In this document: piece by piece, positions 1 to 64,000 of the stretch
How the letters are laid out: the number at the start of each line of letters is the position of its first letter
Numbering within the stretch: position 1 is the stretch's first letter
From: Raillietiella orientalis
Taxonomy: Eukaryota
Length of the DNA stretch: 64,000 nucleotides
Direction of reading: 5' to 3'
Assembly (NCBI GenBank): GCA_036172245.1
Contig: JAYWIR010000009.1
Span: forward strand, 3,906,001-3,970,000
Notes under the pieces: generated by a model
What the model saw: only the letters and a program-made list of their open reading frames with translations
Databases searched by the model: none
What the model was told of the DNA's origin: nothing
Position numbers and translations under genes: made by a program

Positions 1-896
1 ACATTATTCCTACAGAATGTGAAAAACACCAGCAACTGAGGATAATTAGTAACTAATGATAACGAATGAATACATCAAAAGTAAACGAAATTGCCTGAAA
101 ACCCATCTAAAAATGAAATGACACATCCTAACTTCCTAGATCTAACATCTTTTCCCTCTGAACAAATACAAATCCTAATTTTTTGGTGATGATCTGATAA
201 CAGAACAAATGATAGAACCACTCAAGCATTTAATGAAGAGTCAGCGTCATGCTGCTGACGAAAAAGCAACATCATTATTTGTAAAATCAATTTAGAGTAT
301 TCACATGAAGATGTATTTGATATCACTTAATGCATTCACATCTCCAAAGTACTTACATCAAGGACACCCTTTTTCAAAGCAGCAACTACATCATTATAGG
401 ACTGGCTGTTCCAAGGACAGAATGGAAGCTCTAAAAACTTGACAATGCTGTTTGGTGACTCAGTATGATTATCATACGTAAATGACTCATTTTGTACTGA
501 CACATTTAATATTTTCATTGTATTCTGAGACATTGCCAAGACTGAATTGTATTTTGTTCAAGTACAAATATTTCATTATGAAATTTATACAACCTAAAAA
601 ATACAGCAATCTTAAGTACTATAAAAAAATATAAAATATGTTAAATAATTATTGGCAGCAGTTCCCATAAAAACTGGCATAGAACAAACATGATTACTGC
701 TTGAATTAGAATTCCTTTTGATTCACAATCTAAATCCTTCAAAATATCAAGGATATCATCATGGATCAGAAATATAAAAAATATGAGCTCTTTTTGGACT
801 TCAATATTAAACTGAAGTATCCAAGTCAATCAATAAGTGCAAAGAAATATATTTTTTTCTCAATTCTGTTTCAAGTTACTGAATATCAATAAAGTT

Positions 897-2786
897 TTAT
901 AAAGTATCAGCAGGACACAATTTAGGTTCTATTATATTTTTCCATTCAGTACACAGAACATTATCTGATGGTGAATTTTCTTCAAATTCCAAATCAAATT
1001 TTCCTGGAATTTTCTTCACAATTTCTTCTGAAAAAAAAAAAAACAAAAATTGGAACATGACAAAATATGATGAAGGCACAATGAGAAAAACTTTGTCAAC
1101 TAATAAAACACATTTCATTTTGTAACATACCTTCAAGCTGTAAGGAAACTTGATCATTCTGTGAATCATAATTAAGAACTTTGGCTTTCTTAAAGTTGGA
1201 TATTTCTGGGGAGTAATTATCACCCAATTCAAGGATCTAAACATTAGTTGTATTATGATCATAATTCTACAACATACCTTAAAGACAATAACATCACCAT
1301 TACGAGGCACCCCTTGTAATGCAGGCAATAAAAGATACTTAGCATCTGTGTCTGCATATGAAGGTGTATTGGCATTCTTGGAAGCTAGCTTAACAGATGA
1401 TGTACTGCCACAGTTATAAAAGACTGTTGAAACATTGGTTTGTTTTTCATTTTCAGCATGAATTTTCAGCTTAACATCCTTCTTAAAAGCTTTCCGATTC
1501 CTGTTTCGAATAAACACTGGTGCTTCAGCTACCATTTTTAACTGAAGCAAATTATTGAACTTCTCATCTGATACAGACTTTACATTAGTGTTTTCATTTT
1601 CACTTAATACAGGGGTTTCTGGAAAATTTCCTGACCTTACAAAACTTGTCTCTTTACAACTAGAATTATCATTATAACAGTCCCCAGAAGTATTGCTAGT
1701 TTCTTTCATTTCCTCATCACTGCTATCAAAGCGTATGTGCTTACTTTGCTTAAGAGCCGTTCCCATTCGCATTGTATAATTTTTATGAGTAAGTAATGGT
1801 TTATTAACTTCACCATTGTAGTTTATGCCAGAAACTGAGGTTTTGTTACTTTTAGTCCTTTTTCTTTTTTTTTGCTTCAAACCCAATGTAAGCAGATCAA
1901 CATCTGTTAACTGCACTGTATTTGTTTTAGCAGACAGATCACTTAATATCTGTTTATTCACATCACTTAATATCTGTTTATTCACATCACTTGAAGCACA
2001 CAAACTATGCTGAGCAACATTAGAAATAAAAGAATCAGATGACTGTGAACGAAATTCTACATGCTTAGTAGCAGCCTTTTGAGGAGATTTAACAACATAT
2101 TCATGATTATGCTTATTTGCATAACAGACATTGTCTTTCCTGGACAGAACACTGTTATTTAACAATTCTTGCTGATGCAACAAACTCTGAGTTTCAGAAG
2201 AATCGTCAGAAGTACAACCAAGAGGGCTAGATGCAGACATCTGTGGTGCCATGGATATAGCACGTTTCCTTGGAAAAAGTTTCAGTGAAAAACTTTTAAT
2301 CACAAGTTTCTAAATTCAAATCATTTACAGTTAAACACAACTGCACATTTAAATAAAATACTTAAAAAACCTAGATCTGTACATACAAAACCACAGAGTG
2401 GAAACTTTACATGCATTAACGTTAAAACATGATTTCTCACTTTCAGGATTTCAACTGTGTAAACAAAATTACTTGAATATATCCTTGTACAAGTAAATAT
2501 TTTGAATGAAGCATTCGTCCGACGAACATAAATGCACAACAAGCAGATCGTTTTCTTTCAAGATTTTCACATCTTCATTTGGCAGCAGGCAATAACCATC
2601 CATATATATGTGAAAGCATTTCGTATGAACATCGAAAATTTCCAAACGATTGAAAACTGTTTTATAGACCTCGATCAGGGTATCATTTTCCTTAAAATGA
2701 ACCAACAACCACTGATACTTTGGTACGATGCTCGACTGATAGGTGAGTTTCAAATCTAGTCGAACTCTTACACAACTCCTCTCCAT
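897..2786 (-). CDS. COIL: Coilin, copy A (predicted exons 2786-2473, 2268-1278, 1236-1131, 1027-897)
   Basis: N-terminus VRVRLD...WLLV...YMDGYCLLPNEDVKILKENDLLV resembles the coilin N-terminal domain. KHIRF motif is present. The spliced C-terminus YLLLPALQGVPRNGDVIVFK|ILELGDNYSPEISNFKKAKVLNYD...GKFDL resembles the coilin Tudor-like domain. GT-AG introns keep the frame. Confidence 0.85.
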
Positions 2787-3035
2787 TGCTCAATGAACGA
2801 CCGAAGCAACACTGAAACACTATCACGGAAATGTTAAATAATAGAAACAGTTCAACAGCTCCCCAAACACCTTTCTACTCATTATTTTCAGTGATTTGCT
2901 GCATAGAATCCATGCGCTCCCTCGGTAGTTCGCCATTAAGTTCCAATCTCCTCTGCCAGTTTCTAAATTCTGTGCTTTTCTGATCAAGTTTTACATTAAC
3001 AAGAAAAAAGAAAAAAAAAAAGGTTCACTAATGAC
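897..3035. repeat. Left arm of coilin inverted duplication (pairs with 9480-~11660)
   Basis: ORFs 2469-2786(-) and 9729-10046(+) are identical (coordinate sum 12515). The match ends at 3035/9480. The 3' part is diverged. Confidence 0.95.
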
Positions 3036-3525
3036 ATGCACAAATTCGAAGCAATAGGATAGAGTGCGTGGTTGTTATTTTTGAAGCGAAACAAAGATAC
3101 GTTTTGCATGTTAAAGTACTTTGAATATCCAGTTTGGGAAACGACACTTTCGAGCTTTTTCACACAGCTTTCCTCTTCAGATTTCGTTTTCATGTTCGAC
3201 ATTATGACCATTTAGTGAGGGGAATGAGCCGAATGGAGATTCCTTTTGAAGGGAAAAATTTTGAATTACTAGTCCAATATTTGAAACCGATGGCTAGCAG
3301 TTGACTCCTGGCATTTCTGAAGGCATCTATTTCTACTCACATGGAATTTACTTGGATGCAAATATATAGAACAAGTAGAAATATGTAGAGCAATAAAATG
3401 AAAGTGATGAGTCAGTAGAAACGCATTTAGAATGGCTTTTTCATTATTTTTCGGCATTCCATCTTAGATGAAATAAGTCTGATTTTGCTATTATCAAAGG
3501 AACTCGATCTTTTTCTGATAAATTA

Positions 3526-3559
3526 TTCCCTTCTCGGCCTTTTGGCAAAGATCAAAGTG
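3526..3559 (+). pseudogene. U2: U2 snRNA 5' fragment (nt 1-34)
   Basis: TTCCCTTCTCGGCCTTTTGGCAAAGATCAAAGTG matches invertebrate U2 ATCGCTTCTCGGCCTTTTGGCTAAGATCAAAGTG at 31/34. Similarity stops at the branch-site-pairing region. Confidence 0.85.
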
Positions 3560-4601
3560 GCAGAGCCACAGCCTCTCATTGAAAATGTAGGGTTGTAAGC
3601 TTTTCATTAATAAAAATCTGCTAAGTTTCCATTTTGCTTCCCATTGGTTTCATTTTTTATTTCTTCAGCGATATTTTTTATTCTTTTGACATCATAAAAG
3701 ATAAGAATTCTTTATATCCATTCAGCAACAGATATCTGCTTTTTGAGTGCATGCTTATCCAGCAGTGAAGACTAATAACGAAGAGTGTTCCCGATTATCC
3801 CACTCTTTCTATGCACCACGGAGAAGATACTTTGCTATCTTCAAATCCCTATTTATGAGGAAGTTGAATCATCTCAACCTAAAGGTAGCTGTAAGATGCC
3901 AAACACTCCACTATAAAGTAATTCAATACATGTGTTTATATGTTTTCAATGTTTATGTGTCTTTCTACCTTCAAGCAAATTCATTTGAAATTCTCGTAAA
4001 ATAATATTCAATGCTGACTGATGGAAATGCGATATACTAAAAAGACTGCATACTTATGATTTAATCTTTATATATAAAAAATAGATCGTGGTGGTCGGAA
4101 TTCATCTAAGGCTCCTGATTTCTTAAGAAAGCAACAATGAGTAACAAATATTCTGTCAAAAATAAAAGTTGAAAACAGTGCAAGAATTTCAAATTCCATA
4201 TTACTTCTTCACTTAGGAAGTTTTCAAGGAATATCCTACATAGCGTCACAAAGGTTTCCGATTTTGGAATTCTTAGTCTAACTGATAACCTTCACTCCAA
4301 CCTCCCGCGCAAAGACTACTTCAGCATACATCATGCACAAAATACTACAAAAGCAATGTTTTTTTCTTTTTTATTGAATATACCCTATACAAGTAGCATA
4401 AAGACACAATACATGAAAAGCTTCTGAATCAAAAAAGTAACTACCGAAAAATTAAAATTGATATGGTGTTCCCAACGTGGTAGGAAACTTACTTGCAAAC
4501 CACAAAAGCGTTTTAGCTCTTCTAGCTTGCGGTCGAAGAAAATTGCTTTTCTGAAAATTGCAATCGTTTTCGAATAGTGATTGAAAGTGGATCCGAAAGT
4601 C

Positions 4602-5600
4602 TGGTTGCAAATGTTCCTGCACTGGCTGCTGACACCGGAAAGAGTTTGTTTACGTGGCACAAGCGCGCAGCCGTCCGCCACCGCGTTCTCCACATCTGTC
4701 CTACCACCCAGTCGAGAAAGCAGTAACGGTTCTATTACTCGTTCCTAGGGATTTGTAGAGTTCCTCTCTACTCCATCTCGTCTCCGTCCTCTTGGCGCGT
4801 TTCCTCGTTCGCTGGATAGCATGATTCTGGACCCGTTCCGAGGATCTTTTTTCGCTTGCTTTTTTCGCACCCCACCCATTCTTCCCCATCTTCCCCGCAA
4901 ACAAATTCCGACTGTCGATGACTGCGCTCTCCGCGTTTGCACCGTTCATTCGAGGATGGGTGAAGAGCTTCTAAAGAAGCCAAGAATAGCGACATAGAAG
5001 TTGATCATTTCTACTACATAATAGAGCGGAAACCTAGGGCATTGCATGGAAATACGGAGACCATTAGCCACGAATTAACGATAACCGATGGCATTCATCC
5101 GAGGTCGGCTTCGATCCGAGTGCGACTGTGAGCTACGAATTGAACCATTTGGCTTCCACCCTCACATGGTGGATTGCAATCCAGTTTCCGGTCGGAAGCA
5201 CTAGTTTCCCGTCTTCAATGGAATCCAGATATGTGCGTGAGCACTGGACGGTAGCTTGAAACGCAACCGGAGCAGGCTGTGTGTATGGGAAACCGCTATT
5301 GCCCCTGGACGTGTGTGCATTCGGAGGAGGAGCAATGGACGGGCGTTTTATCAATACGCCCATGGACGAAAACGCGAGCTTTCAAGTGCAGTCGCGGCAG
5401 ACAGTGTTGTTGGGTTGCACTGCTGAAAGAGAAAGCATTCTTCCCAGTAAGGAGCTGTTGTCGTCCCACATGGAATCGTGAAGAAGTATGAAGGCAAGTA
5501 CCAATTCCCTTCCTGCTTATTTCCAGCACTGGGACCGTGAGAACTGGACCAATCCGCCTCTGGCATGCTTCCTTTTTGCTGAGCTGAAAACCACTCTTCC
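4602..5600 (+). mobile_element. Decayed Ty3/gypsy integrase relic
   Basis: Degenerate motifs in gypsy order across frameshifts: LFTWHKRAAVRHRVLHICPTTQSRK (zinc finger), FPRSLDSMILDPF, LHGNTETI, RYVREHW, VYGKPLLPLDV. Confidence 0.55.
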
Positions 5601-5985
5601 AAATTCCAAGATCTCCATCCTTTGCATCCTTTGCTCCATCCTTGCGTCGTTTGCACGGTTCCTTTTGCGATGCCTCCCGTTGCCCCCGCATCCGCTGAGA
5701 GAAGGTGCTGAGGAAGCCTTCCGTACGGAACCTCCCCCTCCCCGATGACGAAGCCGTGTTTCGCTTCCCACGTTGTGCTGCTGCTGCTCTCTGCTGCGCG
5801 AATGCGCGTTTCGAAAGGGCTGCACGATCACGGAAGTGCGTGAATCCATTTCCTCAGCTTGCGTGACCCGCAATCCAAGAACTTCCTCATGAGCCTCATC
5901 GCATGGCTTTGGGGGCGAATTATTCTTCGTGCGGCGTGCTTCGTGCTACGCGGCTGCTAGCCGGTTCGCACTTTCGGCCAAAGAC
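4602..5985. repeat. Segment copied inverted at 27842-29225 and, truncated, directly at 21607-22442
   Basis: Identical ORF translations at offset 17005 (direct) and coordinate sum 33827 (inverted). Boundaries were read from the sequence. Confidence 0.95.
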
Positions 5986-5988
5986 AGC

Positions 5989-6048
5989 AGAATACCCGGG
6001 AAGACCTACTGTTTGCCTCCGCAAACAGTAGGTTTTCCCGGGTATTCT
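5989..6048. repeat. 28-bp stem / 4-nt loop hairpin
   Basis: AGAATACCCGGGAAGACCTACTGTTTGC-CTCC-GCAAACAGTAGGTTTTCCCGGGTATTCT, with one G-T mismatch. Confidence 0.95.
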
Positions 6049-6439
6049 ACGTGCACGGATCCCGACTTCCGATCCGCGATTTCTCATGTGACCTTTGCGA
6101 GACGCGTGCGAGGGGAAACGAAGATTCTTGGTTCCCACCGTGGTGCAGTGGCGGTTGCCATCATTGGTCACGTAGCAGTAGAATCGAAATGGCGGTTCAC
6201 GTTTCAGGAATCGGAGAATCTCCAAGGGTGCATGGGCAGTGGGCCTTTGGTAGTTTGCGATGCGCGCAAGAAATTTCGGTTCCCGAAGTAAATGCTCACC
6301 TTCCGAGACTGAAAAGATGTGTTTCTCTTTTTTCTTTTTCGTTGATAGAGTTCCTGCTTGGAGCGCATGGTGTGTCGCACGTGAGTAAGCGTTCCACCAG
6401 AGTACCATAATGGTATCGTCGTTTCGCGTACCAGCTGCA

Positions 6440-7960
6440 TTCCATTCCTACCTTAGGCACATTGCTACTACCTACGGCATTTTTTGATTCCCTAGAGCTT
6501 GTACCTGGAGCTTGTACTTTATTTCCCTGATCCTTGAGTGAGATGTGTGGTTTCTGTCCTGAGACTCCAGGAACAAGAACCTGCAGATTCTCGGCCAAGC
6601 CTTAAGACTGGGAAGTCACTCTGGCCAAGTCACGCGTAACTGGGAAGCCAGGTACGCGTGACTCGCCGAGTGGCATCTTCGTTACGCTTACGTCTCGTGT
6701 ACCATCACACACCAATGAAATCCAGTGAAGAGCTATCGCGAAGCGTCCTCCGTCTCATCATTTTGTCACTTCGTTCGTGGGCTCATAAGCTGCTGAAGAA
6801 AGAAAGCAAATTCGTTGCTTTTTCTTTTGTTTCTCATTTGTTGGGTCGCAGCTTCCGCTCAAAGTAGCCGCGCGGAAATAATCGGCATGATTTTTTATTT
6901 GGTCGGTGCGTTCTTGTTGCGCAACCAAGAGGTCCTTCTTTCCGTGATACAGGCGAACCTTGCAACTCCAAGACGGAAAGCTAGATGTACCTGCGTTGTT
7001 AACCGCTCTAGAACTCGCGGAAGAATGGAGAACTCTACTGCAAAGAGGGATGTACTCGCCCTGCATTCCATGCGCTCGGAGACGAAAGGCATTGACCATT
7101 TTGCATTCTTTGCTTCATTCAACACATTGTATGGAGCCGCAGGCATTCAATGGGGGACCCATGGAGTTTGCATATCATCACAAGTACTCACAGCCGGAGC
7201 AGGGGATTCTGACCTAAGGGTGTCTTCTACTGTCTTGCTCCTTGGGACTGTGCCTCACCTTTGCACTTATCTGAAGGTGTCTTCTCAGAGTAGAGAGGAT
7301 TCCCGCAGTTCCATGCTCTGCCTGGATTCCACGTTTTCGGTTTAGACGCCGCCAGCGAAGACTTTTGTACTGCTCAGAGAACTCTGGACTCACCTTCGAG
7401 TCTTCGGCATTCTCAAGTAACGACTTGCAATCCCTTGCTGCTGCCCTTCCCAATTTCTTTCGCATGGAGATGAGCTTCAGCTTTCGGAGGTCCATGCAGC
7501 AGAGAAAAGTAGAAGAAACAAGAAGAGGATGTTTCCATTTCCACTGCATCCTTTTAGATGCATTTTTTTTTTTTTGCGTTGCGAGAAATGCATCTCTTTC
7601 GCTCAATCCGAACCTGAGCGCTGAATCCACTACAGGAATCTTTGTGGAACGCCGGATGTCTCCGTTTGCCTTTCCTGGTGCGCGGGCTGTTCCGCTGGGA
7701 GATGAAATGGGTCCCCCACTACCAAAGGGAACGCCTCTGTCCCCTACAGGCCGAGTACGCTGCGCGCTCTCGCATGTCTGAAACTCAGGAGAGTATCCGG
7801 TCGCTGGACACTAGCAAGTCCCCTCCTTCAGGACGCTTCTGAAGATGGTTCCGCATGCGTGGACTTGTGCTGTTCTCTGTCTCATCCCTTGCTTTGCTAA
7901 CCGATGCTAAAAATCTGCTTAGTAGCATCCTCAGTTCCCACCCGGGTACGCTGGAGCATT
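6440..7960 (-). mobile_element. Decayed Ty3/gypsy RT and RNase H linker relic
   Basis: Ordered degenerate motifs: ENSTSPRMRNHLQKRPEG (cf. EPSxSPWASPVVLVKKxDG), ALRFGL (MPFGL), GLQVVT*EC, AAPYNVLNEAKNAKWS...ECRAS...LTTQVHLAF. Many stops and frameshifts. Confidence 0.5.
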
Positions 7961-8129
7961 AATTTATAAATGAAATGAAATTTCTGATGGTCCAACTACG
8001 TCCGCTCTAGATCCAACCTGCCGCGTTACCGGTTTGCAAACCTGTGAGGTCCACCACAGCAGCAGAGGGGAGGATTCTTCTGCCTAACCTGTCGTTCTTC
8101 CCACCTCTGCAACTAGCGGCAGGACCGTC

Positions 8130-9400
8130 GCTTGCACTTCGGGGGCGCAGCAGCGTTCCATGCTCGCGCGTTCCGTAGCAACGCCTCCTGTCTATCTCCC
8201 GTGGCATCTTATGATTTTGAGCGACTGCTGCTGGCCATCTGCAAAGCACCGGTTCCAGAGAGAATGCAAATCTGGAAATGCGGGAAGGAACCGAACCGAA
8301 AGGGAAGAAAACAGGGGTAGGTGAACATAGGCCAAGCGGGGAAAGGACCGAACCTAAGATGAGGAAGCGCGTCCTCCATTCGATCACCTACGGGTTTCTA
8401 TTCAGAGGTGAGCACGTACCGATCGGAACGCGCGCCCACCGTCAAATGGCAGCTGGACAGGCATCCTGACGCCATCTTGGAAACACCGGCTCGTCTCCGT
8501 CGCGTAGCAAAGGGAATCGGGTGGTGCACCGGAAGAGGATTCTCGGACGAGATGGAGACTTGTGGATGAAACCATGGCTATGTGGCGCCGGGAGGGAACT
8601 GCAAAGAGGACGACGCATGGAACGGCAGGCGGAAAACATCGCCGGGTTGCTGAACGCAGCCGAACGTCGCTCCTTCCGACGTCAACGGCTGTCAACAGGA
8701 GCGGGGCGGTCGAGGCTAATGGGGTGGCTGTGGCTCCACCCGTGCGCGTCCCCCTCGAGGGGGAGCGCGTCCGTGAAGTGGTGTTTCCTGCGGTTCGTCC
8801 GCGACCGGCGCTCGTGCGGGAGTGCAGGGAGGACGGGGACGAGCGAGCGAGTCCAACGCGCCGCTCCGGGACTGCCACGGGACGGATCCGTGGTAGACCT
8901 GCGAGGCGGCCCTCGGCGTCCTCGAGCTGCCGAGGGCGGCGACGAATGGACCGACGCGAGCGTGGACGCTATCGTCTGCTGGAGCATCTCGCCACCTTCG
9001 GCTGCCCTCCGCCCTCTCTCTTTCCATTGCTTCCGGGCAAGAACAAGAGGCCACCTATCAGGACGCGCGCTCTCGCCTCTTCTTCGTGGGTTCACCTACG
9101 GGACGTCTCCTCGGAAACGCTCCGTTGCAGAACTCCGTGTCAGGGTGCACCTCGCTCCAGGATCTCGAACAATCCTGAGAAGCAGAAGCGTCCCCCGTAC
9201 GCCCGCGTCCCGACTCCTGCCAGCGCAACCCGTGCCACAGGAGGTACCATGGGCGGCCGTGGTGAGATGGACGGTTGCAGGACGCTGTGAGTCTCGCCGC
9301 GTCCTTGCCCGCAGGCATGAAGGAAGGCGGCCCTCCAGGCAGGAAGACTCCTCGGGAAGTCCGAAGCATTTCCGAGCTCGCGCACCATCGAAGATTGCCG
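8130..9400 (+). mobile_element. Decayed Ty3/gypsy RNase H-integrase relic
   Basis: FERLLLAI, GEHRPS (TDHRPL), RVREVVFPAVRPRPALVRECRE (zinc finger), LLEHLATFGCP (FGxP of the integrase core). Confidence 0.45.
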
Positions 9401-9479
9401 TCACGCGGCGCAGCGTGGCAGCGGCAAGGACTCTCCTGACCGAGGTCACGCACTTTATCCTGTTGCGTCGGATTTCTGC

Positions 9480-11660
9480 GTCATTAGTGAACCTTTTTTT
9501 TTTTCTTTTTTCTTGTTAATGTAAAACTTGATCAGAAAAGCACAGAATTTAGAAACTGGCAGAGGAGATTGGAACTTAATGGCGAACTACCGAGGGAGCG
9601 CATGGATTCTATGCAGCAAATCACTGAAAATAATGAGTAGAAAGGTGTTTGGGGAGCTGTTGAACTGTTTCTATTATTTAACATTTCCGTGATAGTGTTT
9701 CAGTGTTGCTTCGGTCGTTCATTGAGCAATGGAGAGGAGTTGTGTAAGAGTTCGACTAGATTTGAAACTCACCTATCAGTCGAGCATCGTACCAAAGTAT
9801 CAGTGGTTGTTGGTTCATTTTAAGGAAAATGATACCCTGATCGAGGTCTATAAAACAGTTTTCAATCGTTTGGAAATTTTCGATGTTCATACGAAATGCT
9901 TTCACATATATATGGATGGTTATTGCCTGCTGCCAAATGAAGATGTGAAAATCTTGAAAGAAAACGATCTGCTTGTTGTGCATTTATGTTCGTCGGACGA
10001 ATGCTTCATTCAAAATATTTACTTGTACAAGGATATATTCAAGTAATTTTGTTTACACAGTTGAAATCCTGAAAGTGAGAAATCATGTTTTAACGTTAAT
10101 GCATGTAAAGTTTCCACTCTGTGGTTTTGTATGTACAGATCTAGGTTTTTTAAGTATTTTATTTAAATGTGCAGTTGTGTTTAACTGTAAATGATTTGAA
10201 TTTAGAAACTTGTGATTAAAAGTTTTTCACTGAAACTTTTTCCAAGGAAACGTGCTATATCCATGGCACCACAGATGTCTGCATCTAGCCCTCTTGGTTG
10301 TACTTCTGACGATTCTTCTGAAACTCAGAGTTTGTTGCATCAGCAAGAATTGTTAAATAACAGTGTTCTGTCCAGGAAAGACAATGTCTGTTATGCAAAT
10401 AAGCATAATCATGAATATGTTGTTAAATCTCCTCAAAAGGCTGCTACTAAGCATGTAGAATTTCGTTCACAGTCATCTGATTCTTTTATTTCCAATGTTG
10501 CTCAGCATAGTTTGTGTGCTTCAAGTGATGTGAATAAACAGATATTAAGTGATCTGTCTGCTAAAACAAATGCAATGCAGTTAACAGATGTTGATCTGCT
10601 TCCATTGGAATTGAAGCAAAAAAAAGGAAAAAGGACTAAAAGTAACAAAACCTCAGTTTCTGGCATAAACTACAATGGTGAAGTTAATAAACCATTACTT
10701 ACTCATAAAAATTATACAATGCGAATGGGAACAGCTCTTAGGCAAAGTAAGCACACTGATAGCAGTGATGAGGAAGTGAAAGAAACTAGCAATACTTCTG
10801 GGGACTGTTATAATGATAATTCTAGTTGTAAAGAGACAGGTTTTGTAAGGCCAGGAAATTTTCCAGAAACCCCTGTATTGAGTGAACGAGAAGAGAATGC
10901 TCATATAAATTCTGCATCAGATGAAACAAGCAATAGTTCTGGGAATTGTTTTTATAATGGTAGTTCTAGTTGTATAGAGACAGCCTCTGTGAGTCCAGGA
11001 AGTTTTCCCAAGAAACCTGTATTTTTTGAAAAAGAAAACAATGCTGATGTCAATTGTGCATTAGATGAAAAGTTCAGTAATTTACTTCAGCTAGAAACAG
11101 ATGCTGATGAACCTCTGTTCATTCAGAAAAAAAATATCAGAAATTTTAAAAAAGATATTACTTTGAAAATTCATGCCGAAAATGAAAAACAGACCAACGT
11201 TTCAACGGTATTTTATAATTGCGGCAGTACATCATCTGTTGAGCTACCATCCAAGAATGTGAATAGCCCTTTGTATGCAAACACAGATGCTAAATATCTT
11301 TTATTGCCTCAATTGCAAGATATACCTCATAATGGTGATGTTGTCTTTAAGGTAAGTTGTAGAATTGTGATCCTAATACAATTCATGTTTAGATCCTTGA
11401 ATTTGGTAATAATTATTGCCCAGAAATATCGAACATTAAGAAAGCCAAGGTTCTTAATTATGATTCACAAGATCATGAAGCTTCTCAAGGTATGTTTCAA
11501 CATGAAATGTATTCTATTAGTTAACGGATTTTTTTAATTATATCTGCATCAGTTCTGGTTGTGATCAACTGTTTTCCTTTTTCAGATGTAAATGTACAGA
11601 AAACTCTAGGAAAATCTGATGCAGAATCTGAAGAAAATTCACCATCGGACAATATTCAGT
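9480..11660. repeat. Right arm of coilin inverted duplication
   Basis: Reverse complement of 3035 downward. It looks identical to about 10490 and is increasingly diverged after that. Confidence 0.95.
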
Positions 11661-11680
11661 GTGCAAATATGGTGCTTTAA
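9729..11680 (+). CDS. COIL: Coilin, copy B (predicted exons 9729-10042, 10247-11351, 11393-11489, 11586-11680); diverged C-terminus
   Basis: Same exon structure as copy A, with intact GT-AG sites and an open spliced frame ending ...SPSDNIQCANMVL-TAA at 11678-11680. It shares about 250 bp of upstream sequence with copy A. Confidence 0.75.
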
Positions 11681-12545
11681 ACTTTTTTTTGTTAAATATT
11701 TGTAATGTAGAAGTATTATCAAAACCATTTATGAGAATGCCACAACTATTGTTATTTAGTCTATTGCTAACTTCCAAAATATTAGTTTGTGCGTTGCTGC
11801 TACTTTCTAGGTAGGTGTCTGGTAAGGAGGAAACGATAAAGTTTTCTGTGTTTTCATTGAAAGTATTCAATTTTGAGTTTGATGTCAGAATTTCTTGAAC
11901 CTTCTCCGATTTTGTAATCAGAGATGTTCCCTTCATTGCATAAATGGATGTAAGAGTAGTTTGAGTACCTTGTGTCAGCATTTTGTTTATTGCAGGGTTT
12001 GTTTTTTTATCACATGCGCTAATCTTTTCTTTTTTCACTTTGAAATCGCTTAAATCATCACTATTACAAAGATCGCCTTTATCAATGTCACCCAATTTAT
12101 TTGCAGCTTCTCTAATCATTTCAGGTACACTCAGCTTGATTTTCTTTTCCGTGTCACTGATATGCACATCCTGCCTTTCGGCGGAATCCAATCCTTTGAG
12201 TAAATCATTTCTGCAAATGTAATTACACAGTTTTTGATAACACTGGATGAGCAATTTCATTTGAACGTTTTCCGTGTAGTCCGAGTAATCCTTGCCACAT
12301 ATGCAACAAGTCTTTGCACAGAGTTTATTATTTCGGCAACTTTTGCAAATGCTATGGTGGCATTTGTTTTCTGCAGGAGAACATGGCTCATCTAAAAGAT
12401 TATCACAAATAACGCATGACAATAACGATCTCAGCGCAGGTATCAACCGCTGAATTTCTTGGATCGTGTGGTTATCATAATCGGGGCTTAAAATCAACCG
12501 ACAAAAGGCAATGTACGAGTTAACTACATTCGCTAGAAACGACAT
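11565..12545 (-). CDS. msl2: Truncated MSL2 copy: RING retained, CXC lost, novel C-terminal tail read from antisense coilin B
   Basis: Identical to the 38287 ORF up to ...LQIFNKK, then KFKAPYLHTEYC...KENS*. The breakpoint is at about 11680, just before the CXC domain. Confidence 0.8.
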   Translation of the reverse strand: MSFLANVVNSYIAFCRLILSPDYDNHTIQEIQRLIPALRSLLSCVICDNLLDEPCSPAENKCHHSICKSCRNNKLCAKTCCICGKDYSDYTENVQMKLLIQCYQKLCNYICRNDLLKGLDSAERQDVHISDTEKKIKLSVPEMIREAANKLGDIDKGDLCNSDDLSDFKVKKEKISACDKKTNPAINKMLTQGTQTTLTSIYAMKGTSLITKSEKVQEILTSNSKLNTFNENTENFIVSSLPDTYLESSSNAQTNILEVSNRLNNNSCGILINGFDNTSTLQIFNKKKFKAPYLHTEYCPMVNFLQILHQIFLEFSVHLHLKKENS

Positions 12546-12749
12546 TTATTGAGAACTACGAGGGCTGTAAACTGTAAGCACGTGCTCTACATCCAATGAT
12601 TAAAATGATACGCTTCACTTTTTGAAAAGGAAACGTATGAAGCGTAAACACAAGGGTACACCGCCGTGCTGCCAGAGTGCCCGCTGCCGTTCCCGCCCGA
12701 ATGGAAGAAAAGATTCCGCTTGCAGGGAATCTTTTCCCTTTGGGCCGGA

Positions 12750-14100
12750 GGGACGTGGCAGCAGCCTTCCAGCGTGCAATGTTCCATTTCCGTTTCTCTC
12801 GCGAAAAGGGCACCTCTTCCGTTTCCACAACACCTCTCCCGGAGGATAACCCTCGTCACTCCCCCCCCCCCCCGCCAACACCATCCATATTTCCTTTCCC
12901 TCCTTCGTCGCGCAAACAGCCACAGCCCCTCCCTCCTCGCAGGCATGCATTCCCGTCCTCTTTGTGCAAAAAGGCACCCCAAGAAACAAACATACACCCT
13001 GCAAGAAGTGCGTGCATCGCATCGACGCACTCTGGAAATGTCCATCCCGACAGCGGGCCCGCTCGACGGAAAAACACCAAGCGCCTGCTTCCTTTCCCCT
13101 CCGGGGCAATCGGAAAACTGCATTCATCCGCAAATCGTGTGTTCATTTGGCAACGATCCTGGCGGAACGCATCCCAGGAAGCAGAAGGAGCAGCGCGGCG
13201 GCCGCACATTCCTCACAAGAAAACGGTTGGCTTGGCTTCCCCAAAGAGAACGAACCCTGCTGCAGTCTCCAAAGTTCCCGGATTCCTCGGGCACTTCCTC
13301 CGCTTTTCCGACAACCGTTTCGTCTGGCTGCTCGACCCAGGATGACCTTCGCTTGCGCCAAGCGCCGCTTTCCTCCCAAGCCACTGCCGGGAAGCAAACG
13401 TCGCAACGGGAAGACACGCAGCACACCTCGGAAAGCCGTGGCGCTTTGCACATTCGACTTGCGGCCGACGAAAGAGTGGATCATCCACCTTCTTCCATTC
13501 CGTACGGCCTCTCCGATTCCAGACGAGCGACTCGATTACCGGTTGAGGCTGCACATTTCATCCTCCGGCCATTTGCGTTTCCATGGCTGTCCCACCAGAG
13601 GGACACGGAAGGAGAAGCACCTCGGCGCGTGCAAACCGCAGGCCTGCAGGGAGAACAGAAAACGCGCCTTCCGCTTGGGCTGCCGACGGTCCATTCTCGG
13701 CGGAAAGCGACCAGGATGCCCGTCTTCCCGGGCAAAAAGTGTGTAACTTTTCGTTTCGGGGAGCGCGCCATCGTTCGCATCGCACCATTTCACGTGAAAG
13801 TGCCTCCCAACGTAGTGGAAACTCGTAAAGAGGGGGTGGGTGGTGAGAAATCGACAGTCTCGACGAAAGCAACCCTCTCCCCCAACCCCGTCGTTTCCCG
13901 GTGATCCAAAGTAGCCCTTTACGACACGTACCGCACTAATAAAGATGTGCAGCAAGTTTGCAAAAGGAATTGACTCTGCAATTAGGAAAGCAATTTACCT
14001 GCTCGCCAAAAGTCTCAGGGAAACAATTCTCCTGTGGGGGAGGGAACTGGGGGGTGGGGGTGGGGGGAAGGAAAGAAAGAGAAAGCAATGCACCGCCGAC
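12750..14100 (-). mobile_element. Decayed non-LTR (RTE-like) reverse transcriptase relic; mirrored at ~36730-38080 (+)
   Basis: Ordered motifs: DCRFLTTHPLFTSFHYVGRHF, WRLQQGS (GxxQG), TRFADEC (FADD), AVGMDISRV...VCFLG. Confidence 0.5.
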
Positions 14101-15099
14101 AGGAGTGGAAAACGCGGAAACGCAAACATCACGAACGAATGCTCGAGTTGCCAAAGGCCGGTTCCTCTTTTTTCCGTCCCCAATCTTTTCAAAGAGTCGT
14201 TTCCTTCACTGCGCTGCGGATGCACGAAGCGAAATGAAAATGTCAACGGGATGTTTGAATCGAACAGGGAAAACTCGAGGGACAGCCCCTCATCCCGCAA
14301 AACAGGACAGACAGCGCTGTTTCGCTATCCCCATGATAGTCCGTTGCTGCTGAACATAATGGAAAGGGAAATAGAGACGATAAGAATCCAAATCAAGCTT
14401 GCCGTTAGATAGGCAACTGGACGGCATCCGTTTCTGCTTCAAGATGGCGTCTTCGACGGATCCTCTCTTGCTTTCCAACATCATGGTGACGGAAATCACC
14501 CGTCCGCGTGCAAGGAAACAGAAAGACCCCCCTTTCCTTCGCTGAGGATTCCGTTCCAACAACCACAAGCAAGCAAGCAAGCAAGAAAGCAAGCAAGAAA
14601 GAAAGAAAGCAAGAAAACGAGGAACAACAACCCACGGGTGGTGCATTCGTGGTTTTGGAATTCTCCTTCACGATGGGAGCTTCCCATTCTTTTCCCTTCC
14701 AAATCGCCGCAGATGGCTTTTCAGTCGCAGCACACAATGCAACCACTGAACGCCCCACCGCAGACGACTGGCAGTAGCAACGGGAGCAGCCCTGTGAAGA
14801 TGGTTACTTCCGTCTATCCTGAGACACGAACGGCACCTCGACCTACCTCACGTGACGAAGCCACGGAAGAGGGGAAAAAAGATGCTGTATGATCATCATT
14901 CCGTTCAGGATGAACCGAATCTGTCCACGAACGGGAACGGAAAATGGTAAGCGAAGCTTCACCTGGAGAAATCTACCACCAGCCCGGAGTGGTCGTCGAA
15001 GCAGCAGCAAAAGACAGAGAGGGAACGGGGATCCTTTCCCGATCAGCCTTTGAACCTCTGTGGGAAAGGCAGACAATTCGTGAGAAGCAGGAAGAAATG

Positions 15100-15870
15100 A
15101 TCACGAGCGATTCCGTCCAACGCTCGGTGGCTGTGCGGTCTCGTGGCAGCGGGCTGCGGCTTCCCGGTAGGCATGTCCACGATCAAGGCGTGGAAAACCC
15201 TCCGAGCCCTCCCCCCCAACCACGCACAGCGGTTTCCCTTCTTCCTCTCGCCATGATTTGTTTTTGTCTTTTTCCTTTTCCTACGCCCTTCCGTGGCTGC
15301 CTCGCATGCATCCTCCGATGCCAGCGAATGCGTCTCTCGTTAGAAACGGACGGGCGTTGCTGGCCGTTTGGTTTCCCACGTCGCAGGGTTCCCATCCCGC
15401 GGCCCGCCTCGTTGATCGTTCGCACATGCCGCACGATGCAGAAATTCGTTCGCCCCGAAATTTCAGGAAATGCAGAGGAGGAATTTGGCGCGACTTTCCA
15501 CTGTGCAGCACACTTTCCAGCGAATGCGATTCGTTCGTTTGTCGTTTCTTCGATGCGAAACTTCGCCCGGCCGACGCGTCCACTTCGGACTCGTTCTTTG
15601 CCCGCCGCGGCAAACGGCGTTCCGCAGCAACGTCGAATCGGATCCTTCGACAGAGTCGTCGATCCATCTGGCGAAACGGCGTCATGCCCAATGCACTTCT
15701 TGCACAGTGAGGTCCGTCCTTCGAGCAGAACGTTTCCTTCTTTGGCCGACATGAGGCAGTTCCATCAGGCGGCCACGTCGCGTCGCGCGTTGCCTTTGAC
15801 CGTCGCCACGCAGCAGATGCACCCTTCACCGAAGAAGATTCCTTTCCGATTGCTTCAGGTGCTCATCGGA
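15100..15870 (+). mobile_element. Possible decayed LTR-element integrase relic; mirrored at ~34960-35730 (-)
   Basis: CILRCQR, PEISGNAEEEF, PAAANGVPQQR (PQxNGxxER), PSPKKIPFRLL. Confidence 0.35.
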
Positions 15871-15899
15871 ATACGATCGTCTGCCAATTGGGATTCGAC

Positions 15900-16900
15900 G
15901 AGCGCTTCCTTCGCAAGTCGCCTCGCTGCCTCACTCTGGATGATCTTCCAGGAGGAAGCGCTTTCCACGAAAGGATTCCATTTTTTTGGACTTTTTGGCA
16001 AACTCCGCATCCGTCTGCAGCGCAACCAGACGAGCTGGTGCGAATCACACTACCTTGCATCCATTTGAATGTGGCGGTGGTGGTGACCGAGCCGCGAGTC
16101 TTGGATATGCGTTTCATGAAAAGCCCCGGGATGAAAGGCGCGTGCGCGCACCATGGCAAACGCGAAAGAATCGCAAGAGGAAGAAACGTCCGCGCACATG
16201 AGAAAGGGTTGGGCACGGAAGCATCCGTTTCGAACTTGGCGAGGTCGATTCGGGTACGGCAAGGCTTGTCCTCGTCCGCCTCCACGTTCTTCCGCTTTCG
16301 AAGGTACGCTGCATCCGGCACACCCGGCTCGCAACCTTCGTTATGGAATCGGCTCGCTGTGCCGATGAGAATGGTCTTCGCACCGAGTTGACCGCGGAGC
16401 AAATCTTGGCGCGTCTCCTAGCCGAATCGGCGATTGCTGAAAGATTGTTTCAATCTCACTCATCCTTGCAAGGCATTTCTTGCTTCCTTGGCAACCAACA
16501 AGAGCGAAGCCGCTGCCGCAGGCTTGCAACTCACCTCGCCCCGCACGTCCAGCAACGAAGGACGCTTTGCCAGCCGCCGCAGGTGCGCAAAGGCCATCAT
16601 CGCATGCGTAACCACGCAGCGCTGACCACTTTTCTCGAACGATCACGTTCCCAATATGGTGCGAAACGTGCGGGACGCGCGGATGCGAGGCCGTGCAAGC
16701 AAGCGCTTCCTCGCGCAACGACTTCGCCGTGCGTCGAACCGGCCGTGACCTTGCGCGCTGCTCGCGGCAAGGTCACGGCGGCGAAACGACGACGAAGCGA
16801 ATGGCCTCGTTGCGCTGTCGGAGCTGGTGCTCAATCACCGTGGTGTCCACGGTGATTGCAAGGTTCAGCATGCCTCTCGCCGGATTCGCCATGTCGCGGA
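15900..16900 (+). mobile_element. Possible decayed non-LTR RT relic; mirrored at ~33930-34930 (-)
   Basis: SGTPGSQPSLWN (cf. GxPQGSxLxPxLWN) followed by AAAAGLQLTSPRT (cf. GLxLNxxKT). Confidence 0.35.
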
Positions 16901-17177
16901 TGTCGTGGGTTTAGCGGGCCGGAGTTTTCCGCCTGAAACCGAGGGATCCATTCGCTTGGGGGGGGCGGGCACAAGGAAGGAAAAGTAGCTGGGAGGCAGG
17001 ATCAAGCTCCGTGGAGTTTGCCCGGCATCACCCTGCCGCGCGCGTGCGCTTTCCCTCAGGGGCCGTTCGCGGTCAAGGGCAAATGCGGAAGTTCTGGAAC
17101 AGGGGCGCATCCGACGCGAGCGGAAAAGCAGTGTGCCCTGCTGCTGCTGCTTTTCTCCGTAAAGGGAAAGGGAAAGG

Positions 17178-17209
17178 GAAGAAGAAGAAGAAGAAGAAGA
17201 AGAAGAAGA
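17178..17209 (+). repeat. (GAA)n microsatellite; mirrored at ~33623-33654
   Basis: Direct read of the sequence. Confidence 0.95.
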
Positions 17210-17399
17210 CTTTGACCCGCATCGCCTCCCCGGTAAGGACGCTCGTCCTCGCCATCGCGGCAATGCGTTCGTTGGAAGGAATCGAACGTTGACTGCGGAA
17301 CAGGGGTGCTCCCGACTGTCCACTCTGCTTTTCTGCCTGGGGCTCGCCAGCGGGAACTGCGTAGTCTGCAACCGCCACGGGATATCTCTTTCCCGCAAC

Positions 17400-19050
17400 G
17401 CAGGACGATCGCTGGAGAACTTTTGTCGATTGGGACATCCAGGGACTGCCGCCGTGTGTAGCTTTGAGCCCGAGGACCCCGCGGGGATGCGTTCCGATGG
17501 GAGGCCGGCCATCGGCGGAAAACGAGCGAGCACGCTGTGCAGCTCGCGCATCCGCGTGCGAAAGAGAGCGAATTGCAAGTGGCCTTGAGGATGAGCGTGC
17601 GAGGCTGAATGGAGAAGAGGAAGAACTTGGCGACCACCTGCAACACCTGAAATGAAGAGCAGCCGAGCGGTTGCGTGCCTTCGAGCTCTTTCGGAACCGC
17701 TCACTCCTTGTGGTCCAGCCGGGCGCGGGATTCAGCACGCCAACGGCGCTTCGGTCGGCCGGCCGAGTTCGGTTGCCGGTTCGACTCTGCGAGATGCATC
17801 GCGTAGACAGTCTCTTGCTTTTTCAATTTTCCTCGAAGAGGAAAAAAGTCCGACCCTCGCGGACGACGCCTCCGTCTCGTTCTGCTGCTTTTCGACCAGC
17901 GTTCGCCGCCGCCACATTCGATGCCCGAGGAAAACGCGCTCATCTGTTCGGGCGTACTTCAGCCACTCGAGGAAAGGACTTTCGAGTAAAGTTCGCTGGA
18001 CCATCGCGTCAGCTGTCCTTCTTCAGCAAGGTCGTGTGGTCGCAGTCACGCCTGCAACGACTCAGCCCCATCATCCCGAAAGACGAACTGCCAGTTCTTT
18101 CGCCTCGGCTTGGACGAGCGCACGCTACCATCTCCGTGCGGAGCAGCAACGCGGCTGCAGGAAGGCGGCAACGGAAGCAAAATGGCACGACAAAATGGCC
18201 GCAAAGATGTGGGGATTTATCCGCGTCCCCACGGTGGAATAGTTCGCTTTCACGGCCGCTTTCGCGAGCGCTGCGTGCCTCTTTTCCGACCTCGGCACCA
18301 GCTGCCCACCTTCCCGAACCGCCGGTCGCCTGCCTCCCTAGGGGAACGCCGGCTCCGGAGACCGATTGAGCTCGGAAACGGAAACGCGCCCACCGTCTCG
18401 AGGTGTGCGCGATCCGTGCTCGAAAGGAGGGGAAGGGGGGGGGGGGAAGGCAGTTTCGGGATCCTCCTCCGCAAGGGGCCATCCAAGGCAACCAGCGAGT
18501 CGATGCCACCTTCCCGAGCTGACGGGATGCCGAAGGAGGAGCACCCTTTTCTTCTTCCCGTTGTGCCGGTCGTCCCGCATCGCTTGGTGGTTACGATTGC
18601 ATTGCGAGGTCGCTTCCGTTTGCCATGAACCCCGCCCTGTTTTTTTTGCACACCGTTGCGTGCGTTCCTCGTTCCTGCATGGCTCACGCGTGCGTGGATT
18701 TGCTTGGATCGAACGGGAAGAGACTGTCGTGTCCTCCGCTGCATTTCGGGCTTCCGTCAAGCAAGATGAGGACTCGATTTTCGAGGCTGCCCGTTTCCAA
18801 CGCGCACCCTTCTTCAAACTTGCTTTCCCCCCCAACCCGATCCACGCTCCTGGCTCTCGACTGGCCGTGGAGAACTGCCCGCGTTTCGGGTGGGTGGGTG
18901 GCTGCGGCCGCGCGAATCGAAAACCACGTGGATTCGTTCATCCCTTCCCGAATTTATGGATATCTGCGGTCGACTCCTCTCCGATTCTCGGCAAGATGCA
19001 CGGCGTCGTCGGTCGGTTCGTGAATCTTCAGCTGGTGGTAGCACCTCGCG
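17400..19050 (+). mobile_element. Decayed Ty3/gypsy pol relic (RT-RNase H-integrase); mirrored at ~31780-33430 (-)
   Basis: DHLQHLK...ERLRAFEL (RT), IASAVLLQQGRVVAVTPATTQPHHPERR...AWTSARYHL (RNase H), RFQRAP...NPIHAP...WISAVD (integrase), in the expected order. Confidence 0.55.
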
Positions 19051-20565
19051 CAGTGGCGCGGAGGCCCCTTTCCGTCCCGAGTGCGCAGGCGCGTGTCCGT
19101 TGCTTTGCGTGCACCCGCAAGCAAGTAGAGGACGTCCGTGCCGGCTGCCGTCGTGCTTTCTTCGCCGAGCAGCCGTCGGCTGCAGCCGCGATTCGTCGAC
19201 GGACGAGTTCGTGACCTGCGGACTTGCTCGTCCTCGACGCTGCCGTGTTTGAAGTTCCCGGATTGCGCGATGCGCCCGGACTCGGATGAGCCGCAGGGAA
19301 GACGAGGATTGGCACGCGGGTGGGCATCCGCGGTCTCGTTCGACGGCACGGTGCTCCTTGCGTGCTCCTTGAACTCCAGCACCCACACCGTGTTATGGCA
19401 CGTGACGGTGATTCGCTGCTCATCGTCGCCCGCGTGCAAGCGATGCAGTTCCGATTCGTGCAAGCGTTTGCTCCCGAACGACTGGAACACGAAGTGGATG
19501 GTTTGCAGACATCGCTGGTTGTCGAAGTTCCAAATTTTCAGCACCTGGAGATGGAGAACGTGGACGTGAGATGTTCGGGCGGGCGGCGAGGTTTCTCGAG
19601 AGACGTGACCCGTCCTCAGGTTCGAGGAAAGGGAAAGGAAAAGACCGCGAAATTGTGCGAAATTCCGCAAGTTTCCGTGCGTCCGCAAACGCCCGGTCCA
19701 CCAGCCGACGTCTTTCCTGCGTGCGCTCCCCTTCTCTCTTCCCGCTGCTCTCTTGGCAACTCACCGGACTACAAGGGAGTCGTCACTTGACCGCGCGGAG
19801 AGCCGGGAGATTGTGGGCGGAAATCCGGCAACCGCGAGAATGCAGATTCGTTCGGGGAGGTTTGGGCACGCTCGTTCCCGGTCCAGGGAAGCGGTCTGCG
19901 CACTCCTTCTGCCGTCTTCGTTCCCGAAACCCTAGCCGGAAGGGTTGCCGACCGGAAGCGTGCAGTCCGAGGAAAGCGGCTTGTCTGCGCGCCGGTGCAC
20001 GAAAACACCGCGCTAACCCCGGAGAATATTTTGTGCCCCGGAGGCGACGATGCAACCGATTCGCTTGGATGGATGAACCGATGGGCCGATGGGACGTCCG
20101 TCAGGCATCGCATGCGGATGGTGACCACTTTGGAAGAATTTTGGGAGAAGAAGAAAAATTTGGAAGAAAGTTCGTGAAGTGGTAGGCGTGCTCTCTTCCT
20201 TGTGTGGACGGCCTCGCCCGGTACGTTCGTCCGCCTAGTTCGGGCAAGAAGAAGCATCGTGGCGCATCGAAGGCGCCAGATGGGAGCGGTTCGTTGCCCC
20301 TTGCATGCCGCCGTGGCTAACGTGCAAGAAGTGGTGGCTTCGAACAACACTGCATGGCCATGCGTCCCACGTCCGCCGCGCTCTGCGAGCATCGCTTTCT
20401 GCTGCGCAATCCTCGTGCGTGCGTTCTCGGGATGAACGACGCAAAACGCCAAATAGGTGCACGCGCGTCCGCGCACGTGCGCGCAGCGTACGGAGGTGCA
20501 GTTTCCCTTCGAGCATCTTCGCCCGAAACGATTCGGAAAGCACAAGATACGTTCTTTCTTCTCTT

Positions 20566-20608
<43 letters not shown>

Positions 20609-23600
20609 TGTCGGTGTGGGAATTCGCAGTGCGAATTGAACAAGGACGACGAGTGAGCGTGCGCGACCGAAGGATTCCATCCTTCCTTTTTTTTTTTTTT
20701 CTCCTTTTTTATGTTTTCCCGTCTCCTTCGCAAAGACGTGCTGCGATGAGCTTTTCCTTCGCGCCAGAAGATCGGAACTCGAATGGCTCTCGGTGGATCG
20801 ACCTTGACGGTCTGCAAAGAATCGCCGGAAGGCGAGAAGGGACCAGGGGAATCTGCACGTGCGGGGGGCTTCTTCTGTCCGGGTTTCGATGAGCATCCGA
20901 AGTGGCGAGCAACTCTTGACCCGAAGGATCCGAAAATCCGAACCGAATGCAGCCCGAGGCACGGATTCGGCGAATGGCGTGGGATGCCAGGAAGAGCTGC
21001 AACGAGGCCTTCAGTAAGGACTGATTTTCCTTTGCATGTTCGTCTCGTGGGGTACACGGAAGGAAGGCCATTTTCTTACCGCCCACGAGAAAGTCTTCCC
21101 ATCATCCATTCATCCGCACATCCACATTTGCGTACAGGCGTTGTACAGGAAACGCACTACCAAGTAAGTGCGAGACGGTGCGCGCATGGAAACGCACCTA
21201 CTCGGATACGCCAGAAAGGATCTCGGATCTCCGTTTGTTTTTCGTGTCGCCTTGCTCGCGTGCGTTCCCTGCTGCTGCACGTGATCATGCAATCCGTGAG
21301 GCGTGCTCCGTGATCTCGGTCCACTGGGGAATCTGCGTTGCCTGGAAATTGGGTTCGCGATGAGAATCCTTCGCCGCTGGGCTTGTTCGCACGGGCGGGT
21401 TCGTTCGTGTCATCCTGGCTCGGTGCCGCCGGTTCGTGCGTATCCACGAAACGCTCCCGAATCAAAGAAAGGAATACCGAAATGTTAAAGCAACGAAACG
21501 CCCTTTCCAACGTCGTCGGGAAGATCTCGCAGCTTGCGAGCGAAGAAATCCGAGCGGTTCCGCGAGTGCTGGGATCGTCGTCGATGGATGGTGATTTGTG
21601 ACGGGTTGGTTGCAAATGTTCCTGCACTGGCTGCTGACACCGGAAAGAGTTTGTTTACGTGGCACAAGCGCGCAGCCGTCCGCCACCGCGTTCTCCACAT
21701 CTGTCCTACCACCCAGTCGAGAAAGCAGTAACGGTTCTATTACTCGTTCCTAGGGATTTGTAGAGTTCCTCTCTACTCCATCTCGTCTCCGTCCTCTTGG
21801 CGCGTTTCCTCGTTCGCTGGATAGCATGATTCTGGACCCGTTCCGAGGATCTTTTTTCGCTTGCTTTTTTCGCACCCCACCCATTCTTCCCCATCTTCCC
21901 CGCAAACAAATTCCGACTGTCGATGACTGCGCTCTCCGCGTTTGCACCGTTCATTCGAGGATGGGTGAAGAGCTTCTAAAGAAGCCAAGAATAGCGACAT
22001 AGAAGTTGATCATTTCTACTACATAATAGAGCGGAAACCTAGGGCATTGCATGGAAATACGGAGACCATTAGCCACGAATTAACGATAACCGATGGCATT
22101 CATCCGAGGTCGGCTTCGATCCGAGTGCGACTGTGAGCTACGAATTGAACCATTTGGCTTCCACCCTCACATGGTGGATTGCAATCCAGTTTCCGGTCGG
22201 AAGCACTAGTTTCCCGTCTTCAATGGAATCCAGATATGTGCGTGAGCACTGGACGGTAGCTTGAAACGCAACCGGAGCAGGCTGTGTGTATGGGAAACCG
22301 CTATTGCCCCTGGACGTGTGTGCATTCGGAGGAGGAGCAATGGACGGGCGTTTTATCAATACGCCCATGGACGAAAACGCGAGCTTTCAAGTGCAGTCGC
22401 GGCAGACAGTGTTGTTGGGTTGCACTGCTGAAAGAGAAAGCAGGGTCGTTGGGACACTGCGACTACCTTCATATTCAGAACATTCATTATGAAGATACTT
22501 TGCATAAAAGGTCAACAAACGGACCCAAAACGATATTTTTGTATGGAATGCGAAAGCTATGCAGTAGAGTAGTAGTTGTCTATTCTGTGGGAGTCTCAAT
22601 AGTAAATGTAATAAAAGTGTTGTATTATAGGGACGAATAAAGATTAAATGTTGCAATGATCTTTGCATTGATCTTTGAATTGCTTCTGAACACATCTTGA
22701 CATCTGCACCCTGTCAAAAGGAGAGGAAAAAAAAAAAGGCTCTTTCGAAGTGATTTTGATCTCGGAGCTGGAGGGCAAACGTCCCCATTTTGGCTCTAGG
22801 GAAATTAACGTAGGGTGGCACGCTCTGATCGCTTACCCGCTCTTTGTCGATGCTCATGAAAATGTCCCTTTCTTCTAGCACGGCGACGTCGGAAATCTGG
22901 TCTCTGTGGCCGTGGACGAAGTGGGTCGGTCTCTTCTGGACGAAGATGTTCCAGATTCGGAGAACGGCGTCATAGCCACCGGAGACGACGGCCTTCCTGC
23001 TCGCATGGAAGGCGAAACAGGAGGCGCCCTGGGTAGAGACGTCGCCCTTGGCGGTTCTCCTTTCTTCCTTCCTTCCCGTCTCACCTGCTCGATTTTCATG
23101 ATGTATCGCAGGTCCTCCGAGTGCAGCCTCGTGAAGACGAGTGAATCTGACGGATTCCGGCTGCAGCTGATCATCATGTTGCTTTCTTCCGCGAAGTGGA
23201 TCCTCTCTACTCCCGAAGAATGCACTCTGGGTAGGTACCTGCAACCAGCCGGGTTGTTTTGGGAAAGGAGCTGTGCAAGAGTGATCGCCAATCCAAAAGA
23301 GGGTCGCAAGGCACCTTCCAGCTGATGGTGGTGGCATCGGCTGCGCCGCAACCTCCGGGGACTTTGGAAGGAATGCCGCTGACCCCGAACAGCCCGATCC
23401 CGCCTTTGATGTCCCCCCAGCAGAAGCGAACAGCTTTCGGTCCCAGCCTCTCCTCCGCCAACGGGGACGTGTCCAGACAAAGAGGTATGGCGGGCATGCT
23501 GACGATCACGTGGCGCCTCGGCGAAGCATCTTCCAGCACGTGGAGGAGGCGCATCTCACCCAAGGAAGTGGCGTACGCCAGCATCTCGGCTCCGCGCAGG

Positions 23601-23900
23601 TACACGGCGTCTGTGATCCAGCAGCGCTCGGAAGCAGCTGCGCCAGCTCGACCGTTGTGTTCCAGGGCCACTCGTTTCAGCAGGACCGCCCTTCCGTCAA
23701 AGAAAGACGCTATCCCCCTCCTCGTGACCGCCAGATACACCTCAGGAACGAACCGCACTTTGAAAACCCTCAGGATGGAACTGTCCTGAGGCCAATCTTC
23801 AAGCTGCTACGCTTGTTCCCCGCTCACCTCGGAGAGAAACAGCTTGCTCTTCGATGTGTGCCTGAGCAGTCCCCTGCTGGCGCCGCATTGCCGCTGCATC
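18954..23900 (-). CDS. WDY / WDR49-family WD40 protein (exons ~23900-23828, 23785-23315, 23270-23085, 23028-22837, 19544-?); 5' and 3' ends uncertain
   Basis: Phase-0 GT-AG introns of 42, 44, 56 and 3292 nt join an open frame: WITDAVYL...FCWGDIKGGI...RVHSSGVERIHFAEESNMMISCS...GASCFAFHASRKAVVSGGYDAVLRIWNIFVQKRPTHFVHGH...SIDKER|VLKIWNFDNQRCLQTI. This resembles the WDR49/EFCAB8/WDY family as I recall it. Confidence 0.7.
20568..20603 (+). repeat. (GTC)n microsatellite; mirrored at ~30229-30264
   Basis: Direct read of the sequence. Confidence 0.95.
20850..22442 (+). mobile_element. Decayed Ty3/gypsy RNase H-integrase relic inside the WD40 gene intron; mirrored at ~28230-29980 (-)
   Basis: LDPKDPKIRTECSPRHGFG (TDASxxGxG), YTEGRPFS (YLEGRPF), SCRLARVRSLLL (GRLARWxLLL), ERFRECWD, then the same integrase motifs as at 4602-5437. 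Confidence 0.55.
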
Positions 23901-24439
23901 CCTTCAGGCAGGCGGGAAGTGGGCCAAAGCGGCCAGGATCCCGACGTCCGCAATCATCGAGCGGCCTGGATGGCAAAGAGGCTTGGGGAAAACACCAGGT
24001 CGTCTGAGTGTGCGCACAGAGAAGAGGTGGTGAGGGCGCAGGTGGCTGGCGGCTTTCTCAGTGTGGTTGTGAGATGCTTCTGGAGATGTGCAGGAAAACT
24101 GGGAAAGGAAAAAAAAATCCATGGCAACGAATCCTCTCCGATGGCAACCCGTGGTTCCGGCTCCTCCCCCCTCGGAGGCAGAGCACCGCGATCCAGATTA
24201 GATGCCCCGAGATTAGAGAAGTTTCCCTCGAGTCCGAACAGCAACCCGCGTTGGCGGCCGTGGGGCTGCTGCGCGCAGCATTGAGCGTCGAGGGTTCGAA
24301 TCCCGCCCGGGGAAAGGGTCGACACCGAGAAAATGGGGGGGAGGGTGCGTCGTGGGTTGACAGCCCCCGCTCCCTGGAAAGATGACGCTGGTTGGCCTCT
24401 GCGGGTGCGGCCCTGGTGGACACCGGATGCCCTCTTCGA

Positions 24440-26330
24440 CTGGCCGGGATTGGAAGTTGACCTTCCGTGGTCTTTCCAGGACATCAGGGAGTCGGTTCCC
24501 TTCAGGGTTGTCCTCCCATTGGGAAAATAAAGCTGTCTCTTTCCTAGGGTAGGTACCCTCCCTCGCATACCATAAATCTGGTTGATATCCCCCTCAGGGA
24601 GTTGCCTCTCCAGAGTGTTACACAAGCACGCTGCTTCCTCCCTTCTCTCAGCCTTCGCCCGCTGCCGATCTGCCCGGAAGTTCCCCCCAGGACGCCGACG
24701 CTGTCATCAGCTGCCTGACGCTCGACCGACCTCTTTCATGCTGGACCAGCATTAGAAGGGTTTGCAGCATCCCCAACATCCCTCAGACTGCCCCCTTCCC
24801 TTCCCCCCTCTTGGGAAAAACCGGAACGGTTTTCCTCTGTTCGCCCGTCTCATCCACCGGCGTTTCCGGATTCCTCCCTTCCCCGCGGGCAAGGAGAAGC
24901 AGGCATCGACGAAAGATGTTGTCCGAGAAGGGAGGAATCTTTGAGGGTGGTGCGGGGTGTGAAGGGAAGAAACCCTGACGAGAGGGAGAGCGCCTCCCGC
25001 GAGCTTCCCGTGTCCTCCCTTCCCCTCTCCTTCGAGGAACGCCCTCCACAGAAATCAGGAAGCGTTTTTCGGGGTTCTCTTCCGAGGAGGAGGAAGCGAG
25101 GAGCGGTTCTCTTCCCTCCGCTACGGAGAACGCTCCGTAGCGGAGGGAGAGCTCCGTAGAGGGAGGGACAAACTCCGGAGCGAACAGCGTCCCGGCGGCG
25201 ACGCACGGGCGAAAGGTTTGCCGGGAGACGAACAGGGAGGCTCTGGAGGGCGTGGAGGAGGCGATCTCTCTTGGAGGGAGAGGGTCATGGGAAGGACAGA
25301 CAGCTTCCTGAGCGATCGAACCGCGAAAGAAGGGGGCGCGGGAAGAATTTAGTCCGAGAGTCACGTGACCTGTACGCCAGCACCGAGACGATCCCCTGGT
25401 GCGGAGGACCAGGGGAGCGCCGGAACCCCTCCACCCCCCGGGGCTTGCCGGACGATGGACGGTCCGGTTCGGACCGGCAAGCGGTTCGGGGAAATGGAGC
25501 GGCCCAAGCCCTCGGGCGACCCTTCGCCGCGAAGCGGTCGCGGGCTTTAGGGTTTCCAAGTCAGCTGGCTGCTGGTCTCTCGAGGAGCGGGAAGGAGGCA
25601 AGGAAGGAAGACGAGGGAGTGGGCAAGAAGAAAACCAACGTCGAAAGCACCATATGGTTCCCGGCGATGGATCTTGGGTGAAAACTTCCTGGTCAGGGAG
25701 TTTTCACCCAAGGCACCTTCCAGGCGTTTTGACTGCCTTCATCTTCCCACCTCCCTCCATGATGGCGGAAGTCTCTCTGAGTTCTGCTGTTTTCACTGCT
25801 TTCCTTTCAGCTTTTTTTCAGGTTCCCAGGGAGTCCTGAAGAACCATCTACCTACTTAGGGGGGACCTTGCCAAGCTCTTTGACACTGCCCACGCCTCCC
25901 GAGGGCGCGTGTCAACTCCTCCAGTCATAGTGGGTAACTGGGAAGGGATCACCCTATGAATCCAGGAAAGCCCCGAGAAAATAAGTCCCTTCCTCTTACG
26001 CTTGGGAGGGGAACCCCGAAAGGAACCTACACTTCCTTGTTCTCCCAGGAAAGACCCTTTGACCCTCCTCGCTTCTGAGGAGAACCCCGAAGGTAGCGAA
26101 GCCCTACTCACACCCTGCAGAGGTGACTCCCTGAGGAGTGTATCAACCCACCAGCTCCATGGTACTCGACGGAGGGTCTCCCTCCCACCCTCAGCCCCGC
26201 TGAAGAGGACGGCTCCATTTTCACAACCGGAGGGAGCAACCCCGAGGGGAATCGGCTCCTTGGTTCCTGGAAGGACCCAAAGGGCCGACTACATCGAATT
26301 CAAAATCCTTGCCCTGGTTGTCCCCGAAGG
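24440..26330 (-). mobile_element. Decayed RTE-like non-LTR element, endonuclease and pre-RT region
   Basis: GNHMVLSTL (SDHxxV), CLCNTLERQLPEGDINQIY and PNGRTTLKGTDSLMSWKDH (cf. DGxxLTxxxExLxRWxEH). Confidence 0.4.
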
Positions 26331-28389
26331 GAAACCAGAAGGGACCTCCTCCTCAGTCTCTCCAGAGGGGTTGGTCCCACGGAAGGAAACACTTCTCGTC
26401 CCTTCTCCGGAGAAAGCCTCCGCCAGGGAGTCGCTCCCTGCTTCCTCCTCCTCTGTAGGGGACCCGGAGATGACCTCACAAATCGCGCTCCCCCAGTACC
26501 GAAGAGTTCCGGTTCAGCCGGAACCAGGAGAGACCCCAGCATGCCAGCTTACCTGGCCGCCCAGCCGCTTTGGCTATTTAGGCGCGCGGATGCAGGGTCC
26601 GCCCGAGATTTCGAAAGAAGCGCAGCTTCCCCGGACGCGTTGGGAGGCACAGAGCGCGGGCAGCCAATCGAGCTCGGGCCATGCGGGGTGCTGGCGGCTG
26701 TTAACGGTGACTGAGCCCACATGCTGACGAAGGGTCCAAGCCCTCTGCAAGCGCGCGCGCGGTCGGACCCGATTCCTTTTCGAAGAAGTCGGCTCGGAAG
26801 GACGAGGGTTCGAAACGGAGGGGAAGGGGCAAGTGGAAGAGGAGAGCAGGACGACCAGGCTGACGAATGGAAGCGGAGAGTTCCGAATATTCCCGGAATC
26901 GCGAGAACGGAGGGATTCTATTGTTACCCGGCATCCCGAGATTCCAAGATCTCAGCTTTCCTCCCTCCCCCCACCTACGAAACGTGCTGGTCCGGGAAGA
27001 ACCAGGGACCGGGGCGGGGCGGTTGCACATGGCGAAGCAGCACGTAGGAAGAGAGGCGAACGGCCAACCGGAACTCCCCGTCTCCCGGCAAACCCGCGAT
27101 TCCTTCCTCGAGTAAGCTCACAGCAGCTCCACAGCCCCCCTCAAGGTGACAGCACTCTTCCTACACTGGTTCTTCCGCGCGCCGACGACTCTTCCGGGCA
27201 GGGGCCTCCTGCGAAGAGCCGGATGAGTCGTGATCGATCTTGTGAGCAGCTGGAGATGCCTAGCGACGGATCATGCTGCGACCACGGGATGCTTCTGCTT
27301 CGCGCCCCACCGTACACAGAGGTCGCCAGCGTGCACTCCACTGCGCCGGGGAGAGCGACCAATCCAGGAAAGCAGCCAGCCCACCCAGAGGCGGATGGGA
27401 GGGTTGGCAGAAAGATCGAGAGAGGCAGCGTCCAGGGACGCAAACGAGAGCTGCAAAGCAAGAAGAGCGCGGCGTCTGTCTACTGATTTGCTTTATCGCC
27501 ATCCTCCGTTTGTCCCGCTGGCTCTGGCAGGGAACCGCCATCTCATGCACGCGCGTTCACCCACGCGAGCGAACGAGACCTGGGAACAAACACTAAGTCC
27601 TTCAAGATCCAAGCGGTTCCTCCCTAGAAACAACTCCAACGATCCTCTCTCGGTGCTGACCTCCCTCGCGCCCACATTTCATCCATTCTGCCTATCAAAA
27701 ACCTATAAAGCCGTTTCGAGTCCTTTCGCTTTCTCTTTCTTCCGTAAGTCCTCCTAGAGGCGTCCTACGACAGACCAACGTCCCCTGTTCCCTCCCTCGT
27801 CCTTCCCGATTCTGTTCCCGATTTGCCTCCGCAAACAGTAGGTCTTTGGCCGAAAGTGCGAACCGGCTAGCAGCCGCGTAGCACGAAGCACGCCACACGA
27901 AGAATAATTCGCCCCCAAAGCCATGCGATGAGGCTCATGAGGAAGTTCTTGGATTGCGGGTCACGCAAGCTGAGGAAATGGATTCACGCACTTCCGTGAT
28001 CGTGCAGCCCTTTCGAAACGCGCATTCGCGCAGCAGAGAGCAGCAGCAGCACAACGTGGGAAGCGAAACACGGCTTCGTCATCGGGGAGGGGGAGGTTCC
28101 GTACGGAAGGCTTCCTCAGCACCTTCTCTCAGCGGATGCGGGGGCAACGGGAGGCATCGCAAAAGGAACCGTGCAAACGACGCAAGGATGGAGCAAAGGA
28201 TGCAAAGGATGGAGATCTTGGAATTTGGAAGAGTGGTTTTCAGCTCAGCAAAAAGGAAGCATGCCAGAGGCGGATTGGTCCAGTTCTCACGGTCCCAGTG
28301 CTGGAAATAAGCAGGAAGGGAATTGGTACTTGCCTTCATACTTCTTCACGATTCCATGTGGGACGACAACAGCTCCTTACTGGGAAGAA

Positions 28390-30223
28390 TGCTTTCTCTT
28401 TCAGCAGTGCAACCCAACAACACTGTCTGCCGCGACTGCACTTGAAAGCTCGCGTTTTCGTCCATGGGCGTATTGATAAAACGCCCGTCCATTGCTCCTC
28501 CTCCGAATGCACACACGTCCAGGGGCAATAGCGGTTTCCCATACACACAGCCTGCTCCGGTTGCGTTTCAAGCTACCGTCCAGTGCTCACGCACATATCT
28601 GGATTCCATTGAAGACGGGAAACTAGTGCTTCCGACCGGAAACTGGATTGCAATCCACCATGTGAGGGTGGAAGCCAAATGGTTCAATTCGTAGCTCACA
28701 GTCGCACTCGGATCGAAGCCGACCTCGGATGAATGCCATCGGTTATCGTTAATTCGTGGCTAATGGTCTCCGTATTTCCATGCAATGCCCTAGGTTTCCG
28801 CTCTATTATGTAGTAGAAATGATCAACTTCTATGTCGCTATTCTTGGCTTCTTTAGAAGCTCTTCACCCATCCTCGAATGAACGGTGCAAACGCGGAGAG
28901 CGCAGTCATCGACAGTCGGAATTTGTTTGCGGGGAAGATGGGGAAGAATGGGTGGGGTGCGAAAAAAGCAAGCGAAAAAAGATCCTCGGAACGGGTCCAG
29001 AATCATGCTATCCAGCGAACGAGGAAACGCGCCAAGAGGACGGAGACGAGATGGAGTAGAGAGGAACTCTACAAATCCCTAGGAACGAGTAATAGAACCG
29101 TTACTGCTTTCTCGACTGGGTGGTAGGACAGATGTGGAGAACGCGGTGGCGGACGGCTGCGCGCTTGTGCCACGTAAACAAACTCTTTCCGGTGTCAGCA
29201 GCCAGTGCAGGAACATTTGCAACCAAACCGTCACAAATCACCATCCATCGACGACGATCCCAGCACTCGCGGAACCGCTCGGATTTCTTCGCTCGCAAGC
29301 TGCGAGATCTTCCCGACGACGTTGGAAAGGGCGTTTCGTTGCTTTAACATTTCGGTATTCCTTTCTTTGATTCGGGAGCGTTTCGTGGATACGCACGAAC
29401 CGGCGGCACCGAGCCAGGATGACACGAACGAACCCGCCCGTGCGAACAAGCCCAGCGGCGAAGGATTCTCATCGCGAACCCAATTTCCAGGCAACGCAGA
29501 TTCCCCAGTGGACCGAGATCACGGAGCACGCCTCACGGATTGCATGATCACGTGCAGCAGCAGGGAACGCACGCGAGCAAGGCGACACGAAAAACAAACG
29601 GAGATCCGAGATCCTTTCTGGCGTATCCGAGTAGGTGCGTTTCCATGCGCGCACCGTCTCGCACTTACTTGGTAGTGCGTTTCCTGTACAACGCCTGTAC
29701 GCAAATGTGGATGTGCGGATGAATGGATGATGGGAAGACTTTCTCGTGGGCGGTAAGAAAATGGCCTTCCTTCCGTGTACCCCACGAGACGAACATGCAA
29801 AGGAAAATCAGTCCTTACTGAAGGCCTCGTTGCAGCTCTTCCTGGCATCCCACGCCATTCGCCGAATCCGTGCCTCGGGCTGCATTCGGTTCGGATTTTC
29901 GGATCCTTCGGGTCAAGAGTTGCTCGCCACTTCGGATGCTCATCGAAACCCGGACAGAAGAAGCCCCCCGCACGTGCAGATTCCCCTGGTCCCTTCTCGC
30001 CTTCCGGCGATTCTTTGCAGACCGTCAAGGTCGATCCACCGAGAGCCATTCGAGTTCCGATCTTCTGGCGCGAAGGAAAAGCTCATCGCAGCACGTCTTT
30101 GCGAAGGAGACGGGAAAACATAAAAAAGGAGAAAAAAAAAAAAAAGGAAGGATGGAATCCTTCGGTCGCGCACGCTCACTCGTCGTCCTTGTTCAATTCG
30201 CACTGCGAATTCCCACACCGACA

Positions 30224-30266
<43 letters not shown>

Positions 30267-33200
30267 AAGAGAAGAAAGAACGTATCTTGTGCTTTCCGAA
30301 TCGTTTCGGGCGAAGATGCTCGAAGGGAAACTGCACCTCCGTACGCTGCGCGCACGTGCGCGGACGCGCGTGCACCTATTTGGCGTTTTGCGTCGTTCAT
30401 CCCGAGAACGCACGCACGAGGATTGCGCAGCAGAAAGCGATGCTCGCAGAGCGCGGCGGACGTGGGACGCATGGCCATGCAGTGTTGTTCGAAGCCACCA
30501 CTTCTTGCACGTTAGCCACGGCGGCATGCAAGGGGCAACGAACCGCTCCCATCTGGCGCCTTCGATGCGCCACGATGCTTCTTCTTGCCCGAACTAGGCG
30601 GACGAACGTACCGGGCGAGGCCGTCCACACAAGGAAGAGAGCACGCCTACCACTTCACGAACTTTCTTCCAAATTTTTCTTCTTCTCCCAAAATTCTTCC
30701 AAAGTGGTCACCATCCGCATGCGATGCCTGACGGACGTCCCATCGGCCCATCGGTTCATCCATCCAAGCGAATCGGTTGCATCGTCGCCTCCGGGGCACA
30801 AAATATTCTCCGGGGTTAGCGCGGTGTTTTCGTGCACCGGCGCGCAGACAAGCCGCTTTCCTCGGACTGCACGCTTCCGGTCGGCAACCCTTCCGGCTAG
30901 GGTTTCGGGAACGAAGACGGCAGAAGGAGTGCGCAGACCGCTTCCCTGGACCGGGAACGAGCGTGCCCAAACCTCCCCGAACGAATCTGCATTCTCGCGG
31001 TTGCCGGATTTCCGCCCACAATCTCCCGGCTCTCCGCGCGGTCAAGTGACGACTCCCTTGTAGTCCGGTGAGTTGCCAAGAGAGCAGCGGGAAGAGAGAA
31101 GGGGAGCGCACGCAGGAAAGACGTCGGCTGGTGGACCGGGCGTTTGCGGACGCACGGAAACTTGCGGAATTTCGCACAATTTCGCGGTCTTTTCCTTTCC
31201 CTTTCCTCGAACCTGAGGACGGGTCACGTCTCTCGAGAAACCTCGCCGCCCGCCCGAACATCTCACGTCCACGTTCTCCATCTCCAGGTGCTGAAAATTT
31301 GGAACTTCGACAACCAGCGATGTCTGCAAACCATCCACTTCGTGTTCCAGTCGTTCGGGAGCAAACGCTTGCACGAATCGGAACTGCATCGCTTGCACGC
31401 GGGCGACGATGAGCAGCGAATCACCGTCACGTGCCATAACACGGTGTGGGTGCTGGAGTTCAAGGAGCACGCAAGGAGCACCGTGCCGTCGAACGAGACC
31501 GCGGATGCCCACCCGCGTGCCAATCCTCGTCTTCCCTGCGGCTCATCCGAGTCCGGGCGCATCGCGCAATCCGGGAACTTCAAACACGGCAGCGTCGAGG
31601 ACGAGCAAGTCCGCAGGTCACGAACTCGTCCGTCGACGAATCGCGGCTGCAGCCGACGGCTGCTCGGCGAAGAAAGCACGACGGCAGCCGGCACGGACGT
31701 CCTCTACTTGCTTGCGGGTGCACGCAAAGCAACGGACACGCGCCTGCGCACTCGGGACGGAAAGGGGCCTCCGCGCCACTGCGCGAGGTGCTACCACCAG
31801 CTGAAGATTCACGAACCGACCGACGACGCCGTGCATCTTGCCGAGAATCGGAGAGGAGTCGACCGCAGATATCCATAAATTCGGGAAGGGATGAACGAAT
31901 CCACGTGGTTTTCGATTCGCGCGGCCGCAGCCACCCACCCACCCGAAACGCGGGCAGTTCTCCACGGCCAGTCGAGAGCCAGGAGCGTGGATCGGGTTGG
32001 GGGGGAAAGCAAGTTTGAAGAAGGGTGCGCGTTGGAAACGGGCAGCCTCGAAAATCGAGTCCTCATCTTGCTTGACGGAAGCCCGAAATGCAGCGGAGGA
32101 CACGACAGTCTCTTCCCGTTCGATCCAAGCAAATCCACGCACGCGTGAGCCATGCAGGAACGAGGAACGCACGCAACGGTGTGCAAAAAAAACAGGGCGG
32201 GGTTCATGGCAAACGGAAGCGACCTCGCAATGCAATCGTAACCACCAAGCGATGCGGGACGACCGGCACAACGGGAAGAAGAAAAGGGTGCTCCTCCTTC
32301 GGCATCCCGTCAGCTCGGGAAGGTGGCATCGACTCGCTGGTTACCTTGGATGGCCCCTTGCGGAGGAGGATCCCGAAACTGCCTTCCCCCCCCCCCCTTC
32401 CCCTCCTTTCGATCACGGATCGCGCACACCTCGAGACGGTGGGCGCGTTTCCGTTTCCGAGCTCAATCGGTCTCCGGAGCCGGCGTTCCCCTAGGGAGGC
32501 AGGCGACCGGCGGTTCGGGAAGGTGGGCAGCTGGTGCCGAGGTCGGAAAAGAGGCACGCAGCGCTCGCGAAAGCGGCCGTGAAAGCGAACTATTCCACCG
32601 TGGGGACGCGGATAAATCCCCACATCTTTGCGGCCATTTTGTCGTGCCATTTTGCTTCCGTTGCCGCCTTCCTGCAGCCGCGTTGCTGCTCCGCACGGAG
32701 ATGGTAGCGTGCGCTCGTCCAAGCCGAGGCGAAAGAACTGGCAGTTCGTCTTTCGGGATGATGGGGCTGAGTCGTTGCAGGCGTGACTGCGACCACACGA
32801 CCTTGCTGAAGAAGGACAGCTGACGCGATGGTCCAGCGAACTTTACTCGAAAGTCCTTTCCTCGAGTGGCTGAAGTACGCCCGAACAGATGAGCGCGTTT
32901 TCCTCGGGCATCGAATGTGGCGGCGGCGAACGCTGGTCGAAAAGCAGCAGAACGAGACGGAGGCGTCGTCCGCGAGGTTCGGACTTTTTTCCTCTTCGAG
33001 GAAAATTGAAAAAGCAAGAGACTGTCTACGCGATGCATCTCGCAGAGTCGAACCGGCAACCGAACTCGGCCGGCCGACCGAAGCGCCGTTGGCGTGCTGA
33101 ATCCCGCGCCCGGCTGGACCACAAGGAGTGAGCGGTTCCGAAAGAGCTCGAAGGCACGCAACCGCTCGGCTGCTCTTCATTTCAGGTGTTGCAGGTGGTC

Positions 33201-36200
33201 GCCAAGTTCTTCCTCTTCTCCATTCAGCCTCGCACGCTCATCCTCAAGGCCACTTGCAATTCGCTCTCTTTCGCACGCGGATGCGCGAGCTGCACAGCGT
33301 GCTCGCTCGTTTTCCGCCGATGGCCGGCCTCCCATCGGAACGCATCCCCGCGGGGTCCTCGGGCTCAAAGCTACACACGGCGGCAGTCCCTGGATGTCCC
33401 AATCGACAAAAGTTCTCCAGCGATCGTCCTGCGTTGCGGGAAAGAGATATCCCGTGGCGGTTGCAGACTACGCAGTTCCCGCTGGCGAGCCCCAGGCAGA
33501 AAAGCAGAGTGGACAGTCGGGAGCACCCCTGTTCCGCAGTCAACGTTCGATTCCTTCCAACGAACGCATTGCCGCGATGGCGAGGACGAGCGTCCTTACC
33601 GGGGAGGCGATGCGGGTCAAAGTCTTCTTCTTCTTCTTCTTCTTCTTCTTCTTCCCTTTCCCTTTCCCTTTACGGAGAAAAGCAGCAGCAGCAGGGCACA
33701 CTGCTTTTCCGCTCGCGTCGGATGCGCCCCTGTTCCAGAACTTCCGCATTTGCCCTTGACCGCGAACGGCCCCTGAGGGAAAGCGCACGCGCGCGGCAGG
33801 GTGATGCCGGGCAAACTCCACGGAGCTTGATCCTGCCTCCCAGCTACTTTTCCTTCCTTGTGCCCGCCCCCCCCCAGCGAATGGATCCCTCGGTTTCAGG
33901 CGGAAAACTCCGGCCCGCTAAACCCACGACATCCGCGACATGGCGAATCCGGCGAGAGGCATGCTGAACCTTGCAATCACCGTGGACACCACGGTGATTG
34001 AGCACCAGCTCCGACAGCGCAACGAGGCCATTCGCTTCGTCGTCGTTTCGCCGCCGTGACCTTGCCGCGAGCAGCGCGCAAGGTCACGGCCGGTTCGACG
34101 CACGGCGAAGTCGTTGCGCGAGGAAGCGCTTGCTTGCACGGCCTCGCATCCGCGCGTCCCGCACGTTTCGCACCATATTGGGAACGTGATCGTTCGAGAA
34201 AAGTGGTCAGCGCTGCGTGGTTACGCATGCGATGATGGCCTTTGCGCACCTGCGGCGGCTGGCAAAGCGTCCTTCGTTGCTGGACGTGCGGGGCGAGGTG
34301 AGTTGCAAGCCTGCGGCAGCGGCTTCGCTCTTGTTGGTTGCCAAGGAAGCAAGAAATGCCTTGCAAGGATGAGTGAGATTGAAACAATCTTTCAGCAATC
34401 GCCGATTCGGCTAGGAGACGCGCCAAGATTTGCTCCGCGGTCAACTCGGTGCGAAGACCATTCTCATCGGCACAGCGAGCCGATTCCATAACGAAGGTTG
34501 CGAGCCGGGTGTGCCGGATGCAGCGTACCTTCGAAAGCGGAAGAACGTGGAGGCGGACGAGGACAAGCCTTGCCGTACCCGAATCGACCTCGCCAAGTTC
34601 GAAACGGATGCTTCCGTGCCCAACCCTTTCTCATGTGCGCGGACGTTTCTTCCTCTTGCGATTCTTTCGCGTTTGCCATGGTGCGCGCACGCGCCTTTCA
34701 TCCCGGGGCTTTTCATGAAACGCATATCCAAGACTCGCGGCTCGGTCACCACCACCGCCACATTCAAATGGATGCAAGGTAGTGTGATTCGCACCAGCTC
34801 GTCTGGTTGCGCTGCAGACGGATGCGGAGTTTGCCAAAAAGTCCAAAAAAATGGAATCCTTTCGTGGAAAGCGCTTCCTCCTGGAAGATCATCCAGAGTG
34901 AGGCAGCGAGGCGACTTGCGAAGGAAGCGCTCGTCGAATCCCAATTGGCAGACGATCGTATTCCGATGAGCACCTGAAGCAATCGGAAAGGAATCTTCTT
35001 CGGTGAAGGGTGCATCTGCTGCGTGGCGACGGTCAAAGGCAACGCGCGACGCGACGTGGCCGCCTGATGGAACTGCCTCATGTCGGCCAAAGAAGGAAAC
35101 GTTCTGCTCGAAGGACGGACCTCACTGTGCAAGAAGTGCATTGGGCATGACGCCGTTTCGCCAGATGGATCGACGACTCTGTCGAAGGATCCGATTCGAC
35201 GTTGCTGCGGAACGCCGTTTGCCGCGGCGGGCAAAGAACGAGTCCGAAGTGGACGCGTCGGCCGGGCGAAGTTTCGCATCGAAGAAACGACAAACGAACG
35301 AATCGCATTCGCTGGAAAGTGTGCTGCACAGTGGAAAGTCGCGCCAAATTCCTCCTCTGCATTTCCTGAAATTTCGGGGCGAACGAATTTCTGCATCGTG
35401 CGGCATGTGCGAACGATCAACGAGGCGGGCCGCGGGATGGGAACCCTGCGACGTGGGAAACCAAACGGCCAGCAACGCCCGTCCGTTTCTAACGAGAGAC
35501 GCATTCGCTGGCATCGGAGGATGCATGCGAGGCAGCCACGGAAGGGCGTAGGAAAAGGAAAAAGACAAAAACAAATCATGGCGAGAGGAAGAAGGGAAAC
35601 CGCTGTGCGTGGTTGGGGGGGAGGGCTCGGAGGGTTTTCCACGCCTTGATCGTGGACATGCCTACCGGGAAGCCGCAGCCCGCTGCCACGAGACCGCACA
35701 GCCACCGAGCGTTGGACGGAATCGCTCGTGATCATTTCTTCCTGCTTCTCACGAATTGTCTGCCTTTCCCACAGAGGTTCAAAGGCTGATCGGGAAAGGA
35801 TCCCCGTTCCCTCTCTGTCTTTTGCTGCTGCTTCGACGACCACTCCGGGCTGGTGGTAGATTTCTCCAGGTGAAGCTTCGCTTACCATTTTCCGTTCCCG
35901 TTCGTGGACAGATTCGGTTCATCCTGAACGGAATGATGATCATACAGCATCTTTTTTCCCCTCTTCCGTGGCTTCGTCACGTGAGGTAGGTCGAGGTGCC
36001 GTTCGTGTCTCAGGATAGACGGAAGTAACCATCTTCACAGGGCTGCTCCCGTTGCTACTGCCAGTCGTCTGCGGTGGGGCGTTCAGTGGTTGCATTGTGT
36101 GCTGCGACTGAAAAGCCATCTGCGGCGATTTGGAAGGGAAAAGAATGGGAAGCTCCCATCGTGAAGGAGAATTCCAAAACCACGAATGCACCACCCGTGG

Positions 36201-39151
36201 GTTGTTGTTCCTCGTTTTCTTGCTTTCTTTCTTTCTTGCTTGCTTTCTTGCTTGCTTGCTTGCTTGTGGTTGTTGGAACGGAATCCTCAGCGAAGGAAAG
36301 GGGGGTCTTTCTGTTTCCTTGCACGCGGACGGGTGATTTCCGTCACCATGATGTTGGAAAGCAAGAGAGGATCCGTCGAAGACGCCATCTTGAAGCAGAA
36401 ACGGATGCCGTCCAGTTGCCTATCTAACGGCAAGCTTGATTTGGATTCTTATCGTCTCTATTTCCCTTTCCATTATGTTCAGCAGCAACGGACTATCATG
36501 GGGATAGCGAAACAGCGCTGTCTGTCCTGTTTTGCGGGATGAGGGGCTGTCCCTCGAGTTTTCCCTGTTCGATTCAAACATCCCGTTGACATTTTCATTT
36601 CGCTTCGTGCATCCGCAGCGCAGTGAAGGAAACGACTCTTTGAAAAGATTGGGGACGGAAAAAAGAGGAACCGGCCTTTGGCAACTCGAGCATTCGTTCG
36701 TGATGTTTGCGTTTCCGCGTTTTCCACTCCTGTCGGCGGTGCATTGCTTTCTCTTTCTTTCCTTCCCCCCACCCCCACCCCCCAGTTCCCTCCCCCACAG
36801 GAGAATTGTTTCCCTGAGACTTTTGGCGAGCAGGTAAATTGCTTTCCTAATTGCAGAGTCAATTCCTTTTGCAAACTTGCTGCACATCTTTATTAGTGCG
36901 GTACGTGTCGTAAAGGGCTACTTTGGATCACCGGGAAACGACGGGGTTGGGGGAGAGGGTTGCTTTCGTCGAGACTGTCGATTTCTCACCACCCACCCCC
37001 TCTTTACGAGTTTCCACTACGTTGGGAGGCACTTTCACGTGAAATGGTGCGATGCGAACGATGGCGCGCTCCCCGAAACGAAAAGTTACACACTTTTTGC
37101 CCGGGAAGACGGGCATCCTGGTCGCTTTCCGCCGAGAATGGACCGTCGGCAGCCCAAGCGGAAGGCGCGTTTTCTGTTCTCCCTGCAGGCCTGCGGTTTG
37201 CACGCGCCGAGGTGCTTCTCCTTCCGTGTCCCTCTGGTGGGACAGCCATGGAAACGCAAATGGCCGGAGGATGAAATGTGCAGCCTCAACCGGTAATCGA
37301 GTCGCTCGTCTGGAATCGGAGAGGCCGTACGGAATGGAAGAAGGTGGATGATCCACTCTTTCGTCGGCCGCAAGTCGAATGTGCAAAGCGCCACGGCTTT
37401 CCGAGGTGTGCTGCGTGTCTTCCCGTTGCGACGTTTGCTTCCCGGCAGTGGCTTGGGAGGAAAGCGGCGCTTGGCGCAAGCGAAGGTCATCCTGGGTCGA
37501 GCAGCCAGACGAAACGGTTGTCGGAAAAGCGGAGGAAGTGCCCGAGGAATCCGGGAACTTTGGAGACTGCAGCAGGGTTCGTTCTCTTTGGGGAAGCCAA
37601 GCCAACCGTTTTCTTGTGAGGAATGTGCGGCCGCCGCGCTGCTCCTTCTGCTTCCTGGGATGCGTTCCGCCAGGATCGTTGCCAAATGAACACACGATTT
37701 GCGGATGAATGCAGTTTTCCGATTGCCCCGGAGGGGAAAGGAAGCAGGCGCTTGGTGTTTTTCCGTCGAGCGGGCCCGCTGTCGGGATGGACATTTCCAG
37801 AGTGCGTCGATGCGATGCACGCACTTCTTGCAGGGTGTATGTTTGTTTCTTGGGGTGCCTTTTTGCACAAAGAGGACGGGAATGCATGCCTGCGAGGAGG
37901 GAGGGGCTGTGGCTGTTTGCGCGACGAAGGAGGGAAAGGAAATATGGATGGTGTTGGCGGGGGGGGGGGGGAGTGACGAGGGTTATCCTCCGGGAGAGGT
38001 GTTGTGGAAACGGAAGAGGTGCCCTTTTCGCGAGAGAAACGGAAATGGAACATTGCACGCTGGAAGGCTGCTGCCACGTCCCTCCGGCCCAAAGGGAAAA
38101 GATTCCCTGCAAGCGGAATCTTTTCTTCCATTCGGGCGGGAACGGCAGCGGGCACTCTGGCAGCACGGCGGTGTACCCTTGTGTTTACGCTTCATACGTT
38201 TCCTTTTCAAAAAGTGAAGCGTATCATTTTAATCATTGGATGTAGAGCACGTGCTTACAGTTTACAGCCCTCGTAGTTCTCAATAAATGTCGTTTCTAGC
38301 GAATGTAGTTAACTCGTACATTGCCTTTTGTCGGTTGATTTTAAGCCCCGATTATGATAACCACACGATCCAAGAAATTCAGCGGTTGATACCTGCGCTG
38401 AGATCGTTATTGTCATGCGTTATTTGTGATAATCTTTTAGATGAGCCATGTTCTCCTGCAGAAAACAAATGCCACCATAGCATTTGCAAAAGTTGCCGAA
38501 ATAATAAACTCTGTGCAAAGACTTGTTGCATATGTGGCAAGGATTACTCGGACTACACGGAAAACGTTCAAATGAAATTGCTCATCCAGTGTTATCAAAA
38601 ACTGTGTAATTACATTTGCAGAAATGATTTACTCAAAGGATTGGATTCCGCCGAAAGGCAGGATGTGCATATCAGTGACACGGAAAAGAAAATCAAGCTG
38701 AGTGTACCTGAAATGATTAGAGAAGCTGCAAATAAATTGGGTGACATTGATAAAGGCGATCTTTGTAATAGTGATGATTTAAGCGATTTCAAAGTGAAAA
38801 AAGAAAAGATTAGCGCATGTGATAAAAAAACAAACCCTGCAATAAACAAAATGCTGACACAAGGTACTCAAACTACTCTTACATCCATTTATGCAATGAA
38901 GGGAACATCTCTGATTACAAAATCGGAGAAGGTTCAAGAAATTCTGACATCAAACTCAAAATTGAATACTTTCAATGAAAACACAGAAAACTTTATCGTT
39001 TCCTCCTTACCAGACACCTACCTAGAAAGTAGCAGCAACGCACAAACTAATATTTTGGAAGTTAGCAATAGACTAAATAACAATAGTTGTGGCATTCTCA
39101 TAAATGGTTTTGATAATACTTCTACATTACAAATATTTAACAAAAAAAGTT
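28390..39151. repeat. Right arm (10.76 kb) of large palindrome
   Basis: Reverse complement of 11680-22442. The outer end lies inside the intact msl2 CDS. Confidence 0.98.
31288..31878 (+). pseudogene. Orphan duplicate of the WD40-gene exon VLKIWNFDNQRCLQTI
   Basis: Mirror of the exon starting at 19544, with intact CTCCAG acceptor. No upstream exons on this strand in the present arrangement. Confidence 0.6.
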
Positions 39152-39675
39152 CAAGAAAATCTTATAAAGACAGCAAATCCTTGAAGATAAAAAAAGGATG
39201 TAGATGTGGAAATGCTGCACCCACTCCAGGAAAATTAACATGTTGTGGACAAAGGTGTCCATGTTATGTTGATGCTAAGGCTTGTAATGACTGTCGGTGC
39301 AGAGGGTGCCGTAATCCTTTTCGTTCTGGTGGCAAAAAAATAAGACTAAATTTCCTAGATTCTTTTTCTAACAAGGAACCAGCTTATGATAGTCATTCCA
39401 CAATTCCGGATCATAATCCCATGAATAATATGCTCCTGACCTTCAATCAGCCTTTGTTTCCTGGGGCTTCCTTGCACCAATCATATAATTTAGCTGAGCA
39501 GGACAACTATGAATCAGCAGAATATGCACTAATTGGAGGATCAAGTTTGGTTAATATGAATAACCAACAAATAGGAAAACATCCCATGAACTTCCCAATA
39601 ATTCCCTCCTCAACCCCTAAGAGAGATGTGATTTTTTCTTCTTTTCCCGATAGTGATGAACTGGACTTTGATTAG
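38287..39675 (+). CDS. msl2: E3 ubiquitin ligase MSL2 (male-specific lethal 2 homolog), intronless, 462 aa
   Basis: N-terminal RING (LSCVICDNLL...CHHSICKSC...C...DY.EN.Q...L.QCYQKLC) and CXC domain KGCRCGNAAPTPGKLTCCGQRCPCY...CNDCRCRGCRNP. Confidence 0.93.
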   Translation: MSFLANVVNSYIAFCRLILSPDYDNHTIQEIQRLIPALRSLLSCVICDNLLDEPCSPAENKCHHSICKSCRNNKLCAKTCCICGKDYSDYTENVQMKLLIQCYQKLCNYICRNDLLKGLDSAERQDVHISDTEKKIKLSVPEMIREAANKLGDIDKGDLCNSDDLSDFKVKKEKISACDKKTNPAINKMLTQGTQTTLTSIYAMKGTSLITKSEKVQEILTSNSKLNTFNENTENFIVSSLPDTYLESSSNAQTNILEVSNRLNNNSCGILINGFDNTSTLQIFNKKSSRKSYKDSKSLKIKKGCRCGNAAPTPGKLTCCGQRCPCYVDAKACNDCRCRGCRNPFRSGGKKIRLNFLDSFSNKEPAYDSHSTIPDHNPMNNMLLTFNQPLFPGASLHQSYNLAEQDNYESAEYALIGGSSLVNMNNQQIGKHPMNFPIIPSSTPKRDVIFSSFPDSDELDFD

Positions 39676-39877
39676 TTAAGGCTGATTCTTTGGTTTCCTT
39701 ATCTTTAGATCTTGTGATAATTTATTATATTGGACGAACCAGTCCATGTCTGTGCCACCTCATCTTATTTGTCCTAGTTTTACTCATAGAATCAAGTACA
39801 AAAATGGATGGCTTTGAATAAAAGAAAACAAGGAATACTTGCTGAATAAGAAGGGATAATCGGTACACAAGCCAAGA

Positions 39878-42800
39878 CTAAAAGAGTTGATAATCTGGAG
39901 GATAATGCACAAGGAAAGATCTCCAAAGTAAATTATACTGAAAGGTCCAGCCAAGATGTTGCAGCACTTCCAAGATGCGTTTTTCAGTTTCCTGGGTAGG
40001 TTTTTCATCTTGCTGCTTCAGTAGCTGCTTCAAAGCTCGTCCATAATGCTTGTTGACAAGAGCATGATGAATCAAAAAATTCAATATCTATTTGGAACAG
40101 TAAAATGTGATGACTGTGATGTGTGTCTCTCACCTTTGAATCAGATAGTTCAACGAATTTGAGAACATTTGTCATGCACACTTCAATCTTTTCTTTCAGC
40201 TCCAGATCAGTAACAGATTCTTCTTGCTGTAGTTTCAAATAGCAAGTACACAGTAAAATACCTTGTTTACAGTATGCCTCTACCAAGGCACAGCGAATTT
40301 TCTCCATTTTGCTAATTCATAAATTTTACCAAAAGAAATTCGAAAGATCTGTTTACCTCTTAATCTTGGAGGCATCTGTGCTTGCATCATTTTTCATTCC
40401 AAAGTATGTAAGTAACTCTTCCTGATTAATTTTTGATATGATGGTATTTGTAAGGACTAAAGCTGCTTCTGGATCAAGATTTGGTTGGGCAAGCTGGGCC
40501 ATAGAAAGAGGTAGATGGCTATCATGCAGTGTCAGCAATTCATTATACAGTTCAGCACTAGAAGCAGGATCTGTAACAAACATACATTTGCTTTCTTAAA
40601 CAGTATTCCTATTTACCAAGTTTTGAAAGCCAACTAATCTGCAAATCACGTATAGCCTCATCTAATTCTTCTCTTGAGTGGGTGCTTTTCTCATTTTTTT
40701 CTCCCTTATGCATGGATTTTCTTGGAGGATCAGCAATTATTATTTTTACTGGATAAACATCCTGGAATGAAAAAAAAAAACATTGTCTAGAATATGAGCA
40801 CATTCATCTTTCATATGTACCATTTTACGACCTAATTCATCTTTAGCATACGAAATAGAACCAGTTAACATATGTCCAGGTGATGCTCCCTTTATAACCC
40901 TGAAAAGAGGTGTTGTCCATTCTATATTTTGCACTTACTTTTCCTGAATATGTGGCAGAATGTATACTGAACAAGGTGAACCTGGGTAGACAAGTATAGA
41001 AGAAAACTTTTTTATTCCTGTAACAGCTTGTGACCATGTGCTATGTAAATCAACAGATACTGAGTTGGAAAGACGCTGAAATAATAAAATCGTCATGTCC
41101 TGTAACCTATCAAGTAGTTCCTTCTTTTCATGTCGGACATGCATGCATAACACATAGTCTCCTTTTTCCAGTTTTATGGCATACTAGAAAAGTCAATATC
41201 CAAATGAATACAGATGATAACTACAGATAGTCTACCTTGCAGGGATAAGCATCGCCAGCGCCAAGAAAACGTTTGTTTCTGTCATACAGCATCCAGAGCT
41301 GAGATTCATATTCAGATTCATACAAAAAATCACTCAGGATTGGACTAAGAGATGCTCCAAATTTATTCTACAATAACATAACTTACCAATTAGGAGAGAC
41401 TTCACCTGCTTTGTGCATATGAAAATTGTATGTAAGTTGTAGCTCCAAAATATTGCGCCCAGGTGGAATAATATCTCGGAAACCTAATGGCTGAATACTG
41501 GATTCAGATGGTCTCAGTACATGAACCAGATGTTTCAGAGTAAGCACAGGTAGCACTTCCTCTGGGCCCAGATCACAATGAATATTCACTCTGCTAACTC
41601 CCTCTCCTAAATGAATAGTAAGCTCACGAATGTTTGGGCGAACACCATGAAACTGGATGGAATAATTAACTTCGGTTGCACCAAAGCTTGCCCACCATTT
41701 TGCTATTACTAATTCCAGAACCAATTCACCCTATTAATAGGAAAAATCATAACCAAATACATTACTCTTAAAAACACAGAAAAGCAATTAGAATAATAAG
41801 TACTAATCTTACCCTAACAGGGAAAGCATGTACTGAGTCATCATCACCCACTAATCCAAACATTTTATGGTATTCTAACATTTTAATCACAGAAAAAGAC
41901 TGAATCTGAACAGCATGAAGGCAAAATTTGCATGTTGTAGCAGAAGCTTTGGATACACGAACCACTGAATAACACAACACTAAATAAGATAGCCACTGGA
42001 GAGAAAATTTACCTGCCCATGTGGCACCCAAAGGTACATCAATGAAGTGCCGCCTGATCTGACCCACTTTAAAATGCTTGCCAGTCCATGATAATTCAAA
42101 AGAACTACCCTTTTGTTTTACTTTTTCGGGGATAATCACTGTTGCAGGGATGGCAAACAAACACCCATGACTTGGGTTATTTGCATCAAAAGCCTTAATG
42201 CTACACCACATGATCAAGATTGCTGTTGGATTATTCCTTATAGGTTACCTAGAATGATGTACTCCCGGAGGTAATCCATTTGGGTCCACATGAACAGTGA
42301 CAGCTCTCTGCTGATACATCAGTTGCAAAAACTTTGGATACTGAAGCCAGTCTGCATCACAAGAAAGTCCTAGCGTCATTGAAAAATTCACTTTCGCTTG
42401 AGGATCTATTTCCAATGATCAACTGGATTTACATTATTTTTCAACATACCCACATGATCTGCAGCCAGAAATACTGGTTCAACAGAAACCAGAACATCTC
42501 TTGCTTTGGATGATTCTCCATAGTTTCCTCTCGAGTAAATACCCTTGCTATTATGTCCACACACAACTCGGAAGCACACTTGATTAGCAGGACTGGAAGC
42601 TGTCTCCATATGGTGAAGGAAAGTTTTTTCAACATTTAGGAGCCCACAACCCTGAGTGAAGGAATCTGTTCCAGGTAAAACAGTAGCCATGTTTTCTATT
42701 GCCCTTCGTACACTGAATGGGCTATACGTTATATTGGAAGCTTTAAATCCTGAGAGAAGTAGAGCCACAGCCCCAGAGACATGAGGTGAAGCCATGCTGG

Positions 42801-44994
42801 TTCCATTCATCAACTGGCTTCCTCTTTGCAAATATTTGGGCACAGAAGTAATAGCACCACCAGGTGCACAAACAGTGACTCCACATCCTCCATCTGGAGT
42901 AGGATCTCTGGAACTCCAAGTGTATGCCATGCCATTTGCTTTCTCACGTAGTGAATATTCTGCTAGCATCATATCAGGAGACACATAGGCTCCCACACCT
43001 ATAACCATTTATCATGATACTTTATTTACACCTACCCATAATACAGTTAGTACGTAAATCTGGAGGAGTACTAACTGTAGACAAAGCAGGACCATGGTTC
43101 CCAGCAGATGCTACCCAAATGACACCATATTCATTGACTACTTCCTCAACTACCTCTCCAATTCGCCTTATTAGATGAAAAAAAAATTAGGAACTTTCAA
43201 TAAGAGTGCTTACCCTGAATGAGACCAGTGTGCATGCTCTCCATAACTCATATTAATGATATCCACCTTGTAAGAGGTACATGTCATAATATGTATCATA
43301 GCCCTCATTATAGCTGTTCCTGTTTCCATAGAACCCAACCTATTGTCACCTGAACAGCTAATGCTAGACAGTGCAAGTAACAACACTCCAAACTACCTAT
43401 TGTAATGGATACTATCTGTGCTCCTGGAGCTATGCCATTTTTCTCTGGATGATCTGGAAAATATGCTGCAGAAATGGATGCCACATGTGTACCATGAGCA
43501 GCTGATTCAAATATTTCACATGTTAGTTTTATTGTACCCATTTTCTTACAGCACATGGTAACAATTTCCAACAAGTTACCCTCGTCATGAATATTGACAC
43601 TATAAGTTAACTGATCTTCATCTGTCAGAGTAGCATACTGCAGAGTTTCCACATATGAGCCCAAAAGAGGAAGCAATGCTAAGTCTCCACATTCAGATAC
43701 ATCAATGCAGGCTCTGCCAACAGTACAAAAGATTGCAGATAAATTATATTTCCAGATTAAGACCTCCATTTATCTCCATCATGGAATACAATACAATCAT
43801 AAGCTGGTCCATCATCAGCATATTTTTTTTCAAAATTAGTAAGAATCTCCAGTTGGCAATCAATATCTTCCTTAGTCAATTTTTCCCGGAATTCTAAATT
43901 TGCAGCATTCTTATTTTCATATTCCTATATGAAATCAGAGTCTACGTTTGATATGAAATTTAATTATTACCTGAGATTTCTTTAGAACAGCTGCAAATGC
44001 TTTATTATATAATGGATCCCATACTTTTGTTTTCCTTTCTTTAATTATTCTCTCTTTGAGCTTAAGAGGATAAAGTTCGTAACCATTCTTAATACCAATG
44101 TGATACTTCCCAGTGGGATTTTTCCATGAATCTGGAATCTTAAAAGCATTAATGGCAAAAATCTAATCATGTACAGAATTAATAGTAATAAATCGAAATA
44201 CTAAGACGACATGAATATTTCACCAATTAAACTTCTATTCACAATGATATAACGATACTGTTACCAACTCTACCCTGATTACAAGTGAGTCTAGCCAAAA
44301 TGAAAAACTTTCTAATGTGATGTTTTTTAAGGGTTTGAAGAACCCCTTTATATACCACAATTTTCATAACACGATTAAAGCACACACTTTTAATATTCTA
44401 CCAGAAAGTCCCGTAATGCAACCATCAATTGCTTCCACAACTTTACTCGTATTAACGTCTCCTGCTCCCGTAGCATCGATCCTATCTATAATTTTGGGCT
44501 TCCCATTCGAAGTGATCTGTGAAGAGATAAAAACATGAAAATGAGATAACCTGTGTACTGGTGATAATTTGAAATTAATGACGTTGCGCACCAAACTACA
44601 GTTATAAATACAGACAATATAAATACACGGGTGGATGGTTTCTTGGTAAATCACAGAGTTTTATATTAAATCTCTAAAAATTCCAAAACACGATCACTAA
44701 AACTGTCCGTAAAGAGCTCTTGGATGGAAACGAGTACATGCTTAATAAAGTAAACTCCAAAAAATAAACAGAATCCTGAGCTCTTCGGTGTCTTTCTCCA
44801 TCAATTAGACCTTGACTTAATGATTCAATATGGACCTGTAATCCTTGAGCAGCAGGATCTACTCCTGAATCGAAAATAGCTATGACTACATCTGTCCCAT
44901 CAAATTTTGGATATTTCTGCAAAAATGACTCCACATTGGTTTCTTTCTTTGGCAAGAGAGCCCACTTAGGAAAATCTCCACTTCCAGCATCCAT
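39878..44994 (-). CDS. TPP2: Tripeptidyl-peptidase II, multi-exon
   Basis: [13 protein letters not shown]...[20 protein letters not shown] and [10 protein letters not shown] (subtilase triad); C-terminal ...LGW...HYPPDYQLF. Confidence 0.95.
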
Positions 44995-47805
44995 TACGAA
45001 TATTCCAGTCATCTGATCCATATCAGAGTAGCCAAATTCCAACATATCGATTATATTCAGAAATAAGCAGATATCAATTAAGTGATTGATGTAAAAAAAT
45101 GAATAACACAGTAAGAGAATCTATTTATAATGAGCATTTATTTATCGTATACACTTATGGAATCAGTTCGTACTGCACATAATACTAAATCAGTGAACAG
45201 TACTTATTTATATGTCAACACATTCGAATATCATATAGGAATTCTTTGAAGCTGTTTCTCACATACACGAAAACTCATACACTGATTTTATTGAATTATG
45301 TTCTTGAAAAACAATTCCGAATGCATTTCATAATTTTCGTATCATGTATTCTCCTATATTTTTATTGATATGTTGATTGCTATTGCATGCTGAGGTATGG
45401 ATTCATGGCAACAAAGGAAATAAAAGCATATCTTAGGAATCTATGGTGCATAGAGTAGCGGCAGTTTTTGTTGATTACAGGACCCCGTATCATTGACAAG
45501 AGATGATCGCGTATAAAACACAAAGAATAACTTTAATTTCTAGTCGAATCATAAAGTTTGCAAAGTGGCTCTCATCTAGCAAAGAAACTATTATTTGAAA
45601 ATAAAGGAAATTTAATTATTACACAATACTACATTTAAACAAATATATCGGGAATGATCCTTTGTTTGTGATTGATAGACGAAGCAAAATCTGAAAAATG
45701 CTCTAATTATTGGAAATCGAAACTTCATTTGCCAGTTAAATTTCGTAGTTCAGTCTGATTACGTGCCATTGTAAGATTGGCATATCAAGAAATGAGGAAA
45801 TAATAAGAAATGGTTTTCTATGAATTTCTAAACTATAGAACATATTTTAAAACCATTCTAGTAACAAAATTGGTCCCAGATGCTTTATAAAATTAAAGAG
45901 ATTGACAATTTCCTTTTATTGAGCAAGTTCATATATAACCACTCGAGAAATTGCCCATACACGATAACCAACAGTCATTGTTTTATTCAGAATGAATTCT
46001 AAAGATGTCTTTTCAATTATCAGTAAGAATGCAGGATTAAGATGAAAGAAAACATATCATCTAATCTAACGCAATACATTTTTGTCTTACCATTCACAAA
46101 AAAGAAATAATGTAGATAACTTAGACACACTACACAAATATTCATGATTGAGGCTACCTTGTGATTTAAAGCTACATATACAGCAAAATATAAGAAAACC
46201 AAGCATATGTTGACACTAGAAAGCATCATACTAATTAACAGCTGAACTTATTGTTATTTCAGGTGTCCTTTGCAGTATTTAATAATGAACTAACGAATCA
46301 TAAGCTTAATCTCGGTTATTTCAATCTAAATTTGAATAATTTGATATAATCAGATTTAATCGAACGCAAAAGCACATTCCTAATTAATGTCATGGGACAA
46401 GTAAACAAGCAAGGTGGATTCTCTGTAAAGATATTAAACAAAATTACAATTTTAGTTGTTTTTCATTCATAAAATCAAAAATCATGACTTTATTAAGCTG
46501 GAAATGGCAGTAGTATGTCAAAAATTAAGCAATTTACCTTAGAACTATAAAGATGGTGAGAACAAAGTAATGGAAACGTAAAAATTTCTATACTCTTTAC
46601 GAACTGTAAGCGAAAATAATATGTAGTTTGGAAATAACTGTCAGAAATATTGAAAAAGAATGAAAACAAAAAATACGTAATAATAATTTATGTGGAAAAC
46701 TATATTAATCCATTACTTACAGAAGATTTCTGGTCAGATAATTATCAAGTACTAAAGCTTTTCTACTGAACGAAATTGAAGAAAATGAACAAAAGGATCA
46801 GAGTTCAAATGGAAATCAGTATAATATTGTAAAAAGCTTTCAAGAACAAAACAAATTGATGAAATCCTTGTGGAAAGAATTTTAACTGATTATGTAATCA
46901 TGGTTGTATGTAATGATAAGTATATATGTGATGATGTATGTATCTTTCAGCATAGGTTGCATTATAAACGGAAAACTGATTGATCATATGTGACAAAGCA
47001 AGTTTCGAGTATTCTTTGCTCCATCTTATTTGTTGCTTATTTATAAATTTGAAAATATTAATTGCCTAAAAGAAATACTAGATTAAAGGTTTGAGGCAAT
47101 AGTTGACCGGCATTATAAAGAATGCAATCTATGTTGGTTCTTGATAAAAAAGAGCATCTAAAACAATAATTTATTGTTATTCATGTTTATTAAAGCTATG
47201 CAATGACCAGATTTTTAATATTTGTCTGCAATTCTTTTTTATTCAAAGTATGCACTCATCTTTTTGATTTCTTTAAATACGATTAAATTGTTATAACAGC
47301 TTTAGTTTTGTAGCTTTCGTATATTAGATCTGAATAATGCTGGCACCTTTGCCAGCAATGTTTTTGTAGGGTACGTGCATTCAGTGTTGATGTTTGTAAA
47401 GTAAGCATTTTCTTTTTTCTTTGTTTCATCCCTCTTTGACACATGAAATTATACTAGGGCGTATCAGGTGTTTACTCTAGTCTCAGTGTATCTCGCCAGT
47501 AACTCTCTTCATCCGATAATAAACGTTCATAATTATTCCCTTCTTTGAATCCATAGACTTGAGTTAAAGTTGGATTCGAACATATATGCGTTCAAATTAT
47601 TTGAACCATCGGTTCTTTTGAATAGCTTTAGGCATCTATTGTCTTCACTGTTTATAATGCATCATGGCTCCCATTTTCAGTTAGCACAATAAGAGCATTT
47701 TGTGAAATTACTGAAATAAAACTTTGCTCATTTGGATTCAAATACCCAGAACTTGGCTCTGCAATTTTTTTAGAATTCGGTTTGGAAAAGCAGAACACTT
47801 TTCAA

Positions 47806-49271
47806 ATGGTATTGTTGCTTAAGTGTGCAATTCAAAATTATGAATGGGGCAAGAAATTTGAAGACAGCCTAGTAGCTAAGCTAACATCAGATCAGTTACC
47901 TAATGACAAAGATGCTAAGCCATATGCAGAACTTTGGATAGGGACACATCCTAATGGACCTTCCATGGTTGTTGGTGTTAATTGTGAGCTGGCAGATTAT
48001 ATTCAAAGCAATCCACAGCTGTTAGACAATAAGGTTGCTCAAAAATATAATAACAGCTTGCCATTTATGTTAAAGGTTTTATCTGTTGCTAAACCATTAT
48101 CCATTCAAATACATCCTGACAAAGTATGTATTTTTTTTTTTATGAATCAGAGATTTTAAGGATTTCAGCAAGCAGCAAAAATTTTGCATCAAACACAACC
48201 CAAACTTTATAAGGATGCAAATCATAAGCCAGAATTGACAATTGCTTTAACTAATTTTGAACTTTTAGCTGGATTCAGACCGATTGATGAAATTCGAAAA
48301 TTTTTAATGCGTAAGCTTCAGCTTTTGCTTAATGATGTTTACTTGAGGAAACAGAGTGTCCTGAATTGTGCCTACTAATTGGGCCTAAACTTACGGAAGG
48401 GCTGATGAAAGCTGAAGATTCTGATACTATAAAGTTGCAATTAAAAAACTGTTTTCAAACTATAATGAAATCTGACAAAGAAGTGATCACAGATTGCTTG
48501 AAAACCTTGATGACTCGAATGAATAGTCAGAGTGAGCATTTTATTAAATTTGCTACTAATACTTTACTTCACCAACACTTGAGTGAAATTGTAATCATGT
48601 ACTCTCAGATGGAAGTGAAGAATACCAAATCTTAGGGGAGATTTTCAGGAAAATCTACTCACAGCATCCATATGATCCAGGATGCTTAGCCATCTTTTTT
48701 TTGAATCATATTAAGCTTAAGCATAATGAAGCTGTATTTCTGGCACCTAGAACACCACACTGTTACTTAGAAGGAGGTATTATTTTTTGTTCAAGTTAAT
48801 CAGCTAAGTACTTTTGTCTGATGAATCCATAGATTGCATAGAATGCATGGCTTCTTCAGATAATGTGATTCGAGCAGGACTTACAGAAAAATATAAAGAT
48901 GTTGAACTCTTTTGTGATTTAGTGAATCTTGACAGTGTATTGATTGATGAAGTATGCTTGCTGCCCTTATTTGTTGATGCCTATGTGACATTATTTAAAC
49001 CACCAATTGAAGAATTTTGTGTTGCCAAAATTGAGGTATTTCATGTCCATATGCTTTCATACATGTGGAGTTGTAGATTCCTGATGGGACTATTGAGTAC
49101 TTGCTACCACAGCAATCATCTGCAAGTGTCATGATAGTCATCCAAGGGCATGGTAGAATAGATGATGCCGAAGTCACTGTAGGAAGTACTCTATTTGTAG
49201 CAGCTGCAAATCGTGTTTTGATTTTACCAAAGTCTTTTATGCTAATCTTTCAAGCTTTCTGCGATGTTTAG
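47806..49271 (+). CDS. MPI: Mannose-6-phosphate isomerase (type I), multi-exon
   Basis: QNYEWGK, PYAELWIGTHP, KVLSVAKPLSIQIHPDK, YKDANHKPE, ECMASSDNVIRAGLT, ending QAFCDV*. Confidence 0.95.
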
Positions 49272-50600
49272 AAAATTTCATAGAACCTGAGCTTTCCCTA
49301 ATGCAGGCCATCACATGTGTACCGACACATGCATACAACGAACCACATTGCAATTAATTGGCAGGTAAATATGCTATTTGTAGATGTACACTATAATAAA
49401 ATGAGAGTTTGCAGTTAATTGTACAAGTCGATTGTTCGCACTTGACTATTAGTTCAAGTAATTCATCAACTCAAAGTGTGCAGAATGCTGCAGGCTGCAG
49501 CTGCAATTTAGATTTAGTTAGTAAGTTTCCAAACATTGGATCTCCGAATGTTCAACCCCGGCGTGTTTAAAGATTGCGTGCATGTAATTTCTCTTTTAAG
49601 AAACGGGCAAGAAGCTCGTAATTGCAGTTCTCGTTGTAAGCTCGTTTCGAACCTCGCATTTTGTTATGGCACGGTGGAATTTCGTTTCCACAGTGACCCA
49701 CGCATTTCGGAATCATTAATTACCTGTAATTTTCGATGTTCCCATCCAGACTCTTGAAAGTGTATTCATCCTTTTCATCACTTACGTATTACAAGTGCAA
49801 TTCGAAAGTCGGTTCTTTCGTACAACACACTTTGACTATTTTTGTGAGATGATTGCATACAAACCAACACATCCAATTGAACTGAAAATACTTTTCCAGT
49901 TTTAAGAAGAAAAAATGAAAGTTTAAAGCCTCAAAACTTGAAATCTCAGATAGCTGATTAGAAAATAGCTGATTAGTTCCTATGCATTCGGTTCCAGCAG
50001 AGGAGGGACGAGCCACGAGAATCATTTGACATGCTAAAGATGCATAGGTTTTTTTATCTCCTATTCTAGAGAAAATAGCTAGGTGCAGGGCCACGGTGCT
50101 GACCACATAGACGGAGATAGGGCTGGAAACACCACTGAACCACCGGACTACAACGACTCAAATAATGGTTGTAATTTGCGTGAAATAGGAAGAGGGAACA
50201 GAGAGAAAGGAACTATTTCTATGTTGCACAAAAAGGCGTTCAACGACCAGCGGTTCCAACAGATGCAGGCTGTACAATAGAGACTGAAATGACTTCTCGT
50301 CATGCACTGGGAGTTACTCGAAAACGCAGCTTTCTATCAACGGCCACATTACAAACGCTTAAGAAAACGTTTCTTTGAGGAAAAGTGTCGTCCGTACCGA
50401 CGCTGATTTCCATTGTGCAAAAGTTGCTCGAAAGATAACAGTATTATGACAGTAAACCCTGTACAGACTGATCAGAGAAGCCCTGCAGAAAGAGAGAGGA
50501 AAAAGGGTGCGCTGAATTACTCCATCTTCTATTTCTCTTCTATTATTAGACTAGAGAGAAGAGATTCGGATGCATGCATCGGTTAAACAAGGGCTTGAAT

Positions 50601-50637
50601 CAACACTTTGATCTTAGCGAAAAGGCCGAGAAGCGAA
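50601..50637 (-). pseudogene. U2: U2 snRNA 5' fragment (nt 1-~37)
   Basis: The reverse complement reads TTCGCTTCTCGGCCTTTTCGCTAAGATCAAAGTGTTG. No further U2 similarity was seen. Confidence 0.88.
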
Positions 50638-52123
50638 ACAAAATTCCCGAAGGAGCTCCCTAAATTTCAGTGGCCACTTGGAGCAGGCATTGTATGGGGA
50701 TATAAATTCTGTGAGCAGTAAGGAAATAGATATTTCAACTTATGAAATGAACAAAAGAAATAACGAGTCGAGAAACTGCATAGGTAATAAATAGTGCCTG
50801 CGATGTAATAACACTTTTGAAGCCACGGAAGCTTGTAACATGGAAAAAAAAAAGTCTGGCCTCTGAAGACTAATTCAATTCACATAGGTGATTCAAAACT
50901 AATTGTGACAATACTTTGAAAGCATAGCAAATTAGTGTTACCTACACATTCTCTACATACCAAGCAAATAGGTTGCCAAAATTTGCAGCTGTCTTCTTAA
51001 GTGACAGCTTAACGAATGTAATGTAAAATGTGATTCATTTATCAGTTTCAGATTTCACACCCTTGAATTTCAAACACTTGGAAATTTTTATCGAACATTT
51101 GCAAATACGATATCCCCAAAACTTTATCCTCAGAAAATTAATCAAGCAACGCCCATGCGAAGATCATATAGCAAAAATAAGAATGCTGCAAACTTCAGTT
51201 TACAGGAAAGGTATTTTTTCTGCACGAATTTTCGAAAATTCGTAAATTAGACTCGAAACAAGTACGAAATCATTGTTCTGTGTCCAATTGCAACTAGTAA
51301 GCGCTGAAACTCAGAATAATAAACCACTTAGTACTTGTAATTATGAGCTATATACCCCAAGAAAAAGGCACCGCAACACGCAGATGTGTAAGTTATAGCC
51401 CGGAAGCTAAATCATGATTTAATCCCAAGATTGCTAGTTTCGTAACCTTTTTCTTTTTTTTCTTCCCCATAAGATCTCGAAACAGTGATAGAGCGGAATC
51501 GCATGAATTTGGAGAATTTAAGTAGTAATGAATCACTACATTCTCTAGGCTACAAATGAGACATGAGGCACAATGCACTCTAGACGGGCAAATAACATTG
51601 ATATAGATTTTCCCTTTCAAATTTAATTGCCTAAATTAAAAAAAAAAAAAAAAAGGATCGTGGACAGTCGTTGAAAAAATTATGAGCCTACCATTATTCT
51701 TATAACGGCATTTCTTCATGCTACTCAAGTCAGTTATTGAAAATTAATATCATATGTCTTAGAGTTTGATATTCAGCTACCTCTAGAATATGGAGTCTGC
51801 AATAGTGAGGTAGAACGGTAATATCGTGGTGAAATGCAACACAAAGCTATTGGATTGTTCAATATCCATCTTTCATTTTTTCTCCAGAGCAGGAACAAAC
51901 GCTGTAAAAAGAGAAAACGAAATCATCCTGATCGTTAAAGTACTCAAGAATTTGAAAAGTCTCTTCTAAGATTGAGGATATTGTGTCCGTCAAATTAAAG
52001 AGAGAGAAAGAGGAGGAATGCTGAATGTGAATCCATCGGGTCAAGAGAAGTCATCCGTCCTGAAGTACCTTCCAGCTCTGAGTTTGGTTTAGATATTCGT
52101 CATTCGAGGAATGCATAAGCAGC

Positions 52124-52244
52124 AAAACATTCAACGAACCACTGAGTGTGTCTCAGCGATTCCTTGAATCTGTTTAAATCCAACTCTCTTTAAAATTCAA
52201 ATCCTTTCGTGTTAGAACACACTCGGTGATTCCTTGAATGTTTT
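52124..52244. repeat. Imperfect inverted repeat with ~45-bp arms (MITE-like or hairpin)
   Basis: AAAACATTCAACGAACCACTGAGTGTGT... pairs with ...ACACACTCGGTGATTCCTTGAATGTTTT. Confidence 0.75.
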
Positions 52245-53204
52245 ATTATGTATCCATTTAGTCGTCGCTTTTGAAATACAAAATTTTCCACAAATGGTGA
52301 AAGAAGTGTTACTTCCCGATACATTATAGCATTATGAATCTGAAATCATAGCATTGGAAACTATGAAATGCAACACAGAAATTAAATACGTGAGACTGTA
52401 GGGGTTGCCTACTGATTTTTGAGAAACATTTTAATTCAAGATGGTTAGCACGAAGAAAACAAAAGATATGATCGGTTGATTCCTACCTGGAATAAATAGC
52501 AGGGAAGAAAATGGACTTTGAACAATACGAGATGATTTCATGAAAAGGAATCGAGCACACGTATCACCCAATAAATAATAAAGTGTTGGAACCTATCTAT
52601 GAATAACAATTTGTTGATGAATGTCTGGAAAGTAAATACTTAGGGAAAACAGACAATGCTTAAATGATTGCAGGAATGTGAAAATTAGAACGGAAATTTA
52701 GGATCCGATCGGTAGTCGTCGTATAATAAATGTTTCTATTTAACCTAGTGTGTTTTTCATGAATAGAGTCCGTAGCAATGAAACACGAATGCCTATGAGA
52801 TTGGAAAAAGAAATTTCAGATACCCCAAGTATGTCGAGACAATTTCAGTTTCCGTGTTGATACGTTTTCTAATTGCGCGCACTGGAAAACAAGTCACTTG
52901 AAAATAACACGGAAATCAATCAAAAATGTCATTTCCTAGCTGGGATTTTCCACTGAAGGCACGATATCTACGTTGCAAGTAAATCCCAAGCTTTGAAAAG
53001 CTGCGGGTTGCGTTGAAAACAAAATCGTGCAGTCGAAGCCCAAGCGGAAACTATGAATGGAATGTTGGAGTGTTGCCTGTGCAGACTAATTTATTGAGAG
53101 AATTGTGATACCCCAGTAATATTTTACCCGGGAAATTGTCCCATAAGAAGAATTTGTTATCACTGGACTGATAAGTAAGGGCAATGCGTATTGTTGATGA
53201 CAGA

Positions 53205-54158
53205 ATGACAATGAATGATGAGCTACCATTACCAGCTTTCTTCATGCCTATGCTGTTAAAATCTGTTTTATCACAGGTAAGAGAATTTTTTCGAATTTTA
53301 CATTTTATTTTGTGAACCTCATTCATCAAACAAGTTCACACGTAACTCATATGTGACCACAATTAGTTTATACAAATTCATATAGTGGAAATGCAGTCTT
53401 AGATGCCTGACAATTAACAGTTCTCATTATTCTAGGTAGAAAAACAAGATCTTGCAATTTCACAAACCTTAAGAACATCATTGAACAAAGTGGAAGGTGC
53501 ATATCCAGGTTTCTCATATAATCTGGTTTTAAAATTAATCCAGAAAGCAGATCTATCAATTAATATAGATGAAAGTCTGTTGCGACTCTATGGAAACATT
53601 ACTGATGGAGAAGGTGAGTGTAGTATTCTACTAAGCATTCATCTTGTTGTCAGCATTAGAGTTTCGCCTGTCCAGAATTGAGGAACCATTTCAAGATTTA
53701 AATAAAAAATCTACTGCCTTGAAAAGAATATTATGCAGAATACCTGACGAAATAACTGACCGTCGTGCATTTTTGGAAACTATTAAGTATACAAATGAAA
53801 GTTTTATTAATATGGGGCTTAATGCGCACATTAATAGAGAGATAGCAAGTGCCATCAAGAAATTATTAGATGTGGTTGCTGAATTATGTAATTACATTCC
53901 CACAATAGAAGGCAAACAAACTCTAGAACAGAAAAAACGAGATTTTGTTAAATATTCAAAAAAATTTAGTAACAGCCTCAAAGATTTTTTCCGAGAAGGC
54001 CGGTGAGTATACTTATAGACTAGAGAAAGTACACAGTCTTTTAAAGATCTAGTCCCGTATTCACCAACAGCATTTATCTCATTTATTATGCAAATATTAT
54101 AGTGGACACAGTCAAATATTACTGTGAACAACATCATGATAAAATACATTTCTCAAAA

Positions 54159-54173
<15 letters not shown>
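53205..54173 (+). CDS. PDCD10: Programmed cell death protein 10 / CCM3, multi-exon
   Basis: ESLLRL, FQDLNKKSTALKRILCRIPDEITDRRAFLETIK|EIASAIKKLLD, KKRDFVKYSKKFSNSLK. The last exon from 54047 reads SSPVFTNSIYLIYYANII...LQV*. Confidence 0.9.
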
Positions 54174-56570
<2,397 letters not shown>

Positions 56571-56740
56571 GGCATGGTTATTTTACTGAAACATTTGCTA
56601 CCATATGTAATTTGACTACATGTAGGTGGTATTATAGAACGGCTAAGCCTACCACCAAAGAATAACTATATAACACAACAATACGTCTTTAATTAGTTCA
56701 TGTTCAAAATAATGCACATGTCTCTCAAGGCTCTAAGCAG

Positions 56741-59700
56741 CTACATACATGCACAGCTCTGTTCCAACGATCCCAAGCTAACTGGTACTGTACTCTAAAG
56801 AAATATATATGATTTCTGCACTGCAACTTAAGAACGCCTTCTTTAAAAATCCCATCTTCGGAACTCGGAATACCACATGAATAACCAATCAATGGCAAAA
56901 CTGCTAAGGGAAATTCATCCTGGGATTATTCTTTAGGGATTGCTATATTAACTTTGATTGCTTACTTTATGCGTCCGGAAAAAAAACAAACTCAAATTAC
57001 CCAACACCAACCACAGTTTCTGCCAGCCACTGCTATGCTTTAGCTTGCGGAGAACATAACCACTTTGGTATATCTGTGAAATTCCTTTTATCTGTAATAT
57101 TTCTGATTAGATCATTAACCTGCATTGCACTGAGCATGTCCTGCTGCCCTAAAGAAATATTTCTATACCAACAAGCTTGAAGTAAGCTATTTTTCATGTG
57201 ATAGGGTGACTCAGACTTCAGTTCCTCGTTCACTGAACGGCATGTATACAAACTTACATCTTCTTGTTCTATGCTGTGCTTGCACAAACTCTCTATTACT
57301 TGTGAAATATCTCTGACCCAAAGATTCTTTTGTTGCTGGGTAGAAGCAGAGAAAACTAAGGATTTATTACTGCTGTGCAATGCAAAGCAATTTTCAGCTT
57401 CGATCAGACTTGCTGTATCCTCTTCTAAATAAAAATCTCTGAGTGGGAGTTGGCCAATGATTCGGTTCTGATTAGCATAAATCAAACGATCACTAAACTT
57501 TGTCGAAAATAAACCCTAGAGTTTAGTTAGTTTTGCTTACTAGAAACAATATCCGCTGCTGAAAAGCATGTTGAGAAAGCTTTTTGAGACAACCGAGGCG
57601 GATCAACGCATTTCTGCTTGAAGTCAAATGCAATGGCACATCAGCAAATAAAGGTTCCTTTTGCAATTCAAACAATTGCGCAAAATTGATCTACACAAAA
57701 GACTGTTAGAATACAATGAAATACAAAGCGGGGAGCTACTTTAGTACTTACACTCTTTGTTAGATGGGTGTGAGCTTGATGATTAAGATCATCTAGAGCT
57801 TTCCAACATGCTTCCGGACAATAGTTTTGATAATCAAGTGCTAAAAATCAGGTACAATAAAACGAATGCATCAAACTTGAAATGATGAAAATCAAAAAGA
57901 GTACAGAGATACAATTTCACATTTAATGTCATGCAATGACTGCCTGAGCGATACGCTCAAGAATATGTAATTATACCATGTAGAAAATATAAAGGATGAA
58001 ATGTCACCACAAATCGGGAAAACTACTTGTTTGAAAAAGAATTCGGATGACTTACAAGCTCTCTTTGAAAACTTTTACAACTAAACGTCTTGAAGATTAA
58101 TTACACATAGAACTAACAGAAACATGTTACTTCTTTATGGGCTTGTAAAGAGATACATTTCAACACGTAACTGTTGCAGAAAACAAACAGCAGCAGTTGA
58201 AAACGCCTATTAACCAAGCAAGTTTGCACAAGAAAAGTATGAGGAGACATACGATCCAAAACATTACTTAAAAATGTATAGCGTTTTAAATCAACGAGCC
58301 CCAACTCATCAGCTTGTGTCAGAAGACAAACAATTGCTGTTCACTTTTTGCTCCCTCTGTACGTCAACTTTGTACGTCGTACAATCGATATCTAAGTATG
58401 AAGATGCAGAACAGAAGAAAATAAGCTCAATCCTCCACGATCAGATTTTTTTTTTTTTTTCAAATAACGTCTAGGAAAACGGCTACACCGTTACTATAAA
58501 CTTGAGAATCCCCACCCGTAAAGTTACACGACTGGTATTCCCAATGGAGCTGTTCACACAACTGTGCCTGTTCCGATTGGGGTGCTGCCCTGTAAGAATG
58601 CACAAGCAATATATTCCACGGACCAAGTGGGTTTTTCTGAACTTCTACCTATCACCCGCATATCAAGAAACGAGTGAAATTTACTTCACATCAAGACGTC
58701 ACGTGTTGCGCTGAACGGGGATTTTCATCACCTACATGTGAAAATACATCTCTTTACACCTGGCTCACTGCCTGCATTTCAGGATCACCTCGCTGGAGCA
58801 CATCCTGAGACATAGGTCTCAGGATGTGCTCTGAACGGTCCTTCTGCTTGAAAGCTGCTGGCGAATCCGTTTACCATCCCAAGACTTATGGGTCTTTTGC
58901 TCACGAAGGGCATAACCAAAAACCGCTTCCAAGAACTCGTTTAGAAAGCACACAACACTTTATGTACGTCTTGAATACATACCTTTCGATTCAGAAACGC
59001 ATTTACTGCTGTGGACGATGGTACACGGTGCCACTGGGTTCGGATCACAGATCTTAAACTGAAAGGGAGTGAATTCTAATGGAAGAGTCGTTCCGGTAGA
59101 GTTTGTTTCGGACTACACCACATGCTAGCGAAACGAAAGAGATGATGAGGAAACACTTGAGAAGGCGAAAACACCCCGATGTTTCCGCTAACATCTTCTC
59201 CGACGTTTCCCTGACTTTCTGATGCCTGGCAGAACAAATACGTAACAGCAAGTGGTTTCACAAATGAAAGATGAAAACGAGAAGGACGAAACGTAATTTT
59301 GTCAGGCAAACGGCACGCACCGTGAATATAAACCGAAGCAAACAAACCATACAAAAGTACTTCTAACTCGACATATCAGATGACCGAGAAACTAATAAGA
59401 CAACGGAAGAAAGCAGCCAATGGATTTTTTTTTTTTTTTTAAAGAGCGCTTTCGGCTACTGATACAAAATCACACTCAAAAGGATCCCTAGTGAGACCTG
59501 CCCTTTAACCTTGGAATTCGCCAAGAACTGTGCTATATCGAATAGAAGGATGCTGTTCACGATGTGCCCAAAGTGGAAGTGGTAAATGGATAAGGAAACG
59601 ATCGACGGCAAACCGTCACTGCATACATTATTCGAATCAGTGTTTAGAAAGGACAATTTTTTTCCACTAAAGCAAGCAATAGAAGGAGAACTTCGTTTCT

Positions 59701-62700
59701 TAGGAAATCAACCAGTGAGTAGAAAGAAGGCAGGGAAGGAGAATCAACGATGAAAAAGTTCAGCATTCATCTAAGGAATACAGTGTAGCGGTGGCTCGCG
59801 CAATTTCCTAAATCCCTAAGCACCGAAAATTATGGCTTCGAATATTCTGAAAGCACTGCGCAGGAATTGGGACCGAGTCCTCCCGGTCGTCAGAAGACTC
59901 GGTCCACGATGGTGACTGTGAATTTCTTCAAGGAGTCACATAAACCGTGAACAGCGGTTGGCGCACTTGCCCCATATATGCACCGGTTCCGTGAAGAAGA
60001 CACGAAAGTCGAGGGGGGGCAGCAGCTTTCATGATGAACAAAAGATGAGTGTTCCGATGACAGCTGTTGCCTGGTAAGTAGTGTTCCAACAGATGGGAAT
60101 GATAAAAGAGTTGAAACGGAAGCTCGGGATAGCAGTCTCACGGTAGGCTCCAGAGCGTGGAAGCCACGAAATACCAACCCAAACGTCGAAGTCATCGACG
60201 AACGGAGACATTTTCTGGGGGGGCTTTTTGGAAGTATCGAATGTCTTGACGTACTTTTGGAATGCTGGGATTCGTTTCGCGTTCCGGCGAAAAAAGGCAG
60301 GACAGTGGTTCCTACGGCTGTGACGCCGTTCCTAAACTTAAATGATGTCATGCGGACGAGAAACGTGTCACAGGGAAGGACACGGAACAGGCAGCCAGGT
60401 TGGCTCCTTTGGTGAGGCCACGAAACAGACAGATGTCTGAAAATCGACTTGATTTACATTCACAAAGCTCGTCTGAGTTCACTCGCTGGGGGCTGCAACG
60501 TTTCGCAAGGAAAATAAAGTTACCGCAAAAGAACCGGAAAAATAATCTCGATAAAAGTGACAGAACTAGTTATGACGCGTTACACACACACAAAAAAAAC
60601 AAAACGTTCCTGGTGAAAGTACGCCCCAAACACCGATGTAACGGACACAGACGTGGATGTGTGAAGAAGACACAATGATGGGCATTACTCTTCCTTCTTT
60701 CTCCATAGCCTTCTCCACCCCCCGCCTCCCCTTTTCAAGCTTTCCAAAAGTATTTTTGACTTCCTTTATATTTTTTTTCCTACCCACTCTCATTACTTTA
60801 TTATTTATTTTTCCACGCATTTCGAAATTCACAATGGACACGAAGTAGGATGGGCATCCAAGGCGCATGCTGATTTCAGGAGTTTCTCTGAATTCACGGA
60901 CGAATGCCGAAATTTCCCTAACTAATTACCCAATAATTTTTGACAACTATCCGCTGTTCAGAATCATCTAGAGGCCTAAATTAATGTTTACATCTCAATT
61001 TCAAGGAATGGGATCTTCAAAAACCTACAAACACACAGATGAAGCCATTTTATTATGGGACCGTTCTAAAATAATAACTCCTGGATATAATTCGACACCA
61101 CAAGTGGCAACTTATGCGAAGAGATCATTGAAAATCCGCTGCCATGCCCGTTGGCAGCAGTTAGGCGCCCGAGAAAGGCGTCCGTCGAAAAGTGCATCGC
61201 ATGGGTAACACACATCAACTGACACGAGCCCACCAAACCTTAACCCCGAAAAGACAAACTTCTATCGCTTTCGCAGTTATTCCCGGATGGTCAAGACTTT
61301 TGCCGTTTCTATGCAAGCCGTCACGAGTGCACACACACACATCCGCATGTTCGTGAGCATCTTCCTCTTCTGTGGAGTCAGCTGATAGGGCAGGCGGTGG
61401 ATTTCAAGGATTTTTCCGCCGAATGGCAACACCGTGGTCAGGATCGAATGGTCACGTTCGGTGTTTCGGGCGATGGCGCCGGCGTCTCCTTCAGTCCTTC
61501 TTCTCGGGTGGAGAAAGAAAGAAACAACTTGCTCCAAAACCACACGAGCGACTGGGGATGAAGTCCGCCGAAGCAGCCATCCCACTCCACCGTTTCCCTG
61601 GCAAGCTCGCCAGCCGAATGGACCATTCGCCGACCCTGACGGGACGAAATCTTCTAGTCGTACCGACTGGCGAGTTTCCATGCATTCACACGCTGAAACG
61701 GACAGCCGGGAACGATCAGCACTCGCATCCTTTTCGAGGTTCCCCGACTGGTCCACCCAAAGAGTAACGACGCCGGCGACCTTGCTCGGGATTCAGTTTC
61801 GGCTTCGATGAGAGCTATGGACCGCTCTCCCGGGATAATTTTCGCCCTCCGTCTCAATCTTTTGGGAGTTCCGACCACTTCTCGAAGGAAGGAACGTACG
61901 GAAAACCTTTAGCATCATCCTGTGTTTAGATCACAATTCATCTATCGGGCGATGAGTTGCCCACTCATCCAAACAGTCCATACCATCACTTTAATAGCAT
62001 GCCACCGTCAAAGTAGGATGTCTTTTCTCTAGCCCGGCTCGTGATTGCATCGTCGGCCAGTGGACACGCACTGGCGGATGGTGGCAGGCCTTCCAGGAGA
62101 GTCCGTGCGGCACAAAACGGAGTCTGTACTTTTCTTCGATTTCGAATACGCACAAAGCTACGTAAGAAGCATTATCTGCATCGTCCCTTCTAGCCAGAAG
62201 AATAGAAATTCTACTTGCTAGTTGGACGTACAAAAAGGTTCGGTCTGGATAATAATAACTCCGTACGCAAACTATCGCCATCATCCATATGAATAATACG
62301 AAACCATGAGCGAATCCGCCTCTGTTTCAAGTCTGCTCCGTTCATCAGCACATATTCCCCTCCTGACTACCTTATACTTCTCTCGGGGTCCAACCATGAA
62401 TAATTTATATTTGTCATTGGATATGCATCTGTGCTCACATCAGGCATTCGGTCCCGAGAAATTCATTAACATCCCAGATTTCTCAAGCGGGATGCTGAGA
62501 AAATAACTGCTCGATAGAGTCATGGAAGAACGTAATTATTGTCTTCTTTGTCGTTTAAATCACTTGCGATAACGTAACGGCATGCACTCTTAATTTAAAT
62601 ATCCTGCAGTTTAACCTGCATGCTTAGCCTGTTGAGCTGTACGTTTATGGAAGACGTGGTACGACAAAAGTCGATCGCAACACGCTGTATCGGCTAACCT

Positions 62701-64000
62701 TTGTAGTCTGCTTGCCTGGCATCACTGTGCAGCACACGTAGCTTTACTCACTCGTGATCATCACTCCCTTTTTCTTCCTTGGGCCTCGAAAAGCCTTCAA
62801 TACAACCAAACGTTTCTAACGTCAATCCTGAAAGGTAGCAACGCAGTCATTTCCCTGTTGATTAACTTGAGGACGACTCTTGGATCCTTTGTTTCCGGTT
62901 GTGATCTCGGGACTCTTGATTCTCCACTTGGTCGTACTCTTAGGTGCCTATTCTGTGCTTGCACTGTGGGATGTTTTGTGATTTGCTTTCAATCACGGAA
63001 CCTTCCCAATACCATGGTACACCGTGATGGCTTCAAAGTACAGGAATAATTTGGATTATTGTTATTCTTTCACTCATTACGAGGGGTCTTCTTGTCCCCA
63101 CTCTTTTATTCTTTCACGAACCTCAAGAATTGCAATTGGTTAGGGCTCATCAGTTCCAATCACGGCGATGTTTTTTGACATAAAGACCGATTTAGATATT
63201 TTCGGGAGCACATAACTGTGAACGAGATCAGGAGTACGACCAACGAATAGGAAATGCACCAATGCATTAAACAATTTAATGCCATACGCATCACGGAAAA
63301 AATCAGGCAATTGTGGCTCACTTGACCTACATTTCCCATATATCGCAACTGGGTTAACAAATTAAGCCACTGCTTTTCTTTGGAGTTCAACTCCATCAAC
63401 TTTACTTTCTACACCACGTCTATTAATAACGTACAAACATTCGGAAAATAACTGCTGTTAGTGCTTCCCCATTAACAACCAGATGGTAAAATCACTGTGC
63501 TAAGGGGCAACTCTACTTATTAATCACGTAATTCATAGAATCCTTATAGAAAACTTGAATATTTCGGCAAAGGAAAACAATAAGTACCACACGGCAATAC
63601 AAACTTTACATGAACAGATCGACTAACCTTTTAACATATCAGCATAATACATTACTCTTGTCAGGGGTGCTAAAAAAGCAATCTGTAGTGGAATATAGCA
63701 TATCTTGGAAGATTCAAAGTTGTTAAAGATGGTCTTAAAGGCATCGCATTTTCGATACTTGTGTTCCAAATTTTGCAGAACCTCAAAATGTTTAGCAATA
63801 TACTCGGAATAAAACTGAGGGCTCTTATTAAAGATGCTGCTCATATCGTACTTACAGGAAGTGACGATGTCAGCTGAGAGGAAAAACATTTGAACGCATC
63901 ATCAAGCCTAAAATTAAACTCATCTCTATTCTTCAAAGATAGACAATATTTTACCGGGAATTCACAGGAGAGGATCGATCTGCATCACATTCCAGTTTTG
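56741..64000 (-). CDS. FARP: FARP1/2-like (FERM-RhoGEF-PH) gene, 3' part; continues beyond window; 5.8-kb intron 57841-63627
   Basis: DH segment FESSKICYIPLQIAFLAPLTRVMYY; PH1 IRLGCLKKLS...QQRILFL; WYRNISL; PH2 SGYVLRKLKHSSGWQKLW...DEFPLAVLPLIGY...HIYFFR. Confidence 0.88.
58480..59050 (+). mobile_element. Possible decayed mariner-like transposase in the FARP intron
   Basis: WVFLNFYLSP...SEIYF, DFHH and PKTYGSFAH...TYLSIQKRIY resemble degenerate mariner catalytic-domain motifs. Confidence 0.35.
62850..63400 (-). mobile_element. Possible decayed RTE-like endonuclease relic in the FARP intron
   Basis: GNVGQ...WCISYSLVV...KTSP*...NQLQFL resembles the C...L.I.NT.F...TW.SP...NQIDY segment. Confidence 0.3.

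Follow-up and report, generated by a model that had tools for sequence, protein, structure and literature searches.

The window, by which we mean the whole 64,000-nt stretch of Raillietiella orientalis DNA that was analysed, carries two coilin paralogs in opposite orientation (coilin A and coilin B), a full-length msl2 gene, and a truncated copy of msl2 that faces coilin B across the outer edge of a large palindrome (Table 1).

Table 1. Positions of the genes, repeat arms, junction and candidate 3′-end signals in the window
Feature	Position	Strand	Details
Coilin A	897-2786	-	Full-length paralog, 513 aa, same exon plan as coilin B
Upstream region common to coilin A and B	9447-9728	+	9480-9728 identical, 9447-9479 diverged
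Coilin B CDS	9729-11680	+	536-aa ORF, four exons, TAA 11678-11680
Coilin B exons	9729-10042, 10247-11351, 11393-11489, 11586-11680	+	All introns GT..AG
ATTAAA behind truncated msl2	11533-11538	-	27 nt past the truncated msl2 stop
Truncated msl2 copy	11565-12545	-	287 msl2 aa plus 39-aa tail; stop 11565-11567
Outer breakpoint of left palindrome arm	11677-11690	.	AACTTT microhomology, then T run
Left palindrome arm (derived copy)	11684-22442	.	Both ends are junctions seen nowhere else
Would-be coilin B 3′ UTR	11684-12545	+	Exact reverse complement of msl2 codons 1-287
Candidate weak 3′-end sites GATAAA, CATAAA	11835-11944	+	U/GU-rich DNA after each
First canonical hexamer (ATTAAA) past the coilin B stop	12599-12604	+	In the 5′ leader or promoter region of truncated msl2
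Right palindrome arm (source copy)	28390-39148	.	Runs on into the msl2 3′ part and segment X2
Full-length msl2	38287-39675	+	Single open frame, 462 aa, RING and CXC

Coilin B consists of four exons separated by introns of 204, 41 and 96 nt. Exon 1 encodes the same Coilin_N domain (PF15862) in both paralogs (E = 2.2e-8; 34.5 bits against a cut-off of 32.9), and exon 3, scanned alone as a fragment, scores 29.1 bits for Tudor_Coilin in coilin A and 20.7 bits in coilin B (cut-off 27); exon 4 scanned alone gave no Tudor_Coilin match in either paralog, and a 36-nt string from coilin B exon 4 returned 0 matches in metagenome scans. At the C-terminus, the GKFDL of coilin A is replaced in coilin B by GKSDA, and the last ~12 codons, including a conserved W, are missing. 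The preliminary description of this DNA had credited coilin B with about 250 bp of the coilin A upstream region, and we indeed find the 249 bp directly upstream of the two ATGs to be identical (0/249 mismatches), with a weaker likeness that extends in the alignment for a further 33 bp, to 9447, beyond which the composition is that of unrelated GC-rich DNA. The 5′ end of the gene is similarly conserved between the paralogs (2/1,077 differences), and their 3′ parts are 79-87% identical, exon 4 at about 80%, such that dS climbs along the gene from 0.008 through 0.058 to 0.57. In the diverged part, the pairwise dN/dS between A and B is ~0.35 (0.196/0.568); all five coding length differences are multiples of 3, and intron 3 differs in length by 7 nt. 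Judged by its intact ORF and splice sites, in-frame indels, dN/dS and identical proximal promoter, coilin B gives the impression of a retained gene; with the conserved C-terminal Tudor residues lost, decay and silencing may already have set in.

The full-length msl2 product displays the MSL2-type RING and CXC combination that characterizes the MSL2 E3 ligases (zf-RING_10, E = 3.8e-18; MSL2-CXC, E = 5.6e-16). Its protein search recovered 378 homologs at E <= 1e-5, and nearly all those with a source name among the 120 listed are MSL2 or male-specific lethal 2. Among the matches listed, the best are 29-44% identical over at least a quarter of the query, and higher identities (up to 86%) span only 11-17% of it, in the CXC stretch; a protein search of metagenomes matched 216 pattern stretches and yielded 0 relatives. 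The truncated copy has its ATG, retains zf-RING_10 (E = 9.5e-19), has no MSL2-CXC and keeps 10 kb of identical upstream sequence, including the whole promoter. The reading frame of its tail crosses coilin B exon 4 in antisense, so that the two ORFs overlap by 95 nt. The preliminary description had overlooked this copy as a convergent partner of coilin B, with its whole promoter and its antisense frame across exon 4.

Elsewhere in the window there is a DHX33 gene (~50% identity, with matches spread across arthropods and vertebrates), and the protein matches of msl2 and DHX33 include no close relative that could serve as an outgroup for assigning substitutions to coilin A or coilin B. Rfam and tRNA scans of the window gave 0 matches each. 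Two readings of a GC-rich block were tried and rejected. One took it to be a transition-hypermutated copy of AT-rich DNA, for which a comparison of purine/pyrimidine 28-mers gave 21 matches (several of them overlapping runs, judged without their sequences) as against 1-10 in shuffles. The other took its long ORFs to be genes; 0 of the 107 ORFs of at least 110 aa has a Pfam match, save for one weak WD40-like piece, and GC1, GC2 and GC3 are flat.

The palindrome is an inverted duplication with arms of 10,759 nt around a spacer of 5,947 nt of unique sequence. The arms agree at 10,754/10,759 positions (99.95%, hence above 99.9% but with five substitutions short of perfect) and differ additionally by 1 nt in a T run. 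The right arm runs without a break into the remainder of msl2 and into X2, and the left arm is bounded on either side by a junction that occurs only there, so the left arm is the derived copy. Two further structures at the locus, the coilin A/B pair and segment X (1,387 nt in three copies, with one fold-back junction), are, to judge from their sequence, older inverted duplications that could not be products of assembly, and a quasi-palindrome at 5986-6048 has been extended into a perfect one, a fold-back microstructure. The dS gradient of the coilin arms (0.008 to 0.57) argues for gene conversion in that older pair, and the near-identity of the msl2 arms would fit youth or conversion alike. 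Near-perfect arms (>99.9%) with a unique spacer and microhomology junctions are the hallmarks of gene-converting palindromes and of fold-back duplications formed by template switching; the msl2 palindrome shares these features, together with the perfected quasi-palindrome at 5986-6048. It differs from the gene-converting palindromes in being small (10.8-kb arms) and in lying in an ordinary, gene-dense housekeeping region, with nothing that ties it to a sex chromosome.

The structural premise of the preliminary description, that the spliced stop codon of coilin B coincides with the palindrome breakpoint and is followed by reverse-complement msl2, holds more strongly than was stated. The TAA is followed at 11684 by the ungapped repeat arm, and when a 1-nt difference in the T run is allowed (T8 at the coilin B junction, T7 in the full msl2 copy), the msl2 similarity extends to ~11680, inside the stop codon itself. 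The antisense stretch matches both msl2 copies perfectly, with 0/862 mismatches against 38287-39148. Antisense msl2, the coilin B junction and the sequence past the coilin A stop all carry the AACTTT and the T run. Where a breakpoint cuts off an AT-rich ORF, a stop codon is to be expected nearby. With the junction placed at the stop codon, any coilin B 3′ UTR must be antisense to msl2 along its whole length. Coilin B and truncated msl2 thus form a convergent pair with zero spacing, known, like the key junction 11683/11684, from the assembly sequence alone.

This bears on the reading, unlikely in our estimate but the weightiest of the rivals, that the left arm is absent here and that the assembler passed the msl2 upstream region twice by way of long reads that were chimeric or folded back, or of amplified DNA, in which case coilin B would have a different true 3′ flank and the genome a single msl2. 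The near-perfect arms and two further segments at or near 100% identity with sharp edges are what such an error could leave behind; if one region had been threaded twice, its heterozygous sites, divided between the arms, could account for the five differences, and the microstructure at 5986-6048 is also a product of strand-displacement amplification. Against this, a span of 18 kb contains four separate novel junctions (4598/4599, 5985/5986, 11683/11684 and 22442/22443), and chimeric reads would have had to recur at every one of them; the spacer is no adapter-sized loop but 5.9 kb of unique sequence; substitutions, and not homopolymer length alone, distinguish the arms; and the diverged coilin arms represent a genuine earlier inverted duplication at the same locus. 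Contigs of a sequencing run (X1; apparently DNA, share 0.13), which may derive from the assembly's own sample, were matched against positions 1-20000 of the window, giving 17 contigs with 27 pieces and 21 loose ends. Short contigs among them match 3026-3133 and 12589-12849 without mismatch, and this DNA, together with the AT-to-GC edge upstream of msl2, is therefore known from beyond the assembly text; among the 8 of 27 pieces listed, none covers 9480 or bridges 11684.

We lean towards the reading that the duplication and the convergent pair are real and very recent, and that they constitute a young, neutral or mildly harmful by-product. In this scenario, a very recent inverted duplication, the third such event at the locus, would have copied a 10.76-kb piece with the msl2 promoter region and codons 1-287 in reverse orientation, and the reversed copy would have been joined at the AACTTT/T-run microhomology to the very end of the older paralog coilin B, with convergent coilin B and a truncated, RING-only msl2 as the predicted outcome. 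The intact paralogs have the same proximal promoters, base for base, and from this we infer that both units are transcribed.

How far a coilin B transcript would run into msl2 depends on its 3′-end signals, and it is here that the proposal of a long antisense msl2 tail as the coilin B 3′ UTR is weak. As described earlier, the + strand at 11681-12598 has neither AATAAA nor ATTAAA, and weak GATAAA and CATAAA variants are present; the lack of canonical hexamers had been taken as an argument for a tail of ~870 nt, but a gap of 918 nt is not beyond chance. When the 918-nt stretch was shuffled 5,000 times, 29% of the shuffles had no canonical signal, and at 39149-64000 canonical-hexamer gaps of at least 918 nt make up 8 of 41 on the + strand and 9 of 44 on the - strand. 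Coilin A, too, has no canonical hexamer close to its stop, the first being 387 nt past it, and full-length msl2 has AATAAA 142 nt past its stop; on the minus strand, the ATTAAA behind truncated msl2 is followed by a further canonical signal, AATAAA, at 11305. The variant hexamers on the + strand are GATAAA at 11835, CATAAA at 11939 and AGTAAA at 12199, the last of which was absent from the variants listed in the preliminary description. Downstream of 11835 and 11939, T amounts to 42-48% and G+T to 68% over 50 nt. Use of these two candidate sites would yield a coilin B 3′ UTR of ~175-290 nt, and an end of the coilin B mRNA at this distance into msl2 is more probable than one at 870 nt.

The same geometry underlies the model put forward in the preliminary description, whereby readthrough from coilin B, driven by what is presumed to be a housekeeping promoter, would pair with msl2 or truncated-msl2 mRNA to form dsRNA, which Dicer would process into siRNAs that lower msl2, the rearrangement having thereby created a trans-acting msl2 repressor; we hold this to be very unlikely. 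It draws on 862 nt of perfect complementarity to either msl2 copy, on the convergent arrangement with zero spacing and with proximal promoters that match those of the intact paralogs exactly on both sides, and on a precedent in Drosophila, where the cited accounts describe convergent 3′ overlaps and inverted gene duplications as established sources of endo-siRNAs (PMC4079977, PMC10292708, PMC10317233). The missing poly(A) hexamers that were the basis of the long tail are within chance, and arms diverged by 0.05% are too young for any sign of selection. A dose-critical or sex-specific role of msl2 is not known outside Drosophila. There is likewise but a slim chance that a single structural mutation has produced a self-contained RNAi trigger, with dsRNA of coilin B and truncated msl2 over codons 1-287 and coilin B exon 4. 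If so, siRNAs would act in trans to tune or silence the intact msl2, perhaps along with coilin B, and the locus would represent a newly arisen, polymorphic regulator of the MSL complex in an arthropod outside the drosophilids.

The locus can be compared with several known systems. As in the cis-NAT endo-siRNA loci described from Drosophila cell lines, opposite-strand coding units meet tail to tail with complementary 3′ regions (PMC4079977); here, the overlap was made by duplication, the host is no drosophilid and the arrangement is known from DNA alone, as a 95-nt overlap of ORFs and a coilin B stop abutting antisense msl2, which are ORF rather than transcript ends. Being made by duplication, the overlap also matches the intact full msl2 in trans, unlike that of the Drosophila cis-NATs. 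With the hpRNA loci (e.g., those described in Drosophila simulans as silencing X-linked drivers), it shares an inverted partial gene duplication that would give an RNA complementary to the parent (PMC10292708, PMC10317233). In hpRNAs, both arms lie within one transcript, whereas here 5.9 kb of spacer separates the 10.7-kb arms, only one of which belongs to the coilin B unit, so any dsRNA must form between two separate transcripts; within 9480-12604 there is no inverted repeat with both arms, the partners lying 6-22 kb off. Suppressor of Stellate, which silences its homolog Stellate in Drosophila melanogaster, is a rearranged paralog with antisense transcription from a foreign promoter, organized as a tandem array that produces piRNAs and resolves a genetic conflict; none of the array, piRNA and conflict features is seen at coilin B/msl2. 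Pseudogenes in mouse oocytes also give rise to antisense RNAs and endo-siRNAs. Similarly, the human psiPPM1K pseudogene is described as a truncated gene copy whose RNA, including endo-siRNA, is complementary to the parent mRNA (PMC3616710). The antisense strand here would differ from pseudogene siRNAs in coming from the 3′ UTR of a neighbouring coding gene rather than from a pseudogene's own promoter.

The RING domain of MSL2 is the part that contacts MSL1. The truncated copy might act through its product, a RING-only MSL2 fragment (287 + 39 aa) that would compete for MSL1 without binding DNA, with the antisense overlap being incidental; this we regard as the most improbable of the readings. 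It is consistent with the ORF, intact from its ATG and with the RING kept and the CXC lost, with the identical upstream region and the poly(A) hexamer 27 nt past the stop, and with the cited descriptions of the Drosophila complex, in which MSL2 binds the coiled-coil domain of MSL1 to form the core and the CXC domain binds DNA (PMC13764204, PMC11658772, PMC2879509, PMC4248295); convergent transcription of coilin B could, on the other hand, lower the output of truncated msl2. A neutral or mildly harmful by-product is our default reading and the most likely one, with the dsRNA potential latent and no evolved regulator.

If the pair is silent or an assembly error, the locus would be an ordinary structural oddity. 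Should the junction be genuine and both units be transcribed, the locus would present a very young gene fragment (0.05% divergence between the arms) in antisense orientation behind the stop codon of another gene, and such fragments are the presumed raw material for antisense and siRNA regulators. Both parent genes are still intact nearby and usable for comparison, and the locus would then offer a direct test of whether a rearrangement at once yields siRNAs and alters the expression of the parent, ahead of selection.

Self-comparison of the window yields three inverted duplications, each with its own centre. The preliminary description placed the end of coilin B at a palindrome breakpoint and read the next stretch as antisense msl2. 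This is borne out: the stop codon (TAA 11678-11680) directly precedes the left arm, which from its start at 11684 is the reverse complement of 38287-39148 with 0/862 mismatches. The retained coilin A upstream region is likewise recovered, the 249 bp before both coilin ATGs being identical, with weaker similarity extending on to 9447.

Features of the coilin-msl2 region, in window coordinates
Feature	Coordinates	Strand	Remarks
Inverted duplication 1, coilin A	897-3070	-	self-comparison of window
Inverted duplication 1, coilin B	9447-11680	+	self-comparison of window
Coilin B, four exons	9729-10042, 10247-11351, 11393-11489, 11586-11680	+	ATG 9729
Segment X	4599-5985		1,387 nt
X, inverted copy (X2)	27842-29228		
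X, partial copy	21604-22442		
Palindrome, left arm	11684-22442		10,759 nt; spacer 5,947 nt
Palindrome, right arm	28390-39148		10,759 nt
Truncated msl2 copy	12545-11565	-	287 residues kept, including RING; CXC lost
msl2, full length	38287-39675	+	462-aa frame
Genes downstream of msl2	39676-64000		TPPII (-), phosphomannose isomerase (+), PDCD10 (+), DHX33-like helicase (-), PH/RhoGEF gene (-)

The spliced coilin B frame comprises 536 codons, with introns of 204, 41 and 96 nt, all three bounded by GT..AG. A Coilin_N match on exon 1 is common to coilins A and B (Pfam, E 2.2e-8), and a Tudor_Coilin match on exon 3 scores 29.1 bits in coilin A versus 20.7 bits in coilin B; since the latter match needs, in both copies, the frame given by the 41-nt intron, that intron is the correct choice. 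Such a length is very short as animal introns go. The 41-nt intron is kept in both coilins (11352-11392 and 1237-1277), and one frame stays open all through the region of introns 2 and 3 in either copy. Each also displays an in-frame tandem duplication: a 144-nt unit present twice in coilin B exon 2 (10782-11070; 78% matches, adding 49 codons) and a 24-nt SDVNKQIL repeat in coilin A (1959-2000).

Along the coilin A/B alignment there are 0/249 and 2/1,077 mismatches at the 5′ end, then about 97% identity, and finally 79-87% in the 3′ part, with dS (Nei-Gojobori) rising from 0.008 through 0.058 to 0.568. This gradient indicates an old inverted duplicate whose promoter and 5′ half, nearest the spacer, were probably gene-converted recently. 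Where the copies have diverged, the ratio dN/dS stands near 0.35 (0.196/0.568); all five coding length differences are multiples of three (24, 6, 147, 3 and 9 nt), intron 3 differs by 7 nt, and all coilin B splice sites are intact. These features argue for retention of coilin B as a coding gene over the greater part of its existence, and on that ground its promoter is likely to be active. Its Tudor C-terminus, however, has lost conserved residues (GKFDL to GKSDA) and ends about 12 codons earlier, a conserved W included, which would speak against a live gene.

The right palindrome arm is continuous with the rest of msl2 on one side and with X2 on the other, as X is at 4599-5985, whereas the left arm begins and ends at junctions present nowhere else; the left arm is thus the copy. 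Its outer junction sits on an AACTTT plus T run (8 T in the copy versus 7 in the source) common to antisense msl2 and the sequence directly after the coilin A stop, so the coilin B stop may be either the ancestral coilin stop or one created by the junction. The arms differ by five substitutions, all in the inner half (16957-21605 versus 29227-33875), and the outer 5.27 kb, including the msl2 part, is identical; with only five sites, this clustering is suggestive at best. At the right junction of X a quasi-palindrome is extended to a near-perfect 60-nt palindrome. The source hairpin (27767-27877) has a TTTGC/GCAAA stem and a GGAG loop; at 5986-6048 it has become this palindrome, with the loop inverted, which reads as a template-switch (fold-back) signature.

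Near-identical arms could also arise if the assembly used one region twice and divided heterozygous sites between the arms, and amplified DNA also yields fold-back junctions. We nevertheless consider such an artefact unlikely: the novel junctions are four and separate, the 5.9-kb spacer is unique, substitutions separate the arms, and inverted duplication is demonstrable in the history of the locus, the coilin A/B gradient being beyond what an assembler can produce. From the sole sequencing run found (X1; “DNA?”, contigs, 13% of sampled words), 17 short contigs aligned to positions 1-20000 of the window, 10 at ≥99% identity. Among the pieces listed, 3026-3133 and 12589-12849 match with 0 mismatches and show that the organism's DNA contains the upstream edge of coilin A as well as the AT-to-GC boundary beside msl2; none of those listed spans 9480 or 11684.

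Full-length msl2 encodes MSL2 RING and CXC domains and has 378 homologs at E ≤ 1e-5, most of the named ones among the matches listed being annotated MSL2. The best alignments covering at least a quarter of the query reach only 29-44% identity, and no close relative was found among the protein-collection matches of the msl2 and DHX33-like helicase queries, from which the animal reads as arthropod-like. After residue 287 the truncated frame continues for another 39 codons, running antisense across coilin B exon 4 (ORF overlap 95 nt). On the minus strand ATTAAA (11538) lies 27 nt past its stop and AATAAA at 11305, so the predicted mRNA would span coilin B exon 4 on the antisense strand.

That coilin B is positioned to carry antisense msl2 stands as to placement in the assembly, but the polyadenylation argument for a long tail lies within chance. 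As described, the + strand lacks AATAAA and ATTAAA over 11681-12598, the first being ATTAAA at 12599. When these 918 nt are shuffled 5,000 times, 29% of the resulting sequences lack a canonical hexamer, and in the AT-rich flank 8/41 (+) and 9/44 (-) of the gaps between canonical hexamers are at least as long, so the gap argues weakly for a long tail; in coilin A itself the first canonical hexamer lies 387 nt past the stop. Variant hexamers follow the coilin B stop (GATAAA 11835, CATAAA 11939, AGTAAA 12199), and the 50 nt after the first two (T 42-48%, G+T 68%) are more downstream-element-like than sequence after canonical sites. This makes a 3′ UTR in the range of roughly 175-290 nt no less likely than one of 920 nt; the predicted tail is wholly antisense msl2 either way, and the pair would be convergent and overlapping whichever sites serve. 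An siRNA repressor of msl2, as proposed in the preliminary description, would be compatible with this architecture and has precedents in the literature; we regard it as quite improbable. A RING-only competitor protein from truncated msl2, which the sequence allows equally, seems slightly less probable still.

The region downstream of msl2 is an ordinary, gene-dense, compact housekeeping neighbourhood, in which TPPII converges on full-length msl2 with about 0.9 kb between. A GC-rich block from 4599 to about 38230 (~33 kb; about 50-62% GC, CpG o/e 1.0-1.06, TpA o/e 0.31-0.53) is interrupted solely by the AT-rich coilin B/truncated-msl2 insert (9447-12650) and is bounded by CpG-depleted AT-rich flanks (35% GC in a 30-40% context, CpG o/e 0.52). 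Its many ORFs of 250-418 codons, open in all frames, display no codon-position bias (GC1/GC2/GC3 flat) and no Pfam domains bar one weak WD40-like match, and it looks like a giant, putatively non-coding CpG-island-like block. An ORF in the palindrome spacer (22717-23505, -) is weakly WD40/beta-propeller-like (best Pfam E 1.8e-6, under all curated cut-offs); it lacks codon-position GC bias and may thus represent either a fragment that has decayed or a chance resemblance.

The observation is thus confirmed and its interpretation partly supported, the positioning being real in the assembly and the function putative. The best-supported reading, which we hold to be somewhat favoured overall, is that the arrangement would be a young structural by-product whose dsRNA potential is latent; what probability the repressor and competitor leave over falls to the artefact and to readings not thought of. 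The arrangement would belong to a known kind, the antisense overlaps made by inverted gene-fragment duplication.

Follow-up and report, generated by a model that had tools for sequence, protein, structure and literature searches.

A truncated, RING-only copy of msl2 terminating a near-perfect inverted duplication: a probable, evolutionarily unproven gene fragment

The palindromes of primate sex chromosomes undergo arm-to-arm gene conversion, and inverted duplication/triplication rearrangements are known as DUP-TRP/INV-DUP. Truncated forms of MSL2 that keep the RING finger and lose the CXC domain are described from Drosophila cells and predicted for human disease alleles. In Drosophila cells, engineered MSL2-deltaCXC keeps the interaction with MSL1, and about 75% of the cells show a delocalisation of MSL2 as well as of endogenous MSL1 (PMC2879509). 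This provides a precedent for the premise on which the initial annotation of the present locus was built, i.e. that an MSL2 without CXC keeps its binding to MSL1 and can mislead it. Human truncating variants of MSL2 which escape nonsense-mediated decay are predicted to result in proteins keeping the MSL1-interacting part and losing CXC; with the stop located in the last coding exon, decay is not expected (PMC11267526). Here, we describe a truncated msl2 copy of comparable anatomy, which lies next to an intact msl2 gene in a stretch of 64 kb (the window). The coordinates of all features are collected in Table 1.

Table 1. Positions of the features discussed, counted from the first base of the window
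Feature	Position	Strand	Remarks
Truncated msl2 ORF, 326 aa	11565..12545	-	residues 1-287 parental, tail 288-326, stop 11565-11567
MSL2 RING finger, codons 42-110	12216..12422	-	PF16685; human MSL2 fragment alignment
Candidate poly(A) signal, ATTAAA hexamer	11533..11538	-	27 bases past the new stop
Candidate poly(A) signal, AATAAA hexamer	11305-11300	-	260 bases past the new stop
Tail-to-tail junction	11665..11684		coilin homology stops at about 11662-11671; msl2 homology exact from 11684
Coilin A, longer copy	951..3070	-	Coilin_N in exon 1
Coilin B	9447..11677	+	older, partly homogenised copy; stop TAA 11675-11677 inside the junction
Segment C, third copy of the arms' inner end	4602..5985		two matches to arm ends
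Arm A, 10.76 kb	11680..22442		msl2 5' coding part and 9.9 kb of GC-rich upstream DNA
Spacer, 5.9 kb, about 60% GC	22443..28389		non-palindromic bar about 150 bases
Arm B	28390..39151		belongs to the parental msl2 locus
Intact parental msl2, 462 aa, one open frame	38287..39675	+	RING 42-110, CXC 301-347

The truncated reading frame and its parent

The open frame of 326 amino acids claimed in the initial annotation is present, and so is its identity to MSL2 over about 287 residues, as BLASTP matches residues 1-287 of the intact 462-aa ORF without any gap. The first differing residue is 288, where IFNKK is followed by KFKAPY in the copy and by SSRKSY in the parent. There are zero coding differences between the msl2 copy and its parent, the first 862 coding bases of the parent being matched exactly, and the identity of both is far beyond the level expected by chance. 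The sole Pfam family in the 326-aa ORF is zf-RING_10 (PF16685, E 9.5e-19), covering residues 42-110 and profile positions 1-69 of 70, and CXC (PF16682) was not found in this ORF by Pfam at E values up to 0.01. The 462-aa parent shows the RING at the same residues and in addition MSL2-CXC (PF16682, E 5.6e-16) at 301-347. The proposed truncation ahead of CXC is thereby borne out, the distance to the domain being 13 residues by the Pfam match instead of the roughly 15 given previously. Residues 6-114 of the short ORF can be aligned with positions 5-114 of chain 4b7y_C, a human MSL2 fragment (116 aa; PDB 4b7y/4b86), at E 2.7e-24, and we take 4b7y to be the human MSL2 fragment in complex with MSL1. 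An AlphaFold2 model of the truncated protein (mean pLDDT 54.8) predicts confident helices at residues 2-50 and 94-157 followed by an unstructured region at 157-299, according to which the linker is disordered, and places a low-confidence helix in the new tail.

The 39-residue tail (288-326) is new with respect to the parental msl2 sequence. It was correctly assigned to the antisense strand of coilin B, since positions 11565-11680 on the minus strand run opposite the last coilin B exon (about 11592-11677); additionally, the tail is antisense to 27 bases of the intron preceding this exon. Within the three minus-strand frames of 9700-11680, runs of at least 37 codons before a stop occur at 10% of the positions, so that an open tail of 39 codons does not exceed chance expectation (P about 0.10). 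The tail sequence hinges on a run of eight A residues in the copy versus seven in the parent, as a run of seven would end the frame at 301 aa.

The intact copy can be identified as the parent by its neighbourhood. Pfam TPPII and S8 domains are found at 41771-43769, the TPPII gene being located downstream of intact msl2 on the minus strand. Neighbouring locus tags for msl2 and TPP2 are also present in Trichomalopsis (TSAR_010600 and TSAR_010597) and in Eretmocerus (QAD02_001907 and QAD02_001906), and in Cephus both genes are on one contig. As the intact copy adjoins TPPII, as in some wasps, we regard it as the parent; the truncated copy sits away from this position. The nearest homologs among the matches listed share 29-34% identity across 73-79% of the length, and no exact match to either the truncated or the intact protein was found in a collection of 15 billion proteins. 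Scanning metagenome contigs for relatives with intact MSL2 resulted in 216 pattern matches, 0 of which were confirmed by tblastn.

The inverted duplication and the surrounding segment cluster

The setting of the copy had been overlooked in the initial annotation: it forms the end of a near-perfect inverted duplication which itself lies within a cluster of near-identical segments. Positions 11680-22442 are the reverse complement of 39151-28390 (10,766 aligned columns, 99.94% identity), resulting in a palindrome-type structure of inverted arms with more than 99.9% identity separated by a unique spacer. Internally, the arms differ by five substitutions at arm A positions 16957, 17854, 18419, 18489 and 21605, none of them coding and with no indel among these five differences, corresponding to a divergence of about 0.05%; at the junction edge one mismatch at 11679 and a difference in the length of the T run at 11683 are added. 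The upstream DNA of about 10 kb described as common to both msl2 copies is present, comprising 9,897 bases 5' of the ATG. Pfam gave no sign of another gene in the arms: of 108 ORFs of at least 110 aa from the GC-rich arms and spacers, one had any match, a weak, sub-threshold WD40 in the spacer. Rfam returned 0 matches at gathering score in the whole window.

Within the spacer, 24469-24618 and 26110-26277 show inverted homology of about 75% roughly in register with the axis. A fully palindromic spacer was considered and rejected: two adjacent matches of about 75% alone reach E values of at most 1e-6, with the best control match at E 0.64. A third spacer match, at E 1e-5, lies at a great distance from the register.

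Further near-identical stretches in the region are segment C and two stretches of 100% identity, one of 1 kb in coilin and one of 836 bases. Segment C is 100% identical to 21607-22442 in direct orientation and matches 29225-27842 in inverted orientation with one mismatch, the sub-segment at the inner arm end being present in three copies of which one is inverted relative to the other two. A fold-back hairpin of 28 bases lies beside the end of the 1.4-kb segment C, and inspection by eye of the segment's ends revealed neither terminal inverted repeats nor a target-site duplication as marks of a transposon. Coilin B is short of about the last 20 codons relative to coilin A. Over about 1 kb (9558-10533) both coilin copies share 100% identity, falling to about 78% further 3', where coilin B shows dS 0.41 and dN/dS 0.31; moreover, coilin B carries an in-frame internal duplication of 144 bases with the frame intact. 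Coilin B is distinct from coilin A, which makes the left flank of the junction a genuine locus of its own. The mosaic of identity between both coilin copies implies that gene conversion acts in this cluster, so that the msl2 arms, too, might be of old origin and have been homogenised.

At the junction, a run of eight T residues on the plus strand (A8 on the msl2 coding strand) is followed by exact msl2 homology. A long shared repeat is lacking there; besides the T/A run, the junction holds a few bases whose origin is uncertain. The insertion of an arm into a complete coilin B was rejected, as no 3' remainder of coilin is detectable past 22442 (best local score 22 versus a shuffle maximum of 28). 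With the 3' end of coilin B absent past the inner junction, a simple recent insertion fails to explain the structure.

Origin and status of the copy

Our preferred reading, to which we assign a probability of about 0.6, is that the truncated msl2 is a real but evolutionarily unproven gene fragment made by a complex duplication. It shows the features of a young partial duplicate, i.e. a near-identical copy, a break after codon 287, a chimeric end and a parent in the ancestral position. The RING-only anatomy of the copy was described correctly at first, while the context of an inverted duplication points to a by-product of rearrangement, or at worst to an error of assembly, rather than to an evolved paralog. 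A 10.76-kb segment, bounded by a point 9.9 kb upstream of msl2 on one side and by codon 287, inside the single coding frame, on the other, occurs a second time in inverted orientation, and the broken msl2 end is joined tail-to-tail to the 3' end of the older coilin copy, itself about 20 codons short. This arrangement may have arisen by replication template switching, which would fit a junction without long repeat, segment C and the hairpin. The alternative route would be a tandem duplication of a head-to-head coilin-msl2 pair with a subsequent inversion, which would at once yield both truncated copies and the joint between their tails. Either the fragment is very young or arm-to-arm gene conversion has held it identical, and most likely it is a neutral or mildly harmful by-product. 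If the arms are old and homogenised, the copy would have persisted long enough for a function to be conceivable.

The fragment is probably transcribed like msl2, because the whole upstream region was copied, and its putative transcripts would end at the ATTAAA or AATAAA hexamer within the coilin B antisense sequence. The predicted product comprises the MSL1-binding N-terminal helices and the RING, a disordered linker and an unselected tail of 39 residues, and would be devoid of CXC and the C-terminal region. If stable, this product might compete with full-length MSL2 for MSL1, resulting in MSL complexes without CXC-guided DNA targeting. With two equally driven promoters, the truncated form could make up as much as half of the MSL2 pool, which seems costly if it interferes.

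That the copy is an assembly artefact, the upstream part and the 5' half of msl2 having been assembled twice, e.g. because of two haplotypes or of chimeric long reads, and misplaced in inverted orientation beside coilin B, appears rather unlikely to us; the animal would in this case lack the truncated ORF. Five differences in 10,760 bases are in the range of ordinary heterozygosity, the three further near-identical segments make the region hard to assemble, and one of the junction differences is a homopolymer length, a typical long-read error. However, the window contains 0 N, and two false joins would be needed, at 11680 and 22442, neither of which falls in a repeat whose length could misguide an assembler. 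The differences between the arms are substitutions and not indels, and this, together with the lack of a repeat beyond the T run, supports real sequence over a repeat-driven misjoin. Spurious duplications of haplotypes usually lie in direct orientation or on different contigs, and the inverted layout around a unique spacer of 5.9 kb is unlike them.

We see a small chance that the copy is a selected RING-only MSL2 regulator, which tunes MSL-MOF targeting or H4K16 acetylation by binding to MSL1, by acting as a free E3 ligase, or by both, its identity being maintained by gene conversion. The ORF, the upstream region and the predicted MSL1-binding module are intact, and the copy would be old and persistent if the junction has the same age as coilin B, given the dS in the 3' part of the latter. 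The redistribution of MSL1 by deltaCXC MSL2 in fly cells (PMC2879509) agrees with such a role, and truncated duplicates antagonising their parent are known, as reported for SRGAP2C (PMC5435084; 10.1101/596940). Nevertheless, recency or gene conversion explains the parental identity without selection acting on the copy, and the tail is no longer than chance allows. RING and CXC are present together in all 120 MSL2 homologs listed, out of 378 found, and no natural RING-only MSL2 paralog or gene was found in the open-access literature searched.

A similarly slim prospect is a scenario in which the coilin-msl2 joint is old, having arisen with coilin B, and the palindrome has been kept by gene conversion, so that the RING-only MSL2, driven by a full msl2 promoter, would be a long-standing competitor for MSL1, possibly accompanied by coilin B antisense RNA across the 5' coding part of msl2; if true, it would represent a natural tuner of MSL-MOF targeting outside Drosophila. 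We attach hardly any weight to an antisense or small-RNA locus, in which read-through from coilin B over the msl2 fragment generates dsRNA or siRNAs acting in trans on msl2 and coilin: the stops are on opposite strands with the frames overlapping by about 110 bases, the plus strand is free of AATAAA or ATTAAA from the coilin B stop to 12599, i.e. just past the fragment's ATG (12545), coilin B has lost its own 3' end so that its transcripts may run through the fragment, and the antisense RNA would match the exactly shared 862 bases of the parent, but this support is purely structural, with a poly(A) scan covering the hexamers AATAAA and ATTAAA, and the lack of Rfam matches in the window is uninformative for such loci.

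Returning to a real gene fragment as the preferred reading, the locus would, if also expressed, show a partial-duplicate gene very early in its history, which could antagonise its parent. Its main value at present is practical, as our analysis flags a complex, near-identical inverted duplication that annotators will probably call a second msl2 gene and for which read-level validation is needed.

Comparison with described systems

The locus resembles primate palindromes and DUP-TRP/INV-DUP rearrangements in having inverted arms of 10.8 kb with more than 99.9% identity, a unique spacer and one sub-segment present three times. The arms are, however, much shorter than those of classical palindromes, and the coilin mosaic makes arm-to-arm conversion plausible at most. 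Compared to full-length arthropod MSL2 orthologs, the N-terminal helices and the RING are alike, whereas the copy is devoid of CXC and the C-terminal region. The human truncating variants are de novo disease alleles of a single gene, interpreted mainly as haploinsufficiency (PMC11267526), whereas here an extra copy lies beside an intact gene. The likeness to SRGAP2C-type duplicates is that a segmental duplication truncates a gene while the interaction module stays, which makes an antagonism of the parent possible; SRGAP2C is reported to be expressed, fixed and functionally tested (PMC5435084; 10.1101/596940), whereas the msl2 fragment is described here from its sequence.

The engineered Drosophila MSL2-deltaCXC and the CXC point mutants represent the same kind of protein, which retains the RING for MSL1 binding but has lost the CXC for DNA binding (PMC2879509). 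These constructs retain the C-terminal Pro/Bas region and were assayed in a species with MSL2-driven X-chromosome dosage compensation (PMC2879509), whereas the present copy loses everything past residue 287, belongs to a distant host and is described here from its DNA sequence. Engineered fly constructs and human disease alleles are so far the only cases in which the two halves of MSL2, the RING for complex assembly and CXC for DNA targeting, are separated; provided that the present copy is real and expressed, it would constitute a natural experiment of this kind.

Two msl2 reading frames and the parent locus

We find two msl2 frames in the window, an intact one of 462 aa (the long copy) and one of 326 aa (the short copy), the latter being a real ATG-to-stop frame, as the initial annotation had proposed, with a stop codon immediately ahead of its ATG. 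Both are identical without gaps over residues 1-287 by BLASTP, matching the extent claimed, and then diverge (...IFNKK/KFKAPY in the short copy versus ...IFNKK/SSRKSY in the long copy). The sole Pfam match of the short frame is the MSL2 RING (PF16685, E 9.5e-19, residues 42-110); the long frame carries the RING and the MSL2 CXC domain (PF16682, E 5.6e-16, residues 301-347). The cut had been placed about 15 residues ahead of CXC: its position before the domain stands, and the measured distance to the CXC match is 13 residues. Residues 6-114 of the short copy align (E 2.7e-24) with the human MSL2 chain of PDB 4b7y/4b86, covering positions 5-114 of its 116 residues; we take these entries to be the MSL1-MSL2 complex. 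The search for MSL2 homologs gave 378 matches, the best having 29-34% identity across 73-79% of the query, and RING and CXC are both present in all 120 MSL2 homologs among the matches listed (120 of 378). The host is taken to be an insect that has no near relative in the collections. Neither copy has an exact record in the protein collection by exact look-up, a scan with the intact MSL2 found no relative in metagenome contigs, and searches of the open-access literature, with the excerpts covered, gave no natural RING-only MSL2 paralog.

The long copy is, as judged from gene order, the parent, because its TPPII-adjacent position is conserved. The exons downstream of it match Pfam TPPII and Peptidase_S8 (highest identity of a TPPII exon 61% among the matches listed, 120 of 927 at E up to 1e-20). 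In the homolog source names, msl2 and TPP2 bear neighbouring locus tags, TSAR_010600 and TSAR_010597 in Trichomalopsis and QAD02_001907 and QAD02_001906 in Eretmocerus, and both genes lie on one contig in Cephus, the adjacency being common to the window and some Hymenoptera.

Coordinates of features in the window
Feature	Position	Strand	Basis
Coilin A	about 951-3070	-	Coilin_N exon
Segment C	4602-5985
Fold-back hairpin	5989-6048
Coilin B	9447-11677	+	Coilin_N exon
msl2, short copy	11565-12545	-	ATG-to-stop ORF
Arm A	11680-22442
Spacer	22443-28389
Arm B	28390-39151
msl2, long copy	38287-39675	+	ORF
TPPII	41771-43769	-	Pfam, single ORFs
Phosphomannose isomerase	47632-48156	+	Pfam, single ORFs
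Helicase_C protein	55296-56021	-	Pfam, single ORFs
PH-domain protein	57036-57515	-	Pfam, single ORFs

The inverted duplication and its joint with coilin B

By self-comparison of the window, arm A is the reverse complement of arm B over 10,766 aligned columns at 99.94% identity. A base-by-base comparison of the arms gives five substitutions (arm A 16957, 17854, 18419, 18489 and 21605), all upstream of the msl2 coding part, and the outer junction adds a single mismatch (11679) and a T run of unequal length (11683), so that the two frames share 9,897 upstream bases, bearing out the roughly 10 kb claimed, and the first 862 coding bases. No gene besides msl2 was recognised in the arms by Pfam among ORFs of at least 110 aa, and of 108 such ORFs from the GC-rich DNA of arms and spacers just 1 had any match at E up to 0.001, a weak WD40 hit below the cut-offs that lies in the spacer. 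GC content is 55-62% in the arms and 31-40% in the genes, switching within ~50 bases of the msl2 ATG. Blocks of 50-65% GC at 4000-10000, 12600-38200 and 59000-62000 lie between the AT-rich genes (31-40% GC), with all six frames open and without recognisable domains. The 5.9 kb spacer is non-palindromic apart from ~150 bases of inverted homology (24469-24618 against 26110-26277, ~75% identity). These sit within ~100 bases of register with the palindrome axis and may be left over from a longer palindrome of greater age. Close to the arm A breakpoint, the spacer holds a single WD40-like repeat (22839-23067, minus strand; Pfam E 1.8e-6 to 1e-4, every match under the curated cut-offs), which may be a relic exon.

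At the outer junction (~11680) the msl2 copy breaks off and is joined tail-to-tail to coilin B, the second coilin gene, whose last exon (~11592-11677) tracks coilin A until ~11662-11671 and terminates with ...NIQCANMVL-stop where coilin A runs ~20 codons further. A few bases of uncertain source and a T8 run separate the end of coilin homology from exact msl2 homology (11684). On the msl2 strand this run is A8 in the short copy versus A7 in the parent, and A7 would close the short frame at 301 aa. The 39-residue tail is indeed antisense coilin B, comprising that last exon and 27 bases of the preceding intron; its length is unremarkable, since a stop-free run of at least 37 codons follows 10% of positions in the minus-strand frames around the junction. 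No long repeat that could mislead an assembler lies at the outer junction or the inner junction (22442), and we regard an assembly artefact as the explanation of this layout as unlikely.

Coilin divergence and the age of the duplication

Identity between coilin A and B is 100% across ~1 kb (9558-10533), falls to 91-99% in the 300 bases that follow and is ~60-87% from there up to the junction; coding dS is 0.03 in the 5' section and 0.41 in the 3' section (dN 0.13, dN/dS 0.31). This mosaic, together with the 3' values, suggests coilin B being an old copy under constraint with a 5' part recently homogenised by gene conversion, which evidently acts in this cluster of near-identical segments. Within coilin B, 144 bases are duplicated in tandem and in frame (10782-11070, two copies 78% alike), and coilin A carries an additional 24-base repeat unit (1938-1992). 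Segment C, which lies between coilin A and coilin B, is a third copy of the arms' inner end: it matches 21607-22442 at 100% (direct), shows one mismatch to 29225-27842 (inverted) and continues 548 bases beyond the arm A breakpoint, and so derives from the arm B side. Just beyond its right end, a 28-base fold-back hairpin has a 4-base loop whose orientation is opposite to that in arm B, and both together look like a template-switch scar.

Two readings of the age stand side by side. The arms may be young, as suggested by three copies at ≥99.9% identity and by abrupt arm ends with nearly no diverged homology past them; by a rough estimate that takes a mutation rate typical of insects, ~0.05% divergence would correspond to tens of thousands of generations. 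Alternatively, the joint may be of the same age as coilin B, with the arms held identical by conversion: coilin B homology stops exactly at the joint, its missing 3' end was not found on the far side of the arm, and a head-to-head coilin-msl2 pair, duplicated in tandem with one breakpoint near the coilin 3' end and another mid-msl2, would yield precisely such a tail-to-tail joint in a single step, a subsequent inversion giving the present layout. Either way, the fragment's identity to its parent requires no selection on it, because recency or conversion each accounts for it.

Predicted product and status of the fragment

Transcription of the fragment like msl2 is likely because the complete upstream region was copied; downstream of the new stop lie the hexamers ATTAAA (11538-11533) and AATAAA (11305-11300), and nonsense-mediated decay would be unlikely because no downstream intron is expected. 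In the AlphaFold2 model (mean pLDDT 54.8, 31-sequence alignment) the helices at 2-50 and 94-157 are confident, whereas the zinc core is poorly modelled, residues 157-299 are disordered and the tail forms a helix of low confidence. In the predicted protein, MSL1 binding should persist and CXC-guided DNA binding would be absent.

These data support, at a probability of about 0.6, a real partial msl2 duplicate arising from a complex inverted duplication, plausibly transcribed though no established gene. The observation of the initial annotation is confirmed, and its interpretation is supported in part. A RING-only regulator maintained by selection appears distinctly improbable. Coilin B transcripts might run antisense through the entire fragment, since the plus strand has no AATAAA or ATTAAA from the coilin B stop (11677) to 12599. 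An antisense or small-RNA locus is very improbable.

The suggested interference with MSL1 appears reasonable as a statement of how the fragment would work. In Drosophila cells, CXC-less MSL2 still interacts with MSL1 and pulls endogenous MSL1 into dispersed foci in ~75% of cells, according to excerpts of PMC2879509. For human MSL2 truncating variants whose sole loss is CXC, escape from decay is predicted, and the authors suggest, in the excerpts of PMC11267526, a malfunctional complex as a possible extra factor beside haploinsufficiency. As a genomic structure, the msl2 fragment would be a partial gene duplicate within a segmental duplication.
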